From Candidatus Zhuqueibacterota bacterium (GTDB lineage: Bacteria > Zhuqueibacterota > Zhuqueibacteria > Thermofontimicrobiales > Thermofontimicrobiaceae), in contig JBMOPW010000026.1 in the NCBI GenBank assembly GCA_049322915.1, forward strand, positions 207,013 through 271,012: 64,000 nucleotides of DNA, written 5' to 3'. Every line of letters starts with the position of its first letter. The first letter of the stretch is position 1. Positions 1 through 64,000 of the stretch are shown here, one piece after another. A program made the position numbers and the translations under genes. The notes below the pieces were generated by a model. That model did no database searches, was not told the DNA's origin, and saw only the letters and a list, made by a program, of their open reading frames with translations.

Positions 1-231
1 GGATAGATTGACCTGCCGCGATTCCAGCATGGGCACGCCGCCGGGATTATAATAAGCTGCTTCCGGGCCATCAGCGACGGCAGTGAATGCTCCGCCCATT
101 CCATTGGCTCGGGCGCCCAATCCCATTCTCAGAAACGCGCCAGCCAGAATACTTTCGTCCGCAATGCTGTTTGCAGTCATCAATAAAAAGATAAGGCCGA
201 TTGACCCTATTGTGAATTTCAACTTATTCAT
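1..231 (-). CDS. PorV/PorQ-family outer-membrane protein (5' part only; runs off window start)
   Basis: Manual translation from ATG at 231: MNKLKFTIGSIGLIFLLMTANSIADESILAGAFLRMGLGARANGMGGAFTAVADGPEAAYYNPGG. It has a signal peptide and the FLRxGxGARAxGMGGAFxAxAD..A.YYNPAG-type motif. Confidence 0.8.
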   Translation of the reverse strand, partial: MNKLKFTIGSIGLIFLLMTANSIADESILAGAFLRMGLGARANGMGGAFTAVADGPEAAYYNPGGVPMLESRQVNLS

Positions 232-366
232 TTTGATTCCTTTAACCTTATTGAAGGGTTACTATTCAGGCATGTATTCTTGCCGCAAAGACGCCAGGTC
301 ACGAAGTTAAAGAAGATGTACATTTTCTTATTCTATCTTTATAATGCGCTATTCAATAATTTTTTT

Positions 367-492
367 GTAACGACTCAGGTTGGCTGATTCAGGGTTCAAG
401 GTAAAAATCCGTTCGCTATTTAAATTTCAATAAATGAATACACTTTTCAACCCTGAACCGGGAACCTTTAAACCGGGAACCTGAGCAGTATC
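367..492. mobile_element. Degenerate palindromic MITE-like element with GTAAC..CTCAG / CTGAG..GTA ends
   Basis: Left GTAACGACTCAGGTT and right AACCTGAGCAGTATC. The right arm is nearly identical to 20813-20850. No target duplication seen. Confidence 0.4.
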
Positions 493-515
493 ATTGAAGA
501 TACCCATCCAAAAAT

Positions 516-1964
516 TCAATCGATGATGATCACTTTGCCCCAGTATGTACCGTCGCCTTCCAGGTCCAACTGGTAAAAATAAACGCCATTGGCCAGCAAT
601 TTCCCGTCTTCATTCTCGCCATTCCAGGGTATCACGCCAGCCTGATTGGCAGGAAATGAACCGCCCTGAATCGTCGTCACCAGATCCATGGCAAAATCGA
701 AAATGCGGATTGTCGCGCGCGTCGCGCTGGTGGTATTGAATTGAAACCGGATAAAGCCATCGCCGCCAATTTGATTGTGCCGCAGGGGCGAAAACGGATT
801 GGGATAAGCGTACACGCGCGGCTCGCCGGATTTGCCCGGTCTCACAAAGGCGCGGTGAACCGTCCAGTTGACGCCGCCATCGGCGGAGTTGGCCAATCCG
901 TCGGCGCTGCCGGCCCAGAGCACATTGGAAGGCGTCACGCCCACGGAGTAAAACTCCACCGTGTACAATTTTTCGTTGTTATCCGCATCGATAATTTGAG
1001 GGAACACATCCCAGGTTTCGCCGCAGTCCGGGGATTTCCAGAGCCCGCTATCCGTTGCAGCGTAGACAGCATTCCCGTCACAGGAGAAATTATAGGTGAA
1101 TTTCCCGCGCAAGGCGGTGCTCCACGTGAGGCCGCCGTCTTCGGTTCTGGAGACAGCGCGATACTCAGTTGGATCGTCGGTGTTGGCCGTCGCTGCCCAG
1201 AGGATGGTTTTGTCCGCTGTGCGCTGCTGACAAAATGCGACGACATGATTACCGGCAATGGGGCTATCCTGATTTTGGTGGGTGAACTGCGTTTCCCAGG
1301 TTTTGCCGGCGTCATACGACACATTGATGCCCTCGGCCGTTCCGCACCAGAGAGTATCGCCCACGGCAAGCAGGGAAAATACGCGGTGGTTGTAATACTC
1401 GTCCGGATTGAAGTTGTAATTGTCCGGCGGACGCACCTGCCATGTCCGGCCCAGGTCGCTCGACTTCATCAGTCCGCCCCCGAAGCTGGCGATCCACACC
1501 GTGGAATCGATCACCGCGATATCATAGGTAATATTGTTGATCAGCGTCCAATCGCCGCCGGGCAAAGGCTGCGGCACGAAATGCCACGTTGCGCCATGAT
1601 CCAGAGAATAACTGAGACCGCCGCCGGCCGGCCAGTTCTCGCCATCGAAGAGGGTATCAATGGCAGTGGCGACCCAGATCAGCGAATCCTCGACTGCAAT
1701 AGCGGAAACGCCGCCGCGACCAATGCCCTGTTTTCGTGAGTAGGTCACCCACGTTTCTCCGCCATCTTCGGTTTTGGACAATCCTTTCCCCGTGCCGATC
1801 CAGATTGTGTTTTCATCCACGACCACAATATCCGAAACGCTGTTGCTTTTTATCCCGGATTCAGGGTCAGCCAGTAATTTGTAACTGGATTTGGATAAAA
1901 CCTGGCTCATCGCAGAGCTAAAACTGAGGCTTAAAAGAAAAATCAATAGGATGACTTTTTTCAT
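516..1964 (-). CDS. Secreted BNR/Asp-box beta-propeller protein with C-terminal FlgD-Ig/T9SS-type sorting domain
   Basis: Signal peptide; repeated S/TxDxGxTW Asp-boxes; C-terminal YAYPNPFSP...WNGENEDGKLLANGVYFY. Confidence 0.8.
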   Translation of the reverse strand: MKKVILLIFLLSLSFSSAMSQVLSKSSYKLLADPESGIKSNSVSDIVVVDENTIWIGTGKGLSKTEDGGETWVTYSRKQGIGRGGVSAIAVEDSLIWVATAIDTLFDGENWPAGGGLSYSLDHGATWHFVPQPLPGGDWTLINNITYDIAVIDSTVWIASFGGGLMKSSDLGRTWQVRPPDNYNFNPDEYYNHRVFSLLAVGDTLWCGTAEGINVSYDAGKTWETQFTHQNQDSPIAGNHVVAFCQQRTADKTILWAATANTDDPTEYRAVSRTEDGGLTWSTALRGKFTYNFSCDGNAVYAATDSGLWKSPDCGETWDVFPQIIDADNNEKLYTVEFYSVGVTPSNVLWAGSADGLANSADGGVNWTVHRAFVRPGKSGEPRVYAYPNPFSPLRHNQIGGDGFIRFQFNTTSATRATIRIFDFAMDLVTTIQGGSFPANQAGVIPWNGENEDGKLLANGVYFYQLDLEGDGTYWGKVIIID

Positions 1965-1965
1965 G

Positions 1966-3114
1966 TTACTTTTTCACCGTTACAATGTGAATAATTTTAT
2001 TGCTTAACAAATCGGAGTAATCCCGCGCCTGAAACTCGAAACGATAGTTGCCGGGAGTTGTATTGTAAGGAAAACGAATTTGCAGTGAATAGATATGATT
2101 GCCAGGCTCCACATCGCCGCTCGTGCCGTCATCGTACATGAACAGGGGACTGCTTGCCGACATCTGGCCATCCGGTTTATAGCTGTTGAAAAAGACGTTT
2201 TTGATATCCCGATTGTCATCGGCATCCGACGCCGCAATGGTGATCAGCCGGGTATCCTCTCCTGTGGAAGGCAACTGAATGGTATCCGGAGCTGACAGAT
2301 CGAAAACCACCGGCGCGACGCCGATGTCCATTTTCTTCCAGGGCAGAACGACATAGATGCTCTCGCTGACCTTGTCGCGGCTATCGTACGCCTGAATGCT
2401 GACATGATACAGCCCGAATTTCCAGGCGGAAAACGCGGTGTTCGTTTCAATACCGAACACATGATCATTGGCCAGACTATCGCTGTGAACGCCGTCGTCG
2501 TACAACTCGCCCTGTTCCGCCAGTTCGGAGACGGTTGGGCCGAGAATCTGATACGTCACCCGGGAGATAACATCGCCGCTGTCCTGATCCACAGCATGCA
2601 CCTGGAGCACGAACGGGACCACCTGATCCACCACGACAGAATCAGGGATGAAAATTTGGGTGATGATTGGAGCCGCATTGACAATCCCCTGCGCCACGAC
2701 AAAACTCCGTGAAAGCGCATTGCTCTCCGCCTCCGATTGATCGATCGCTTTCACAGTTAACTGATACATGCCAGGCTCCAGAGTCGCAGACAGCCGCAGC
2801 GAAAATTTTCCATCGTTGGCAATATTGTCGCCGTGCGCGTCGTAATTGCCATCATCAAATAACGCGCCAGTCAGATTGACAGCGCCGCCGGTGACGCTGA
2901 AATTCACATGCTGAATATCGCCCAGACCATCCTGATCAGAACATTTCACTGAAAAAATATAGCTGGAAATCTCATTGGACAGCATGGTATCAGGGACGCT
3001 CAGGGCTGAAAGAACAGGAACAGAATTTTTAGGTGAGACAGGATCGTCATTTTCACAAGAAGTCATGATGATGAGCATGGACAAAACAAGCGTTGTTTTC
3101 CAGGGGAACCGCAC
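1966..3114 (-). CDS. Lipoprotein with three repeated LYDDG..GD..A.D..FS (choice-of-anchor X-like) domains
   Basis: Lipobox-like MTSC; motifs LFDDGNYDAHGDNIANDGKFS, LYDDGVHSDSLANDHVFG and MYDDGTSGDVEPGNHIYS. Confidence 0.7.
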   Translation of the reverse strand: MRFPWKTTLVLSMLIIMTSCENDDPVSPKNSVPVLSALSVPDTMLSNEISSYIFSVKCSDQDGLGDIQHVNFSVTGGAVNLTGALFDDGNYDAHGDNIANDGKFSLRLSATLEPGMYQLTVKAIDQSEAESNALSRSFVVAQGIVNAAPIITQIFIPDSVVVDQVVPFVLQVHAVDQDSGDVISRVTYQILGPTVSELAEQGELYDDGVHSDSLANDHVFGIETNTAFSAWKFGLYHVSIQAYDSRDKVSESIYVVLPWKKMDIGVAPVVFDLSAPDTIQLPSTGEDTRLITIAASDADDNRDIKNVFFNSYKPDGQMSASSPLFMYDDGTSGDVEPGNHIYSLQIRFPYNTTPGNYRFEFQARDYSDLLSNKIIHIVTVKK

Positions 3115-3280
3115 GAGGACTCCATGATATATTTGAAAAAATTCTCGGTTGATTGATTATTCGATGAAAGGCATCGGTTTCAAAATGTTGTTAGTTGTAT
3201 GTTTTTATAATCGTAAAAGTTCCACCCTTTTTTGGACGGAAGCGAGCGCTAAATATGTGAAATATTGAATTGTTGGATGG

Positions 3281-3326
3281 AAAAAAAAAGTGAGGAAAGT
3301 CGAATAGAAATTCATCTTTCCTCACT
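3281..3326 (-). terminator. Intrinsic terminator after the M56/TonB gene
   Basis: AGTGAGGAAAG / CTTTCCTCACT stem with an A9 run on the + strand (U-tract on the - strand). Confidence 0.6.
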
Positions 3327-3464
3327 CAGATTTTGAAGATTCAATCACAGGGTGGAACGTATCTTCATTTTAAAGCTCACGCCATATTTGCTCAAGACGA
3401 TCATGGCAACGAAACGGAAATTCAGCACACCCCCGTGAATGACGTACCTTTTGATCTGCGATCG

Positions 3465-5222
3465 TCATTTCAAAGTGAAATTGATCGGGACAGTGACCCA
3501 GGCGCCAACGGCTTTGCCATCTTTTTTCGCCGGCGTCCATTTCACCGCCTGCACCGCGTTCATTGCCGCCTTGACGCACTCCTCGTTATCCATGCTTTTT
3601 TCTTTCTCGATTTTCACTTTCGCCACTTTACCGTCGACATCGATAAATGCGTTCACCCAAACAACCCCTTGCAGTTTTTGTTCTCTTGCTTTCGCAGGAT
3701 AGGTGATGTGCTTTCCAATTTCGGCCATTCCGCCGACTGGTGAAGGAGACTCGTCCCACTCCGCCTGTTCAACGGTATCTTTGCTCTTGAGTTCATCCTT
3801 CAGGATTTCCGGCATGGGCGGCATTTCTTTTAAATCTTTGGAACCCTTCTTCTTCACCTCTTCATTGTACTGGGTGACTTTTTTCACTTCCTGTTCGTAC
3901 TTCTTTTTTATCTGTAAGATTTTTTCGTCATCCGAAGCGAGCTCCTTGCTCACCAGTTTGAAATCCATGCTGGTCGTCAGATTCACCTTGACGTTAATGG
4001 ATGCGACCTTAACACTCATGAATCCAGGAGAAGAGGCGAGTAAGTTGTACACGCCAGGCGGAACGTCTGCGATTGTATAGCTGCCATTCACGTCCGAAAT
4101 GCCCTTGAAATTCGTGCCATCAATTGCGACCGTTGCACCGGACAAGGGCACTCCGGTTTTGACATCGATAACAACGCCGGTTATTTTCCCTGTGCTCTCA
4201 TTGTGAGACGCGGTCATGCCTTCTGAAGCGGCTGTCTCCCCATTGGTAATTTCACCAATGCTCCAGGAAAAGGGAACCATCAGCAGGATCAGTACACCTG
4301 CAATCAACAACCTTGACTTTTTAGAAATGTGTTTCATAGTGGCCTCCGTAATTTGATATTGTACACGTTTGAGTAATTCATTTTTCTGCCTGATCAGGGC
4401 AGACGCCGAAGAACAGCCTAACTCTGAATAAGCTATATCTTCAGCGATTTTCACCAGATATCTGGAGTACTCCACATGTGAACTTTTTTTGGACTCGACT
4501 GAAGCATCATCGCACGCCATCTCGCGGTATTGGTTCAACCGCTGATTCAATATCCACACCAGCGGGTGGAAAAAGTATATTGCTTGAATGAACAATTGTA
4601 TCAGTTGTGACAATCCATCGCGCCGGCGAATGTGGGCTAATTCGTGCTGGAGAATCATTCTCCTGCAATCAGGGGTCCAATTTTCCCAATGATTGGGAAC
4701 ATACACTTTATTCGAAAAAATGCCCAGCGTTAAGGGCATATTGATACGACTGCTTTTGTAAATGCGAATGGAATCCAATCCGGGTGTATTGTGAACGTCC
4801 TCAAATTTAACAGGCACAGCTTCGCGCAGTTTCATCCGCAATCTGATCGTGGAAATAAAAGGTATCAGCACTGCGATGCCCGCTGTCACGCCCCAGACGA
4901 CCAGAAGAATCACGGAAATACTGAGCTTTTCGGAAAGGGTCATCTGCTCCGCCTCGGAAATCACGACGAAATTTCCGATATCAAAATTTACCACGCCATT
5001 GGAGAAAGAAAAGGGGCCCTTTAAAAACGGCGCAGGAAGATACGGAGGGACCAGCAACTTCAGCAAGCCGATGAACGCCACGACGTACTTCAGACGCGCA
5101 TCCGCATTTTTCAATAGCGCCAGCGCAATGAAGATGACGATTAAAAACAGTGTGTTCTGAATAATCATTGAACTGAAAATAATCGCCCATTGCTGGCTCA
5201 GATGATTCAATGTCTCAGTCAT
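3465..5222 (-). CDS. BlaR1-like M56 metallopeptidase fused to a carboxypeptidase-regulatory-like domain and a TonB C-terminal domain
   Basis: N-terminal TM helices; HELAHIRRRD; FFHPLVW..REMACD; GKITGVVID..TGVPLSGATV; C-terminal YPAKAREQKLQGVVWV..WTPAKKDGKAVGAWVTVPINF. Confidence 0.9.
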   Translation of the reverse strand: MTETLNHLSQQWAIIFSSMIIQNTLFLIVIFIALALLKNADARLKYVVAFIGLLKLLVPPYLPAPFLKGPFSFSNGVVNFDIGNFVVISEAEQMTLSEKLSISVILLVVWGVTAGIAVLIPFISTIRLRMKLREAVPVKFEDVHNTPGLDSIRIYKSSRINMPLTLGIFSNKVYVPNHWENWTPDCRRMILQHELAHIRRRDGLSQLIQLFIQAIYFFHPLVWILNQRLNQYREMACDDASVESKKSSHVEYSRYLVKIAEDIAYSELGCSSASALIRQKNELLKRVQYQITEATMKHISKKSRLLIAGVLILLMVPFSWSIGEITNGETAASEGMTASHNESTGKITGVVIDVKTGVPLSGATVAIDGTNFKGISDVNGSYTIADVPPGVYNLLASSPGFMSVKVASINVKVNLTTSMDFKLVSKELASDDEKILQIKKKYEQEVKKVTQYNEEVKKKGSKDLKEMPPMPEILKDELKSKDTVEQAEWDESPSPVGGMAEIGKHITYPAKAREQKLQGVVWVNAFIDVDGKVAKVKIEKEKSMDNEECVKAAMNAVQAVKWTPAKKDGKAVGAWVTVPINFTLK

Positions 5223-5616
5223 GATTCGAGTCCTTCAAAACAGCTTCTTTTTTATCCAGGAGCTCTTTAATCATCCCGATCTCTTTCAATGTCAGATCTT
5301 TTGAATTGATCAGAAAATTCGCGAGCGCCGGCGCGGACCCGCTGAACATGCGGGAAATGAACTGCGAGAGTTCTGAGTTCACCAACTGGTCCCGCGTCTT
5401 CGTCGGTTTGTAGAAGTTCACCAGTCCCTGTTTTTTTCGTTTTAGCAATCCTTTTTTCTCAAGAATATTCATGATGGTCTGGACTGTGGTGTAGGCCTTT
5501 TCGCCGCCCGGAAAAGCGTGATCCAGCACTTCCCGCACCGATGGCGAGCCTTTCAGCGACCAGATGGCCTCCATGATTTCCCATTCAGCAGGCGTCAATT
5601 TTTCTGTAACTGACAT
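5215..5616 (-). CDS. BlaI/MecI/CopY-family transcriptional repressor
   Basis: LTPAEWEIMEAIW..SVREV..AYTTVQTIMNILEKKGLL; overlaps the start of the M56 gene. Confidence 0.92.
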   Translation of the reverse strand: MSVTEKLTPAEWEIMEAIWSLKGSPSVREVLDHAFPGGEKAYTTVQTIMNILEKKGLLKRKKQGLVNFYKPTKTRDQLVNSELSQFISRMFSGSAPALANFLINSKDLTLKEIGMIKELLDKKEAVLKDSNHD

Positions 5617-5733
5617 CTATCCTCCTCGCACAATCAAGCGGTATGCATGCTCATGCTTGTGGCGCATTGAACATAATTTTTAAAATTCTTCGCGCAACTT
5701 CATCGCATCGTGACCACTCACCAATTGCGATAG

Positions 5734-5798
5734 TACTAATGAATTAATATATCTACTAATCTCATAGTAAATATACTAAACTATAAGTACATTGTCAA
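5734..5798 (-). promoter_or_regulatory. Sigma70 promoter (TTGACA-17-TATATT) overlapped by three TACTA-N6-TAGTA-like operator boxes
   Basis: -35 at 5798-5793 and -10 at 5775-5770 on the - strand. Boxes start at 5734, 5754 and 5774 (20-bp period). Confidence 0.7.
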
Positions 5799-5941
5799 GC
5801 ACTTTTTTTATTTTTTTTAAAATTTATATTCGCTATTTCAGCCAGGGGTGAAAGCGCCGCAGCCGTGCGAAAATCATTCCTCAAACGAGTCATGCCGGAA
5901 CCGGCAGTCAATTCGGAGGCGCATGTCCACCCTTTGGAGTC

Positions 5942-5983
5942 AAAAAAAAAGTCCACTTCCTGTTTACGAAAGGGACTTTTTTT
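5942..5983. terminator. Intrinsic terminator after the HAD gene
   Basis: A9-GTCC ... GGAC-T7 hairpin. Confidence 0.6.
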
Positions 5984-6008
5984 GTTACATCAATTTTTAA
6001 AAGTGGAG

Positions 6009-6662
6009 CTAATGTCTCCCGTTCAACAACCGCTCGATTGGAACGGATTGCAAGTCGTTCACGATTAAATCAGCCTCGCGCAACAGCGCCGTGTCCTCGA
6101 TGGTCGTCTGAACGGCCACGCAGTACATCCCGGCCGACCTGGCTGCACGAATTCCCAGCGGCGCATTTTCAATGACCAGACACTGTGCCGGCGTTACGTG
6201 CAGTTCGCGGGACGCTTTCAAAAAGGGCTCCGGATCTGGTTTGGTGCGTGACACCGCATCGCCGGTGACGATGGTATCAAAATTTTCCAGAAAATTCTCT
6301 CCCACGACCGGAATAATATTGGGCAGCGTGGAGCCGGTCACCAGGGCAACTTTTTTCGTTCTGCGTTTCAAAAAGGCAAGCATGTCCTCCACGCCGGGAT
6401 AAATCGTCGCGCGAGTCACTTTTCGATAGAACTCTCTCTTATTGCGCGCCAGTTCAAGAAGCTCGGGCTTCTTCAGTGACAGTCCTTTTTGCTCAGCCAG
6501 ACTGACGCCAATCTCCTCCGCCATTTTTCCTTCAAGTTGGCACACATCCAGCCAATGGATCGCCACGTTGTACCTGGAAAAAGCCAGATTCCAGGCCTGC
6601 ACGTGATAGGTCATTGTATCGGCGATGACGCCATCAAAATCAAACAGTACTGCTTCGATCAC
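6009..6662 (-). CDS. HAD-family phosphatase (beta-phosphoglucomutase-like)
   Basis: FDFDGVIADT, VTGS, KPDPEPF, VIENAPLGI. GTG start at 6662 chosen because of the upstream GGAG. Confidence 0.88.
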   Translation of the reverse strand: MIEAVLFDFDGVIADTMTYHVQAWNLAFSRYNVAIHWLDVCQLEGKMAEEIGVSLAEQKGLSLKKPELLELARNKREFYRKVTRATIYPGVEDMLAFLKRRTKKVALVTGSTLPNIIPVVGENFLENFDTIVTGDAVSRTKPDPEPFLKASRELHVTPAQCLVIENAPLGIRAARSAGMYCVAVQTTIEDTALLREADLIVNDLQSVPIERLLNGRH

Positions 6663-6912
6663 AAGAAAACTCCCTCGGCAAATTATCAAACAATTGTTTA
6701 AGCTTATCAATCCAACTATTCAGGCATGCATTATTGCTGCAAAGACACCAAGTCCCGAAGTTACACGATGATGTGCTTTTTTTTATTCAATCTTTCCATG
6801 CGATAATCATAACTTTTTCTAAAACCAATTTTAGATATTTTTTTCTTTGCACCTTTGAGGCTGAATAATTCCATCAAGCTTTTTAAACAAAGAAAAATGC
6901 ATTTCCACTTTT

Positions 6913-6954
6913 GCGTCTCGCATCTCGCGTCTCACATCTCGCGTCTCGCGTCTA
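6913..6954. repeat. Tandem heptamer repeat (RCRTCTC)x6
   Basis: GCGTCTC GCATCTC GCGTCTC ACATCTC GCGTCTC GCGTCTA. Confidence 0.8.
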
Positions 6955-6957
6955 TCG

Positions 6958-7494
6958 TCACCCCATTTTTATCGGCTCAAAATTCATGAAATCAGCATGA
7001 TGCACAATCACAGCCTCCGGGCAGCGATACCCGCCATCGCCTTCTTTGGCATGCACGGCGATCATGTGCACGACTTTATCGGGCAAATCGTGCTTCATGG
7101 CCAATCCCGCGCCGCTGAATGGATGCCGCAGCAATTTACCGGTGACGCTTTTCTTGATTCCGTCCGGCATGTTGGCATATTCCAGAATTTTTCCCACATC
7201 ATGCAACAATCCGCCGGAGACGAGAATATCATCGTCGATGGAATAGGTGTCCCCGTTGAACTTCTTCAGCACCCTGGCCGATTCAATCGCGACCTGGGTG
7301 ACGCCTCGGGTGTGATCGATAATATTCACCGGACAGTCCGGAATCAACAGCGTGAAGGGAATTCGTTCCAGATCTGAAACCTTCCAGCCGCCGCGTTCCA
7401 GGGCTTCCAGCCAAACATCGATGGTTTTATTTCGAAGCTCTTCATTTTTAATCAAATTGAATTCAGGAAAAACATTGATCAGTTCGTCGCGCAT
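6958..7494 (-). CDS. HD-domain (HDIG-like) phosphohydrolase
   Basis: DHTRGV..GGLLHDVGKILEY..RHPFSG..HHAD. ATG at 7494 follows GGAGAG. Confidence 0.85.
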   Translation of the reverse strand: MRDELINVFPEFNLIKNEELRNKTIDVWLEALERGGWKVSDLERIPFTLLIPDCPVNIIDHTRGVTQVAIESARVLKKFNGDTYSIDDDILVSGGLLHDVGKILEYANMPDGIKKSVTGKLLRHPFSGAGLAMKHDLPDKVVHMIAVHAKEGDGGYRCPEAVIVHHADFMNFEPIKMG

Positions 7495-7655
7495 AGTTCT
7501 CTCCAATTAAAATTTGATCCAGTGTCGTTCAGTACTGAATTTGAAATCATCTGCTTCTAACGGACACGAGGGTATTCCTCAACAGCCCATCACCTGGCCG
7601 GGCATTCGAATCGATCCGAATCTGCGGGCATTTACCATTCCGCGATACCCAATTT

Positions 7656-8477
7656 TCACCGGCTCTCCCGCGTTCTCTTTTCCGCCATAATTTTATACTG
7701 GCGGCCGGCAAAGGTAAAAATATTGTTGCGCCTGCCAATCAGTTCGACTGAATTGCGATTCGCTTTCATCATTTTTGTGAACGATCGTGCAGGTCGGGCG
7801 CTGTCGAAGTCCCCCTTAATTTTGAATCCGAAGGTTCCCACGGTTTCTTCCTCACCGCTGAACGGCAGTGGATCGGATCCGGCAATCACCGAATAGCCTT
7901 TCTGCTTCGCCCGTTTGATGAGCTTCGGTTCTGGCCACAGCGTGTGTCGCAGTGTGGTTTCGCCGATAAAGGCATCGTCGGCCGAATACTCATAGATGAG
8001 GCTCGCAATCACTTGTCCCCGTTTGAAAAACCATTTTCCCGGCGCCCAGTTCAGCGTGGGAATACCGCCCGAATCCTCGATGGCCTGTTTTATCTCCCGA
8101 ATCGACTTTTCCCGGTCAGGAATATTTAACCGCGAAACAAGCGATAAAATCTCCAGCCCCTCGCTGGCAACCAACTGCCGGCCGGCAAAAATGTACAGGT
8201 ATGGTTCGGAATTTTTTCGAACGAGAATTGTCAACCCATCTTCGTGCGGGATAAATTCGTAGCCATCTTTTTTAAAGACAGCCGGGGATTTTGAAATTTC
8301 ATCGAACATGGCGCAATCCGATCGTTCGGTCAACTGCCACACCGGAACGACTTTTTCGCCAGCCTTCCCATTACAATTCTTCATTAAATTTTCATGTCCA
8401 TTTTCAATCGCTCGCGTCAAATCGTAAATCGGATACAAATGAACATGCCCATCCACACTCAGCGTTGCCTGTGCCAT
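7656..8477 (-). CDS. Hypothetical protein, PHP/amidohydrolase-like fold
   Basis: N-terminal DGHVH and late AGSDPLP motifs resemble the PHP family. Confidence 0.5.
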   Translation of the reverse strand: MAQATLSVDGHVHLYPIYDLTRAIENGHENLMKNCNGKAGEKVVPVWQLTERSDCAMFDEISKSPAVFKKDGYEFIPHEDGLTILVRKNSEPYLYIFAGRQLVASEGLEILSLVSRLNIPDREKSIREIKQAIEDSGGIPTLNWAPGKWFFKRGQVIASLIYEYSADDAFIGETTLRHTLWPEPKLIKRAKQKGYSVIAGSDPLPFSGEEETVGTFGFKIKGDFDSARPARSFTKMMKANRNSVELIGRRNNIFTFAGRQYKIMAEKRTRESR

Positions 8478-8606
8478 TATGCTTTCTCCTTCAAACTCAG
8501 CGATCCGTTGTTAATTCATGTTTTTCATTTCAATCGTTGGGATTCAGTGCTCGGTCAGTATTTATAATTCCCCAAACGCTTTTCAACTAATCTCGTCTCA
8601 CGTTTT

Positions 8607-9323
8607 CTATCTTCGAATCAGCCCAATCATGTCGCGCACAGCTCTTTCCATGCCAGTGAGTACGGCGCGCGAGATAATGGAATGACCGATATTCAATTCC
8701 TCGATCTCTTTAATCTTCGCCACATCGACGACATTTTGATAGTTCAATCCGTGGCCGGCGCTGACGCCCAGTCCCAGTTTTGAAGCGGCCATTGCCATGG
8801 ACCGAATGCGCTCCAATTCTTCGACGACCTTGTTCAGGTCCTGCGCATTGGCATAGGCGCCGGTATGCAGTTCCACGTAATCAGCGCCAAGTTTGGCAAC
8901 CGCTTTGATCTGGTAAATATCCGGATCGATAAAAAAACTGACGACGATATTGTTCGCGCGCAGCGTCGAGGTGATTGCTTCCAGATATTCGAAATTAGCA
9001 GTGACGTCCAGACCGCCCTCGGTGGTCACTTCCTGCCGCCGCTCCGGGACAAGCGTCACCATATCCGGCAGCACTGAGATGGCTTTTTTCACCATATCAT
9101 CCGTGGCAGCCATTTCCAGATTCAGATGCGTTCGCACCACCTGCCGCAGCAGGGTCAAATCGCGGTCTTTAATATGGCGCCGGTCTTCGCGCAGATGGCA
9201 CACGATGCCATCGGCGCCTGCCAGTTCCGCAAGCACAGCGCCGGCAATCGGGTCCGGCTCACGTCCGCGTCGCGCTTCACGGATTGTTGCAATATGATCT
9301 ACATTCACGCCTAATCGAACCAT
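8607..9323 (-). CDS. pdxJ: Pyridoxine 5'-phosphate synthase
   Basis: [59 protein letters not shown]. Confidence 0.97.
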
Positions 9324-9406
9324 ATACTCCTCCATACAATATCTGTATCCGTTATAGGAACTGCTAGATTAATTTCAAACCAGAAAGCGTCGAGGGGTTA
9401 ATTCGC

Positions 9407-10645
9407 CTACTTCACAATTTCCGAGACCGGCACGATGACGAACCCCTGTTTTTCCAATCGCGGCAACTCCTCTTTGAGCACATCAAGCGTCTCTTTATAA
9501 GGATGCCCGATGACAATCACCGTCCCCTTTTTCTGAGCGATCTTCGCGGCTGCCCGTATTTTGCCGCGGATATAGTCTTCATCCTCGTTCTTGTGTCGCT
9601 CCAAAAACGCGCCGTTGGATAAATATTTCATGTGATGTTTTTTCGCCAGCGCCGGCACGACCGTTTGCGTGGTTGTCCGGCTGTCAACGAAGAACTTATC
9701 CAACTTTTGCACTTGTGTCAGCACAACATCCATCAATGCGTTGTCCCCGGTAATTTTCGAACCCATGTGATTGTTGGCCCCGATGGCATCCGGCAACGAG
9801 GCAAATGCCTTTTGCACCCGCTGGGCGATTTCTTTTTTCGGCAGGTCGGCAAAAATTGTGTAGGGACTGTCTTCCACTTTTTCTTCCACCGCCTCCATAG
9901 GAATGTGCACCATAATCTCTTTATGATGCTGCTTCGCCTTTTCAGCAATTTTTGCAGAGTGCTTCTGCCCTGGAATCACGGACAGGGTTATCGGGTAATC
10001 GAGAGACAGATAGTTGTCGCTGGTCCGATTGTCGTAATAGCCAAAATCATCGATGATGAACGCTAATTTTCCGGCATGGCGCTTCAGGTCAGGATTTTTG
10101 ATGAATGTGATCGTGAGAAGCGTTTCCTTACCGGAACCGATGGAAATAGTCGACTCGCCCGTCTTCAAATTTTCCTCGGAGTCCAGCACCTTCAAATCCA
10201 TCTTCTTCACTTTCGGGATGATCTCCCAGATCACCGTCACAGCCGGCAATTCATTCGGTAGCTGCACTTCAAGGTAGCGGTCGCTTCGTTTCACCCATGA
10301 TTTCTGGATATTCAGATCTTTGAAAATCTCGTCGATGACAACGCCCAGCGCCTCCTCTTTCGGAAGTGAACTGATGTCCACCGGCGCCTCCTTCGGAATC
10401 GGCTCTTCCTCTGCCGGCGTGACCACAGGGGTCTTTTGCGCCGGCGGTTTGGGACCCTCTTTTTTCTCCGGGCCGAATAATTTGTACAGGATGAATCCAC
10501 AGATCCCAATCAGCACGAGAAAGCGGATGATCTTAGCCGCTACCTGAAGTCCCCTGGTCTCTTTGGTGGTGCGACGTTTCCGCACTGTAGCAGGAGCTCG
10601 CCGACGCTTCACCGGCTTTCGTCGATTATATTTTTTTTTTGCCAT
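9407..10645 (-). CDS. Divergent polysaccharide deacetylase family protein (YibQ-like), membrane-anchored
   Basis: AFIIDDFGY, MVHIPME, GANNHMGS, FVDSRTT, IGHP; basic N-terminus followed by one TM helix. Confidence 0.9.
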   Translation of the reverse strand: MAKKKYNRRKPVKRRRAPATVRKRRTTKETRGLQVAAKIIRFLVLIGICGFILYKLFGPEKKEGPKPPAQKTPVVTPAEEEPIPKEAPVDISSLPKEEALGVVIDEIFKDLNIQKSWVKRSDRYLEVQLPNELPAVTVIWEIIPKVKKMDLKVLDSEENLKTGESTISIGSGKETLLTITFIKNPDLKRHAGKLAFIIDDFGYYDNRTSDNYLSLDYPITLSVIPGQKHSAKIAEKAKQHHKEIMVHIPMEAVEEKVEDSPYTIFADLPKKEIAQRVQKAFASLPDAIGANNHMGSKITGDNALMDVVLTQVQKLDKFFVDSRTTTQTVVPALAKKHHMKYLSNGAFLERHKNEDEDYIRGKIRAAAKIAQKKGTVIVIGHPYKETLDVLKEELPRLEKQGFVIVPVSEIVK

Positions 10646-10695
10646 GGCTTTATTCTATTTTAATTTTGAAAATCTTCATCGCTGAAAAATTGGAC

Positions 10696-10843
10696 GTAGC
10701 CGTTCACAGGTTCTGGGTTCACTGTTCTCGGTTGGGGTTTTGGACATGGTCACTCGAAACATTTTTTATGCTCAAATAGTCCGTCATCAACTGTAAGTTA
10801 TTATTAACCTTGAATCCTGAACGATGAACCTGTGGATGGTTAC
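10696..10843. mobile_element. 148-bp MITE with IS66-like ends and near-perfect 8-bp target duplication
   Basis: Ends GTAGCCGTTCACAGGTTC / GAACCTGTGGATGGTTAC; flanks AATTGGAC and AATTGAAC. Confidence 0.65.
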
Positions 10844-11025
10844 AATTGAACTGCTCAATGAAAAACCGGTTGCAGCGACCAGTTATGTGAAAAAAGGATG
10901 ACGCACCGGCGTTTGCCTGAATTCGCGTTGCTGAAAATCGTCACTCTTCATGAGTCCCCATACAATAACACTTTCAGCGGTAAAAGTCAAATGCTTTTTC
11001 TCCAATCCTGCTGTCTGGCCCGGGT

Positions 11026-11211
11026 TTAATCAGGATGGATGGGATGCCTCTTCAAAAATCGCTCTGCCCTTTTCGCGACTGATTTTCCGGAATTGGCCAA
11101 TTGTCGTTTGACAAATTCCATAATTGGTCCGGCGTCCTCAATTTTATTGAAAAATTTTTCAAGGGACTCAATGGCGTGCGCGATGCTTGTCCGGCATGAT
11201 GGGAAAAGCAT
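11026..11211 (-). pseudogene. Short ORF, probably a 3' remnant of a helical hypothetical protein
   Basis: Protein-like C-terminus (IMEFVKRQLANSGKSVAKRAERFLK) but no convincing start or RBS. Confidence 0.3.
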
Positions 11212-11214
11212 CGG

Positions 11215-12348
11215 TCAATTGAATTCATGCAAAAAACCTAGAGGGAAAAGGAATGCAGCCAAACCGATTTGTAAATTTCCCTCTTCAAGCCGGCCGATGA
11301 AAAATCCCGGTTTCAGCGAGCCGATGCGCAACAGTCCCGGGAAGACCTCTATTTTGAAGTAATCGGCCTTCGCGCCGGCGATGATGGCGGACGCCATTAA
11401 CGAATTAGTTCGATCCCAGAATAGTCCAATGGCGTTTTTCGTGCGGGGCGTCACCAGCCGCGCTTCTCCCTGGCGATCCTCCCGCAGCCCGAAAATGACG
11501 CTCCCGGCGCCGAACGATAGGGTGGAATGTTCGCTCACCCGGCAACTCATTCCGAAAATCGTATTCACCCCCCAATACAAAAAAATCGCCGGATGCCTTC
11601 GGGATGACACCTGAATTTTTGAAGCGAACTGCTGACCTGCATTTTCCAAATAGAAATTGCCCAGATTTAAATATGGCTGGCACGACCAATCATAGATGGG
11701 AATGACTTTTGAAAACGTCTCTCTGCCGAACCGGGTGGAAAATAAAATGAATCCCAGCGGATTGAAAATGAGCAGATCAGCAATTGGATCCACATTGGGG
11801 CCGTTGAAGGTGCTGTTTTCGACGATCTCATTCAGGAATTGATAGCTGATCGTCGTCGCCGCGGAAAATATGTATGGATGGGGATAGCCGCGGTAATCGC
11901 ACCATTCCGCTAATTTGACGTATTGCATGCCATTCCCTAAAATGTGCAGAGAAAAATTGGGCAGGAATTGCATTCTGTCCATATCGCCTTTGGCGTTGAA
12001 AATTTCATCTGCGAAAAAATTGCCCCAGCCATATTTTTCAATATTGTCCAGGGGATGCGTGATATTGGAAATGACATTCTCGAACCCGTCCCAATACGGC
12101 AATTGGAGCACGTCCTTTGTCACGTTCCCATTTCTCAAAATATCGAATGAACCGTTAATCAGCAATGTCACGTGATTGAACACCAGGTCCGAGCCAAAAT
12201 CGTTCGATGGATTGTAGAAATAGTATGGCTTCTCCTGTGCAAAAACGGGAATCACCAAAAACAGGCCCATCAGCCAACTGAGAATATTCGCAAACCACAC
12301 TATTTTCATCATTCGTGTTTTTAACACAATGCACATTTTTCTTTTCAT
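11215..12348 (-). CDS. Hypothetical exported or membrane protein
   Basis: 377-aa ORF with a signal-peptide-like segment ending VFA-QEK; no family recognised. Confidence 0.7.
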   Translation of the reverse strand: MKRKMCIVLKTRMMKIVWFANILSWLMGLFLVIPVFAQEKPYYFYNPSNDFGSDLVFNHVTLLINGSFDILRNGNVTKDVLQLPYWDGFENVISNITHPLDNIEKYGWGNFFADEIFNAKGDMDRMQFLPNFSLHILGNGMQYVKLAEWCDYRGYPHPYIFSAATTISYQFLNEIVENSTFNGPNVDPIADLLIFNPLGFILFSTRFGRETFSKVIPIYDWSCQPYLNLGNFYLENAGQQFASKIQVSSRRHPAIFLYWGVNTIFGMSCRVSEHSTLSFGAGSVIFGLREDRQGEARLVTPRTKNAIGLFWDRTNSLMASAIIAGAKADYFKIEVFPGLLRIGSLKPGFFIGRLEEGNLQIGLAAFLFPLGFLHEFN

Positions 12349-12557
12349 TTCAATGAGATGTTAAGCACTTCCAGCGATAAAATCCTGATCTGCAGTGGTA
12401 AGCCGATTATTCTCTCAGTATGTTTGGACCAAAACTGCCGGCCAATTGAGCAACGCAGTCGAATGTTTCGTCATCGAACGATAGAATCACGATCTACCCA
12501 GGAATATTGTAATTTAAGGAAGTCCATAGCTCTCTCGTAGCCCAGCGAAACCAGCTC

Positions 12558-13157
12558 CTAATTACTAAACCCCGCCTTAATCGTACTCCACGAAGGCAGT
12601 CGTGCGGAGGTGGAATCCAGTTTGGTATCGTGATCGTACCAGCGGGAAATGACCCAATAGCCATTTCGCCGCAGGAACCAGAAATCCAGTTGGCCCTTGC
12701 CCTGCCGCGGGTAACTCTGCGAGAGAATGTGGTGCAGATCCAGTTGATAATCCGCCTGCACATAAGCTGAATCCGGAAAATAGCTGCGCTGGATATTCGA
12801 ATAAATCAGCGTCCGGACCGAGTCATCCGGGATGGCCGTGAACACTCTGTTGATATAGGTCTGCTCGCGCGATAAATTCCAGAAATCGAAAATCCCGGCA
12901 TTGGTGGAAGCCTCAAATTGATCCGGCTCGAAATGAAAGATCGCATTGGAATCCACCAGGCATTTCATGTAATTCTCCACATTCTTTTCCTCGATGGCGT
13001 ATTTCATGTTCTGAAGCACAATCATCGGATCAGTCGGGAACTGCCAGGATGTCCGCCCTTCGGTCGGCGGCTCGGCCTCACGTGTGGCAAAGGGATTCTT
13101 GCACGAATGCGCCAGAAGTAACACCAGCAATATCCCCACAGGTACTCGTATTTTCAT
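12558..13157 (-). CDS. Hypothetical lipoprotein
   Basis: LAHSC lipobox followed by NPFATREAEPP. Confidence 0.75.
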   Translation of the reverse strand: MKIRVPVGILLVLLLAHSCKNPFATREAEPPTEGRTSWQFPTDPMIVLQNMKYAIEEKNVENYMKCLVDSNAIFHFEPDQFEASTNAGIFDFWNLSREQTYINRVFTAIPDDSVRTLIYSNIQRSYFPDSAYVQADYQLDLHHILSQSYPRQGKGQLDFWFLRRNGYWVISRWYDHDTKLDSTSARLPSWSTIKAGFSN

Positions 13158-13293
13158 ATCACTTTCACCGTTCGAGACAAAAATCTATTGCAATTGATGG
13201 GTACAAGTATTATCTTTTCGTTTGAAAAATGTAGCCACCGCAGCGTAAAATAAACAGCCTCATGGTTGGCGCGGAATCAGAACGAGGATCGTT

Positions 13294-13701
13294 ATGTCCC
13301 TATTCGCTCGACTTTTCATGTTATTCACATTGGTCCCAATTATCGAGCTCGTCCTGCTCATCAAATTGGGCGGCTATATTGGCGCGTTGGAAACCATCGC
13401 CATCGTTGTGCTCACCGGGATTGTCGGCGCCTATCTCGCCAAATACGAGGGGTTCCGGGTGATGACCCGAATCCAGCAGGAACTGAGTCAGGGGCGAATC
13501 CCGGCCGAGGAACTATTGGATGGCGTGATCATCCTCGCCGGCGGCTTGCTGCTGCTGACACCGGGTTTGCTCACAGATGTCGTTGGCCTGTTAGCCATGA
13601 TCCCGGCATCCCGGCATTTTATTAAAAAATACCTGCGAAAAAAATTCCAGCAAAAGATTAACTCCGGCCAGGTCTACACGACCTATACCCGCGATAGCTG
13701 A
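13294..13701 (+). CDS. fxsA: FxsA family membrane protein
   Basis: VPIIELVLLIKLG..ETIAIVVLTGIVG..GGLLLLTPGLLTD. Confidence 0.9.
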   Translation: MSLFARLFMLFTLVPIIELVLLIKLGGYIGALETIAIVVLTGIVGAYLAKYEGFRVMTRIQQELSQGRIPAEELLDGVIILAGGLLLLTPGLLTDVVGLLAMIPASRHFIKKYLRKKFQQKINSGQVYTTYTRDS

Positions 13702-13914
13702 TAGTCGCTCCGATTGAGCCATCCAAGGCTGACCGACCTTCAAATATAAATGATTTTAATATCTTTATCAAGAATAAAGTTTTGGGTCAGGTTCCCTGTA
13801 ACTGTATGCTCATTTATTGTACGCAAAGCTTGCCGATCGATAGGGGAAATACCTCCCAACCATTGCCTGCGCCGGTTATATATTCAGCGCGCTCATTTCG
13901 CTCCCGCAATTGAT

Positions 13915-15012
13915 TCACGAACCTACGTTGTCAAGAATACTGCAAATCCGCGCGGCTGCTTTTTCCGTCCCGTCGATGGCAACTTCGCTCCAGCTTTGTT
14001 CATTCAGCCTTTTAAACGAAATGGCTTCCACCCATTTTCCATAAATAAAATCTTCTCTCGGGACAAAGATCGCCGGCATGTTTTGCTGAATATAATAGTG
14101 CAACATGTCGTATTCGGCAAAATCATCCCGCGATGTGTACAACAACGGCGTCCGATTGGCGATGCAGCCGGAGACAATGCCATAGCCCGGTTTGGAAACG
14201 ACGAGATCGCTGGCCATGATTAAATCTTCGAACAGACAAAAATCCGCCGGGATGGTGAGAATATTTTTATCGAGGGAGAACGCCGTATCCGGAATGACGA
14301 ACAGATAGCGCTCATAGGTTTTCCACAGGTTCGTGTCCATCCGGGTCAGATCATGATTGCGCAGCGCTAACAGAATGATTTTTTGAGCGAAATCCGCACC
14401 CAATTCCAGCTTTGCCAACACGTCCTGTTTTTGTCGAACTGATCTCCGGGCGATGAGCGGAATATCTTCGATGCGACGAAATGCGGACATGTCTCCGGCC
14501 GCAGGCAAGCGCAGCAACAAATCGGCGCGGGAATAGGACTGCCTGATTTCATCGATCAAAAATCGATGCTGAGGAAATTCGTCCGCGTATGGCTGGTAAA
14601 TCCAGTCCCAGGAAAAATTGCCAATGGCGATTCCGGGAACACCTGACTGGTGTGCAGCATCGAATGCGAACGGCGGGATGTCGCCGACGACCAGTCGAAT
14701 TTCGTTTTCCCTGATGAACCGAATCTCGTTGGTGATGAGAATTGGTTTCCGCGCCACCAGATCAGCGTAGGCTTCGAGCGTGGCTTTGATTTTCACCGAA
14801 AAGCTGTTCTCCTGAATGGCGCCCACATCCATGGCTTCGTGGTAGAAATGGACGCGTTCGATATCCTGGTGGCGCGTTAGCCAGACCGGCGTTGTGGTTT
14901 TCACATGACAGACGATATCCGGTCGCGCAGTCAGAAGGTGTTTGATCACATCAAATGTTCTCACAAAATGGCCATAGCCGTGGCCAGTGATATAAAACAG
15001 CAGGTTGTTCAT
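13915..15012 (-). CDS. GT-B fold glycosyltransferase-like protein (similar to the arabinokinase N-terminal domain)
   Basis: YITGHGYGH, VVGDIPP, NFSWDWIY, VSKPGYGIVS. ATG at 15012 chosen. Confidence 0.8.
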   Translation of the reverse strand: MNNLLFYITGHGYGHFVRTFDVIKHLLTARPDIVCHVKTTTPVWLTRHQDIERVHFYHEAMDVGAIQENSFSVKIKATLEAYADLVARKPILITNEIRFIRENEIRLVVGDIPPFAFDAAHQSGVPGIAIGNFSWDWIYQPYADEFPQHRFLIDEIRQSYSRADLLLRLPAAGDMSAFRRIEDIPLIARRSVRQKQDVLAKLELGADFAQKIILLALRNHDLTRMDTNLWKTYERYLFVIPDTAFSLDKNILTIPADFCLFEDLIMASDLVVSKPGYGIVSGCIANRTPLLYTSRDDFAEYDMLHYYIQQNMPAIFVPREDFIYGKWVEAISFKRLNEQSWSEVAIDGTEKAAARICSILDNVGS

Positions 15013-15156
15013 GAAGCGCACTTTTTCATCGTTAGCCGGATCATCCTGAAATGCCAAATGACAAAATCCAAAATACAAGTAAATCACAAAAACAAAATTT
15101 GAAAATTAAAATCCCCACTCAGCGTCTTGATTTTGAAGAATTTTTTTCCAGCGTAT

Positions 15157-15193
15157 AAAAAAAAGCGAGAGCCAAATCTGACCCTCGCTTTTT
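15157..15193. terminator. Intrinsic terminator after the OPT gene
   Basis: AAAAAAAAGCGAG ... CTCGCTTTTT. Confidence 0.6.
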
Positions 15194-15201
15194 CATTTCA
15201 T

Positions 15202-17199
15202 TTATGCATCGGTCTTTGCAGATTTCGAGTATCGATACATGAAAATACAGAGGAATGTGAACATCACAATGCTGATAACCATGCCGATATGCCAGCCGCC
15301 AAGCTCAATTTCGGCCAGGCCGGTGTTCAGCTTATCGGCGAAGAAATAGGCGAGCACCGCACTGATGACGCCCATTAATGCGCCGCCGGCGATGAAACCG
15401 GAGGCGATGAGCGTGCCTTTATCCCGGCGTGCTTTGCTGACCTCTTCATTTTTACTGCTCTTGTCGACCAAGTGCGCGATGATACCGCCGATCAACAGCG
15501 GCGTGTTCAATTCAATCGGAAGGTACATGCCAAGCGCAAACGCCAGCGGGGCGATGCCGATCAATTCCATCACCAGCGCCATGAACACACCTGCCAGATA
15601 CAATCCCCAGGGCACGGCATCCGTGGCGAACAGCACATTCAGGATTGCAGCCATAGCATTGCCCTGCGGAGCAGCCAGAGGCGCCGGATGCTCCGGCGTC
15701 TTCACGAATCCATACACATTTTCCAGCAGTAAAATGACGCCGCCAACGAACAGCGATGCCACGAGAATGCCCAGGAACTTGAATCGCTCCTGGTTGAATG
15801 GCGTTGAACCCAGCCAGTAACCGACTTTGAGATCGGTGATGAACGCGCCGGCCGAAGACAACGCCGTGCAGACGACCGTCCCGATGATCAGCGAGGAGAT
15901 CATCCCGGCGGTTCCGTGCAGGCCGGCTTTGACCAGAATGATGCTGCTCAGAATCAACGTCATCAGCGTCATGCCGGAGACCGGATTCACGCCGACAATG
16001 GCTGTGGCGCGGGCGGCAACCGTTGTGAACAGGAAACTGATGATGACCGTGATGATCACAGCGAGCAGAGTGATGTACCAGGATTCAACTACCCAGAATC
16101 GGAAGAACAAAAGGATGGCGATAGTCGTGAGCGCAATGACCAGAATGACGAGCGACATGGGAATGTCTTTATCCGTGCGCTCCGGTTTTTCAATGTCTGA
16201 ACCGGCTTTGAAAATCTGTTTGAATCCCAATGAAAACGCCTGAACGATGATTTTCAGATTTTTGATGATGCCGATGATCCCGGCGCAGGCGATACCGCCG
16301 ATACCGATGTGCCGGACGTAGTTGGTGAAAATTTGCTCGACAGTCATTGTATTGAACGGGATATCCGCCGGCAAGACAGCCACGCCGAGATGGCTGCCGA
16401 AATACCACACGGCCGGAATCAGAACGAGCCACGAGACAAAGCTGCCGGCCACAATGATCGATGCATAGCGCAGACCGATGATATAACCCAGTCCGGTGAC
16501 CGCAGCGCCGGCATTCACCTTCAGCACCAGTTTCGCCTTGTCGGCGAGCGTTGCGCCCCAGGGAATGACGCGGGTGGAAATGATCTCGTTCCACAGCCCG
16601 AAACTGGCAATGGCGAAATCATAGATGCCGCCGATGATGGCGGAGAAGATGAGCGTCTTCGCCTGCTCGCCGCCCTGTTCGCCGGTCACCAGCACTTCGT
16701 TGATGGCTGTGCCTTCCGGAAATGGCAGCAGGCCGTGCTGCTCCGCCACAAAATATCGGCGCAGCGGGATGATGAAAACGATTCCCAGAAATCCGCCGAA
16801 TAATGACGCTAAAAATATTTGCAGAAAACTCGTCGAAAGTCCCGGAATAATGTACAGCGCCGGGATGGTGAAAATCGCGCCGGCCACCACCATGCCGGAC
16901 GCAGCGCCAATAGATTGGATGATGACGTTCTCCAGAATGGTGTTCTTTCGTCGGTACAAACCGCTCAAACCAACCGCAATGATGGCAATGGGAATGGCTG
17001 CTTCGAACACCTGACCAATTTTCAAACCAAGGTACGCTGCCGAAGCTGTGAACACGGCTGCCAGAAACAGTCCCCAGACTACCGAACGTGTCGACACTTC
17101 TGCGCCCGTGAACGATACAGGCACAAAGGGAATGTACTTTTCGCCTGCTTTCAAAGGACGATAAGCGTTTTCAGGCAATCCCGTTTTTGAACCTGACAT
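15202..17199 (-). CDS. OPT-family oligopeptide transporter
   Basis: AYLGLKIGQVFEAAIP, ENVIIQSIG, FPEG, NPVSGMT, DLKVGYWLG, APQ, GMYLP; many TM helices. ATG at 17199 follows GGAGG. Confidence 0.93.
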   Translation of the reverse strand: MSGSKTGLPENAYRPLKAGEKYIPFVPVSFTGAEVSTRSVVWGLFLAAVFTASAAYLGLKIGQVFEAAIPIAIIAVGLSGLYRRKNTILENVIIQSIGAASGMVVAGAIFTIPALYIIPGLSTSFLQIFLASLFGGFLGIVFIIPLRRYFVAEQHGLLPFPEGTAINEVLVTGEQGGEQAKTLIFSAIIGGIYDFAIASFGLWNEIISTRVIPWGATLADKAKLVLKVNAGAAVTGLGYIIGLRYASIIVAGSFVSWLVLIPAVWYFGSHLGVAVLPADIPFNTMTVEQIFTNYVRHIGIGGIACAGIIGIIKNLKIIVQAFSLGFKQIFKAGSDIEKPERTDKDIPMSLVILVIALTTIAILLFFRFWVVESWYITLLAVIITVIISFLFTTVAARATAIVGVNPVSGMTLMTLILSSIILVKAGLHGTAGMISSLIIGTVVCTALSSAGAFITDLKVGYWLGSTPFNQERFKFLGILVASLFVGGVILLLENVYGFVKTPEHPAPLAAPQGNAMAAILNVLFATDAVPWGLYLAGVFMALVMELIGIAPLAFALGMYLPIELNTPLLIGGIIAHLVDKSSKNEEVSKARRDKGTLIASGFIAGGALMGVISAVLAYFFADKLNTGLAEIELGGWHIGMVISIVMFTFLCIFMYRYSKSAKTDA

Positions 17200-17459
17200 A
17201 ATTCCTCCGATTTTAGTTTCCAAACCCTCCAATTTTAGATGCCGCTTCATTTTTAATGACTCCAAATATATTAAATTTCCTTGTGTTTAGCAAGCATTAA
17301 TTTGCAACTCCTGATTCATGCATGACGATCGGTGCAGCGAGCCGGAAAAATAGGTTCGAATTTCTTCGGGACAGACGCGGCATTGCCGGACCGGTTTCAA
17401 AGAATAGGAGGGGGGCGCATCGCCCGAGAAAACGCAGCGGCGATCCTGCTTTTTTTCTC

Positions 17460-17488
17460 TTGACTTGAACTCGAATATATTTTATATT
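17460..17488 (+). promoter_or_regulatory. Sigma70 promoter TTGACT-17-TATATT
   Basis: Direct motif match upstream of the DUF5916 gene. Confidence 0.55.
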
Positions 17489-17545
17489 GAGCCTTCGTTT
17501 TTTCGAATCGCGGACACTTTTCACCATACCAATATCAGGTTTTTT

Positions 17546-19774
17546 ATGATTTTCAGAACAGGACTGACCATCGCTTTTCTCTTTATTTTTCAGGTGCAAA
17601 CCATTCTGGCGGGCAATATCTCCGAGGCGGAACTCCATCGTGCCAAACACCTCCGGGCGGTGAAGACGGACATGAAGATCAAAATTGACGCTGAGTTCAC
17701 AGAAGAGGTCTGGCAGCAGGTTCAATTTTCCGATGCATTTCAGCAGCGGGAGCCTGGCGATGGCGAGCCTCCCACAGAGCGAACCGGGATTGGCTGTCTT
17801 TACGACGACGACAATCTCTATTTCGGAATCAAGTGTTACGATTCCGAGCCGGAGAAAATCGTTCGAACAGAACTCCGGCGCGACGCAATTGTGGACAACG
17901 ACGATTACTTCGAAATGGTGCTGGATACCTATCACGACAATCGCAGCGGATTCTACTTCATTTTCAATGCCTATGGCAGCAAACGCGACGCCCGACTGAG
18001 CGACGAGGGCCGCAATTATAATCCGGACTGGGATGGCATCTGGCAATGCAAGGCCACCATCAACCAGCACGGCTGGTTCGCCGAACTCGCCATTCCCTGG
18101 AAGACGCTCCGTTTTCAGGAAGGCGATGACATTTACTTCGGGGCGAATTTCGGCCGGATGATCCGGAGAAAGAATGAAAGCCTGTACTGGAATCACATTT
18201 CCCGGAACATCAGTGGATTCGGGCTGTTTCGGCTGTCCGAAGCCGGCCATATCGGCCCGTTCGATGGGCTTCGCCTGGGAGGGAATATCGAGTTGCAGCC
18301 ATTCGCCGTGGGTGGGCTGCAAAATGACATGCAGACCGATTTCGATTTCACCCATATCGCCGAAATGGGCATGGATGCGAAGGTCAATCTCAGTTCCAAT
18401 ATTGTCACCGATTTAACTTTCAACACCGACTTCGCTCAGGTGGAAGCGGACCAGGAACAGGTGAACCTGACCCGCTATTCACTCTATTTTCCCGAGAAGC
18501 GTGAATTCTTTTTAGAGGGAGCGGAAATTTTCAATACCCGGGATTCGTACAAACACGACGACAGCGTCCCGACCATTTTTTACAGTCGCCGAATTGGCAT
18601 CGAGGGGAATCGCCCGGTGCCTCTCTGGGGCGGCGTCAAAATGACGGGCAAGGCCGGCAAAACCACCATCGGCGTTTTGAATATGGTCTCCCGACAATCC
18701 AGTTTCATTTCCGAAGATGATGGGCCGGTTCAGCTTCCCACAACCAATTTCAGCGTGCTGCGATTGAAGCAGGATATTTTTCACCGCTCGACCATCGGTG
18801 CGTTCGTCACCAGCAAAATCGTGGAGAGCAACAGTCACAGCAATCACGTAATTGCCGCGGACGCCCAACTTCTGCTTTCGCCCACCACCAGCGTCACCGC
18901 ATTGGTCGCCGGGTCATCCACCTCGGACAGCGCGGAGTCCCGGGGCGGCGTGGCCAGCGTCGATTTCAGTTGGCGCAATGACCGCTATCAGGCCGGCGTC
19001 AGCCATACCGAGGTCCAGCCCAATTTCAATGCGGAAATGGGCTTTGTCCGCCGGACTGATATCCGCAGCACTTCGGCGAGCTTCACGTTTTCGCCGCGGC
19101 CAAAGCGCTTTACAGCGGTGCGCAAATTCAATTACAATATTTCAGGGGGCTATCTCACTGATTTCGATAATCATTTGCTGGACAAAAATATCGATTTTTC
19201 CTACAGCATCAATTTTCAGAGCAGCGCCAATGTCAACATCAGCATCGACAGAGATTATGAATTTTTACCGTTCGCGTGGGAAGTGCGACCCGGCATCGAA
19301 ATCCCGGATGGCATGTACGAAGGCTATTCGTTTTCCACCCGGTTCTCCAGCAGCGATTCCCGAACCATTGCCATGGATCTGTCGCTTTCGCATTCCGATT
19401 ATTACACCGGCGAGCGACGCACCTTCAGCGGCGGTTTCAATTTTCGAAACATCACCAAATTGCTCCTGAACGCGGAATATCAATTCAACCGGGTGACGCT
19501 GCCGCAGCGCACATTCAACACATTCACTCTGTCCAATCGCATCATTTACGCGTTCTCGACGGACATGTACATCAAAGCGTATATCCAGTACAACAGCGAC
19601 CGGCTGCGCTACGATGGCCGCGTGAAATGGAACGCCAATATTCTCTTCCGCTACATTTTCCGGCCGGGGAGCGACTTCTACCTCGTGTACAATCAGGAGC
19701 ATCTGGTAGGGACGCCGGATGAATTGACCAATCGGACGCTCATGGCAAAGGTGGTATATTTCTGGAGAAAATAG
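17546..19774 (+). CDS. CBM9-like + DUF5916 outer-membrane protein
   Basis: IDAEFTEEVW..YDDDNLYFG..DTYHD..ELAIPWKTLRF; NTDFAQVEAD..FPEKREFFLEG; C-terminal aromatic beta-strand. Confidence 0.85.
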   Translation: MIFRTGLTIAFLFIFQVQTILAGNISEAELHRAKHLRAVKTDMKIKIDAEFTEEVWQQVQFSDAFQQREPGDGEPPTERTGIGCLYDDDNLYFGIKCYDSEPEKIVRTELRRDAIVDNDDYFEMVLDTYHDNRSGFYFIFNAYGSKRDARLSDEGRNYNPDWDGIWQCKATINQHGWFAELAIPWKTLRFQEGDDIYFGANFGRMIRRKNESLYWNHISRNISGFGLFRLSEAGHIGPFDGLRLGGNIELQPFAVGGLQNDMQTDFDFTHIAEMGMDAKVNLSSNIVTDLTFNTDFAQVEADQEQVNLTRYSLYFPEKREFFLEGAEIFNTRDSYKHDDSVPTIFYSRRIGIEGNRPVPLWGGVKMTGKAGKTTIGVLNMVSRQSSFISEDDGPVQLPTTNFSVLRLKQDIFHRSTIGAFVTSKIVESNSHSNHVIAADAQLLLSPTTSVTALVAGSSTSDSAESRGGVASVDFSWRNDRYQAGVSHTEVQPNFNAEMGFVRRTDIRSTSASFTFSPRPKRFTAVRKFNYNISGGYLTDFDNHLLDKNIDFSYSINFQSSANVNISIDRDYEFLPFAWEVRPGIEIPDGMYEGYSFSTRFSSSDSRTIAMDLSLSHSDYYTGERRTFSGGFNFRNITKLLLNAEYQFNRVTLPQRTFNTFTLSNRIIYAFSTDMYIKAYIQYNSDRLRYDGRVKWNANILFRYIFRPGSDFYLVYNQEHLVGTPDELTNRTLMAKVVYFWRK

Positions 19775-19810
19775 AGTTGCGACGACTCCGGAATGCGTCC
19801 ATTATTTAAC

Positions 19811-19839
19811 TTGACATTCGATACCATTTCCGCTATATT
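19811..19839 (+). promoter_or_regulatory. Sigma70 promoter TTGACA-17-TATATT facing a 1.1-kb region without a long ORF
   Basis: Consensus -35, 17-bp spacer, and the same -10 as other promoters in the window. Confidence 0.55.
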
Positions 19840-20139
19840 CATCCTTCAAAACATAGGTCCTGGCATTTCACGCTGAACAGAGGGCATGGACGCAGAGTCT
19901 TCATTCTTCGTTGACATCGTTCACATGCTGTGATTGTTTCTTTTGAACTCGATTTTTCCATTCATTGCCACATTCGCCACACGATTCTACTTTCATCACC
20001 CTGAACGAATGACATCCCCATTGTTCCCATTTACATGCAGAACGGCAGCCCGAAGTGAATGAAACTCAACGGCGCCAGCACTGCATCATGCGACCTCAAG
20101 CAGACCGGACAAAGCGCCCCGGCGAATCCAGGAAATTTT

Positions 20140-20853
20140 GTATCTGTTCAGCCATAAAATTTGCTCAGAATTTGAGTCAACATTCAGATTTTCAATTAGC
20201 TAAAAGCTAAGCTATTTTGAAACTCAGTTTTTATACGTTTATTCTAAAAAGAGCACCATTCAGGTTAGCCAGCCTCCTTTAAAAATACTATGAATAATGC
20301 AGGCTGAATTATCGATTCAGAAAAGCTGAACTTGGTTTTAAAAATGGAATTGAATTTCACAGTATACGAATGAGTCGGCGCTAAAAAGGGGCTAACGCCC
20401 AAAAATCAAAGGATGATTTCTGTTTCGCCGGCTTAAAAGTCGGGGCTATTCAAGTTATCTAACTTTTTTTCAATGAATTGCCACGTCATTTATGACGTGG
20501 AAACGATATCATAACCAACGTTTCAAAGCCTTTTAAGGCTTTTCAGAGTCGACCCGGGAATGAAAATGAAGTATCCGCTCAATAAAAGATGGAAATGTCA
20601 TTGCGAGGAACGTTTTTTGTGACGAACCAATCCCGTGGTTTACTCCAGGAGATTGCTTCGTCCCGATAAATCGGGACTTCGCAATGACACGTTTTCTTAC
20701 CATAAATTATTGAGCGGATACAAAATGAAAATGACATCTTCGTGTAACGTTGTGGCTCGGTGATTTCGTGGCGAGACTACATGCCTGGATAGCGACGAAA
20801 AGTTTTTTTAACCCGGAACCGGGAACCTTTAAACCTGGAACCTGAGTAGATAC
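20140..20853. mobile_element. Outer 714-bp non-autonomous element with IS66-like ends and 8-bp target duplication
   Basis: Ends GTATCTGTTCAG / CTGAGTAGATAC (10/12 complementary); GAAATTTT on both flanks (20132-20139 and 20854-20861). Confidence 0.55.
20571..20721. mobile_element. 151-bp MITE nested in the outer element
   Basis: Perfect 15-bp TIR GTATCCGCTCAATAA / TTATTGAGCGGATAC; AAAATGAA on both flanks; internal TGTCATTGCGA / TCGCAATGACA palindrome. Confidence 0.8.
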
Positions 20854-20981
20854 GAAATTTTTTATAACGACACAATTCACATCGGCCCCAATTCATTTGA
20901 GAAGGAGGTGAGCATAACTGCGGGGGTGATTGGGGGAGAAATTAAATTTGCCTATCACTCATTCAACAAGGAGAATGCATC

Positions 20982-22454
20982 ATGTTAAAAATTCACAGGC
21001 TAATGGTGATTTTATTGACGCTCGGAATGATGGCCACCGGAGTGTCCGTCGCCGGTGTTGTGGGTGAAATTCCCATCTCAACGACATCCGATGAAGCGCG
21101 CCAGCTATTTGTCAAAGCCCGCGACCTTTTCGAAAATATGAGGCTGGACGAGTCGCGCGAGCTGTTTGAAAAGGCGGTCGCTGCTGACCCGGACTTTGCG
21201 CTGGCCTATCTGTACCGGTTCCTGGCCGGGATGTCGCAAAATGATTCTCAGAAATACCTGCAACAGGCCATCGACCACGCGAGTCGGGTCAGCGAGGGCG
21301 AGCGCCTGTTGATCGAAGCGGCTCAGTTCGATTTCTCGAACAAGGATAAAACATCGATTCAGACGCTGACAACACTGGTCACAGAATATCCAGCGGATAA
21401 ACGCTCTCACTATTTTCTCGGACTGGCGTATTTCAATTGTCTGGAGGTCGATTCGGCAATTGTCGCTCTGAAGAGAAGTATTGAAATCGCGGACGACTTC
21501 GCCTCGGCGTACAATATTTTGGGATACTGTTATTATCAGAAAGAGGATTATAGCGAGGCTGAAACCTGCTTCAGGAACTACAGTCGCCTGCTGCCGAAAG
21601 AGCCCAATCCCTACGACTCGCTTGGTGATTTATACACCCGCATGGGAAAACACAACGCGGCCATCGAGAATTACCAGAAAGCGCTCAGCTTCAATCCCAG
21701 GTTCAGCATCTCTCATGTGAAAATCGGTGACAACCTGGTTTTCATGGGGCAATTCGACCGGGCGCGGGAGACCTATCGGACTGCCATGTCGCTGGAAATT
21801 TCACCGCTTCAGAAAATTTCGGATATGCAGAAAATTGCTCTGTCCTATGTGTACGAGGGCAACGTTGCTCCGGCCATTCCGGAGATTGACCGGGCGATTG
21901 AAATAGCGATTATCAACGATCTGCCGGAGAAGCAGGCTGAAATTTTGCTGTGGAAATGCAATTTGTATTATGAGACAAATCAACTGGATCAGGCGGAACA
22001 GTGTCTGAACAGAATCAATGCCCTGGTCGCCGAATATGAATTGTCTCCCAATGCCCGGGAAAAGCTGGCCAAAACTCAAACCTATCATGAGGCGATTTTG
22101 CAAGCAAAGCTCGACAATTTCACCGATGCCTTTTTGAAAGCGGAGTTGTTCAAAACCATGATTGACACAGTCAGGTTCCCGATGGAAGCCGAACAGTACA
22201 ACACGCTGCTGGGCGCACTTCATTTCGAGAGAAACGATTACCAGACTGCCCGGCAGCATCTCACGCATGGAAATCTGAATGATCCAAAGACGCTGTACAT
22301 GCTTGCAGTCTGCGAGTCCGAATCGGGCAACAAGACAAAAGCAATTCAGCTATTCAAAAAAGTCGCCCATCGGAATGACTATGGGATGGCCGACTCATTC
22401 GTCCGCAGCAAGGCCCTGGATGAAGAGAAGCGCCTGTTGGCCGGCAACCGGTAG
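20982..22454 (+). CDS. Exported tetratricopeptide-repeat protein
   Basis: Signal peptide; multiple TPRs (DPDFALAY, AYNILGY, PNPYDSLGDLY); AAGGAG RBS. Confidence 0.88.
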   Translation: MLKIHRLMVILLTLGMMATGVSVAGVVGEIPISTTSDEARQLFVKARDLFENMRLDESRELFEKAVAADPDFALAYLYRFLAGMSQNDSQKYLQQAIDHASRVSEGERLLIEAAQFDFSNKDKTSIQTLTTLVTEYPADKRSHYFLGLAYFNCLEVDSAIVALKRSIEIADDFASAYNILGYCYYQKEDYSEAETCFRNYSRLLPKEPNPYDSLGDLYTRMGKHNAAIENYQKALSFNPRFSISHVKIGDNLVFMGQFDRARETYRTAMSLEISPLQKISDMQKIALSYVYEGNVAPAIPEIDRAIEIAIINDLPEKQAEILLWKCNLYYETNQLDQAEQCLNRINALVAEYELSPNAREKLAKTQTYHEAILQAKLDNFTDAFLKAELFKTMIDTVRFPMEAEQYNTLLGALHFERNDYQTARQHLTHGNLNDPKTLYMLAVCESESGNKTKAIQLFKKVAHRNDYGMADSFVRSKALDEEKRLLAGNR

Positions 22455-22486
22455 ATTCGGTCGATAGCGGGGCTGTCTGTTGAAAT

Positions 22487-22531
22487 AAAAAAAACACGCG
22501 GTCTGCGCCAATCCAATGGCCGCGTGTTTTT
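22487..22531. terminator. Bidirectional terminator between convergent genes
   Basis: A8-CACGCGG ... CCGCGTG-T5. Confidence 0.7.
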
Positions 22532-22635
22532 ATTTTCGATGAAAAGTCACCTGCCTGAACGATATTAAATTGATCACCGGATTCGCCAATTGGATGGCGC
22601 TTCCTGGTCTGACCTCTGCGCCCTGCCTTTATCGG

Positions 22636-23208
22636 CTACTCATGTTTGTTTTTTTTCTCCTTCACGTTGAGGGAATCCATCTCCGGAATATTGAACTTCC
22701 GGCTCAGGTTGTCCAGTTGATCCATATCAATCTTGCCAACGATATTCACGAATGTGGCTTCTTCGTTAAACTTCAGCGACATGATCAACAATCCCGCCAC
22801 ATGATTTCCCTCATTCAGGATAAAAATTTCCACCCGCTCATTGGTATCCTTCACGCGGACGATGCGCGACCAATTTTTCTTTGTCAAATCGGAGGAAAAA
22901 TTCTTGATAATTGCATTCACTTTTTCGGTCGACTTGTCCGCGACGGAAAATTGGTCGACCCGAATGAGGACAAGATTTTTTATCAGCGCGATGAGGTCGG
23001 TATCCTCTTCTTCATCGGAGGCCGCACCGATCAATGACAACAATGGCCGCGTGATGAATATTTCCACGCTCTCGTCCGATTCTTTGAATTCGTCGATTTT
23101 GCTCAGATCGACGAACCCTGGATATTTGCTGTAATCCTCCTGCCCGCGAGCGGAAAATGGGGCGATGGACATGAATATTCCCAGGAGACAAACAACACAC
23201 GTTCTCAC
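22636..23208 (-). CDS. DUF4252-family exported protein
   Basis: PGFVDL..VEIFI..WSRIVRVK..ATFVNIVGKIDM; typical position after an ECF/anti-sigma pair. Confidence 0.75.
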   Translation of the reverse strand: MRTCVVCLLGIFMSIAPFSARGQEDYSKYPGFVDLSKIDEFKESDESVEIFITRPLLSLIGAASDEEEDTDLIALIKNLVLIRVDQFSVADKSTEKVNAIIKNFSSDLTKKNWSRIVRVKDTNERVEIFILNEGNHVAGLLIMSLKFNEEATFVNIVGKIDMDQLDNLSRKFNIPEMDSLNVKEKKNKHE

Positions 23209-23771
23209 GATTCTCCTCCGTTAAAAATTGGCTTGATTGCTGTTTTGATCGACGATTTCAACGGCTTGACCACATGTTCGGGCAGCACATTGGACTCCAG
23301 GATGAGCTGGGTTTCACTGGTGATTTTATTAAAATAAGACAGCGCCATTTTGACCTTGCTTTTCGCCTGGTCAATCTCCTGCTGCGTGTAGTGCGGTTCC
23401 GGCTGAGGCGGACGCGCTCCTCTCGGATGGAAGAACAGGAACAGCAACGCAGCGCATGCGGTTGCGCCAATCAGTCCAAGCTGCCAGCGACGCCGGCCAA
23501 CCCTCGCAGCGAAGAAATCAGGCAGCCGCCGACGTCTGGCCGGGATCGCGTCCAGATTCAGGATATCCATCACCTGATTGACGACGCTATCCGGGCAGGT
23601 CTTCTTTTCGAGGCCATGCAGGGATTCGAGCATCTCGGCATAATTCTGAAAAGCCGTCCGGCAATGAGGGCATTGCTTCACATGCCGCTCAATCTGTCTT
23701 CGCTTTTTTGTATCCAGTTGATGGCTGAAAAAATCATCCATCCATGTTTCGCACTCTGCACAGTTCATCAC
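23205..23771 (-). CDS. Anti-sigma factor with zf-HC2 zinc finger
   Basis: C..HVKQCPHC motif and a single TM helix. Confidence 0.88.
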   Translation of the reverse strand: MMNCAECETWMDDFFSHQLDTKKRRQIERHVKQCPHCRTAFQNYAEMLESLHGLEKKTCPDSVVNQVMDILNLDAIPARRRRLPDFFAARVGRRRWQLGLIGATACAALLFLFFHPRGARPPQPEPHYTQQEIDQAKSKVKMALSYFNKITSETQLILESNVLPEHVVKPLKSSIKTAIKPIFNGGES

Positions 23772-23772
23772 G

Positions 23773-24303
23773 TTATCCCTGTGAAAAATATGGTTGTAAA
23801 TATTTGAACAACATCTTCCGGCCCCGGTGGAGATACACTTTGACAGAATTCACCGGGATGTCCATGGCAGCCGCGATGTCCTCGTATTTCTGGTCGTGAA
23901 TTTCTCTCATGATAATGGCATCCTTGATCTTCGGGGGCAGCGTTTGTATGGCCTGAAAGAGCTTATCTTTCAAATCCATTTGGATGGCAATTTGTTCCGG
24001 GTTCGTCTCATCCGGCGCCTGGTCCAGGAGCGATTCCTGTTCATCCGCGTTGGCGCCCAGCCGCGACGCCGGCAATTCATTCCGGCGACGACTCAAATCG
24101 ATGCACAAATTTCGCGTGACTTTGAGCAGCCAGCTTTTCACCGCATTGGGCTCGATTCGCTCCTGATAATTCCAGAGTTTGAGCAGCACATCCTGCGTTA
24201 CATCTGCAGCGTCATCCGTGTTTCCTGTGAAATAATAAGCCTGACTGAAGATGAGATCTTTGTACTGAGCCACATTTTTATTGAACAGGTTCTTTTTCAT
24301 CAT
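23773..24303 (-). CDS. ECF sigma-70 factor
   Basis: DAADVTQDVLLKLW, SWLLKVTRNLCID, YEDIAAAMDIPVNSVKVYLHRGR. Start shortened relative to the ORF track. Confidence 0.92.
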   Translation of the reverse strand: MMKKNLFNKNVAQYKDLIFSQAYYFTGNTDDAADVTQDVLLKLWNYQERIEPNAVKSWLLKVTRNLCIDLSRRRNELPASRLGANADEQESLLDQAPDETNPEQIAIQMDLKDKLFQAIQTLPPKIKDAIIMREIHDQKYEDIAAAMDIPVNSVKVYLHRGRKMLFKYLQPYFSQG

Positions 24304-24456
24304 GCACATACAAAACGTATGACGACGAACAATTGTTACAGTCGATTCTCGCGAGGGGCAAGTGCGTTGGCTGGCAATTTTCACAATCGACACTGATTTT
24401 CTCACGCTCACCGCTTTCATCGCCGGGCATATTCCGCCGATTCGCCCGACCTGTGG

Positions 24457-24485
24457 AAGGTAGCCATTTTCTTATTGATTGTCAA
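24457..24485 (-). promoter_or_regulatory. Sigma70 promoter TTGACA-17-TACCTT for the ECF operon
   Basis: Motif match on the - strand. Confidence 0.5.
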
Positions 24486-24595
24486 GATGATAAATTTACT
24501 TCGGGTTCCCGCTTTAACAAATTTTAATAATCAAATTTTTTATCTTGGAATTTTGAGATTTTTTTCCTATCGTTAAAGGAATTTTTTTCAGCACA

Positions 24596-24808
24596 CCGGA
24601 AAGTGAGATCGATTCAGGAAAGATTCGCCATAATCCGAAAGGTTAATGTTCAGTCATTTGCAGTCCGATAGGCCTGCCAACCGATCGTTCGGTATAATCA
24701 TCCCGAACGGTACACTGATTCGGAGCGCTGGATGAATATCCAGCGCGATCATATGGCTAAACAATGACTCCGCAAGAAATAACCACGACTCATTTATCTC
24801 ACTGCCGG
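24596..24808 (+). ncRNA. Candidate structured 5' leader RNA (unassigned family)
   Basis: Several nested complementary segments found by eye (see findings); ends ~40 nt before the ABC ATPase start. Confidence 0.35.
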
Positions 24809-24845
24809 AGTTCATCAGGCATCGTTAAAAGGAGACTCTCAAAAA

Positions 24846-25733
24846 ATGGATAATGTGATCGAATGTAAAAATCTCACCCACTATTATGGCAGCAAACTCA
24901 TATTCGAAAATATGAGCTTCAATGTCAGGAAAGGCAGCATCTTCGGCCTATTGGGCAAAAATGGCACCGGCAAAACGACGACCATCAACATCCTCAATGG
25001 CTTTCTTCAGCCCAGACACGGCCAATGCCTGCTGTTCGGCGAGGATTCCCAGAATCTGACGCCGAGGACCAAAGCCAGGATCGGTTTTCTGATGGAAGGT
25101 CATATTCAATACAGCTTCATGGACATCTACCAGATCGAGAGATTTTACGCCCGGTTCTTTCCCAACTGGAAGAAAGAGCCGTACTTCGAGCTGATGAGCA
25201 AGCTGGAAATTTCGCCGAAGCAGAAAATCTCCCGAATGTCATGCGGCCAGCGTTCCCAGGTGGCGCTGGGACTCATCCTCGCCCAGGACCCGGAACTGAT
25301 GATTCTGGACGATTACTCCATGGGACTCGATCCGGGCTATCGGCGCCTGTTCATCGATTACCTCTCCGAATACGCCAAAGCGGAGAACAAAACCATCTTC
25401 GTCACATCGCACATCATTCAGGATCTGGAGGTGCTCATCGACGAAGTCATGATTCTCGGCTATCGGAATATTTTGCTCTCCATGTCATTCAAGGAATTTC
25501 TCGCGCAATTCAGGAAATACAAATTTGAGGTCGTCAACGACAAGCTCAAGTTGCCTGCCAATGAACTGATCAGGAATTTTGAGCTAATCAAAAACCACGC
25601 GACCATCTATTCATTCTATTCTCAGGTTGAAATTGAAAAGTTTTTACACTCCGAACAGATTGAGTATAACAATTTCAATGAGGCGCCCATGACTCTCGAA
25701 GACGCATTCATCGGCATCACCGGCAAGTATTGA
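24846..25733 (+). CDS. ABC transporter ATP-binding protein
   Basis: GKNGTGKTT, MSCGQ, MILDD, TSH; AAGGAG RBS. Confidence 0.92.
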   Translation: MDNVIECKNLTHYYGSKLIFENMSFNVRKGSIFGLLGKNGTGKTTTINILNGFLQPRHGQCLLFGEDSQNLTPRTKARIGFLMEGHIQYSFMDIYQIERFYARFFPNWKKEPYFELMSKLEISPKQKISRMSCGQRSQVALGLILAQDPELMILDDYSMGLDPGYRRLFIDYLSEYAKAENKTIFVTSHIIQDLEVLIDEVMILGYRNILLSMSFKEFLAQFRKYKFEVVNDKLKLPANELIRNFELIKNHATIYSFYSQVEIEKFLHSEQIEYNNFNEAPMTLEDAFIGITGKY

Positions 25734-25868
25734 TTTCTTCGGCCGCCGTTCTGTTCCGATGGCCGGCGCGAAAACGTGGTGAAAGCCCGTCTGTTGACTG
25801 CGGAACCATGTCGGCGGCTCCCATGCGTCAATGCGATTGATTTCTACACATCCAATTCAGGAGGTTTC

Positions 25869-26537
25869 ATGTTCAAGGCAATCATTTACAAAGAATGGCT
25901 GAAAATCCGCTGGTGTTATCTCGGCATGGCCGCGGTGACGCTGTTTGCATTGCTGTACATCCACTTAAAATTAGCGCATGATTTGAAATTCAGCGAAGCC
26001 ACCAGCTACTGGTACTATGCCATTTTTCGCGGAGTTAAATTCTACGTGGAATTCAAATACATCCCGTTTTTAGCCGGGCTGGTCGTCGCCTTCACCCAGT
26101 TCATCCCGGAAATTAGCATGAAGCGATTGAAGCTGACCCTGCATTTGCCCATGCGGGAGAATAAAATTTTGGTGCAAATGATGTTGGTCGGAGTTGCGGC
26201 GCTCGCAGCGCTCTATCTGATCGCGCTCATTCTTTTGAGCATCATCGCGATGAGAGAATTCCCCATCGAAATGCTGAATAGCCTGCTGATCAGCACGGCT
26301 CCCTGGTTTCTCGCCGGTCTCGTGGCGTACCTGGCCGTTTCCATGATTATCCTGGAACCGCTCTGGATGCGGCGGATTTTGTTGATCCTCATTTCAGCAG
26401 GATTCATCAATTGTCTGTTCACCTCGTACTGGTACGACCTCTATTCCAAATCTCTGCCGGTTTTCGTTCTGCTGGGATTATTCTTCAGCACTTCTATTTT
26501 GCTCTCAGCTCATCGATTTAGAAAAGGAGTCATGTAA
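25869..26537 (+). CDS. Six-TM membrane protein, probable ABC permease
   Basis: MFKAIIYKEWLK.. QFIPE..KRLKLTLHLP; hydrophobic segments; GGAGG RBS. Confidence 0.75.
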   Translation: MFKAIIYKEWLKIRWCYLGMAAVTLFALLYIHLKLAHDLKFSEATSYWYYAIFRGVKFYVEFKYIPFLAGLVVAFTQFIPEISMKRLKLTLHLPMRENKILVQMMLVGVAALAALYLIALILLSIIAMREFPIEMLNSLLISTAPWFLAGLVAYLAVSMIILEPLWMRRILLILISAGFINCLFTSYWYDLYSKSLPVFVLLGLFFSTSILLSAHRFRKGVM

Positions 26538-27778
26538 TGGTCATTAAAATTACCCGAATACTCTTGCTCGTCATTGCAATTATCGTCGCTGCCATCTATC
26601 TGCCCCATTTTTACTGGATGATTTTTGACATCAATATCCGAACCCCGTACGTCATGTACAGCGCCGTGACCGATGATTTCATGTTCTATCGCTACCGAAA
26701 TCAGGAGCTGTTTTACGTGGACAAACAGGGCAAAGAATATAGCAGGGATCAATTCGAAGAACTGCTCCCGTTACAGAATTACCGACAGCTCAGTTCCAGC
26801 GGGAAAATGCCGGACTCCCTGCGCGGACAGAAAATCGATATCCGCGACGTACGGGACAATAATATCACCTACCGCGTGACGCCCGAAGATTTCGACAATC
26901 TGCAGATTCAGCTCTATCCTTTGTTTGAATCCCAGTCCGGGCGCGTGCGGCTGGAAATGCCCCGGGAGTTCTTCCGAATTGCCCGGCGAATGGAGTTCAT
27001 CGATGCGGATAAGAATGAAGTCAACGAGGAAATGTCGGCGCGATTCACCTCGGCATTGACAGCACAGGGATTTCAATTTCCTGCGAAATTAATTTCAGGC
27101 AATCCCAATCCCAAAAAGGCGTTCGATGAAGGCTATTTTGTTGTGGACGCCGGCAATGCTGTCTTTCATCTCAAGCAGGTGAAGGGCGAACCGTTCTGCG
27201 TCAAGACTGCCATTCCATCCGACATCCCGATTGCCGCTATCGTGATGAGGGAATTCAGCCTGCGCGAATTCTACGGACTTCTTTTCACTCAGGCCAACGA
27301 TGTCTATCTCATCAGCTACGAAAACTATCAATTGATAAAACTGCCGATTGAGGGCTACAATCGCGAAGCCGATGTATTCACCCTGTCCGCGGATTTATTC
27401 TTCCGCGTGATGACACTGCGTTCGGACAGTGAGATCCGGGCATTTGTCACAGACCGCGATTACAAGATCATCAACACCTATTCGGAAACATGGAAGACAA
27501 AATTTCAGATGACGCGCGGCATCGTCGCCAGTTACCTGTTCCCATTTTCCATCGAACTGACTGCCGCGAAAAGTAAACTGGTCAATCTCTATTTCCATTT
27601 TTCCAGTTGGCATTATTTCCTGGGCAATCTCTTTTTCTTCGTCCTGGCGATTGGCCTGCTGCTCTGGAAAAAGAGCCCAGTTTCCAATAACATCTTCGAA
27701 TTGACAGTCATTCTTGTGACCGGGGTGTACGGGCTGGTTGCGGTTTTAATTTTCGAGAAGGTAGGAAAGACAATCTGA
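26537..27778 (+). CDS. DUF4857-like membrane-anchored protein
   Basis: LYPLFESQSGRVRLEMP, GNPNPKKAFDEGYF; TAATG coupling to the previous gene. Confidence 0.7.
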   Translation: MVIKITRILLLVIAIIVAAIYLPHFYWMIFDINIRTPYVMYSAVTDDFMFYRYRNQELFYVDKQGKEYSRDQFEELLPLQNYRQLSSSGKMPDSLRGQKIDIRDVRDNNITYRVTPEDFDNLQIQLYPLFESQSGRVRLEMPREFFRIARRMEFIDADKNEVNEEMSARFTSALTAQGFQFPAKLISGNPNPKKAFDEGYFVVDAGNAVFHLKQVKGEPFCVKTAIPSDIPIAAIVMREFSLREFYGLLFTQANDVYLISYENYQLIKLPIEGYNREADVFTLSADLFFRVMTLRSDSEIRAFVTDRDYKIINTYSETWKTKFQMTRGIVASYLFPFSIELTAAKSKLVNLYFHFSSWHYFLGNLFFFVLAIGLLLWKKSPVSNNIFELTVILVTGVYGLVAVLIFEKVGKTI

Positions 27779-27996
27779 AGACGGGCGCCCGGTTTCATTC
27801 GCAGCTTCGAATGATGCCGGGATAACTGCGATTCGCGGAGGCAGATAGAAGTTCAACCAATGGAATCCCCAGACTGTCCAAAGGACCGATTGCAATCAGA
27901 GTGAGCGGCCAGCGCCGTTCACTCTGTGATTTCAATTTCAGCCCGGTCGAATAACGCCCCGGACAAATCTTCTGCCTGCGCGGGTCTGGCATTGCC

Positions 27997-30513
27997 TCAC
28001 AGATCAGCCGCCGCCGGCGCTGTTGCCAGCAAATCCAGCAGCGACCGACAATTGAAGCTTGCCTGAAACTGCTCCCTGCCGGCGTCTGTCCTCGGCCTGA
28101 ACCTCACCGATTTTTCCTGTCCCGGCACTACGTGGAAGAAATTATCCTCGAAAAATCCCTCGGCGCCGTTCGCCTGAAGTATCAGGGTGTGCACGAATAC
28201 GGACGATTTCAAACTGATGTCAATGCCGGTTTCATCCGTGGAAAATCGCACCTCCGGTGTCGATTGGAGCAACCGCAATCTGGCTGGCGTGGTGAAAAAG
28301 AGGTAATTCTCAGAAATCACCTGTTGCTCCTTTTTGAGGGAGCAATGGAAAAACATCGCGGCCGGATCAATTTCCACGGGCAGGTTATTTTTAATTATTG
28401 AAAGCGCCAGCGCACTGCTCAACGGATTGATGGCAATCTCTTTTTCGCGCTGGAACAGGACATTGCCGGTGAAATCCATGAGACTCACAGAGAGCGTCGC
28501 CCTGTTCATCCTCGGCTCATCGGAAACGACGTACACCTGATAGGCCATGTCCTCATCCGCCGGGACAGCCAGAATTGGCGCGTAAAATCGCCTGGCAACA
28601 TAGTGCAGCGCTTTCCATGCCCCGTAATAATCGATGGACGACCAGCTCGCCACCGGCCAGCAGTCATTGAGCTGCCAGTAAAGACTGCCCATGCATCGCG
28701 GCCGAATGCGGCGAAAATGCTCGGCCCCGGTCTTTATCGCCTCAGCCTGCTGCACCTGACTGAGCAGGACAAAATCTTCGAATTTCTCCGGCACGCCGTA
28801 ATAATTCGCCATGTACTCTTTGATCAACGAATTACCATTTCTATTTTTCTGATGATTGAGCATCACCGGCGAAAAGATGTCGCGGTCGGCTTCATGCGTG
28901 AATTTTTCGATGGTGTTCAATTCCGGGAAGCTCTGAAATCCGTACTCGCTGATGAAACGCGGAGCGTGATGCCGATAGAAATCGAATGGCTCCTGATTGT
29001 GCCATACGCCCCAGTAATGGGTGTCGCCCTGCATCGGATTCTGGGCAAATTCAGTCGGGCGTTCATCGCTGCCCGGCGACGACGACCAGTACGGCCGGGA
29101 TGGATCTTCATTCTGACAGACCGCTGGCAGCGCTTCCGCAAACAGCCGGAGATACTCGTTCCAGAATGATTCCGGATATTTTTCATTCCAGTCGGAATCC
29201 TGCCACGTCCCTTCAATTTCATTGTTGCCGCACCAGATTGCAATGCACGGATGATGTCGCAGCCGCTGAACCTGGTAGGTCGCCTCGGTCCTGACCGATT
29301 GCACAAATTCTGCATGAGCCGGATACATCGAGCAGGCGAACAAGAAATCCTGCCAGACCAGAATCCCCAATTCATCGCACAAATTGTAAAATGTATCGGA
29401 TTCATAAATTCCGCCGCCCCAGACCCGCAGCATGTTCATATTGGCTTCGGCGGCGCTGGTGAGAAGATGGCGGTATCGATCCTCCGTGACCCGATGTGTG
29501 AAGCTGTCCGCCGGAATCCAATTGGCGCCTTTGGCGAAAATAGGGACGCTATTCACAACAAAGACAAAACTCTGGCCGAAATTGTCGCTGTGCCGCCGAA
29601 GTTCCAGGGTTCGCAAACCGATCCGCTTCTCCTCACCCGCTACTTTTCCATTGCTTTCAATTTCAACCCGGACAGTGTACAGAGGCTGCTTGCCATAGCC
29701 TCCGGGCCACCACAACCGGGGATTGGCGAACTCGACATCGCTGGAAATTCTGTTGCGCCCCATGTGCAGTGTCACCGGATATTTCAGGCCGAATGAGCGT
29801 TTGTCATCGTTGATTTTCAGAATCGCCGGGCCTTCGATATCCGATATGACGTCCAGTTGAATCTCCAGGTGTGCGCGCACCCGGTCCAGCCGTTTCGTGA
29901 TGAAATGCAAACCCTCAATCCTGAAACCATCCCAGCCGACCAGTTTCACCGGCTGCCAGATGCCCATTGTGACCAGCCGCGGACCCCAGTCCCAGCCGAA
30001 ATGATACGGCGCCTTTCTCGTATAGGGACTCGTGCCCACCTCAGGGTCGTTCGGCGCCGGATGTACCCAGCGTCGCGTTTTGAGCCCGGGCAGAATTTCC
30101 ACTATCGGCGAGCGGAACGTGATGAGGATTTCGTTCTGCTTCTCCCGAAGCAACGGCTTCACATCCGCCTGCCAGGGGAAAAACATATTATCCGCCTCGA
30201 TTATCTTCGTTCCGTTCAAATAAACCGTCGCATACGTATCCAGTCCTTCGAATACCAGTGCGATATGCTCGCTGCGGAGCAACTCCGAATTCATCTGGAA
30301 TTGGCACATATATTCCCAATTCTCCTTGTCGATCCATTGCACTGATTTTTCATTATCCCGAAAGAATGGATCGTCGATCAGCCCGTTTTCCATTAAATCC
30401 GTTTGAACGCAGCCGGGCACCCGGGCCGGGTGCCAGTCCGATTTGCCTGCCTGGCGGAAGCGCCAGTCGCTGCTTAATTTTTCAACCCACACCGTGCTAT
30501 TGGCATGACTCAT
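27997..30513 (-). CDS. Beta-mannosidase, glycoside hydrolase family 2
   Basis: RKAPYHFGWDWGP, KGANWIP, NMLRVWGGG, WCGNNE, FISEYGFQS, YWQLNDCWP. Confidence 0.95.
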   Translation of the reverse strand: MSHANSTVWVEKLSSDWRFRQAGKSDWHPARVPGCVQTDLMENGLIDDPFFRDNEKSVQWIDKENWEYMCQFQMNSELLRSEHIALVFEGLDTYATVYLNGTKIIEADNMFFPWQADVKPLLREKQNEILITFRSPIVEILPGLKTRRWVHPAPNDPEVGTSPYTRKAPYHFGWDWGPRLVTMGIWQPVKLVGWDGFRIEGLHFITKRLDRVRAHLEIQLDVISDIEGPAILKINDDKRSFGLKYPVTLHMGRNRISSDVEFANPRLWWPGGYGKQPLYTVRVEIESNGKVAGEEKRIGLRTLELRRHSDNFGQSFVFVVNSVPIFAKGANWIPADSFTHRVTEDRYRHLLTSAAEANMNMLRVWGGGIYESDTFYNLCDELGILVWQDFLFACSMYPAHAEFVQSVRTEATYQVQRLRHHPCIAIWCGNNEIEGTWQDSDWNEKYPESFWNEYLRLFAEALPAVCQNEDPSRPYWSSSPGSDERPTEFAQNPMQGDTHYWGVWHNQEPFDFYRHHAPRFISEYGFQSFPELNTIEKFTHEADRDIFSPVMLNHQKNRNGNSLIKEYMANYYGVPEKFEDFVLLSQVQQAEAIKTGAEHFRRIRPRCMGSLYWQLNDCWPVASWSSIDYYGAWKALHYVARRFYAPILAVPADEDMAYQVYVVSDEPRMNRATLSVSLMDFTGNVLFQREKEIAINPLSSALALSIIKNNLPVEIDPAAMFFHCSLKKEQQVISENYLFFTTPARLRLLQSTPEVRFSTDETGIDISLKSSVFVHTLILQANGAEGFFEDNFFHVVPGQEKSVRFRPRTDAGREQFQASFNCRSLLDLLATAPAAADL

Positions 30514-30938
30514 GCGCCGTTATCCTTTGTCAAAATGAGGTTCTGATTTTTGCAACGGTTTAGCCGCATGATCGCGCCGGATATCCATCCAACGCCGGCA
30601 TTGGCTATATCCAGAATGACCGTTCGGGAGTCGTTGCGTTCAACAACTGACTAAACTATTACTGATTTCTTGTTGCCTGATTGAACTGACAAAATTTCAA
30701 TGCATCGTAAATAAGAAAGTTATTGATAAAATGCAAATGATTTTATTGCAAAATATTTCAGTGAGCACAACGCGGAGAGTTCAATATTATCAGAGCATTA
30801 TTTCGCTGAGTCATCAGAGATTTCCGCGCGAAACACCGTGCAACTATTGCCGTCATTGCCTCGTAATTAGCTTTTAAAAAAATCACCTGCCGCACCTTGC
30901 CTCAACTTCATAAAATCCACAAAAAACTTGGAGGATAC

Positions 30939-33110
30939 ATGTCCCGATTGATACGAGTGCTCCTTGCTGCTATCGTCGTTTTCTCGATTGGCTCTTCGCT
31001 CCTGTTCGCCCAGGGAGCGCTGCGACCTTTTCGCACTGAAATTCCACCGGTTCTGGATGGCGTCCTCGATGATGACGTCTGGCAGAAAGCGCCGTCCGAG
31101 ACAGGATTCAAAACCTATTACCCTGATTATGGCAGCAGCATGAGCGAGGCCACAAAAGTGTGGTATGCGTACGACCGTGAAAACCTGTACTTCGCGTTCA
31201 AATGCTATGACAGCGAGCCTGACAAAATTAAAACGTCGGTCACTGCCCGCGACAAGATTCGCCCCGACGACTGGATTTGCCTCAACCTGGACACGTTCAA
31301 TGACCAGCAGTCGCTGTACGCGTTTTACACGAATCCTGCCGGTGTGCAAATGGACAGCCGCGCGAATGCGGTGGATGAAGACATGAGCATCGATTTTGTC
31401 TGGTACAGCGACGGAAAAATCGATGAAGAAGGGTACAGTATCGAGGTCAAAATCCCGTTCAAAAGCGTGCGGTTTTCGCATCACGAACCGGTGGAAATGG
31501 GAATCATTTTTGAGCGATACATCAGCAGGAAATCCGAAGCCGGCACCTACCCGGCGCTCGATCCCAAATGGGGCATGAATTTTTTAACGCAAACGCGAAC
31601 GCTTCAATATGAAAATATCAAGCATTACACGCTCCTGGAGTTGCTGCCGGCTGTGACGTATTCACAAAACAGCTCCATCGAGGAAGGAACATTGAGATCC
31701 GAAGGCGACGACAGCGAGCTGAGTTTGACGGCAAAGTACGGAATCACGTCGCACTTAATTTTAGACGGCACTATTAATCCTGATTTCAGCCAGGTGGAAG
31801 CCGACGCCGGCCAGGTGGATTTCAACCAGCGGTACGCGCTCTATTATCCGGAAAAACGTCCCTTCTTTTTGGAAGGCAGGGAAAATTTCATTTTTGGCGG
31901 AAGCAGCGAAGGCGACCCCCTGGGCGCGGTGGTTCACACGCGGAATATCGTGGATCCGAGCATTGGGCTGAAGCTGACCGGGAAAATTGGCGACCGAAAT
32001 ACGCTGGCAACGATTTACGCGCGCGACGAGTTGCCGGACGATCTCGGCCAGGGCGATCACGCGGATGTTGCCATTCTTCGCTACAAACGGGCCATGAGTC
32101 AGGATGGCTTCATCGGTGGATTTTTCACGGACAGAGAGCGGGAGAATGGCTACAATCGCGTCCTGGGTTCCGACGGCCAGCTTCGCATTAACCGCTCCAG
32201 CCACATTGGTTTTCATGGGTTTCTTTCCCAAACCAAAGACGACGATGCCTCGAAAAAAATAGATGGTCACGCGGCCGGAGTGAATTATTACTATCGCACG
32301 CGCGACTGGTTCATAAACATGCGGCTGCACGACCTATCGAGGGATTTCAACACGGAGACAGGTTACATCACGAGAACCGATGTGACGCGAATCCGCGCCG
32401 GCATTATGCGCATGCTGTATCCCACGTCCCGGATTTTAAAACGAATCGATCCGCTGCTGAACAACCAGTTCATCCTGGATAAAGAGAGCGATTTATGGGA
32501 AAACAACAACGCGTTTTACGTGACGTTCATCCTGCCACGAACCACAAGTTTTCGAATTGGTTACGCTTACGCGACCGAGATTTTCCGCGGCGAAAAATTT
32601 GATGACAGCGGCGTGTCGATTATCGGTTCCAGCCAGTTGACAAAGCAATTCTATTTTGACTTCACGTACAGCTATGGTGACAGAATACGGTATATCTATG
32701 ATCCCGCAGTTTTGCCGTACCAGGGCTACGGCAGCAGCGCTTCGGCGAGTGTTATTTACCAGCCATCGGAAAATTTTCGGTCCAGCCTTGATTTTGTCTA
32801 CAGCGATTTCTACCAGGAATCAACTGACACGAAAGAATACGATTATTCCATCGTCCGGTTTTTCAACACCTATCAGGTGAACAAGTACTTGTTTTTCCGG
32901 GCCATCGTGGAATACAATTCGTTTTATGAAGAGTTGAAATCGGATTTGCTGGCGTCGTTCACCTACATCCCCGGAACTGTGATTCACTTAGGCTACGGTT
33001 CGCTCTACAACAAACTGGCCTGGGAAAATGGCCAGTACGTGGACAGCGACCGCTTCCTGGAAATGAAGCGGGGATTCTTTTTCAAGACGTCGTATTTGTG
33101 GCGGATGTGA
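30939..33110 (+). CDS. CBM9-like + DUF5916 outer-membrane protein (second paralog)
   Basis: PVLDGVLDDDVW, YDRENLYFAF, EVKIPFKSVRF, NPDFSQVEAD, YPEKRPFFLEG; GGAGG RBS. Confidence 0.85.
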   Translation: MSRLIRVLLAAIVVFSIGSSLLFAQGALRPFRTEIPPVLDGVLDDDVWQKAPSETGFKTYYPDYGSSMSEATKVWYAYDRENLYFAFKCYDSEPDKIKTSVTARDKIRPDDWICLNLDTFNDQQSLYAFYTNPAGVQMDSRANAVDEDMSIDFVWYSDGKIDEEGYSIEVKIPFKSVRFSHHEPVEMGIIFERYISRKSEAGTYPALDPKWGMNFLTQTRTLQYENIKHYTLLELLPAVTYSQNSSIEEGTLRSEGDDSELSLTAKYGITSHLILDGTINPDFSQVEADAGQVDFNQRYALYYPEKRPFFLEGRENFIFGGSSEGDPLGAVVHTRNIVDPSIGLKLTGKIGDRNTLATIYARDELPDDLGQGDHADVAILRYKRAMSQDGFIGGFFTDRERENGYNRVLGSDGQLRINRSSHIGFHGFLSQTKDDDASKKIDGHAAGVNYYYRTRDWFINMRLHDLSRDFNTETGYITRTDVTRIRAGIMRMLYPTSRILKRIDPLLNNQFILDKESDLWENNNAFYVTFILPRTTSFRIGYAYATEIFRGEKFDDSGVSIIGSSQLTKQFYFDFTYSYGDRIRYIYDPAVLPYQGYGSSASASVIYQPSENFRSSLDFVYSDFYQESTDTKEYDYSIVRFFNTYQVNKYLFFRAIVEYNSFYEELKSDLLASFTYIPGTVIHLGYGSLYNKLAWENGQYVDSDRFLEMKRGFFFKTSYLWRM

Positions 33111-33229
33111 CATTAGTGAATATGGGCCAACCGCGCCGGTAATGGGTTCAGCGATTTGAGCAGGCTAACGCAGGGCCCTGTGCTGCGCGCGTCGCCGGGC
33201 AAGACATTAATAATCATGAGGTGACGCCG

Positions 33230-33835
33230 ATGCACGTGTACATTCTGTTCGCTCATCCCGGCACGAAATCGTTCTGCCGGGCCGTATTGACGGAATTCAC
33301 CCGAGGACTCGCCGATAGCGGGCACAGCTACGAAATTGCGGATTTGTACGGCATGGAATTCATCTCCGACATGGATGCGATTCAATACGAGCGCGAAGTG
33401 GGACTTGATCCGCACGCGCCTGTGCCGTCGGACGTAAGATTGGAGCAGGAAAAAATCAATGCAGCGGATGCCCTGGCGTTCATCTATCCGGTCTGGTGGA
33501 GCGATTGCCCGGCAAAACTGAAGGGCTGGTTCGACCGCGTTTTTACCTATGGTTATGCCTATTATTATGATTCCAACGAAGCGCGTTTCACGGAGATTAA
33601 AGTGAATAAAGCGCTGGTGATCTGTACGGCAGGGCATACGATGAAGCATCTCGAAGAGACCGGCATTGCCGAAAGCATGCGGCGAATTATGCTCAATGAT
33701 CGGCTTCTCGGCGTGGGCGTGAAACAAGCCACCATGGTCATTCTGGGCGGAATGATGCCCCACGAAGATACGCATCGGCAGAGCAACCTCGAAACAGCGT
33801 ATTATCTTGGTAAAAACCTGTCGCTCTGTGATTGA
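33230..33835 (+). CDS. NAD(P)H-dependent quinone oxidoreductase (flavodoxin-like fold)
   Basis: AHP..SF, ADLY, EQEKINAADALAFIYPVWW..PAKLKGWFDRVF. Confidence 0.9.
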   Translation: MHVYILFAHPGTKSFCRAVLTEFTRGLADSGHSYEIADLYGMEFISDMDAIQYEREVGLDPHAPVPSDVRLEQEKINAADALAFIYPVWWSDCPAKLKGWFDRVFTYGYAYYYDSNEARFTEIKVNKALVICTAGHTMKHLEETGIAESMRRIMLNDRLLGVGVKQATMVILGGMMPHEDTHRQSNLETAYYLGKNLSLCD

Positions 33836-33993
33836 CACCAGAAAGTACCCGGTCGAGACGCACGCTCATAGCGATGATTTCCAGCATTGTGAAATTCGCC
33901 GGTAGTGACAATGCCGGATGCTATCCAGCGCGTTGCCCCGGCGTTTCGAAATTGACGTACGCCCCATCAAAATCTGATTCTTGCGACCGATGG

Positions 33994-35355
33994 CTATCGG
34001 CGTCTTTCGGCTCCATGACGTCGGGAAAAAATGCCGGTGACGCCCCATAAAATCGCTGCCGCCAGCATCGACCAGAACAGCAGGTGCCGGATGATGTACG
34101 TTCGCCGGCCTTCGGTCGGATACAACGAATATGCCAGCGGTGGTTTGAAAAGGTAACGTTCCAGGTTGCCCCATAAATAGGCGGAGTCCTTCACGAAACC
34201 GGTGTAATTGTAGCGCACGTCCTCAACGAACGGCGGGCGCCGGTATTTTAAAATCGCCTGGCCGATGAATTCGCTTTTCGTCACGCCATTGCACTCTGAA
34301 AATGGAACGGTGACGACGGTATCCTGACCGGCTTCCACAAGCAAATTAGTCCATTCCCAGTCCTTATAAATTCTCGCCTGAACGCCATCGAACGCATTGT
34401 GCTGATTGAGATGGAGCAGGTCGGCCGTATTCAGCACAAGTCCGTTCTTGTCGGTGATATAAATATTGCTGTGGCTGAGATCGACAAAGGCCCAACGCTG
34501 CTGTTCGGCAATGTACGATTCGGCCCAGGTATGGCCGGTGTAAACAAAAAGATTGTCCTGGGTCAGCGCGCCCAGCATCAGCCGCGTGGGAATGCCGGCG
34601 CGATTGGCAAAAAACGTATAGATCTGTCCGTGTTGCGTACACCAGCCTTTGCAATCACCGCTGACCATCTCTTCGAAAAGCAGCAGCGGATTCATCCAGC
34701 GGGCGTCGTCCTTGGGCACACCCCTCGCATTTATCAACTTTATGCGCAGATACCGGGTGAGCTTCTCCATTTTCCTGAACGTCGTTTCATCTCCCTGAAT
34801 GCCAACATCGTCGCGCAAAATCGTGTCGACTTTGGCGAGCCCCTCTGCACCAACGTATTTATAATCATCCACCCAGTTGGCTACAGAATACTGTTTGAAA
34901 TCACCGCATGGAATGGAGGGCTTGATCACGTAGACATCGTTGCGCTTCATGCCCCGTTCCGCATAAAATTCCTTTGAATAGAAGCTGATTGAAAAGCTCA
35001 CATCCTGACCAATGCCGGCAGGCAGGGGAGTCAATGTGTATGAATGAGAAACTGCCTCGTCCTTTTGAAGATGAATGATGGAGCGCCGTCCCTCTGATAT
35101 TTCCGGCGTTGCGCCGTCGCAGGAGATTTGCCATTTTTCCACATTTTTATTCCAGGAGATGTTCGCCTGAATGGTGCGCCGGTCGATCAAATCCCAATTG
35201 CGAAGCACAGGAATATCCAGCGGATAATACAGGGTCGCATAGCTGGCTGGGTAATAAGACGATTCCCATTCGCGCGTGAGAAAATACCAGAGATTGCCAA
35301 TCAGCAGGAGGAAGAAAAAGATAGCCCATACGGTCGTTAGTTTTTTCATGCTCAT
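33994..35355 (-). CDS. Membrane-anchored transglutaminase-like domain protein
   Basis: GWC..GIPTR..GHTWAESY..WAFVD (Cys-His-Asp triad); TM helices at both ends. Confidence 0.75.
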   Translation of the reverse strand: MSMKKLTTVWAIFFFLLLIGNLWYFLTREWESSYYPASYATLYYPLDIPVLRNWDLIDRRTIQANISWNKNVEKWQISCDGATPEISEGRRSIIHLQKDEAVSHSYTLTPLPAGIGQDVSFSISFYSKEFYAERGMKRNDVYVIKPSIPCGDFKQYSVANWVDDYKYVGAEGLAKVDTILRDDVGIQGDETTFRKMEKLTRYLRIKLINARGVPKDDARWMNPLLLFEEMVSGDCKGWCTQHGQIYTFFANRAGIPTRLMLGALTQDNLFVYTGHTWAESYIAEQQRWAFVDLSHSNIYITDKNGLVLNTADLLHLNQHNAFDGVQARIYKDWEWTNLLVEAGQDTVVTVPFSECNGVTKSEFIGQAILKYRRPPFVEDVRYNYTGFVKDSAYLWGNLERYLFKPPLAYSLYPTEGRRTYIIRHLLFWSMLAAAILWGVTGIFSRRHGAERRR

Positions 35356-36037
35356 TCCACTCTCGTTCAGATGGTTGTTATTTTAATGATCGATTGAAAA
35401 CGCATTGGATTAAATTCAAAACGACGCCCGGGCGATGGACGCATCGTCCTGCAAAACCGAAGCAGCGCCATGGCCACAGCGCAGCGTGTTACTGAACTGT
35501 GCGGCATCCTCTTCTGATGCAAGCGGGTCGCCTGGTGGCCCCGGGAATCCATTGCTCGCAAAGAAGTTCAGCCGTGAATCGCATCGCTATCAGCGGCTCG
35601 GTAATTCATGAAATTGGAAATTCGTTCCTGGAAAGTCGGTCTTTTGGGCGAGTTGAAGCGCTTCGACTATTTACAACTTTTTTTTGTGACAATCAATAAA
35701 AAAATATTCGACTGAGAATCCGTGTTGGTTGGACACCTTTTATTGACCAGATCAAGGAATCGGTATTTTACCTGACGCCATTCAAATATCGATTCCATGA
35801 ATCACAATGTATTGAGCAGCCGCCGGCGCTGACCAATTTTTTCTGCCATACTTCGCATATTTATTTTGCAACAAATTCATCATCTCTTCGTTTCAATACG
35901 TGACTATTTTTTTGATCCCCACTATAGAGGCCGTCCTGAGCGACGGCTTCTTTTGAAATATATTTTCCACGATGTAGAAATTATCTTTATCCATATTTTT
36001 CATATCTATCTTCTTGAAATGATGATGGGAGTGGCCA

Positions 36038-36364
36038 ATGAAATACCTGTCGCGACCGGAAGAGCTGGTGCTGCTTGCGATCTGGAAGATCAAGGACGAA
36101 CCCTACGGCGTCAGAATCCGGCAGCACATTTCGGAGCTGACCGGCAAGTACTGGTCGATCGGTTCCATCTACGTCCCTTTGGACCGACTGGAATACAAGG
36201 GATTTGTCACGTCCTATTTGGCAGATCCCACGGCGGAACGGGGCGGCAAAAGCAAGCGATACTATAAATTGACCGATAAAGGCCTGGAAGAACTCCGCGC
36301 TATTCAGAAAATTTACGAGACATTCTGGGACGATTTACCGGACTTGTCGCAGGAAAAGGCCTGA
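36038..36364 (+). CDS. PadR-family transcriptional regulator
   Basis: EELVLLAI..YGV.I..GSIYVPLDRLE.KG..ERGGKSKRYYKLT. Confidence 0.92.
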   Translation: MKYLSRPEELVLLAIWKIKDEPYGVRIRQHISELTGKYWSIGSIYVPLDRLEYKGFVTSYLADPTAERGGKSKRYYKLTDKGLEELRAIQKIYETFWDDLPDLSQEKA

Positions 36365-36369
36365 GTGAA

Positions 36370-38952
36370 ATGAAGCATCAAATTCCAAAACCGCCGCGGA
36401 TTGGCGCCTGGCTGCTCTCGTTATTTCTGAATTACAATCACCCTGAAACCTTGCTGGCTGATTTCGAGGAAATCTACCGGGAGATTGCCGCAAGCAAAAA
36501 TGTCACCGTTGCCAGGTTGTGGTACTTCTCTCAAATTTTTATCATCCTGCCTTCCTTCATTAAAAATTCAATGTATTGGAGCAAAGAAATGCTGAAATAT
36601 TATTTGAAGATCGCCTTCAGAAATATCAAAATGAGCAAGGGCTATTCTTTGATCAATATTTTCGGGCTGGCAACCGGCATGGCCTGTTCCATTCTCATTT
36701 TACTCTGGATTTTCAACGAACTGAGTTATGACAACTTTCATGAAAAGGGAGATTCTATTTACCGGGTTTCAATCATCAATAAAAAAGAGGGGAAAGTACA
36801 ATACGACAGTCCTCAGTTCGTGCCGCCCATGGGCCCGGCCATGAAAAAGGATTTTCCCGAAATTAAAAATTACGCCCGCATCTCAACGCGCCGCGTGGCG
36901 TACCTGGATTACAACGGGCGTTCGGTGAAAGTGGGTGAAATCAGTTATGCGGATTCGACCTTCTTCGATTTGTTCTCATTCAAGCTTGTTCAGGGCGATG
37001 GCAGGACTGCGCTGGTTGAGCCGTTTTCCATTGTTCTCACCAAAGAAGCAGCAGGGCTGCTTTTTGGCGCTGCGGAGCCTTTTGGCGCGATTCTCAAAAT
37101 CAATAACAATATGTACAAAGTGACCGGCATTATGGAGGACCCGCCGGCGAACTCATCTATCTCGTTCAATGCGCTCATTTCTTTTTCAAGTCTGTACGAA
37201 GATCCCCACAACTACATGGATTGGAACGGCGGCAACCAGTATTACACATATGTGGAATTGCACGAGAAAACTTCGGCAGCCGATGTGAATGAAAAATTCC
37301 CTGATTTTATGTGGCGCTATCTGGATAAGAATTTCGCTGACATTGGCTTGAAGCACGAAGCCTATCTGCAACCGCTACGCGACATTCATTTATTTTATAA
37401 TGATTATACCGGCAGCAATGTGACGAATATTTATATTTTTTCCGGCATTGCGCTTTTAATACTGGTCATTGCCTGCATTAATTTTATCAATTTAACTACA
37501 GCGCGGGCCGGCCGGCGCGCCCGGGAAGTCGGCGTGCGAAAAGTGTTGGGCGCCCAGAGGCAGGGATTGATTCGTCAGTTCATGAGCGAATCCCTTTTAT
37601 TTGTTGTGGTATCGTTTGTCGCGGCAGTGGTTTTGGCGAAACTATTTTTTCCCACGTTTCATTACCTGGTGAATACAGAGCTGAATACGAGCCTTTTATT
37701 TAACTTCCCGGTTTTGGCCGGCATATTCGGGCTGATGATTTTGGTGGGAATAATCGCCGGAAGTTATCCCGCGTTATATCTGTCATCCTTCCAACCGGCG
37801 ACGACCATAAAAGGTTCGCCGGGAAAAGGCGCCGGTAATTTTAAATCGAGAAACGCGCTGGTGGTCTTTCAATTTTTCATTTCGCTCACGCTCATCATCT
37901 GCACCATTTTCATCAATCAGCAACTGCGTTTTATGAAGAACAAGGAGCTGGGCTTCAACAAGGAAAATATTCTCATACTTCCATTGAATGGTGAATCGGT
38001 TCAGGATAGGGTGGGGCTTTTGAAGGAGCAATTGGAGAATATTCCGGGGGTTGTCAGCGCGACCGCTGTTTCCCAGGCGCCGTATCGTGGGTTGACGCGA
38101 AACGGATATTTCCCGGAAGGTTCAACGACGTTGGAAATGATTCATGTGGTGGATGTGGACGAGGATTTTTTGAAAACTTTTGAGATTGAGCTTGTGGCTG
38201 GCAGGAATTTTTCGGAAGAAATTACAACAGATAAAGCAGCTTACCTGGTCAATGAAACGCTGGCGAAATCGTTGAAATGGGACAATCCGCTGGGCAAAAT
38301 CATTCGTCGTAACGGAGAGCACACAATCATCGGTGTTGTGAAGGATTTCAATTTCGCCACGCTGCACGAGCGCATAGAACCGCTGATCATCACTAACATG
38401 CCCTGGCTAAATCGGTTCGACAACGTGTGCATTAAAATAAATTCGGAAAATGTGCCGGCGACAATTCAATCCATAAAATCAGCATGGACGACCGTTTCAC
38501 CGGCTCTGCCTTTTGATTACTATTTCCTGGACGATTCGTTCGATAACCTTTATAAATTCGAACAGCGAATTCAGAAAATATTCTTCTATTTTTCCTGCAT
38601 CGCCATTATTATCGCACTGCTGGGTTTATTCAGCCTGGCTTCTTTTTCAGTGGAACAGCGCGTAAAAGAAATCGGAATCCGCAAGGTACTGGGCGCGTCT
38701 GAATTTCAGGTGGTGTACATACTTTCGCGGCAGATTATTGGCCTCGTGATAATCTCAGCCATTGTTGCCGTACCCATAGCGTTTTTCATCGTGCGGATGT
38801 GGCTGCAACATTATGCATTTCGAATCCACATTTCGCCGCTCGTGTTCCTGCTGGCCACGCTGGGGACGCTGGTCATTGCATTCCTGACCGTGAGTTACCA
38901 AACGATTCGGACCGCGCAGACGAATCCGGTTGATGCGTTGAAGTATGAATAA
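36370..38952 (+). CDS. MacB/FtsX-type duplicated ABC permease
   Basis: INIFGLATGMAC, IACINFINL..RAREVGVRKVLGA, QRVKEIGIRKVLGAS, NPVDALKYE. Confidence 0.92.
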   Translation: MKHQIPKPPRIGAWLLSLFLNYNHPETLLADFEEIYREIAASKNVTVARLWYFSQIFIILPSFIKNSMYWSKEMLKYYLKIAFRNIKMSKGYSLINIFGLATGMACSILILLWIFNELSYDNFHEKGDSIYRVSIINKKEGKVQYDSPQFVPPMGPAMKKDFPEIKNYARISTRRVAYLDYNGRSVKVGEISYADSTFFDLFSFKLVQGDGRTALVEPFSIVLTKEAAGLLFGAAEPFGAILKINNNMYKVTGIMEDPPANSSISFNALISFSSLYEDPHNYMDWNGGNQYYTYVELHEKTSAADVNEKFPDFMWRYLDKNFADIGLKHEAYLQPLRDIHLFYNDYTGSNVTNIYIFSGIALLILVIACINFINLTTARAGRRAREVGVRKVLGAQRQGLIRQFMSESLLFVVVSFVAAVVLAKLFFPTFHYLVNTELNTSLLFNFPVLAGIFGLMILVGIIAGSYPALYLSSFQPATTIKGSPGKGAGNFKSRNALVVFQFFISLTLIICTIFINQQLRFMKNKELGFNKENILILPLNGESVQDRVGLLKEQLENIPGVVSATAVSQAPYRGLTRNGYFPEGSTTLEMIHVVDVDEDFLKTFEIELVAGRNFSEEITTDKAAYLVNETLAKSLKWDNPLGKIIRRNGEHTIIGVVKDFNFATLHERIEPLIITNMPWLNRFDNVCIKINSENVPATIQSIKSAWTTVSPALPFDYYFLDDSFDNLYKFEQRIQKIFFYFSCIAIIIALLGLFSLASFSVEQRVKEIGIRKVLGASEFQVVYILSRQIIGLVIISAIVAVPIAFFIVRMWLQHYAFRIHISPLVFLLATLGTLVIAFLTVSYQTIRTAQTNPVDALKYE

Positions 38953-39338
38953 AATTGTAGGTGGAAATTTTTGTCGTTCTTTGGGGGAAATTTGGTAATA
39001 ATTTTTTTACTCAAATTTACGCTGATTTATTTCATTATTCTTGGCAGTTTATATTTATAAAATCATCAAAACCAGAGGTATTCAATGAATGAGAAAAAAG
39101 AGCTAATAGATTTGATTGAAAAAAATACCAAAAAATAAAATCCTGGCTGTGAAAAAAATTTTACAATTTTTAATTGCTATCTTTGCAGTATCAATTTATT
39201 TGCGCTCGCATCGGAGCTGAGTGAAAATGGAATAGGGGTACCAGCTCGAATGCGCCGGTACCCTTATTTCCAGATTTTGTTCACAATCCAATATATGATT
39301 TGCTTCGATCGCTATGAGATGGATCGACTCATTCGCGC

Positions 39339-41075
39339 TTATCGAACCAACATCAGCTTGATTGATTGGCGGTATGCCCCGGCATCGATGCGACAAAGGT
39401 ACAATCCGCTTGAAAGGAAATTCCCATTACTGTCTTCTCCATTCCAATACGCGGAATGCAATCCCGGTGGTTGCAGCTTATTTTCGATAACTTTCACTTG
39501 TTGCCCCAACATATTGTAAATTGCAATATTCACCAGCGCTGCTTGAGGGATCGTATAATTTATGGTGGTTGTCGGGTTAAACGGATTGGGATAATTTTGC
39601 TGCAATGCAAAGACACGCGGGGGATCATTTTCATCATCCACAATTCCCACGCCACCGGCGATTGTGACATGAATTGTCCGGCTGTAGAGCGTCAGGTTCG
39701 CGACGATCGAGTTGGTAATTTTACAGCAGTAGGCACCCGAATCGGCAGCGGTCGCCGATCCAATCGCATACGAGCTGCCATTCGCGCCGGGAATATCGGT
39801 ACTATTCTTCTGCCACTGATAGTGATTGGCCGTACCGCCGACAGCGACGGATAACGTCAGGCTGGCGCCCGATTCGATGGTCGTGTCCTGTTTTTCGCCC
39901 ACGCTATCCTGTGGCGAGTACGAAAAATTGGTGATGAACATATTGGGTTCAATATCTTCAAATGTAAAGTTATTGTCTCCAATTCTTGAATAGATCAGAC
40001 TGGTATCGGCGGATAAATCGGGCAGATCGGTGAATTGATTTTCATCGAGGTAAAGTCGCTCTAACAAAGGCATTTGACCGACTCCGGCGGGAACGGCGCC
40101 GGTGAATTTATTTTTGAACAGATACAGACGTTCCAGTTTAGTCAGGTTGCCCAATGTCGCTGGCAGTGTATCGCCGAACTGATTCGCGGCTAAGTTCAAC
40201 CGTTCCAACTGCATCAGATTACCAATCCGAGGAGGAATGGCGCCCGTCAATTGATTATTGTCCAGGAACAGGGTGGTCAACGATGACAACTCCCATATCT
40301 GCGCCGGAATGGTTCCGGAGAATTGGTTCAGATCCATTTGCAATTTTTCAAGATTGGTCAAATTACCGATTTGCACTGGAATGGAACCGGATAGCTGATT
40401 CTGGCCTAACGTCAATTCTACTAATTGGGTGAGCAGGCCAATTTCATTGGGAATTGTCCCGGTCAGTTGATTATGATAAAGACCTAAATGTGTCAGATTG
40501 ATTAGATTTCCAATAGCGGGGGGGATGTCGCCAGTTAGTAGGTTGCTATGAAAATTCAGGTATGTCAAACGGGTCAGATTGAAAATTTCCGGCGGTATCA
40601 AACCGGTCAGTTGATTATCATACAGTGAAAACTCCTGCAGATTGACCAAATTTCCAATTTCCGACGGGATCTCGCCTGTCAGTTGATTCATTTCAAGTCG
40701 CAATGAAATCAGTTTTGTCAAATTGCCAAGCTCACGGGGGATTGCGCCGGTGAGTTGATTGCCGTAGACTGAAAAATAATCAAGTTGTGTCAGGTAACCC
40801 AGTGCCGGGGGAAGATGACCGGTCAGATTATTTTGATCAAGCGTAATAGCAACGACCCGGTTCTCGGAAACAACAATACCATACCAGGTATCCACAGATC
40901 CACTGAGCCAGTTTGTTTTATTTGTCCAGTTCGCACCCTTGGTACTGTCGTAAAGCGCAACCAGCGCTAACGAGTCCTGCTCCAGCACTTTGGCGGAAAG
41001 ATCGTAGTGGCTACCATCGAGCAGAGAAATCAAGAAAACCAGCACACTAATAAAAATGATTCGTTTCACATTCAT
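39339..41075 (-). CDS. Secreted leucine-rich-repeat protein with Ig domain and FlgD/T9SS-type C-terminal domain
   Basis: DSLALVALYDST cap; repeated NQLTGxIPxxIGNLxxL; Ig motif DSGAYCC; QNYPNPFNP tail. Confidence 0.9.
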   Translation of the reverse strand: MNVKRIIFISVLVFLISLLDGSHYDLSAKVLEQDSLALVALYDSTKGANWTNKTNWLSGSVDTWYGIVVSENRVVAITLDQNNLTGHLPPALGYLTQLDYFSVYGNQLTGAIPRELGNLTKLISLRLEMNQLTGEIPSEIGNLVNLQEFSLYDNQLTGLIPPEIFNLTRLTYLNFHSNLLTGDIPPAIGNLINLTHLGLYHNQLTGTIPNEIGLLTQLVELTLGQNQLSGSIPVQIGNLTNLEKLQMDLNQFSGTIPAQIWELSSLTTLFLDNNQLTGAIPPRIGNLMQLERLNLAANQFGDTLPATLGNLTKLERLYLFKNKFTGAVPAGVGQMPLLERLYLDENQFTDLPDLSADTSLIYSRIGDNNFTFEDIEPNMFITNFSYSPQDSVGEKQDTTIESGASLTLSVAVGGTANHYQWQKNSTDIPGANGSSYAIGSATAADSGAYCCKITNSIVANLTLYSRTIHVTIAGGVGIVDDENDPPRVFALQQNYPNPFNPTTTINYTIPQAALVNIAIYNMLGQQVKVIENKLQPPGLHSAYWNGEDSNGNFLSSGLYLCRIDAGAYRQSIKLMLVR

Positions 41076-41084
41076 CTCCTTCGT

Positions 41085-44027
41085 TTAATGCAGCAGTAGC
41101 ATTTTTTTTGATTCTGAAAAATGCGGTGTTATTAATTGATACAGATAAATTCCCGAGGCGGCTGTGTGTCCTTCTTCATCCAATCCATCCCAGACAACCG
41201 ATTTCATGCCGGCCATTTGAAATTCATCGACCAGCGTTTTTACAATTTGTCCCTGAAGATTATAAATTTTCAATTGAACATGGCTGAAGGCTGAAAGCTG
41301 ATAGCTTATAGCCGTCACTGGATTAAACGGATTGGGGTAGTTTTGATACAATACAAAATTCTCCGGGCTGGAAGGGGCATCATCCTCATCGATAGGCGTA
41401 ACGCGACCTCGACGCTGCAATTTTAAAAAATCCCAGATCACATCGGTCGCCGAAATGCCCAGCGTGCTGGTTCGGGGCCATTCATGTACCTGATCCTCGA
41501 TGGTATATAATTCAATATCAGCCTTGCCGCTGGATGAAGTCCATTTTTTGCCCAGAATGCCGTTTTCGTTATAGATGGTATCCGGAATTGGTGAACAATC
41601 ATTTATCCGGCGCCAAATTGCCATGACGGTATCGACCGGAGGCACAACGAGAATGCTGTCGCCACATCCTTCGTAATCGACCAGCCAATCGCTCAAACCA
41701 TGAAAATGAATAATCGGGACGGGAAATTCCGGATTACAGTATTCATATACCATTTGTCCGGAAGAGACTCCGATAGCGGCGATTCGGAACGATAATTCCG
41801 CCGCCACCCGATAGGACATCATTGAGCCATTGGAGAAACCCATGGCGTAGATGCGTGTGGTATCGATGGGATAATTCATAATCATTTTGTGGATGACAGC
41901 GGAAATGAAGCCGAGATCATCGGTGCCCTCGGTCAATTCCTCATACCCGTCGCCGGCATTGAAATATTCTGAATGATGATGATGCAGGGCATTGGGACAG
42001 GCGACGATAAACTGTTCGGCATCTGCTTTTTGAACCAGACTGGCTGTCCCCATAAATTGATAGCCAGTCGCGCCGGTGCCATGCAATCCGATAACGAGGG
42101 GATAGCCGTTCGGATTCGGAGCCAGCTCCGGTTTATAAACAATGTAGGTGCGCAGCGAATCATCAAACATAATTTGTTTTTCCTGTAAACCAGTCTCTTT
42201 GGGTCGGAATAGAATCGCCCGATCCATGATGACTTCCGAAGCGGCTGGTCCGACTTTGGTAGGCGGCTCGACGTACAAACGGAACAGCATGCCGGCCGTT
42301 GCGCCATAATCAAGTCCCGTGTAATCATTATTTACATCCGGAGGGATCACAAATGTCCGGGAGTCAATTTGCGTGCGGGCGAATTTCCAGACGTAAAAGC
42401 TGTCAGCCAAAATGGGATCGGTAAGGAATTGCTGTGCTGTCCCCTGAAAATCCCGATTGCTGACGCCGCCCAGTCCGTTCAGCATCGGCGCCCCGATGCA
42501 GTTGATATTGCAGTAGGTCGCTTTGCCGGTTTTGGCGTGATTCACGCCAAACACCACAATAATATCCTGCTCCTGAAACTCGAAGAACGGCGTGCGCAGG
42601 TAAAGCGCGTCACGGGTTTCGCCCCGCACATTCATACGTGTTTCAATCGCCTCATATCCCTCCGGCAGCCACGGGTATGAGGTTAAGTCAATGGCATCAT
42701 AAGCAGCGCTGTATTGGTTCATGATGTGTTGCTTGAGCTGCTCCAGACCATCGCTCAAATGAAATTCAGTCGTGCCCGTGCCGCGTTGGCGGAGTGTCGG
42801 CCTCGGAATATAATTGGGCGCCGCAGCGATGTTCGGCGTGATCCGCAAAAATTCCAGCGGCGGATTGGTGGTGTATTGCGCCTCATCCGCCGGGTCGTCG
42901 AACAGCACGGCGCGATGGAAAAAATTAAAGTAATCCGCTTTCTCATCCAGTCCCAAACGCACAATGTCGCCGGGAATCACGTCTAGATAAATATCGTTCT
43001 CGCTGATTCCTGAAGCGAGCGCCGCGTTCCGAATGGCGTCGGAGATGTTTTGATCGGCAGTGGAAATGAGCATGAAAAACCGATTGAAGCTGTCCGGAAC
43101 ATCGTGGCCTTCGGACATGTTGTACCGGCTTTGCGTGTCGCCCAGACTGGCGTAGATTTTTTTTCGATGGGGCATCTCATCCTCATAATAGCGGTTGAAC
43201 AAATAGCTGCGATAGCTGTAGTAGGTGCAGGGCAGCGGCGTGCGGCCGATCAGGACAAAGGCCTCGTCGGGCCGCATCATGTAGAACATGGGAATTGAAG
43301 ATGCGGAAGCTTCAGCCGGACAGGGCGGCGTCTGCGTCATCAGGTAGGGATAATTGGCATTGTTGCCGTTACAGTCTGCCTGATAGCCCGCCACATATAA
43401 ATGAATGGCATTCACCAGATCGATGCTGCCTTGCTGTACCGAGTAATTATTTAGCGACAGCGCATCAGCCAGCGTTTTCGCCTGCGGAACAATATCGCCG
43501 ATTGCCGATGGCGCCGAGACCATTATTTGAAGATGTTGATTTGCTTCGCTAAAACTGACCTCGCCGGCAATAGCCAGCGCCAAAAAATTGAGCGGCGCCA
43601 TTACGGTGGAATTAACCGCTTCAACCGGCGGTAGCATGTCCACCATTTTGAGAGCGACGAACCCCTGCTGATAATTCACGTAGGCGAACGAAATGATTTT
43701 CCCGTATTGCACCGTCAATCCGAAATTTTGCCCGATGGGAAAATAGCGTCCGCCGGCAAAATCGCAGAACGCATTGGCGTCAACGAGGATGCGCTGATCC
43801 CGTTTTACATACAGGATCGATTGTTCCGCTGTATCGCCGTTCACACACACTGTGGCATAGAATAGAGAATCGTTGCCGGAGCAGTGCATGGATAGTTTTC
43901 TTTCCTCACTCTGTGAACTGGTGTTTCGCGAGAAAGCGGTGATACACAGGACGAACAGGATAGCCAGCAGAGTGAGAATCCTGGAAAGAACAAAATTTTT
44001 TCGGGTGTTGAGACGTATGGGATTCAT
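41085..44027 (-). CDS. Multidomain secreted protein: unknown N-terminal region + LpqC/PHB-depolymerase-like esterase + FlgD/T9SS-type tail
   Basis: PLVIGLHG, DDLGFI, IYAMGFSNGSMM, HFHGLSD, HEWP; QNYPNPFNP tail. Confidence 0.8.
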   Translation of the reverse strand: MNPIRLNTRKNFVLSRILTLLAILFVLCITAFSRNTSSQSEERKLSMHCSGNDSLFYATVCVNGDTAEQSILYVKRDQRILVDANAFCDFAGGRYFPIGQNFGLTVQYGKIISFAYVNYQQGFVALKMVDMLPPVEAVNSTVMAPLNFLALAIAGEVSFSEANQHLQIMVSAPSAIGDIVPQAKTLADALSLNNYSVQQGSIDLVNAIHLYVAGYQADCNGNNANYPYLMTQTPPCPAEASASSIPMFYMMRPDEAFVLIGRTPLPCTYYSYRSYLFNRYYEDEMPHRKKIYASLGDTQSRYNMSEGHDVPDSFNRFFMLISTADQNISDAIRNAALASGISENDIYLDVIPGDIVRLGLDEKADYFNFFHRAVLFDDPADEAQYTTNPPLEFLRITPNIAAAPNYIPRPTLRQRGTGTTEFHLSDGLEQLKQHIMNQYSAAYDAIDLTSYPWLPEGYEAIETRMNVRGETRDALYLRTPFFEFQEQDIIVVFGVNHAKTGKATYCNINCIGAPMLNGLGGVSNRDFQGTAQQFLTDPILADSFYVWKFARTQIDSRTFVIPPDVNNDYTGLDYGATAGMLFRLYVEPPTKVGPAASEVIMDRAILFRPKETGLQEKQIMFDDSLRTYIVYKPELAPNPNGYPLVIGLHGTGATGYQFMGTASLVQKADAEQFIVACPNALHHHHSEYFNAGDGYEELTEGTDDLGFISAVIHKMIMNYPIDTTRIYAMGFSNGSMMSYRVAAELSFRIAAIGVSSGQMVYEYCNPEFPVPIIHFHGLSDWLVDYEGCGDSILVVPPVDTVMAIWRRINDCSPIPDTIYNENGILGKKWTSSSGKADIELYTIEDQVHEWPRTSTLGISATDVIWDFLKLQRRGRVTPIDEDDAPSSPENFVLYQNYPNPFNPVTAISYQLSAFSHVQLKIYNLQGQIVKTLVDEFQMAGMKSVVWDGLDEEGHTAASGIYLYQLITPHFSESKKMLLLH

Positions 44028-44742
44028 TCTGTACCTCCATTTAATAAATGAAAGAAATGGGACACAGACAAAAGTGACTATCGACAGAAAGAATATCAGG
44101 CTATTTTAAAAACAATTGAAAACTCTATGAGATGGTCGATTCAATGACCTTTGTTATCCCCGGTAAGAAAAGACGCCGGCCAAAAAAAAATTTCCGCAAG
44201 CATTGCCCTTTGAAAAGTCACTGCAGTGCGGAAGAAATTCTCAGCTTAATAAATTCGGGATTACAATTTTATTCATTTTAGGGATGATCATTTTCATCGG
44301 CTGGGAGAAACAAGTCCTGTTACAGGAAATTTTCATTATATGAACATCAGAGACTTGTATCAGGTAATGCGCGACACATGAAATTCGAAGTACCCGGCTT
44401 TATTTCGCTTGTGAAAATTGATTTTCGATTTCACTTCGGCAGCGTTTTGAGAATGGAAGCAATGCCAGTCAAACGAGTTACGTTCCGGATATACATGGAG
44501 GAGTTTAACACCGTGGAACAGGATGAGTTGTCGATCAGATTGGCTGGCTGTTGTGGATATAGCATAATAATTATTAATGATATTGTCAAGATAATTTTTT
44601 GGTCGAAGTCGCTGCGCCGGCTAAATGCAATCGGGGCACGATTAATGATGACTTGCAAGTCTGGGCCTTGATCCGGGCGATGTAGGATAGCGCGCGTCGA
44701 AATTGATGGGATCGATCATAAACGATGCATTGCAGGTCACTC

Positions 44743-45042
44743 CTATTTCAACACATTCGCCGGGCAGTCGCTCCACCACACCGGGTAACTGAAAGCCAGG
44801 GCATCGGCGCGGTCGATTTTCCCCTGCTCAATTCGGACATCCTCCGGCACAGGCGCTTCCGGATTCAGCCCGACTTTGCGAAAATACAGATACTCATCCA
44901 TTTCCGAGTTGAAATTCATCCGGTACAAATCGCCGATTTCATGCGTATGCCCGGCCAGGCCGAGTCCGTTTGTAAATGCGTCAAGGACGTCCCTGCAAAA
45001 CGCGCTGTTTGCCGGGTGAGCGTAAAGGATGTAAACGTGTAT
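44743..45042 (-). pseudogene. Truncated paralog of the NAD(P)H oxidoreductase at 33230
   Basis: IHVYILYAHP...ADALAFSYPVWWSDCPANVLK*. ATA sits at the start-codon position and the C-terminal half is missing. Confidence 0.85.
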
Positions 45043-45134
45043 GGATGGGCCTTTTTTTAATGAAGTCGATGAGTTAAAATGAAGAAAGAAAACAGGGGTT
45101 TTATGAAAATCTAAAAAACATAATATGAGAAGAT

Positions 45135-45413
45135 TTAGTTCGAGTGTTTCAATTCCTGGTCAATTCGTTCTTTTAAAAATATTTTTATCAGGGACTGATA
45201 TGGGACATTTCTTTTATTTGCAATCATTTTAATTTCATCTAAAATGAATTCCGGCAATCGAAGCGATATTTTTTTGGTCGATGGTTTAAGTTTTGAAAAA
45301 GTGATCTTTTCCGATTTTTCCCAATCAATATATTCAGTAGAATCTGAAGTTGCCCAAAACTCCCGATCTTCATCCTCAGTTTTAAATTGAGGTATCTTTT
45401 TTAATTTTTTCAT
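45135..45413 (-). CDS. brnA: BrnA/CopG-like antitoxin
   Basis: IPQFKTEDEDREFWAT..ISLRLPE..KRNVPYQSLIK. Confidence 0.88.
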   Translation of the reverse strand: MKKLKKIPQFKTEDEDREFWATSDSTEYIDWEKSEKITFSKLKPSTKKISLRLPEFILDEIKMIANKRNVPYQSLIKIFLKERIDQELKHSN

Positions 45414-45699
45414 TATAGATTTCTCTTTCGTTTATATTCATATCTCGTGCTGACATAATTCGAATAAGATTATCTCTTACGGTAAACACAATAAAAAGCA
45501 GTCTTCCTGCATCTGTTCTGCCAAGAGTATACCACCTTATCTCATACTGCGAATGCTTCGTATCATCAGCAATAATCAGAGGCTCATTAAAGAATACTTG
45601 TTCAGATTCATTTCTTGGGACTTGATGGCGTATCCAATTTTTTTCAGAATTTCCATCATCCCGATCAAATCCGATACAGCCAGATATTTGTTCATTCAT
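45382..45699 (-). CDS. brnT: BrnT-family toxin
   Basis: N.EKNWIRH..ESEQVFFNEP..HSQYEIRW..LGRT..VFTVR..IRIMSARDM. Confidence 0.88.
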   Translation of the reverse strand: MNEQISGCIGFDRDDGNSEKNWIRHQVPRNESEQVFFNEPLIIADDTKHSQYEIRWYTLGRTDAGRLLFIVFTVRDNLIRIMSARDMNINEREIYNEKIKKDTSI

Positions 45700-45705
45700 A
45701 GCATT

Positions 45706-45737
45706 TGTATATTATTAAAATATACATTAACTGTCAA
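45706..45737 (-). promoter_or_regulatory. brnTA promoter with palindromic operator
   Basis: TTGACA-17-TAATAT on the - strand; TGTATATT-N5-AATATACA at 45706-45726. Confidence 0.65.
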
Positions 45738-45858
45738 CCAGAAAATACGTTGAGTTCCATTTTTATTAACTTCAGTTAAATAATAATCCGCCTGTTGCCG
45801 ATTGGCATTGATTATTTTTGGACAATTGAAGAGTAAATTTTCTGAGCAAATTAGACCA

Positions 45859-46599
45859 TTATTTCTTCAACGCGGCCTTCGAAAAAATATAGTCCGGAAT
45901 TTCCTGGTCAAACTTGATTTCATCGATGATAAATTCCGTGCCGTCGCTGCTTTTGAGCATGTCTTTGAAAATGATGGTCTTTGGAAACCAGCGCCCCTGC
46001 TCTCGCGTGATGTTTTTTAGTTCCGCCTTTTTCAGCAGCTTGCCGCTCTTGGCATACAATTCCTCCTTCAGGGGAATGTAGCGTTCCTGGTCCACCCACT
46101 GCTTGCGCTTATGATAGGCCACGTCCGATGTTTTGGCGGTCAATTCCAGGACCCAGCACAGGCGGCCGTCGAGCGTGTCCGAGCCAGTGACCGCAGCGTT
46201 GTATTTATTGGTCAGCTTCGGGTCTTCCATCATGTCTTCGTAGGACAAATCCGAGCCCATCACAGACTGGCGCAGCATGTGCCCTGAAATTTGAATTGTT
46301 CGGTCCGTCGATGGCGAGTACATCCAGAGCATGTCTTCCAGTTTCAGCATTTTGGTGCCCTTTTCCCGCGCCGGGGAGAGGTATTCAGTGAAGCTTTTTT
46401 CCTCACCGACTGACCACGATTTGGACTCGACTGTCCGACTGCCCCGGCGGCTGTGAATCACCATTTTGGATGTGAACACCCGATTTATCGAGGACATATT
46501 TTCATCTATTTTTTGCAGGATTTCTTCGCCGTTGGGTGTTTGGGCGAAACCTGCGGTGGTTAGCAAAAACATCAGAAAAATATATTTTAGTTTTTTCAT
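45859..46599 (-). CDS. Outer-membrane lipoprotein-sorting (LolA-like) protein
   Basis: SPAREKGTKML..LWMYSP..MGSDLSYED; signal peptide. Confidence 0.85.
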   Translation of the reverse strand: MKKLKYIFLMFLLTTAGFAQTPNGEEILQKIDENMSSINRVFTSKMVIHSRRGSRTVESKSWSVGEEKSFTEYLSPAREKGTKMLKLEDMLWMYSPSTDRTIQISGHMLRQSVMGSDLSYEDMMEDPKLTNKYNAAVTGSDTLDGRLCWVLELTAKTSDVAYHKRKQWVDQERYIPLKEELYAKSGKLLKKAELKNITREQGRWFPKTIIFKDMLKSSDGTEFIIDEIKFDQEIPDYIFSKAALKK

Positions 46600-46629
46600 C
46601 TTACACTCCTGGAATTTTACATTGTCATA

Positions 46630-46819
46630 GAACGCGGATTTAACTGATTTGACGGATCATACAAATCGCAGATACGTTGTTCTTCGCGCTCCAATGACTC
46701 TTCGGGACCAGAGCAATTTTCAAAGATTTTTGTGAATTCAGGAAATAATAACTCCAATACTTAACTTTGTTTTTAGTTGTTATCCGTGCAAATCCGTGTA
46801 ATCAGCGTCATCTGCGTTC
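46630..46819. repeat. Intergenic long imperfect palindrome
   Basis: GAACGCGGAT..CTGATT..ACGGAT on the left; ATCCGT..AATCAG..ATCTGCGTTC on the right. Confidence 0.6.
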
Positions 46820-46834
46820 CATCATATTTTCAAA

Positions 46835-48109
46835 TTAAACTTCCAGTTCCTTAAACAACTGCGCAGTCTTTCGTCTGTAAATTCCCACGCCGGAGAGCAT
46901 GGTTCCGATGACTGTGGAAAAAATGCCGGGAATGAAGCCGATGAAATAGGCCGGCGGGGTTATCTGCGCGCGGAATTTTGCCGGCATCATCATGGATGCG
47001 TTTTTCATGGCGGAACTGAAATCAAAGCCTTTTTCCTGCAAGAGGTACGCCAATCCCAAACCGACGAGCGTTCCAAGTACGGAGCCGGCAATCCCAATGG
47101 CAACTGATTCGACAATCATCGACCGATAGACATGCCCCTTAGCCTCGCCAATGGCCAGGCGAATGCCCACTTCACTGTATCTTCGGAGACCGCCCAGCAG
47201 GCCGGCATTCCACAACACAATGGACATAACTCCGATGAAAACAAAAATGAACAGCCCAACCATGCTTTCCAGGTAGGCCAGCATTTCTGATAAATTATTC
47301 TGATCTTTCAATTTTAACATAATTGGTGAAAACTCGTTCTCCGAATCCGAATATTTTTGATTGAATGTGTTCTTCAACAGGTCTGCTTTTTTCTCATCAT
47401 AAAACGTGTTTGAAAAATATCCCAATATTTCGCTGCTGGCGTCAGTCATGTTCAGGGCAGTTTGTGCGTCACCGATATCCATCACCATTGCGCCGCGATC
47501 CATGGCCTGAATGCCGAACTGAACCGTACCGGCAACGGTAAAATTATACATGGCCATGCTGCCGTACATGGTGGAACTGATCAGTGTTACCTGGTCTCCC
47601 GGTTGAATCCCCAGCTTTTTGGTAAAATCTTCACTGATGAGAATTTCACCGGCAGTCCGGGGTACGTGTCCATTTACGAGCGAAGAGAGGATGTTCATCC
47701 GTTTCACTTCTTCGGAATTATTCGATAGCAAATCCACAGCCCAGCCAATCACTGGACCCTGACCTTTGGTTTCTCCTTTCTCATCCGGAACGTCTAACAA
47801 CCCGCCGAACCGAATTCGCTCCACCCAATTCATTTCCGGGAATTCCTGTCTTAAATTCTGGTCCAATTCATTCACATTCTCCAGGGCCAGATCCATGGGC
47901 ATCTGGTCCATGTTTTCAGCGTATGCGCGGGTTACAATTTTAACATGGCCGGTCGCGAAATTTGCATTGGATTCCAATGTGTCACCAAGAATTCCGGTGA
48001 TCCATGAATGCGCCACAACAGTGAGCATCACGCCAATGGCAACCGTAATGACCGGGAACAGGCTTCGGTTTCGGTCGCGAATTAAGCCTTTGATCAAAAA
48101 TTTTATCAT
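46835..48109 (-). CDS. FtsX/LolE-like ABC permease
   Basis: 4-TM topology with a large periplasmic loop; RRYSEVGIRLAIG. Confidence 0.88.
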   Translation of the reverse strand: MIKFLIKGLIRDRNRSLFPVITVAIGVMLTVVAHSWITGILGDTLESNANFATGHVKIVTRAYAENMDQMPMDLALENVNELDQNLRQEFPEMNWVERIRFGGLLDVPDEKGETKGQGPVIGWAVDLLSNNSEEVKRMNILSSLVNGHVPRTAGEILISEDFTKKLGIQPGDQVTLISSTMYGSMAMYNFTVAGTVQFGIQAMDRGAMVMDIGDAQTALNMTDASSEILGYFSNTFYDEKKADLLKNTFNQKYSDSENEFSPIMLKLKDQNNLSEMLAYLESMVGLFIFVFIGVMSIVLWNAGLLGGLRRYSEVGIRLAIGEAKGHVYRSMIVESVAIGIAGSVLGTLVGLGLAYLLQEKGFDFSSAMKNASMMMPAKFRAQITPPAYFIGFIPGIFSTVIGTMLSGVGIYRRKTAQLFKELEV

Positions 48110-49278
48110 TGAATTTTTCCTCGAATTGCGTCCGTGGGATTCATTTTTGTTATTCGTCGCGCCGGGAGAAAACTGACAACGGTGACAGTAATCAGCACGA
48201 TAACGATGGTCATGATTATTAATTTCAGGCTGTAAACCGGGTAAATTTTATCGGCGATGGCCAGACCATAATCGTCATAGCCCTGGGGAATTGAAAATCC
48301 GCGAATTGCCTGAAACGACAGTAACGGAATGCCATACAACGCCCCGACGAGCGCGGCCAAAACCGCGTGCATGGCGCCTTCCACGGTGAAAAGCCGAACC
48401 ACCTGCCAGCGCGTCATGCCCAACGCAATGTCGGTGCCGATTTCTTTTTGCCGCCGGAAAATGGACAGCACCTGGGTATCGAAAATCGCCAACAGCGCTA
48501 GCGACATTAAAATCATGTACATGATGGAACCGCCAACCGACTTCTGCTCGATGATTTGGTCGATGTCCGCCAACAAAAAATCATGATTTTTGAAATTCCA
48601 GCCTTCAACTTTAGCAGGTACCTTGTACTCTTTTTCCGAGATGAGAATAGTGGCCTCGCCCGGCATTTGCAGCATGGTGCGAAGTTTCTTCAACGGAATC
48701 CACATCTGGCCGTTGTCCGTCGCCGGGACATCGGTTTTATAAATCCCGACAATTTTTGCTTCGGCTGCATCAAACGTTCCATTCACATCGCGCCAGCGTA
48801 CAGTCACGTAATCGCCCATCTGAAGCCTGTTGTTTCGGGCCATGCGCGTGCCGATGATCGCCGGGATTCCTTCTATTTCAGTCTTTAGCATATTCGCCGG
48901 AATTTGAATGATGTTCTGATTTGGATCGATTCCCTTGAGCACGATGCTCTGCATGCGACCGTCCGGGTAAATGGTGGCCTGTGACAAAAGGATGGGCGTG
49001 AGCTTGCCCTCTTCCACTTCCTTGAGAAGCGGGTCCGGCAATTTCCCGTGGCTATCGCTGATGGTGAACGGATCGTAACGGTCATATTCCTGATGCCAGT
49101 ACTGGCCGCCGCCGTAATCCCATTCAATGGTATCGTGGCGCGCCTGCCGGTTCCAGCCTTCCAGCAGGCCTTTGTTCCAGATAATGACGACAAACGACAG
49201 TGAAAGCACAATGACATTGAGCCATGTCCGCAATCCGGCGCCGATTAAATTTCGAAATGCTAATTTTACAGCAAGCAT
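48106..49278 (-). CDS. FtsX/LolE-like ABC permease
   Basis: LAFRNL; RRQKEIGTDIALG; PARRITKMNPTDAIR. Confidence 0.88.
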   Translation of the reverse strand: MLAVKLAFRNLIGAGLRTWLNVIVLSLSFVVIIWNKGLLEGWNRQARHDTIEWDYGGGQYWHQEYDRYDPFTISDSHGKLPDPLLKEVEEGKLTPILLSQATIYPDGRMQSIVLKGIDPNQNIIQIPANMLKTEIEGIPAIIGTRMARNNRLQMGDYVTVRWRDVNGTFDAAEAKIVGIYKTDVPATDNGQMWIPLKKLRTMLQMPGEATILISEKEYKVPAKVEGWNFKNHDFLLADIDQIIEQKSVGGSIMYMILMSLALLAIFDTQVLSIFRRQKEIGTDIALGMTRWQVVRLFTVEGAMHAVLAALVGALYGIPLLSFQAIRGFSIPQGYDDYGLAIADKIYPVYSLKLIIMTIVIVLITVTVVSFLPARRITKMNPTDAIRGKIQ

Positions 49279-49307
49279 TGTTGCCTCCTCGGTTGGATTT
49301 TCGATGG

Positions 49308-49442
49308 GTGGTTATTGGTAAAATAGTGATTGGTGAGTTCGAATTGTACCATTTGAATTATCTTGAAATTAATTTCACAATTCACCTCTACCCACTCACG
49401 TTTCATTAATCACCTCTCACCAATCACCTCTCACCAATCACC
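49308..49442. repeat. Heptamer repeats (AATCACC/TCTCACC alternating x5) with an inverted partner arm
   Basis: Tandem array at 49408-49442; GTGATTGGTGAG near 49326-49337. Confidence 0.7.
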
Positions 49443-50133
49443 TCATTATTTCATCTTTCACGACCTTCCCGTCTTCTATCGAAATTTTTCGATGCAGGTA
49501 GTGAATTACTTTGTCATCGTGCGTGGCAAAAATGAACGTGGTTTGAAATTCCTTGTTCAGATTTTCCATGGTACGCAAAATGTGATGGGAATTTTTTGCG
49601 TCCAGGTTTGCCGTGGGTTCGTCGGCCAGAACGACCTTCGGTTTTTTTACCATGGCGCGTGCAATGGCCACTCGCTGACATTCGCCGCCGGAAAGCTGGG
49701 GCGGTTTGGATTTAATCTTGTCCGTCAGCCCGACCCATTCCAGTGCATCGTGTATTGCTTTCTTTCGTTCATCGGAAGGCACTTTCAGCAAGAGCAAAGG
49801 AAATTCCACATTCTCGAAAACCGAGTACACATTCAGCAAATTGTATGTTTGAAAAATGAAGCCCAGGCTTTCGTTCCGCAATCGGGCCGCCTGCTTGTGT
49901 GTCAGCTTACTGATGGAATTGCCTAACACTATAGCCTCTCCCGCCGAAGGGGAATCCAGCGAACCGATGATATTCAGCAGCGTTGTTTTGCCGGAACCGC
50001 TCGGTCCGACTAAACCGGCAAATTCGCCCCGGCGAAACGATAAATCGATGCCATTCAACGCAGTGAAACTACCGCCTCCAATGGGAAACCATTTCTTCAA
50101 TCCGGAAAGCGTTATGATTTTTGAATTTTCCAT
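49438..50133 (-). CDS. ABC transporter ATP-binding protein (LolD/MacB-like)
   Basis: GPSGSGKTT, LSGGE, LADEPT, ATHD. Confidence 0.95.
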   Translation of the reverse strand: MENSKIITLSGLKKWFPIGGGSFTALNGIDLSFRRGEFAGLVGPSGSGKTTLLNIIGSLDSPSAGEAIVLGNSISKLTHKQAARLRNESLGFIFQTYNLLNVYSVFENVEFPLLLLKVPSDERKKAIHDALEWVGLTDKIKSKPPQLSGGECQRVAIARAMVKKPKVVLADEPTANLDAKNSHHILRTMENLNKEFQTTFIFATHDDKVIHYLHRKISIEDGKVVKDEIMR

Positions 50134-50183
50134 GGGTTCGACTCCAAAAAGTGAAATCTATGTTCGGAATTTTTGATTTCGAA

Positions 50184-51356
50184 TTAATGATGAAATGACA
50201 CCAGCACCTGCAATCCCCTGCCCGCGAAAAGATTGTTGTCTCCCTGAATTTGATAAATCTGAAATTGATCCGGATTCCAGAATGCCATAAAATAAAGACT
50301 CCATCGATCGAATGTTCGCTGCCAGTTGATGAAGCGGTACCAGTCCGAATTGTCCCAATTGTAATAGATGATGGTTGAAAAATTATCGATGATGCCCAGC
50401 GGATAGCTCATTGAAAAAGCAGAAAAAGCGAGGTCTTCGGTCGTCTTAAAAGCGCTCCCGGCTGTGGCCATGTTCAAATATTCGCATTGGACGTTCAGTC
50501 CGTTGCCGATATCAAAGGTATAATCCATGCCCGCATTGACCAGTCGCTGATAATCGAACATCGATAAATTCAATTCCTGGTGAATCAGCGCCGCTTCGCA
50601 CCACACGCCCACACCGACATCCCATTTTCCATCCAGGCCGAGGCGCCATTCGGGAATTGCGGACTTCGAAGATAGCAAGCTGGAAAATGGCGTCGCGTTC
50701 AAATCAGCTTCGCGATGGTGAAATGTGAATGCAGCTTCCCCGGTGAGCACCGGAACCTGCACGCGGCCGCCGTATTCGATTTTCTTATTATTCGAAGGAA
50801 AAGCCTCCCACCCTTTTGTTTCATCGTTCCCATACAAACCCCATAGCCAAATGTTTGCGTTGTTGAGGAAATAATACCGTCCCAGAAATGCGTACACGCC
50901 ATCTGTCATTTGCAGGGGATCGCGCGGATCGATGCGGTCGAACCACATGAGCGGCCGCAGGAACATGGCTGATCCAAAATTTAATTTTTGCAGCCCAAAC
51001 CGCAGCTCGAACTGGGATGACGAAAGCCTCAGCCACATTCGGTAGGGCTTCACTTTTCCATCGGTGTCAAATTCCTGGTCCTGCTGAAAAAGAACTGTCC
51101 CGTAAGAATTAAAAGAAATTTCAGCGTCCAATGAAAAGTTATCAGAAATCCTTTTTCCGAGAGAAAGCTCTGGAATGTAACGCAGCCCGATTTGCGCTTC
51201 AGCCTCCTTTTTCGGATTCACCGTCACCCAGTCTGAAAGCTGGCCATGTAATCCAACTGTCTGGGAAAATAGCAATTGAAATTCCAGTAAAACTAAAGAG
51301 AATGCCAATACAAAAAAAATGGCTATTCTGAAAATTATTTTACTCCTGGATTCCAT
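50184..51356 (-). CDS. Hypothetical outer-membrane beta-barrel-like protein
   Basis: Signal peptide; aromatic beta-strand pattern; located inside the ABC operon. Confidence 0.65.
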   Translation of the reverse strand: MESRSKIIFRIAIFFVLAFSLVLLEFQLLFSQTVGLHGQLSDWVTVNPKKEAEAQIGLRYIPELSLGKRISDNFSLDAEISFNSYGTVLFQQDQEFDTDGKVKPYRMWLRLSSSQFELRFGLQKLNFGSAMFLRPLMWFDRIDPRDPLQMTDGVYAFLGRYYFLNNANIWLWGLYGNDETKGWEAFPSNNKKIEYGGRVQVPVLTGEAAFTFHHREADLNATPFSSLLSSKSAIPEWRLGLDGKWDVGVGVWCEAALIHQELNLSMFDYQRLVNAGMDYTFDIGNGLNVQCEYLNMATAGSAFKTTEDLAFSAFSMSYPLGIIDNFSTIIYYNWDNSDWYRFINWQRTFDRWSLYFMAFWNPDQFQIYQIQGDNNLFAGRGLQVLVSFHH

Positions 51357-51948
51357 CTTCAGCTTCTTTCTGATGCGGTGTTATTCCATAAAAGAAAAAA
51401 GTTGTGAGCTCCATAATCAAATCCTGAGCATTTTCATAAAGCGCGACCAACTTTTCATCCGCTGCCATATCGAACATGTGATTCAAAAAATAGAGGATGA
51501 ACTTCGGATTAATGTCCCGGCGAATGTCCCCGTTTTTCTGAGCCTCGATATAATCGTTCAAGATCATTTGAATGCCTTCATTCCTTTTTTGAACGATATA
51601 GTTAATTATTTCAGGGTCCCCATTTTTGAAAAGATCATCGAGCAATTCCCGGCTGACTTCATTGGTTTGTTCCATCTTCAGTTGAATAGTCTGTTTTACT
51701 TTGTCAGTAAAAGGAATATCCTGATTCATAATTTGGTGGTATTTTCCTAACGCTTCTTCGGCAATTTTATCATAAACAGCGATGAACAATTCCGATTTAT
51801 TTTTAAAATGCTTGTAGAACGTCATTTTACTCACGCCGGCGTCCCGACAAATCTCCTCGATGGAAACTCGTTTCAAGCCAAATTTCCAAAACAATGAACG
51901 CGCGGTTGAATAAATCTGCTGCAGTTTGGGTTTGTCAATTGATTCCAT
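51340..51948 (-). CDS. TetR/AcrR-family regulator
   Basis: ARSLFWKFG..VSIEEICRDAGVSKMTFYKHFKNK. Confidence 0.93.
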   Translation of the reverse strand: MESIDKPKLQQIYSTARSLFWKFGLKRVSIEEICRDAGVSKMTFYKHFKNKSELFIAVYDKIAEEALGKYHQIMNQDIPFTDKVKQTIQLKMEQTNEVSRELLDDLFKNGDPEIINYIVQKRNEGIQMILNDYIEAQKNGDIRRDINPKFILYFLNHMFDMAADEKLVALYENAQDLIMELTTFFFYGITPHQKEAEDGIQE

Positions 51949-52465
51949 AGAACCTTACGTCCTTTACGATGCAAGTTTTAATTTACGTTTTATGTTTTAT
52001 TTTACTTAAATCGTACGATTCGTTTTTGAGAAGGTTCCGGTTTTTTAAATAAATTTTGGCTCTATTCTAAATTGTGTGGGTAATTTTAAATACGTCAAAA
52101 ACTAACCACAGAGCACACTGAGAATGCACAAAGTTCTCAGAGTTTTTTAAATCTTAAAAGCCTGATGTCACCAATTTTTTGATCGAAATGCCAATTGTCT
52201 TTCAGAAGTATTTTTATTCTTGTAAATTTTTTTCTTGGCGATCGTTGCGTTTCCGTTGCGCCCTTGCGGTGAATCTTTTTACCCATACGAAATGACATAG
52301 AACCTAAATTTTAATAGGACTAAAGGTCAGGAAAATTTAGTGAAATAGTTGATGATTTGGTTGAATTTGAGGGGGAAAAAATGTGGAATATCACGAATAG
52401 TAAAATGGTTATATATTACCAGCGTACTGATCTGGAATATTTTAGAAGTTGTTCATTTTTACTGA

Positions 52466-52745
52466 TCAAAGGGTCTTCTTCGAAAAAGCAGTCGCCAAAA
52501 TCAATCGATTGTGTGTTTCCAGTCCTTTAATGGATTCAGCAACTCTCAACAATGAAACCTCCATTGGAACGATCTGGTAGTTATGACTTCCTTCAATTTT
52601 ATCAAGTGTATCAGAAAAATAAATATTGATTCTTCCTTTCATAAAGATATGGCAATTCAATCATTGCGATAATTGGGATGTAAATAATAGACGTTGTCCC
52701 GGCTTCCTTAATCGCAGCTAAAGTATTTGTAAATTTCAAGTGAAG
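52466..52745 (-). pseudogene. Frameshifted, 5'-truncated PIN-domain (VapC-like) gene
   Basis: Frame A IYIPIIAMIELPYLYE joins frame B IEGSHNYQIVPME..LETHNRLILATA (HDRxIxATA-like). Confidence 0.6.
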
Positions 52746-52862
52746 GTGGTCGCGATTCGCGCCTGGCGAAGAATATGTCGTTTCTTGCCGCGCATCCGCC
52801 ATTCGACTGGATGACCACCCTGCTCCACGACCGGCTGTCACAGCCGTGGACGGTGTTTCGGG

Positions 52863-52937
52863 CAGGCGGCAGAGCTATTGGGGCTAAAGAAAGAAGAATT
52901 GAAGGATATAAAAGAAAGCCTGGAAGAAATGAAATAA
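52863..52937 (+). pseudogene. 3' tail remnant of a homolog of the R-M gene at 57694-60960
   Basis: AAELLGLKKEELKDIKESLEEMK* vs AAELWGLTKEELKDIKESLEEMR* (20 of 23 residues identical). Confidence 0.88.
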
Positions 52938-52969
52938 ATCACGCTTTCACATCAGGTTTGCCAAAAACG

Positions 52970-53029
52970 TCTTGACATTGTCAAGATATTCTGCTATATT
53001 AGTTGTCATAAATGCTATTTAATTGACAA
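52970..53029 (+). promoter_or_regulatory. Promoter TTGACA-17-TATATT with palindromic operator over the -35
   Basis: TCTTGACA-T-TGTCAAGA at 52970-52986; -10 at 52995-53000; second TTGTCA..TGACAA pair at 53003-53029. Confidence 0.75.
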
Positions 53030-53033
53030 ATCC

Positions 53034-54143
53034 ATGAGGCTATTTATGGAGTCAAACCGACCAAATCGTTTCCGTGAGCTGCGGGAACATGCCGGCCTGT
53101 CGCAGGCAGAGTTTGCCCGGCGGATGGGCATGGATAAAACCCTCTTGTCACGCTGGGAAAATGGCACACGAGCGCCATCGTTGGATCAGCAACTGACAAT
53201 TGCCCGTACACTGGGCATCACGTTTGACTATTTGGTAAATGCGCAGTTCTCGGTGCACTTCCAGTTTCGGGCAAAGAAAACCTTACCGGCGCCGCAAAAA
53301 ACAGCCATCGACCGGGCGCTGCTGGATGCTGAAATGCAAATTCATTATCTGGACACGACGTTCCGTCAGGCAAAACGCCTGCCTCAACCGTTTGCACTAC
53401 GCATGGATTTCCTGCCGCAACAACTTCCCACGCTCGCAGAACAGACGCGGCAGTACCTGAAATTGAATCAGCGGGTGACATTTGATGAATTGAAACAGGC
53501 TTTGACCGAATTCAATGTGCACATCTTTGAGTGGGCGTTGCCATTGGAATTATCCGGTCTTTCTTGCCGCAATGCTTACACCGTGATATTCATCAACCGA
53601 TTGCATACACGGGAACGGCGATTGTTCTCACTGGTGCACGAACTGGCGCACGTGCTGTTTCATCTCGGGCGTGACAATACGCAGACCGTCGTTTCTGTGA
53701 TCGCCTCAAATCGGGAGCCGGAAGAGAAGGAAGCTAATGCCTTTGCCGCCGAACTGTTAATGCCAGGGGCGACCATCGACACGATGATCCACTCACTGGG
53801 TCAAAAGATCAAATCACCCGAAACAATCGACAACCTGGCTCATTATTTTAATGTCTCCCGTGATTCTATCTTCTATCGGTTAGCGGAAAAAGGGATTTTC
53901 TCCTGGGATGAAAGAAAGCGCTATTTCAGCCAGTCGACTGCTGCGCGACCCGAACCCGATGTACGCGTCGACATCATTGACGAGCAAATTGCATCGGAAT
54001 TTCTGCGCCTTGCACTCGATCTCTTTGACGGCGAGCAGGCATCGGCCGGTAAGCTCAGCGAGTGGTTTTTTACCAACCGTATAACCGTCGATGAGTACCT
54101 GGCGCGGCGATCCATTGAACTGGAAGAAGAGACGATTTTCTGA
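53034..54143 (+). CDS. XRE HTH fused to ImmA/IrrE (M78) zinc metallopeptidase
   Basis: LREHAGLSQAEFA..SRWENG; RRLFSLVHELAH; EKEANAFAAELLMP. Confidence 0.92.
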   Translation: MRLFMESNRPNRFRELREHAGLSQAEFARRMGMDKTLLSRWENGTRAPSLDQQLTIARTLGITFDYLVNAQFSVHFQFRAKKTLPAPQKTAIDRALLDAEMQIHYLDTTFRQAKRLPQPFALRMDFLPQQLPTLAEQTRQYLKLNQRVTFDELKQALTEFNVHIFEWALPLELSGLSCRNAYTVIFINRLHTRERRLFSLVHELAHVLFHLGRDNTQTVVSVIASNREPEEKEANAFAAELLMPGATIDTMIHSLGQKIKSPETIDNLAHYFNVSRDSIFYRLAEKGIFSWDERKRYFSQSTAARPEPDVRVDIIDEQIASEFLRLALDLFDGEQASAGKLSEWFFTNRITVDEYLARRSIELEEETIF

Positions 54144-54150
54144 GGTAAGT

Positions 54151-54693
54151 ATGGTGGAAGAAGTGGAATTGAAATTCGTTGATCCGTTAATATTTGATGC
54201 GTCCGTCATTTTCAACATTGGGCATCGCGGGGAACTGAGCCAGGTGATCGCCCGGCTGGCTGAACGATACAGGCTGCTTGTTCCTCCTGAAGTCGTTGAA
54301 GAGACACAACGGATTTCTGAATTCCGGCAATACTATCACAACTTAATTTCAGCCGACTTCGAACAACACGCAGGAAAAGTCCCTGCCATGTACTCCGATG
54401 CGATTATCAAACTGGCAACCCGATTGGGCAGCGGAGAACTCAACGTGATTATCCTTGCCCTGGATACCGGCGGCACGGCAGTGATCGACGAGCGAACAGC
54501 ACGTAAAGAGGCGCGCACTTTGAATATTCCAGTGACAGGAACGCTGGGTCTGTTGCAATATGCCATGCAACAGGCATGGTTGACCGAACAGGAAGCGCTG
54601 GTGAAAATTGAAACGTTGAGAGCGAATGGATTTCGGATTCCGTCATTTGCGCATGGGCAAATGTTGTCTGAGTATTTAAGTAACTTGGGTTAA
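54151..54693 (+). CDS. DUF3368-like PIN-domain protein
   Basis: IFDASVI, LGSGE..I.LA, VIDERTARKEA..IPVTGTLGLL. ATG at 54151 follows GAGGT. Confidence 0.85.
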   Translation: MVEEVELKFVDPLIFDASVIFNIGHRGELSQVIARLAERYRLLVPPEVVEETQRISEFRQYYHNLISADFEQHAGKVPAMYSDAIIKLATRLGSGELNVIILALDTGGTAVIDERTARKEARTLNIPVTGTLGLLQYAMQQAWLTEQEALVKIETLRANGFRIPSFAHGQMLSEYLSNLG

Positions 54694-54708
54694 TAGCTGA
54701 ATAAGAGG

Positions 54709-54820
54709 AGTAATTACGTCGCCTGTCTGGTGACCCGCGTTATCATCGACATTGAAGACGCCCTCGCATGACTCAAAGGCGCTGGCGTATGAGTTGGTGA
54801 AGGGGGCGCATAATTTGTAA
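54709..54820 (+). pseudogene. uxaC: Degenerate 3' tail of uronate isomerase (copy 1)
   Basis: SNYVACLVTRVIIDIEDA / (frameshift) KALAYELVKGAHNL*; aligns with copy 2. Confidence 0.6.
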
Positions 54821-54864
54821 AGCAGTTTTCGTCTGCCTGGTGTGAATTAAACTCTGAGGTTAAT

Positions 54865-56049
54865 ATGTATATCTCACGTTTAAAACTTATCAATTGGAAA
54901 AATTTTGGTAACATTGATATTCCATTGCAGCCTCGCACGTTTATTGTCGGAGCCAACGCCTCAGGAAAATCAAATTTATTGGATGCCATTCGATTCCTCC
55001 GTGACATAGCGAAAAATGGAGGTGGCTTACAATATGCTGTTAATAACGTCCGGGGAGGTGTTAAAAAAATCCGCAATCTATCCGCGCGCCAGGAAACCGA
55101 CATTACCATTGAAATAGAGCTAAGCGATGCTGATGCAAAGAAACCCGAATGGCTATATCGATTAAAATTCAATCAAGTCGGTGGTGGTGTCCGTGACTTA
55201 AAGCCAACGCTGCGTGAAGAGATAGTATGGTATAAGGATACACCAGTACTGGAGCGGAGTTTCGGTAAATTCAGTAAGAAGGAAAGTACGAAGGTCGATC
55301 GATTATCTCTATCTACTTTTCTTGAGCAACCCAGCCAGAACGATAAATTTTGGCCATTGGTAGAAATTATCCGGGATATACAGTATCTTCACATTATTCC
55401 GCATTTAGTCCGTTTATCCCACCAGGTCATCATGCCAGAAGAGCAGGCAGACTATTTCGGAAAAGATATTATTCAACGCATCAATCATTTAAACAAAAAG
55501 ACGCAACTATCTTATCTAAAAAAAATTGGGAAAGTACTCGAAATTGCTGTTCCCCAATTCAAACAAATTACATTACAGCAAGATGGTGATGGTGTACCTC
55601 ACATTCAGGCTATTTTCCAACATTGGCGGGCGAAAGGGGCGCGACAATGGGAGGATCAATTTTCCGACGGGACGCTTCGGTTAATTGGTTTACTATGGGC
55701 ATTGTTAGATGGAACAAAACCACTTTTGTTAGAAGAACCGGAACTCTCTCTCAACGCAGCCATCGTTTCACGCCTTTCTGAGACCATTGCCAGCCTTCAA
55801 CAGAAGAAAAACGGTCAACGCCAGGTCATCGTCTCCACTCACAGTTTTGATTTGTTGAATAATTCCGGAATTTCCACCAAAGAAACCATTATGCTTATCC
55901 CCGGAGAAAATGGTACTGAAGCGCGGTGCGCAAACGACGATCTGGAGATCAGGACGCTGCTGGAATCCGGAATGACAGTTGGCGAAACAGTCATTCAACA
56001 GACTGCGCCTAAAAATATCCAACGAATGACGCGTGTTATGGGGGACTGA
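54865..56049 (+). CDS. ABC-type (AAA_21/SMC-like) ATPase
   Basis: LKLINWKNF, GANASGKSN, FSDGT, LLLEEPE, VSTHS. Confidence 0.9.
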   Translation: MYISRLKLINWKNFGNIDIPLQPRTFIVGANASGKSNLLDAIRFLRDIAKNGGGLQYAVNNVRGGVKKIRNLSARQETDITIEIELSDADAKKPEWLYRLKFNQVGGGVRDLKPTLREEIVWYKDTPVLERSFGKFSKKESTKVDRLSLSTFLEQPSQNDKFWPLVEIIRDIQYLHIIPHLVRLSHQVIMPEEQADYFGKDIIQRINHLNKKTQLSYLKKIGKVLEIAVPQFKQITLQQDGDGVPHIQAIFQHWRAKGARQWEDQFSDGTLRLIGLLWALLDGTKPLLLEEPELSLNAAIVSRLSETIASLQQKKNGQRQVIVSTHSFDLLNNSGISTKETIMLIPGENGTEARCANDDLEIRTLLESGMTVGETVIQQTAPKNIQRMTRVMGD

Positions 56050-56642
56050 TGGTCAATATCACAGCCGTTGTTGAAGATGAATTGCATGAGAATATTTTAA
56101 AAAAAATGCAACTGGAAATCCCTGATATTAATATCGAGCAAATTTTGGGAAAACGAGGAAGTGGGTATGTAGAAAAACACCTGAAAGCATTTAATAACGC
56201 CGCGAAATTGAAGCCGTATGTTATTCTCCTTGATCTGGATTTCCGTCCATGTCCACCCAGTTACATCAAAAAAATTGTAATGTTTAATCGACAACCCCAA
56301 TTATGCATCAATATTGCTGTTCGGATTGCTGAGACCTGGTTGATCGCGGATCGAAAAAATTTTGCAGGATTTCTCGGAATATCAATGGCTAAAATTTGCA
56401 GAGACGTTGAAAGTATTGCTGAACCTAAAAAATATATCTTTAAGTTGACGGAAAAATCCAGAAATCGTCAATTGCGTGAAGCCATCATTCCGAGACAGGG
56501 CGCTCGGACTGGTCCATTATACAATACAGCGTTGGCGGAATTCATTTTTGACCACTGGGACATCAATCAGGCTTGCGAATGCTCACCAAGTTTGTGCCGT
56601 TTTATTGAGAGATTCAAAATGATAGGTGAGAATATAGAGTAA
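56049..56642 (+). CDS. DUF4276-like TOPRIM-fold protein
   Basis: AVVED, LLDLD, AETWLIAD, SPSL.RF; TGATG overlap with the ATPase gene. Confidence 0.75.
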   Translation: MVNITAVVEDELHENILKKMQLEIPDINIEQILGKRGSGYVEKHLKAFNNAAKLKPYVILLDLDFRPCPPSYIKKIVMFNRQPQLCINIAVRIAETWLIADRKNFAGFLGISMAKICRDVESIAEPKKYIFKLTEKSRNRQLREAIIPRQGARTGPLYNTALAEFIFDHWDINQACECSPSLCRFIERFKMIGENIE

Positions 56643-56649
56643 TAGTCAG

Positions 56650-56806
56650 AATACCCGCGCGTTCCCTTCAATGCCGGCACGCCAAGACCTGAGCCGCTGG
56701 GTTGACAGTAACTTCCTTTCCGGTATGGTCGCCTGCCACATCATCGACATGAGCGACGCCCGGCGCATGAGTAAGGCGCTGGTGAAGTGGGCGTACCAGT
56801 TTGTGA
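56650..56806 (+). pseudogene. uxaC: 3' tail of uronate isomerase (copy 2)
   Basis: NTRAFPSMPARQDLSRWVDSNFLSGMVACHIIDMSDARRMSKALVKWAYQF matches the remembered UxaC C-terminal motif DTRAFxSIPARHDxxRRVD..AYxL. Confidence 0.75.
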
Positions 56807-56986
56807 GAGACTTAAAAAGCTTTAATCGGGACAGCGAAGCTTACAAATGATGGCTTCTTAAAAGGGATGGAACAGGACGGTGGGCGCAATACTATCCAAC
56901 TGAAAAAATTCCAAAAACTAGACAATTTTAAATAACTATTTAATCACAAGGGAATTTCACTGAGTTAACCTATAGTAGTAATTATC

Positions 56987-57222
56987 ACCAGCTATGCGAT
57001 GTTTTTGTTGCAATCCATTTTACAGACGATCGATCCATCGCAGGTAGCAATAATCATTATGAATGTCAAGCATGGAGACTTGTTAAAAATTGATGAGCCA
57101 CCAGCCAGGCTTGATGAAGCTAAAAAAGGACTATGGCTAAAACTTGGGCTGGAGCCCAGACCATTTCAGAATGTTCATTTTTTTCTACCACGAGGAAAAA
57201 ATGGTGAAGCGAATAGCTTTGT
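56987..57222 (+). pseudogene. herA: Internal fragment of a herA homolog (direct repeat of 62666-62901)
   Basis: 236-bp colinear match with mostly synonymous differences. Confidence 0.92.
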
Positions 57223-57519
57223 CCCCCCTCGGCAACGACGCCTTTTTTTATTTTTACCCCTGGTCATTTCGAAAATGAAACTCTCAAAATGTTAACCCAA
57301 ATAATGCAATAGAAATTTGAAGAACTGCCACCAAGACACGAAGACGCTAAGTATCACTGATGAAAACTAAAGTTATTTATAAAATTATCAGACAAAAAAA
57401 TGAAAAGGTTTTACTAAAAAGTTGATAATAACATTTTATAAATTCTTTCTTTGAGTCATAGCTTCTTTGTGGCGATTGCATGATCCGGGTTAAATTATAG
57501 CGGAATGTCGCCATGATCC

Positions 57520-57548
57520 TTGACATTAGCCGAAGCGTTTTGTATATT
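57520..57548 (+). promoter_or_regulatory. Sigma70 promoter TTGACA-17-TATATT for the R-M/nurA/herA operon
   Basis: Exact motif ~145 bp upstream of the ATG. Confidence 0.65.
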
Positions 57549-57693
57549 TTGGCTGCTGATAATCTTTAAAAATCCATTTTAGTCAAATGGTCCAACCTAA
57601 ATCTCAATCAGGCCTTTTTTATTTTATGAAAATGATTGTCTCGCTCTTGCCACTTTATTGATATTTTAACAGATAGCAAGAAAGAAAACCTAC

Positions 57694-60600
57694 ATGAACA
57701 TTTCAATTTCCGACATTACCTGCAAAATAAATGAAGCTGTTGCTATCGCTGCGGCAACGCCCAACCAGCCTGAAGCAAAACTAAGAGAGCTTGTTGCGCC
57801 ACTCTGGGATGAGTATATCCGATCAAATCGAATCAATCTCAATTTTAATCCCAGAGACGAGCGACAACTTGCTAATGGACGGGCAGACACAGTATTCAAT
57901 CGTCTGATTCTGGAGTACAAAAAACCTGGCGTTATCAAAGCGAACAATGAAAAAAATCGCCAGCTAATAACCCAGGTGAAAGGTTATATCGAAGACCTTG
58001 CCAAAGAAGAACGATGGAAAGAGGAACGCTTGCTCGGTGTTGCCTTCGATGGCAACTACTTCCTGTTCGTCCGCAAGGTCGGTCGCTGGATCGAAGAACA
58101 ACCACTGCCCGTTTCTGCCGAAAGCGTCGAACGATTTTTATTAACTCTCGAAAAGCTGACTACCAAAGCGGCTCTGGTTCCAGATAATTTAATTCGGGAC
58201 TTTGCCATCGGCACGGGATCGCTGAACTATATCGCATCCAATGCGATCAAAGCCTTCTACTTTACGCTATGTAGCAATGTCAATGATCGTGTGAAGGTAT
58301 TTTTTAAGCAATGGGCATTGCAATTTTCAGAAGTTCATGGCGCCATCGAAAACAAAAAATTCAATGCGGAAACGCTGTTCAAGTCTTATGGATTCAAAAA
58401 AGATGAACAGAAAGATTTAAATTTTCTCGCCTTTTTCTTTGCGCTCGATACCTATTACGGCTTGCTGATGAAGCTGCTGGCGTATCAGGTCGTTGGATTC
58501 TACACGCTGAAGAATGTTGCTGGCCTTCCGCTGGCGGAATGGGAAAAATTGGATACCATTTCATTGAAGGAAAAACTGGACAACTTAGAAGAAGGTGGCA
58601 TTTTTCGCTCGCTCGGTATACGTAATTTTCTGGAAGGCGATTTGCTATCTTGGTATCTCAATGATTGGAACGAGGGCGTGGAAACTGCGATTCGTGCCAT
58701 CATTGATCGGCTCAACCAGTACGATCCAGAAACCATGGAACTGATTCCTGATGAAACACGGGATATACTCAAAAAACTCTATCAATTCCTTGTGCCCAAG
58801 CAAATTCGGCACGATCTTGGCGAATATTACACTCCCGATTGGCTGGCAGAGCGTTGCCTGAATCAAGTTGGCTATGGCCCAAAAGAGCCAACGCTGCTGC
58901 AAAAACGTCTGCTCGATCCTGGCTGCGGTTCTGCCACATTTCTCATACTTGCCATCAAACGGGCCAAGGAGCATGCCCGTTTAAATGCCATTCCTCCTCA
59001 TGAAACTATCAATCAAATTACCAAAAACATCGTTGGTTTTGAATTGAATCCGCTGGCAGTCATTGCTGCACGAACCAACTATTTGCTGGCGATTGCCGAT
59101 ATGTTGAAATACAAAACAGGCGAATTGACCATACCCGTTTATCTCTGTGACAGCATTAATCCCCCTCAAGCCAGGATGGCGGATGAGATGACCCTCTTTG
59201 AGGAAAAGCTGCCCTACGAGGTCAGAACTTCGGTGGGCAATTTTTATTTTCCGCATGAAGTGGTGACGCGACAGGGCATACAAAAACTGGTTAACTTGAT
59301 GGAAGACGGAGTAAAGAACGGCCAATCCATAGATATTTTTTTACAACGGGTGAAAAAAGAGCTTGCTTTGCCGGAAGACGATGTGGAAAAAACTGATGCC
59401 GTGCTCATTGCCGCCTATGATAAGTTATTAGAACTTGAAGAGAGAGGGATTAATGGTATCTGGTCAAGGATTATCAAGAATGCGTTTGCTCCACTGATGT
59501 ACCAAAACCAATTTGATATCATCATTGGTAATCCACCGTGGGTGAATTGGGAGGCATTGCCGCAAGAATACAGGGATGCAACGACACATATTTGGAAGCG
59601 ATATAACTTATTCGAGCATACTGGCCTTCGGGCACGATTAGGCAGTGCAAAGGATGACATCTCTGTTTTGATGACATACGTTTCCATTGACAAGTACTTA
59701 AAGGATGAAGGTAAACTTTGCATCGTTATTACGCAGACATTGTTCAAGACTGTAGGCGGGGGTGAAGGATTCAGACGATTCAGGCTAGGAAATAAAGGGA
59801 TACCATTCAAGGTCTTGCAGGTGGACGACATGGTAGATCTACAACCATTCGACTCTGCCACCAATAAGACTTCGGTGTTTTTCTGCCAAAAAGGTCAAGA
59901 AACCTCGTACCCTGTGGAGTATCATCTCTGGAGGAAAAACGGCAAGGGATCAATTGGGATGGACATGACTTGGCAAGAGGTCACACAAAAAACTCAAGTT
60001 AGCTACTTCAAGGCTGAAAGTGTCGATGGCTCGGAACAAGGTGCATGGATTACTGCGAGACCCAAGGCTATAAAAGCGATCAAAAAGGTGATGGCACCGT
60101 CTTACTATAAGGCTCGTGAAGGCAGCTCCGGTGGTTTGAACAGTGTCTACCTATTGAAACCGTTTAGTTCAAAGGGTCGACTCCTGCAAGTGGCAAATTT
60201 CACTGAGAATGCGAAAAAGAAAGTCAAACGAGTTGAGGCATTCTTGGAGCCCGATCTTGTATTTCCAACTCTCAGAGGTCGGGAAATCGTTCGCTGGCAA
60301 GCGAAGCCTGAATTGGCTATTGTACTGCCACAGGACCAGAATAAACCCAGTAATGGCATGCATCCACAGACACTCGAGAAGAAGTATCCAAAAACGTTTG
60401 AGTATCTTGAGTCCTTTAAAACGGATTTAGAGAACCGGAGCATCCTCAAGCAGTTCCTACATAACCAACCATACTATTCAATGTATAATACTGGTCAGTA
60501 CTCTTTCGCTCCATATAAGGTTGTGTGGACAAGAGTCGGGAATAACATGAAGTGTGCAGTCGTTGGTGATAGAGAGCAAGAATTCCTCACTAATCGTGTT

Positions 60601-60960
60601 GTGACCCCAATCGAAACTGTGGTTTTCGTGCCGTTCGAAGACATCAACGAAGCTCATTTCTTTTGTGCTCTTTTGAATTCTTCTATTTGCAGTTTTGCAA
60701 TTTCCTCCTATTCCAACAAGGGCACTGGCAGTTTTGGCTCTCCACATGTACTGGAACACATTGCAATTACCAGATATGACATGTCAAACGAAACGCAAAA
60801 AGAGTTATCCGGTCTATCTAAACAATGCCACGAGAAAGTTGCCGCTGGCATCAGCGTGAGCGACCTTGAAAATAAGATCGATGAGCTTGCCGCTGAGTTG
60901 TGGGGATTAACAAAAGAAGAGTTGAAGGATATTAAAGAAAGTCTGGAGGAGATGCGATGA
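57694..60960 (+). CDS. Fused restriction endonuclease/N6-adenine methyltransferase (Type IIG/Eco57I-like)
   Basis: N-terminal GRAD..ILEYKKP (PD-(D/E)xK); GEYYTP; LLDPGCGSATFL; IIGNPPW; TaqI_C-like C-terminal region (YSFAPYKVVW, CALLNSS). Confidence 0.9.
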   Translation: MNISISDITCKINEAVAIAAATPNQPEAKLRELVAPLWDEYIRSNRINLNFNPRDERQLANGRADTVFNRLILEYKKPGVIKANNEKNRQLITQVKGYIEDLAKEERWKEERLLGVAFDGNYFLFVRKVGRWIEEQPLPVSAESVERFLLTLEKLTTKAALVPDNLIRDFAIGTGSLNYIASNAIKAFYFTLCSNVNDRVKVFFKQWALQFSEVHGAIENKKFNAETLFKSYGFKKDEQKDLNFLAFFFALDTYYGLLMKLLAYQVVGFYTLKNVAGLPLAEWEKLDTISLKEKLDNLEEGGIFRSLGIRNFLEGDLLSWYLNDWNEGVETAIRAIIDRLNQYDPETMELIPDETRDILKKLYQFLVPKQIRHDLGEYYTPDWLAERCLNQVGYGPKEPTLLQKRLLDPGCGSATFLILAIKRAKEHARLNAIPPHETINQITKNIVGFELNPLAVIAARTNYLLAIADMLKYKTGELTIPVYLCDSINPPQARMADEMTLFEEKLPYEVRTSVGNFYFPHEVVTRQGIQKLVNLMEDGVKNGQSIDIFLQRVKKELALPEDDVEKTDAVLIAAYDKLLELEERGINGIWSRIIKNAFAPLMYQNQFDIIIGNPPWVNWEALPQEYRDATTHIWKRYNLFEHTGLRARLGSAKDDISVLMTYVSIDKYLKDEGKLCIVITQTLFKTVGGGEGFRRFRLGNKGIPFKVLQVDDMVDLQPFDSATNKTSVFFCQKGQETSYPVEYHLWRKNGKGSIGMDMTWQEVTQKTQVSYFKAESVDGSEQGAWITARPKAIKAIKKVMAPSYYKAREGSSGGLNSVYLLKPFSSKGRLLQVANFTENAKKKVKRVEAFLEPDLVFPTLRGREIVRWQAKPELAIVLPQDQNKPSNGMHPQTLEKKYPKTFEYLESFKTDLENRSILKQFLHNQPYYSMYNTGQYSFAPYKVVWTRVGNNMKCAVVGDREQEFLTNRVVTPIETVVFVPFEDINEAHFFCALLNSSICSFAISSYSNKGTGSFGSPHVLEHIAITRYDMSNETQKELSGLSKQCHEKVAAGISVSDLENKIDELAAELWGLTKEELKDIKESLEEMR

Positions 60961-62099
60961 TAGAATTTACAGCCACGCTTAAGAAAATAATGTCTGTGGT
61001 TTCTGACATGCTTGAGCTTCTTCCAGCAAGCGAGGGCGCTGTTGAAGAGATGACCTACGTTGATGCAGAAGAACGGGATGATACTAAGCTCTCTGGCGAC
61101 AATCTTTTGATTGAAAACTCGCTTGAAATTCCCAGGCCAACCTGGAAATATCGGACGGTTAACCCAATTGAGAGAAATAAAAAGCACTTTTTCAGATATT
61201 TTCTTGATGGCTCATACAGACATTATTTCCTTGCCACCGGTCTCGAACATGACCGAGCAACTCCTATTTTCCTTGCCCAGATTGCAATCGTTATCCTTGT
61301 GCGTGATGCTAGGGGCAAACTCAGTATCGTGCCAGATTTTAAGCGCCATCAATGGTTTCTTTTGATTGCTAAATCAAGGATTTCCGAAGCAGCCTGGGAA
61401 CGTATCCTGGAATCAACCCAGGAATCAAGAATAAATGTCATCATCAGGGATCTAGCGGAGATGGATGCCTTTAGCGGCGATTTCAACGAAGCGCAGGATT
61501 TGCGAGAGCGAGGACGCAGTAAGACACGTCACCTGATGAGCACTATGGAATTTGATATCGTAAAGGAGTTTAAAGAAAAATTCCCAGATGAATGGATGAT
61601 CAAAGATGGGCTGGTTTCTTTTGGGAAATATGGCGGAGGAATGCAAAGCCAAAAGGTCATTGGCGTTGCCAAAAGTTTCACCAGCGTTCAAAAGTTCTAC
61701 TCCCATGGCGGCAAAACGAAAGAAAAACAAAGCGTCGTTTCTTTGCTTGGCGAGCTTCCACCTAATCATCGAACAACTGCTTACGAAGGTTATGGCGGGA
61801 GGACGGCTTTTTGGTACATCCGTCTGCGCCAATCGCAGCAACTACTCTATCCGCTATTCGGTGTTATTAAAGTAGAGATTCCGGTTCTTGAAGAGCAACC
61901 GTTGACAACGGAGTTGCTCGATGAAATTTCCGGTGCTTTGCTTGCAGAAAAATTCGTTACGCCTTATGGCTCTGATGATCGATGGCATTCCCATTTGTAT
62001 CCTGTCTACCAGGCAGAACATGCCTCGAAGCAGCAGTTTTATTCAACAGAAGTTATTCAAGGTTGTATCAATAATGCGATAAGGAGTCAACAAAAATGA
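60957..62099 (+). CDS. nurA: NurA-like (RNase H fold) nuclease
   Basis: YFLDGS, WMIKDG, IGVAKS, FWYIRLR, HLYPVYQAE; lies directly upstream of HerA; ATGA overlaps at both ends. Confidence 0.75.
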   Translation: MIEFTATLKKIMSVVSDMLELLPASEGAVEEMTYVDAEERDDTKLSGDNLLIENSLEIPRPTWKYRTVNPIERNKKHFFRYFLDGSYRHYFLATGLEHDRATPIFLAQIAIVILVRDARGKLSIVPDFKRHQWFLLIAKSRISEAAWERILESTQESRINVIIRDLAEMDAFSGDFNEAQDLRERGRSKTRHLMSTMEFDIVKEFKEKFPDEWMIKDGLVSFGKYGGGMQSQKVIGVAKSFTSVQKFYSHGGKTKEKQSVVSLLGELPPNHRTTAYEGYGGRTAFWYIRLRQSQQLLYPLFGVIKVEIPVLEEQPLTTELLDEISGALLAEKFVTPYGSDDRWHSHLYPVYQAEHASKQQFYSTEVIQGCINNAIRSQQK

Positions 62100-63757
62100 G
62101 CGAACAGAAAAATAATCCAGTGATTGGCAGAACATCGGCTACAGACCGAGACCCAAACACAGCAGACAAATTCAATTTTTGGATTACTTCAAATGTAATC
62201 GTCAATCCGTTCGACATCGTCGAGTCCGAACATTTCAACAGCAGCAAAACGTATGGACTGGTAACGAATCTTGAGCATCGCACGGATGCGGCCAGCCATC
62301 TTGCCAATTTTGTTTCTAATAATTTTGGCTCTGTCGCTGAAGAGCCTAACACGCCTCGTGTTGGTGCTACACTGGCAAAAGTCAATGTGATGATGAATGA
62401 TGGCGGCGGCAAGAAGCCAGACGGTACGTACCGGGACGGTATCTATATGCCAGTTGAAAACGAAAAAAACGTCCGTTTTGCAGAAGAGTCTGGAATTCAT
62501 GCCGCACTTGGTATTGATACAATGAAAGATGAAAATCGCATTCCGGCGGGACTTATTAAAATGAGTAATGAAATTGAGGCGGTTGTTTATCTCGACAAAT
62601 CGTATGTCATAGGACCAGAATCGGCTCATGTGAATATTTCAGGTATCAGCGGACTGGCGACAAAGACCAGCTATGCGATGTTTTTGTTGCAATCCATTTT
62701 ACAGACGATCGATCCATCTCAGGTAGCAGTAATCATCATGAATGTCAAGCATGGAGACTTGTTAAAAATTGATGAGCCACCAGCCAGGCTTGATGAAGCT
62801 CAAAAAGGACTGTGGTTAAAACTTGGGCTGGAGCCCAGACCATTTCAGAATGTCCACTATTTTTTGCCACGAGGAAAGAACGGAGAGCCAAACAGCTTCG
62901 TTAGACCGAGACAATCACGGCTTTATGCCTACGAATTAAATGATTGTATAGATAAGCTTGAACTGCTCTTTTCTAGCATACCTGATCCAACCGAGACAAT
63001 AGAATCGTTGGTTGGAGAGATTTCCAATGGATTATCAAGCAAAACTGCTAAATCTCAATGGGCGAAAGTACAAGATTGGTTAAGCCTGCTTGACGGCGAG
63101 CCTCTTGCCGAGGCTGGCAAATCTAAATCATTTGGGGATGTTAAAACACAATCAGTTGGAAAATTTCGGCGCCACCTTCGGCGGATGGTGAAAACAAGGA
63201 CAACTGGAATATTTACTGACCGACGGGGGCGAAACGAGGATCATCTTGCTGACGAAATAAAAAAAATCGAGGGTGGCAATACCTACGTTATTGATATTGC
63301 CAAGCTTCAGGATCATGAACAGGCTTTTGTATTCGGAGATATCGTTCGAACAGTGTATGAGATGTATGCAGAATCCGATGAAACCCTCAATCAGCCTAAA
63401 AAGGTACTTATCTTTGTTGACGAATTGAATAAGTATGCCCCTGCAGGGGTGAAGGATTCTCCTCTCATTGAACAGATACTTGACATCTCTGAGCGTGGAC
63501 GCTCTCTCGGGGTGATTCTATTTTCTGCTCAGCAATTCATGAGTTCCGTTCATGCGAGAGTGACAGGAAATTCAGCAACTAGAATACTTGGGCGTAGTAC
63601 TTCAAGCGAAATTATGCAGCCCGACTATCGATTTCTCGATCAAGACTTGAAGCTTTCTGTAACAAGGCTTTCAAAAGGCGAGTTGTTAGTTCAACATGCT
63701 ATTTTTCGCCAGCCGGTGAAGATAGTTTTTCCGATGCCAGCCTACAAACAGGACTAA
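62096..63757 (+). CDS. herA: HerA/FtsK-family ATPase with N-terminal HAS-barrel-like region
   Basis: HVNISGISGLATKTS (Walker A variant), IFVDELNKYAP (Walker B), RGRSLG, SAQQ. Confidence 0.88.
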   Translation: MSEQKNNPVIGRTSATDRDPNTADKFNFWITSNVIVNPFDIVESEHFNSSKTYGLVTNLEHRTDAASHLANFVSNNFGSVAEEPNTPRVGATLAKVNVMMNDGGGKKPDGTYRDGIYMPVENEKNVRFAEESGIHAALGIDTMKDENRIPAGLIKMSNEIEAVVYLDKSYVIGPESAHVNISGISGLATKTSYAMFLLQSILQTIDPSQVAVIIMNVKHGDLLKIDEPPARLDEAQKGLWLKLGLEPRPFQNVHYFLPRGKNGEPNSFVRPRQSRLYAYELNDCIDKLELLFSSIPDPTETIESLVGEISNGLSSKTAKSQWAKVQDWLSLLDGEPLAEAGKSKSFGDVKTQSVGKFRRHLRRMVKTRTTGIFTDRRGRNEDHLADEIKKIEGGNTYVIDIAKLQDHEQAFVFGDIVRTVYEMYAESDETLNQPKKVLIFVDELNKYAPAGVKDSPLIEQILDISERGRSLGVILFSAQQFMSSVHARVTGNSATRILGRSTSSEIMQPDYRFLDQDLKLSVTRLSKGELLVQHAIFRQPVKIVFPMPAYKQD

Positions 63758-63847
63758 AGAATCCGATTTCATACTATTTGGTATTTGGCATTTCGAGCAA
63801 TTCAGGGTAAGAATTATTGAATTTTATGCAGGAAGCTTCGATCTATT

Positions 63848-64000
63848 GGTAGCAATCACCGGGCGAGTGGTAGCAACGGCCGGGAGAGCGGTAGCAACCT
63901 TCGGGCGAGTGGTAGCAATGGCCGGGCGAGTGGTAGCAATCGCCGGAAGAGTGGTAGCAATGGCCGGGCGAGTGGTAGCAACGGCCGGGCGAGTGGTAGC
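63848..64000. repeat. 21-bp tandem repeat (consensus GGTAGCAAYGGCCGGGCGAGT), 7 full units + partial, runs off window end
   Basis: GGTAGC recurs at 63848, 63869, 63890, 63911, 63932, 63953, 63974 and 63995. Confidence 0.95.

Follow-up and report, generated by a model that had tools for sequence, protein, structure and literature searches.

The genes analysed here belong to two unconnected literatures, that of the Thermus field, where they make up a DNA-secretion machine, and that of restriction-enzyme work, where Tth111II, TsoI and TspDTI are seen as stand-alone curiosities with poor turnover. In Thermus thermophilus HB27 the ICEth1 operon consists of TTC1877 (Tth111II/TthHB27I), TTC1878 (NurA-like), TTC1879 (TdtA) and TTC1880 (a methylase), as given in the portions of PMC5365140 and PMC7767461 on which we draw. 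Blesa 2017 reported that the restriction enzyme, the NurA-like protein and TdtA were all needed for DNA donation ("transjugation"), which dropped by ~3 orders of magnitude on loss of the restriction enzyme and by 4-5 on loss of NurA, and became undetectable on loss of TdtA (PMC5365140). The same source describes a transfer frequency that tracks Tth111II site density in T. thermophilus, and TdtA as a hexameric ATPase present in membrane fractions. These results argue for a module of DNA donation (PMC5365140; model restated in PMC7767461), in which the restriction enzyme would cut the host chromosome at many sites and NurA-HerA (TdtA) would process the ends and push DNA to competent neighbours, the function being gene transfer and not defence. 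The restriction-enzyme papers, in their available sections, describe Tth111II as mainly nicking DNA with a single site, requiring two sites for cutting, showing very little turnover and methylating one strand only (PMC3899748; PMC3384240); those sections treat the TspDTI-subfamily enzymes alone, with NurA/HerA neighbours undiscussed.

The trio in the window and its Thermus relative

We analysed three genes, called R, N and H, near the end of the window, that is, the whole 64-kb stretch of DNA under study:

57520..57548, + strand: sigma-70-like promoter match, TTGACA-17-TATATT (11/12 positions), located 5' of gene 1
57694..60960, + strand: R (gene 1), type IIG (IIC) bifunctional restriction endonuclease-methyltransferase of the TspDTI/Tth111II subfamily, 1088 aa (from PADLOC, Pfam and motifs)
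60957..62099, + strand: N (gene 2), NurA-fold nuclease, 380 aa (fold match; start overlaps the R stop in ATGA)
62096..63757, + strand: H (gene 3), bacterial HerA-family ATPase, TdtA-like, 553 aa (HerA match; start overlaps the N stop in ATGA)

The coordinates of the three open reading frames given by the first-pass annotation, together with the ATGA stop/start overlaps at 60957-60960 (R/N) and 62096-62099 (N/H), were borne out by direct reading of the sequence, and GGAGG (60945-60949) and AAGGAG (62081-62086) lie upstream of the N and H starts, respectively. The R-N-H trio is a real operon. The consensus promoter of the same annotation is present and is the top promoter-like site within 56500-64000, but such sites are not in excess over shuffled sequences (12 observed against 13.0 +/- 3.1), so that 57520-57548 is a consensus match only. 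No Rfam match was found in 51000-64000 and no tRNA in the 64-kb window. R, N and H all have no hydrophobic segment, and a membrane pump of the FtsK/TraB conjugative type was rejected on this ground.

Gene 1 had been read as a PD-(D/E)xK head joined to N6-MTase motifs, and its translation agrees with this: it holds the nuclease motif RADTVFNRLILEYKK (D65, E74, K76), LGEYYTPDW (375-383), DPGCGS (408-413) and NPPW (613-616), and it matches the PADLOC model PDLC03630 (REase_MTase_IIG) over its full length (residues 21-1087, E=0, 1072 bits) as well as Pfam Eco57I and N6_Mtase. D65, E74, DPxCGS at 408-413 and NPPW at 613-616 are conserved in at least 95% of 42 full-length R homologues, the consensus of the family being LDPACGSG and GNPPW, while the motifs given for the TspDTI subfamily are D-EX(E/K), DPACGSG and NPPW (PMC3384240). 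According to the available parts of PMC3384240 and PMC3899748, TspDTI, Tth111II/TthHB27I and TsoI have the ~1100 aa and the R-Mh-Mc-S domain order that we find in the window R; the DPACGSG-type SAM motif and NPPW are common to both, and the acidic triad occupies near-identical positions (D66/E75/E77 in the subfamily, D65/E74/K76 in the window).

The reading of gene 2 as a NurA-type nuclease and of gene 3 as a HerA ATPase also stood. N has the NurA fold, with D84, E198, D217, K239, H344 and H346 conserved in at least 95% of 68 homologues; Pfam gave no match for it and PADLOC 2.0 has no model for it. N and H each have their top match, in sequence as in fold, in the D. radiodurans HerA-NurA complex (PDB 7f6d); to our knowledge, this complex is a chromosomal repair factor and has not been reported with a restriction-modification enzyme. 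H matches the HerA chain 7f6d_B at E=7.8e-42, Walker A stretch included, and the two proteins have in common the unusual Walker A GISG(L/V)ATKTS. GISGLATKTS (183-192), Walker B (440-443), R467/R469 and Q480 of H are conserved in at least 95% of 65 homologues. The PADLOC HerA model matches H weakly (E 1.8e-4), and no second HerA paralogue was found in the genome of the window.

That the trio was unrecognised could not be maintained, a homologous Tth111II-NurA-TdtA operon having been characterised genetically in 2017 (PMC5365140). On sequence grounds, the trio belongs to the same family of operons, whose first described example is that of T. thermophilus ICEth1. Homology to Thermus was measured through the cluster of T. 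scotoductus DSM 8553, not with the HB27 proteins directly, and the window R, N and H are 42%, 38% and 57% identical to it, which favours the donation module. A tdtA-like cluster in that strain is named in PMC5365140, and since its genome contains a single one (L041) we identify the two, although the accession of the enzyme differs (WP_020700619.1 in PMC5365140, WP_019550238.1 by exact-sequence look-up). The protein cluster of T. scotoductus H also includes proteins of T. antranikianii and T. thermophilus.

Gene order is the same in the tdtA operon and in the window (1106 aa, 377 aa and a HerA-like protein in HB27, against 1088, 380 and 553 aa); as far as the description of the HB27 operon goes, both are tightly packed or overlapping and have the enzyme subfamily motifs in common. 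In both, a NurA nuclease lies directly upstream of a HerA/FtsK ATPase, with Walker A and B intact in the window. The nuclease motif is D-EXK in the window R and D-EXE in the Thermus enzyme. The tdtA operon has a fourth gene, an N4/N6 methylase (PF01555, ~410 aa), whereas the window has none in the 243 nt that follow herA; PF01555 occurs in 23/80 loci, none of them in the window's clade, and in those of the window's nearest relatives whose flanks are long, herA is followed by unrelated genes. The three-gene form thus has no second methylase, yet the subfamily methylates one strand, an observation counted against a defence reading for reasons of self-safety.

Linkage across genomes and inserted cassettes

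Two sets of loci were compiled, 80 genome loci recovered with an N alignment and 80 metagenome loci recovered with an R alignment. In the genome set, H lies directly 3' of N in 70/70 loci whose downstream sequence extends for 1800 nt or more. The co-occurrence of this HerA with a methyltransferase, for which the first-pass annotation proposed a survey, was found: where 3400 nt or more of upstream sequence is available, 52/56 N-H loci contain an R homologue, which is adjacent in 33, separated by inserted genes in 17 and downstream of H in 2; four of the 56 have no R. The linked loci of the metagenome set (32) show two gene orders, 13 R-N-H and 19 N-H-R. Chance adjacency was rejected on the counts of 70/70 and 52/56. 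The identity matrices of R, N and H also co-vary (Mantel r 0.88-0.92, p 0.001, 37 loci), which could be partly due to shared descent. Taken together, the two counts and the co-varying identities identify R, N and H as a functional unit and not a chance neighbourhood. The operon is spread over about 15 phyla, and in the R tree 15 phylum-level groups are intermixed, Chloroflexota alone accounting for at least 7 changes.

The modules can nonetheless be separated, which speaks against the defence reading: besides the 4/56 N-H loci just mentioned, R stands without N-H in 9/20 of the R loci that have flanks of 3200 nt or more to the left and right. This is also a reason to consider two independent systems that travel together, R being an ordinary stand-alone type IIG restriction-modification enzyme and NurA-HerA a defence of the HerA-effector type (as in SIR2-HerA) that would sense something other than R-made breaks. 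Tth111II, TspDTI and TsoI are indeed active alone in vitro, as described in the consulted sections of PMC3384240 and PMC3899748, HerA pairs with unrelated effectors in systems already described, and other defence cassettes can occupy the gap between R and N. However, the linkage persists through the change of gene order and through cross-phylum transfer with co-varying divergence, stop and start codons overlap in the window, and NurA-HerA requires a DNA end, which R would supply, so that we hold co-travelling systems to be quite improbable. Comparison of N-H-linked (65) with solo (8) R genes yielded 6 weakly separating positions and no clear patch, and complex prediction for R residues 1-345 with N, restricted to this R segment and N, scored 0.00, which we count as evidence in neither direction.

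The genes inserted between R and N in 17 loci were catalogued for 15 of these and lie on the operon strand in 29/29 cases. Among the 22 inserted proteins scanned, 11 matched PADLOC models at E <=1e-5, namely HEC-01A/B, RmrA, PDC-S70, PDC-M04A, PDC-S09, PDC-M34B, a TIR effector and mad8 (weak, E 1e-5). Defence genes embedded within defence systems are a documented pattern; HEC-01 itself, however, proved non-protective when assayed in the same study, according to the part of it available (bioRxiv 10.1101/2024.01.29.577857), a point that counts against the defence reading. Several of the cassettes embedded between R and N are candidate defence genes only.

The defence-island setting and the contig end

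The sequence around the operon contains further features:

52866..52934, + strand: remnant of an R-like gene (its last 23 codons), immediately preceding the HTH-M78 cassette
53034..54693, + strand: two-gene cassette, HTH + M78 peptidase (RmrA-like) and PDC-S70-like protein (by similarity)
54865..56642, + strand: two-gene cassette, ABC-type ATPase (HEC-01A-like, E 4e-126) and DUF4276/Toprim-like protein (HEC-01B-like, E 1e-50)
56987..57283, + strand: remnant of a second herA-like gene (98-aa ORF 56999-57295), by similarity to H
63847..64000, no strand: 21-bp tandem array within which the contig ends

The R-like remnant is 87% identical to R residues 1066-1088 (E 5e-6), and the herA-like one 84% identical in amino acids to H residues 191-290 and 94.8% in nucleotides to 62666-62877 over 212 nt. 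The RmrA/PDC-S70-like cassette recurs between R and N in two other loci (L013 and L021), and pairs homologous to the HEC-01-like cassette occupy the same place in six others. The setting of the window operon is a defence island and not an ICE like that of the tdtA operon. ICEth1 is an excising element with an integrase, a tRNA insertion and direct repeats; none of these is present in the available sequence of the window, where the downstream side is cut off by the contig end, 243 nt past herA and inside the array, which also opens contig C16 and is present in C17. No integrase was found among the ORFs scanned in 39339-57295, nor flanking or att repeats in the available sequence around the operon.

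These observations weigh against the donation module as the function of the window copy, and so do several others: a tyrosine-recombinase cluster occurs in only 4/80 loci, N has no match among 72,556 PLSDB plasmid records, the proteins have no membrane segments, neighbours and embedded genes are of defence type, and the operon is spread over phyla without known transjugation; furthermore, self-cutting in Thermus, which is polyploid, could yield donation as a by-product. We regard donation as an unlikely function for this operon. In viral contigs, N-H pairs were limited to 5 distant ones, with identities of 27-28% and 39-40% and no R; like locus L087, these appear to belong to another NurA-HerA clade.

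The absence of adjacent mre11/rad50 (sbcCD) was confirmed and extended: the contig of the window has no sbcC/sbcD-type match, the strongest of the weak ones being on contigs C4, C36, C45 and C16, and sbcCD was not seen as a conserved neighbour in 80 N loci. For want of this linkage, a canonical NurA-HerA repair cluster with Mre11/Rad50 was rejected. End resection is nevertheless the classical role of HerA-NurA, and the pair could serve as a kit for self-repair, resecting or helping to repair the post-replication breaks that a one-strand-methylating R makes in the host chromosome and thereby lowering the cost of autoimmunity. How cells handle post-replication incisions is stated to be unknown in the Tth111II paper (PMC3899748, in the part available), and repair of the donor chromosome is one possible role of NurA according to Blesa 2017 (PMC5365140). 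Against this, the HB27 tdtA mutant is near wild-type in UV and heat survival (PMC5365140), HerA-NurA of T. kodakarensis degrades the two DNA strands and is unable to produce recombinogenic 3' tails (PMC12977600, from its available portion), and the solo R genes have as alternative partners defence-type SNF2 helicases and not repair genes. Such a helicase accompanies 4/9 of them, one with a PLD domain, and the two scanned against PADLOC were BrxHI/HmaA/DrmD-like. Self-repair is, in our opinion, very improbable.

Proposed function and comparison with known systems

Judging from gene content and comparison with relatives, a defence role of the operon is plausible. By analogy with its characterised relatives, R would bind a short asymmetric site, methylate one adenine of the host's own DNA with SAM and nick or cut unmethylated DNA at a fixed distance from the site, and as a TspDTI-subfamily enzyme it would be a slow, low-turnover and incomplete cutter that mostly nicks single-site DNA. 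The break made by R would then be the entry point for a HerA hexamer with a NurA dimer, which would digest the DNA processively, an activity demonstrated for the HerA-NurA of D. radiodurans and of archaea; that R is coupled to N-H we infer solely from the conservation of their gene linkage. We give an even chance to the reading in which R distinguishes self by marking it, foreign DNA being nicked or cut by the enzyme and then degraded processively by NurA-HerA. The HEC-01-like and RmrA/PDC-S70-like cassettes directly upstream of the operon speak for defence, and the authors of the T. kodakarensis study suggested an antiviral role for its HerA-NurA (PMC12977600, same portion); the sole genetics for this operon type, in contrast, assigns DNA donation to it (PMC5365140, in the sections used). 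We found no published test of phage or plasmid restriction by this operon type, and no published work testing or naming the trio as a defence system.

A broader reading is that R-NurA-HerA may be a widespread and still unnamed anti-invader system. It would be a counterpart of TdpABC with methylation as the mark, the weak, nick-prone type IIG enzyme giving specificity and NurA-HerA processive destruction. The operon would also carry small defence cassettes (HEC-01, RmrA/PDC-S70, DUF3800, a STAND-like triplet), and transjugation in Thermus, a polyploid and naturally competent host, would be a by-product of self-cutting or an exaptation of it. We assign to this reading a probability of roughly 0.45. 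The comparative picture consists of the two-order linkage in ~15 phyla, the defence island, the nested defence cassettes and the alternative SNF2 helicase partners. The trio is absent from the defence catalogue PADLOC 2.0, as was expected from the first-pass annotation, no system model covering it, and the comparative picture makes bacterial NurA-HerA as an antiviral shredder concretely and cheaply testable. If true, the shredder role would explain how TspDTI-subfamily enzymes afford inefficient cutting, and the same question bears on transjugation as a possible side effect of restriction.

Among the known systems, SIR2-HerA and DUF4297-HerA resemble the window operon in pairing a HerA-family ring ATPase with an effector enzyme in a defence operon, but the effector is SIR2 or DUF4297 instead of a NurA nuclease, and they have no methyltransferase. 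Hma/DISARM-like methylase-helicase systems use an SNF2-family helicase, of which there is none in the window operon. TdpABC, described by An et al. in 2025 (Nat Chem Biol), is reportedly a phosphorothioate-based system of thermophiles resembling restriction-modification, with backbone sulfur made by TdpC, no adenine methylation and no sequence-specific cutter. H has no sequence match to any TdpAB chain (PDB 8wfd), and at N-H loci no conserved third gene was seen besides R (or M) in 80 loci. In PMC10853773, where NurA and TdtA have 0 occurrences, DndH is described as a HerA/FtsK ATPase that carries, in fusion, a type IIG-like TRD, an inactive methylase and a REase. DndFGH thus differs from the window operon in having these domains fused in one protein, an inactive methylase and no NurA, and resembles it in combining a type IIG-like module with a HerA/FtsK motor, which in DndFGH forms a counter-invader system (PMC10853773).

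Operon layout and the three proteins

At the very end of its contig the window carries three genes on the + strand, encoding a type IIG restriction-methylation enzyme of the TspDTI/Tth111II subfamily (R), a NurA-fold nuclease (N) and a HerA-family ATPase (H), followed by a tandem array:

57694-60960, + strand: R, ORF of 1088 aa
60957-62099, + strand: N, ORF of 380 aa
62096-63757, + strand: H, ORF of 553 aa
63847-64000: 21-bp tandem array, consensus unit GTAGCAATGGCCGGGCGAGTG, ending the contig

The first-pass annotation had described three genes joined by ATGA overlaps, and such overlaps are indeed seen at both junctions (R stop/N start and N stop/H start), the two internal starts, those of N and H, being preceded by GGAGG and AAGGAG 7-10 nt upstream. 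The consensus promoter that it had placed before the operon is present as a site (TTGACA-17-TATATT, 57520-57548) and is the best promoter-like site of the region, but the region holds no more such sites than shuffled sequences do (12 vs 13.0 +/- 3.1). Contig C26, whose last 64 kb make up the window, belongs to a 6.25-Mb assembly in 45 contigs and stops 243 nt past H, within the 21-bp array. About 21 copies of the array unit open contig C16 of this genome (G000 C16:1-438), and the array is also present in the 1.9-kb contig C17 (C17:991-1099); this multi-copy repeat interrupts the assembly.

R matched the PADLOC type IIG model PDLC03630 from end to end (E=0, 1072 bits) and also matched Pfam Eco57I and N6_Mtase. 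Its translation contains D65...E74-Y-K76, LGEYYTPDW, DPGCGS and NPPW, bearing out the motifs GEYYTP, DPGCGS and NPPW read at first pass, and their positions correspond to the D66/E75/E77, DPACGSG and NPPW626 described for the TspDTI/Tth111II/TsoI subfamily in PMC3384240, where the D-EXK form found in the window is also reported for other homologues. Across 20 R homologues the consensus reads LDPACGSG and GNPPW. For N, scans against Pfam and PADLOC gave no match, and an AlphaFold model built from a 20-sequence alignment reached a pLDDT of 81. The assignment of the third gene as a HerA ATPase was confirmed by its match to D. radiodurans HerA (E 7.8e-42), which includes the unusual Walker A GISG(L/V)ATKTS. 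The likely catalytic or ATPase residues are conserved in at least 95% of homologues (42 R, 68 N, 65 H), and no hydrophobic segments were found in R, N or H. The same genome holds a second Eco57I-family type IIG-like gene, unrelated to R (G000 C2:41248-41745, - strand, in a 1143-aa ORF; Pfam Eco57I, E 9e-45).

Linkage, co-inheritance and alternative partners

A search with an alignment of N relatives (A1), over one genome per species, yielded 83 relatives, from which 80 loci were kept. H lies directly 3' of N in all 70 loci with at least 1800 nt downstream, and an R homologue is present in 52 of the 56 with at least 3400 nt upstream (the exceptions being L023, L055, L066 and L087), the upstream flank of the remaining 24 being too short for an R call. 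Of these 52 R homologues, 33 (one partial) are adjacent, 17 (four partial) lie upstream but are separated from N by inserted genes, and 2 are found downstream of H. The R alignment (A2) drew at least 591 relatives from metagenome contigs, and the 80 loci kept comprise 32 linked to N-H (13 R-N-H, 19 N-H-R), 9 solo (flanks of 3200 nt or more on each side, no N-H) and 39 that could not be judged; when only loci with such flanks are counted, 11 are linked vs 9 solo. The N-H pair of this clade is thus nearly always accompanied by R, and R by N-H about half the time. The order N-H-R on one strand, seen in L044, L060 and the 19 metagenome loci (for example L105, L106, L132 and L148), indicates that linkage was kept despite the changed order.

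In 4 of the 9 solo loci (L161, L170, L171 and L172) an SNF2/ResIII helicase (899-1096 aa) is encoded after R on the same strand, with a PLD nuclease domain also present in the L171 locus, and the two helicases scanned against PADLOC, those of L171 and L172, are BrxHI/HmaA/DrmD-like. The helicase seems to be an alternative partner of the R enzyme family, and its recurrence after solo R genes suggests that R takes interchangeable motor or nuclease partners.

Across 37 loci the pairwise identities of the three proteins vary together (Mantel r 0.88-0.92, p 0.001). Shared descent could account for part of this co-variation; however, a quick tree of R intermixes 15 phylum-level groups, Chloroflexota alone needing at least seven changes, which counts against it. 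In 23 of the 80 N loci there is also a PF01555 methylase (M; about 410 aa, with the motifs DPFxGxG and SPPY), mostly directly after H. The window's clade lacks it, and the genes downstream of H in that clade show no relation to one another. Nearly identical R-N-H clusters are found in L043, binned as 'Clostridiales bacterium', and in Thermus scotoductus DSM 8553 (L041), with R tree branches of about 0.005; L043 is probably a mis-binned Thermus contig, and L084, binned as Heimdallarchaeota, may be similarly mis-binned.

Nested cassettes and relics of an older module

The region upstream of R contains two defence-like cassettes and two gene fragments:

52866-52934: 3' end (final 23 codons) of an R-like gene, just before the HTH-M78 cassette
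53034-54693: HTH-M78 protein (RmrA-like) and PDC-S70-like partner
54865-56642: ABC ATPase (HEC-01A, E 4e-126) and DUF4276/Toprim-like partner (HEC-01B, E 1e-50)
56987-57283: herA fragment, 84% amino acid identity to H 191-290 and 94.8% nucleotide identity over 212 nt

The R tail and the herA fragment, which bracket both cassettes, are left over from an earlier R-N-H module, so that the cassettes were probably once embedded within an operon too. This points to turnover of the module with its passenger cassettes surviving. In L013 (630-1643) and L021 (1022-2044) only the C-terminal third of R (residues 745-1088) remains, with the HTH-M78 cassette and then N-H behind it, an arrangement resembling the window's R-tail relic.

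Both cassettes recur in other genomes, there within the operon itself. Between R and N we found HEC-01-like pairs (L020, L042, L047, L058, L085, L088), the HTH-M78 pair (L013, L021), DUF3800/PDC-M04A genes (L010, L029, L032) and a three-gene STAND-like set (L053, L056), the last also occurring in L077, between H and M. The 29 inserted genes catalogued for 15 of the loci all share the operon strand, and 11 of the 22 inserted proteins scanned match PADLOC models at E <=1e-5. Nesting of defence genes in defence systems is a pattern described in bioRxiv 10.1101/2024.01.29.577857, where HEC-01 itself is reported to have given no protection. The ORFs scanned in 39339-57295 include no integrase, and the window has no tRNA; N had no match in 72,556 plasmids, and viral contigs yielded only distant N-H pairs, without R. 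The genomic context argues for a defence role of the window operon.

A possible mechanism and the Thermus operon

The recognition site of Tth111II is CAARCA, with cleavage at N11/N9; single-site DNA is mostly nicked on the top strand, two sites are needed for efficient double-strand cleavage, turnover is very low and only one strand is methylated (described in PMC3899748), incomplete cleavage being given as a hallmark of the family (PMC3384240). HerA-NurA is described as threading DNA from an end, and that of T. kodakarensis as degrading both strands, with an antiviral role proposed by the authors (PMC12977600). Under a reading of R-N-H as a restriction system with a built-in shredder, R would supply site specificity and self-marking, and N-H would turn the rare breaks made by R into irreversible degradation. 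Modification coupled to HerA/NurA-like restriction reportedly has a precedent in TdpABC.

A homologous operon is known from ICEth1, an element of Thermus thermophilus HB27. Blesa et al. 2017 (PMC5365140) describe there the co-transcribed genes TTC1877 (Tth111II, type IIG, 1106 aa), TTC1878 (NurA-like, 377 aa), TTC1879 (TdtA, a hexameric HerA/FtsK-type ATPase) and TTC1880 (a PF01555 methylase, 410 aa), report that losing any of TTC1877, TTC1878 and TTC1879 lowers DNA donation ("transjugation") by at least three orders of magnitude, and name tdtA-like clusters in T. scotoductus DSM 8553 and Chloracidobacterium. A later model has the enzyme cutting donor DNA, the cuts serving TdtA, aided by NurA, as origins (PMC7767461), and TTC1877 and TTC1880 had earlier been listed as a mobile restriction-modification unit (Furuta 2010, PMC2853133). 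Compared with the DSM 8553 cluster (L041), the window's R, N and H show 42%, 38% and 57% identity; this is the single such cluster of that genome, besides a distant HerA paralogue, and the sequence look-up for it gave WP_019550238.1, which differs from the accession printed in Blesa 2017.

The first-pass observation is borne out and its interpretation holds in part: the gene identities stand, but not the view of the trio as unrecognised, the homologous operon having been published as the DNA-donation operon of ICEth1 (PMC5365140). A full-text literature search returned no paper naming or testing the R-N-H trio as a defence system. The window adds a new three-gene member to an operon family already known, the function of which is disputed rather than unknown.
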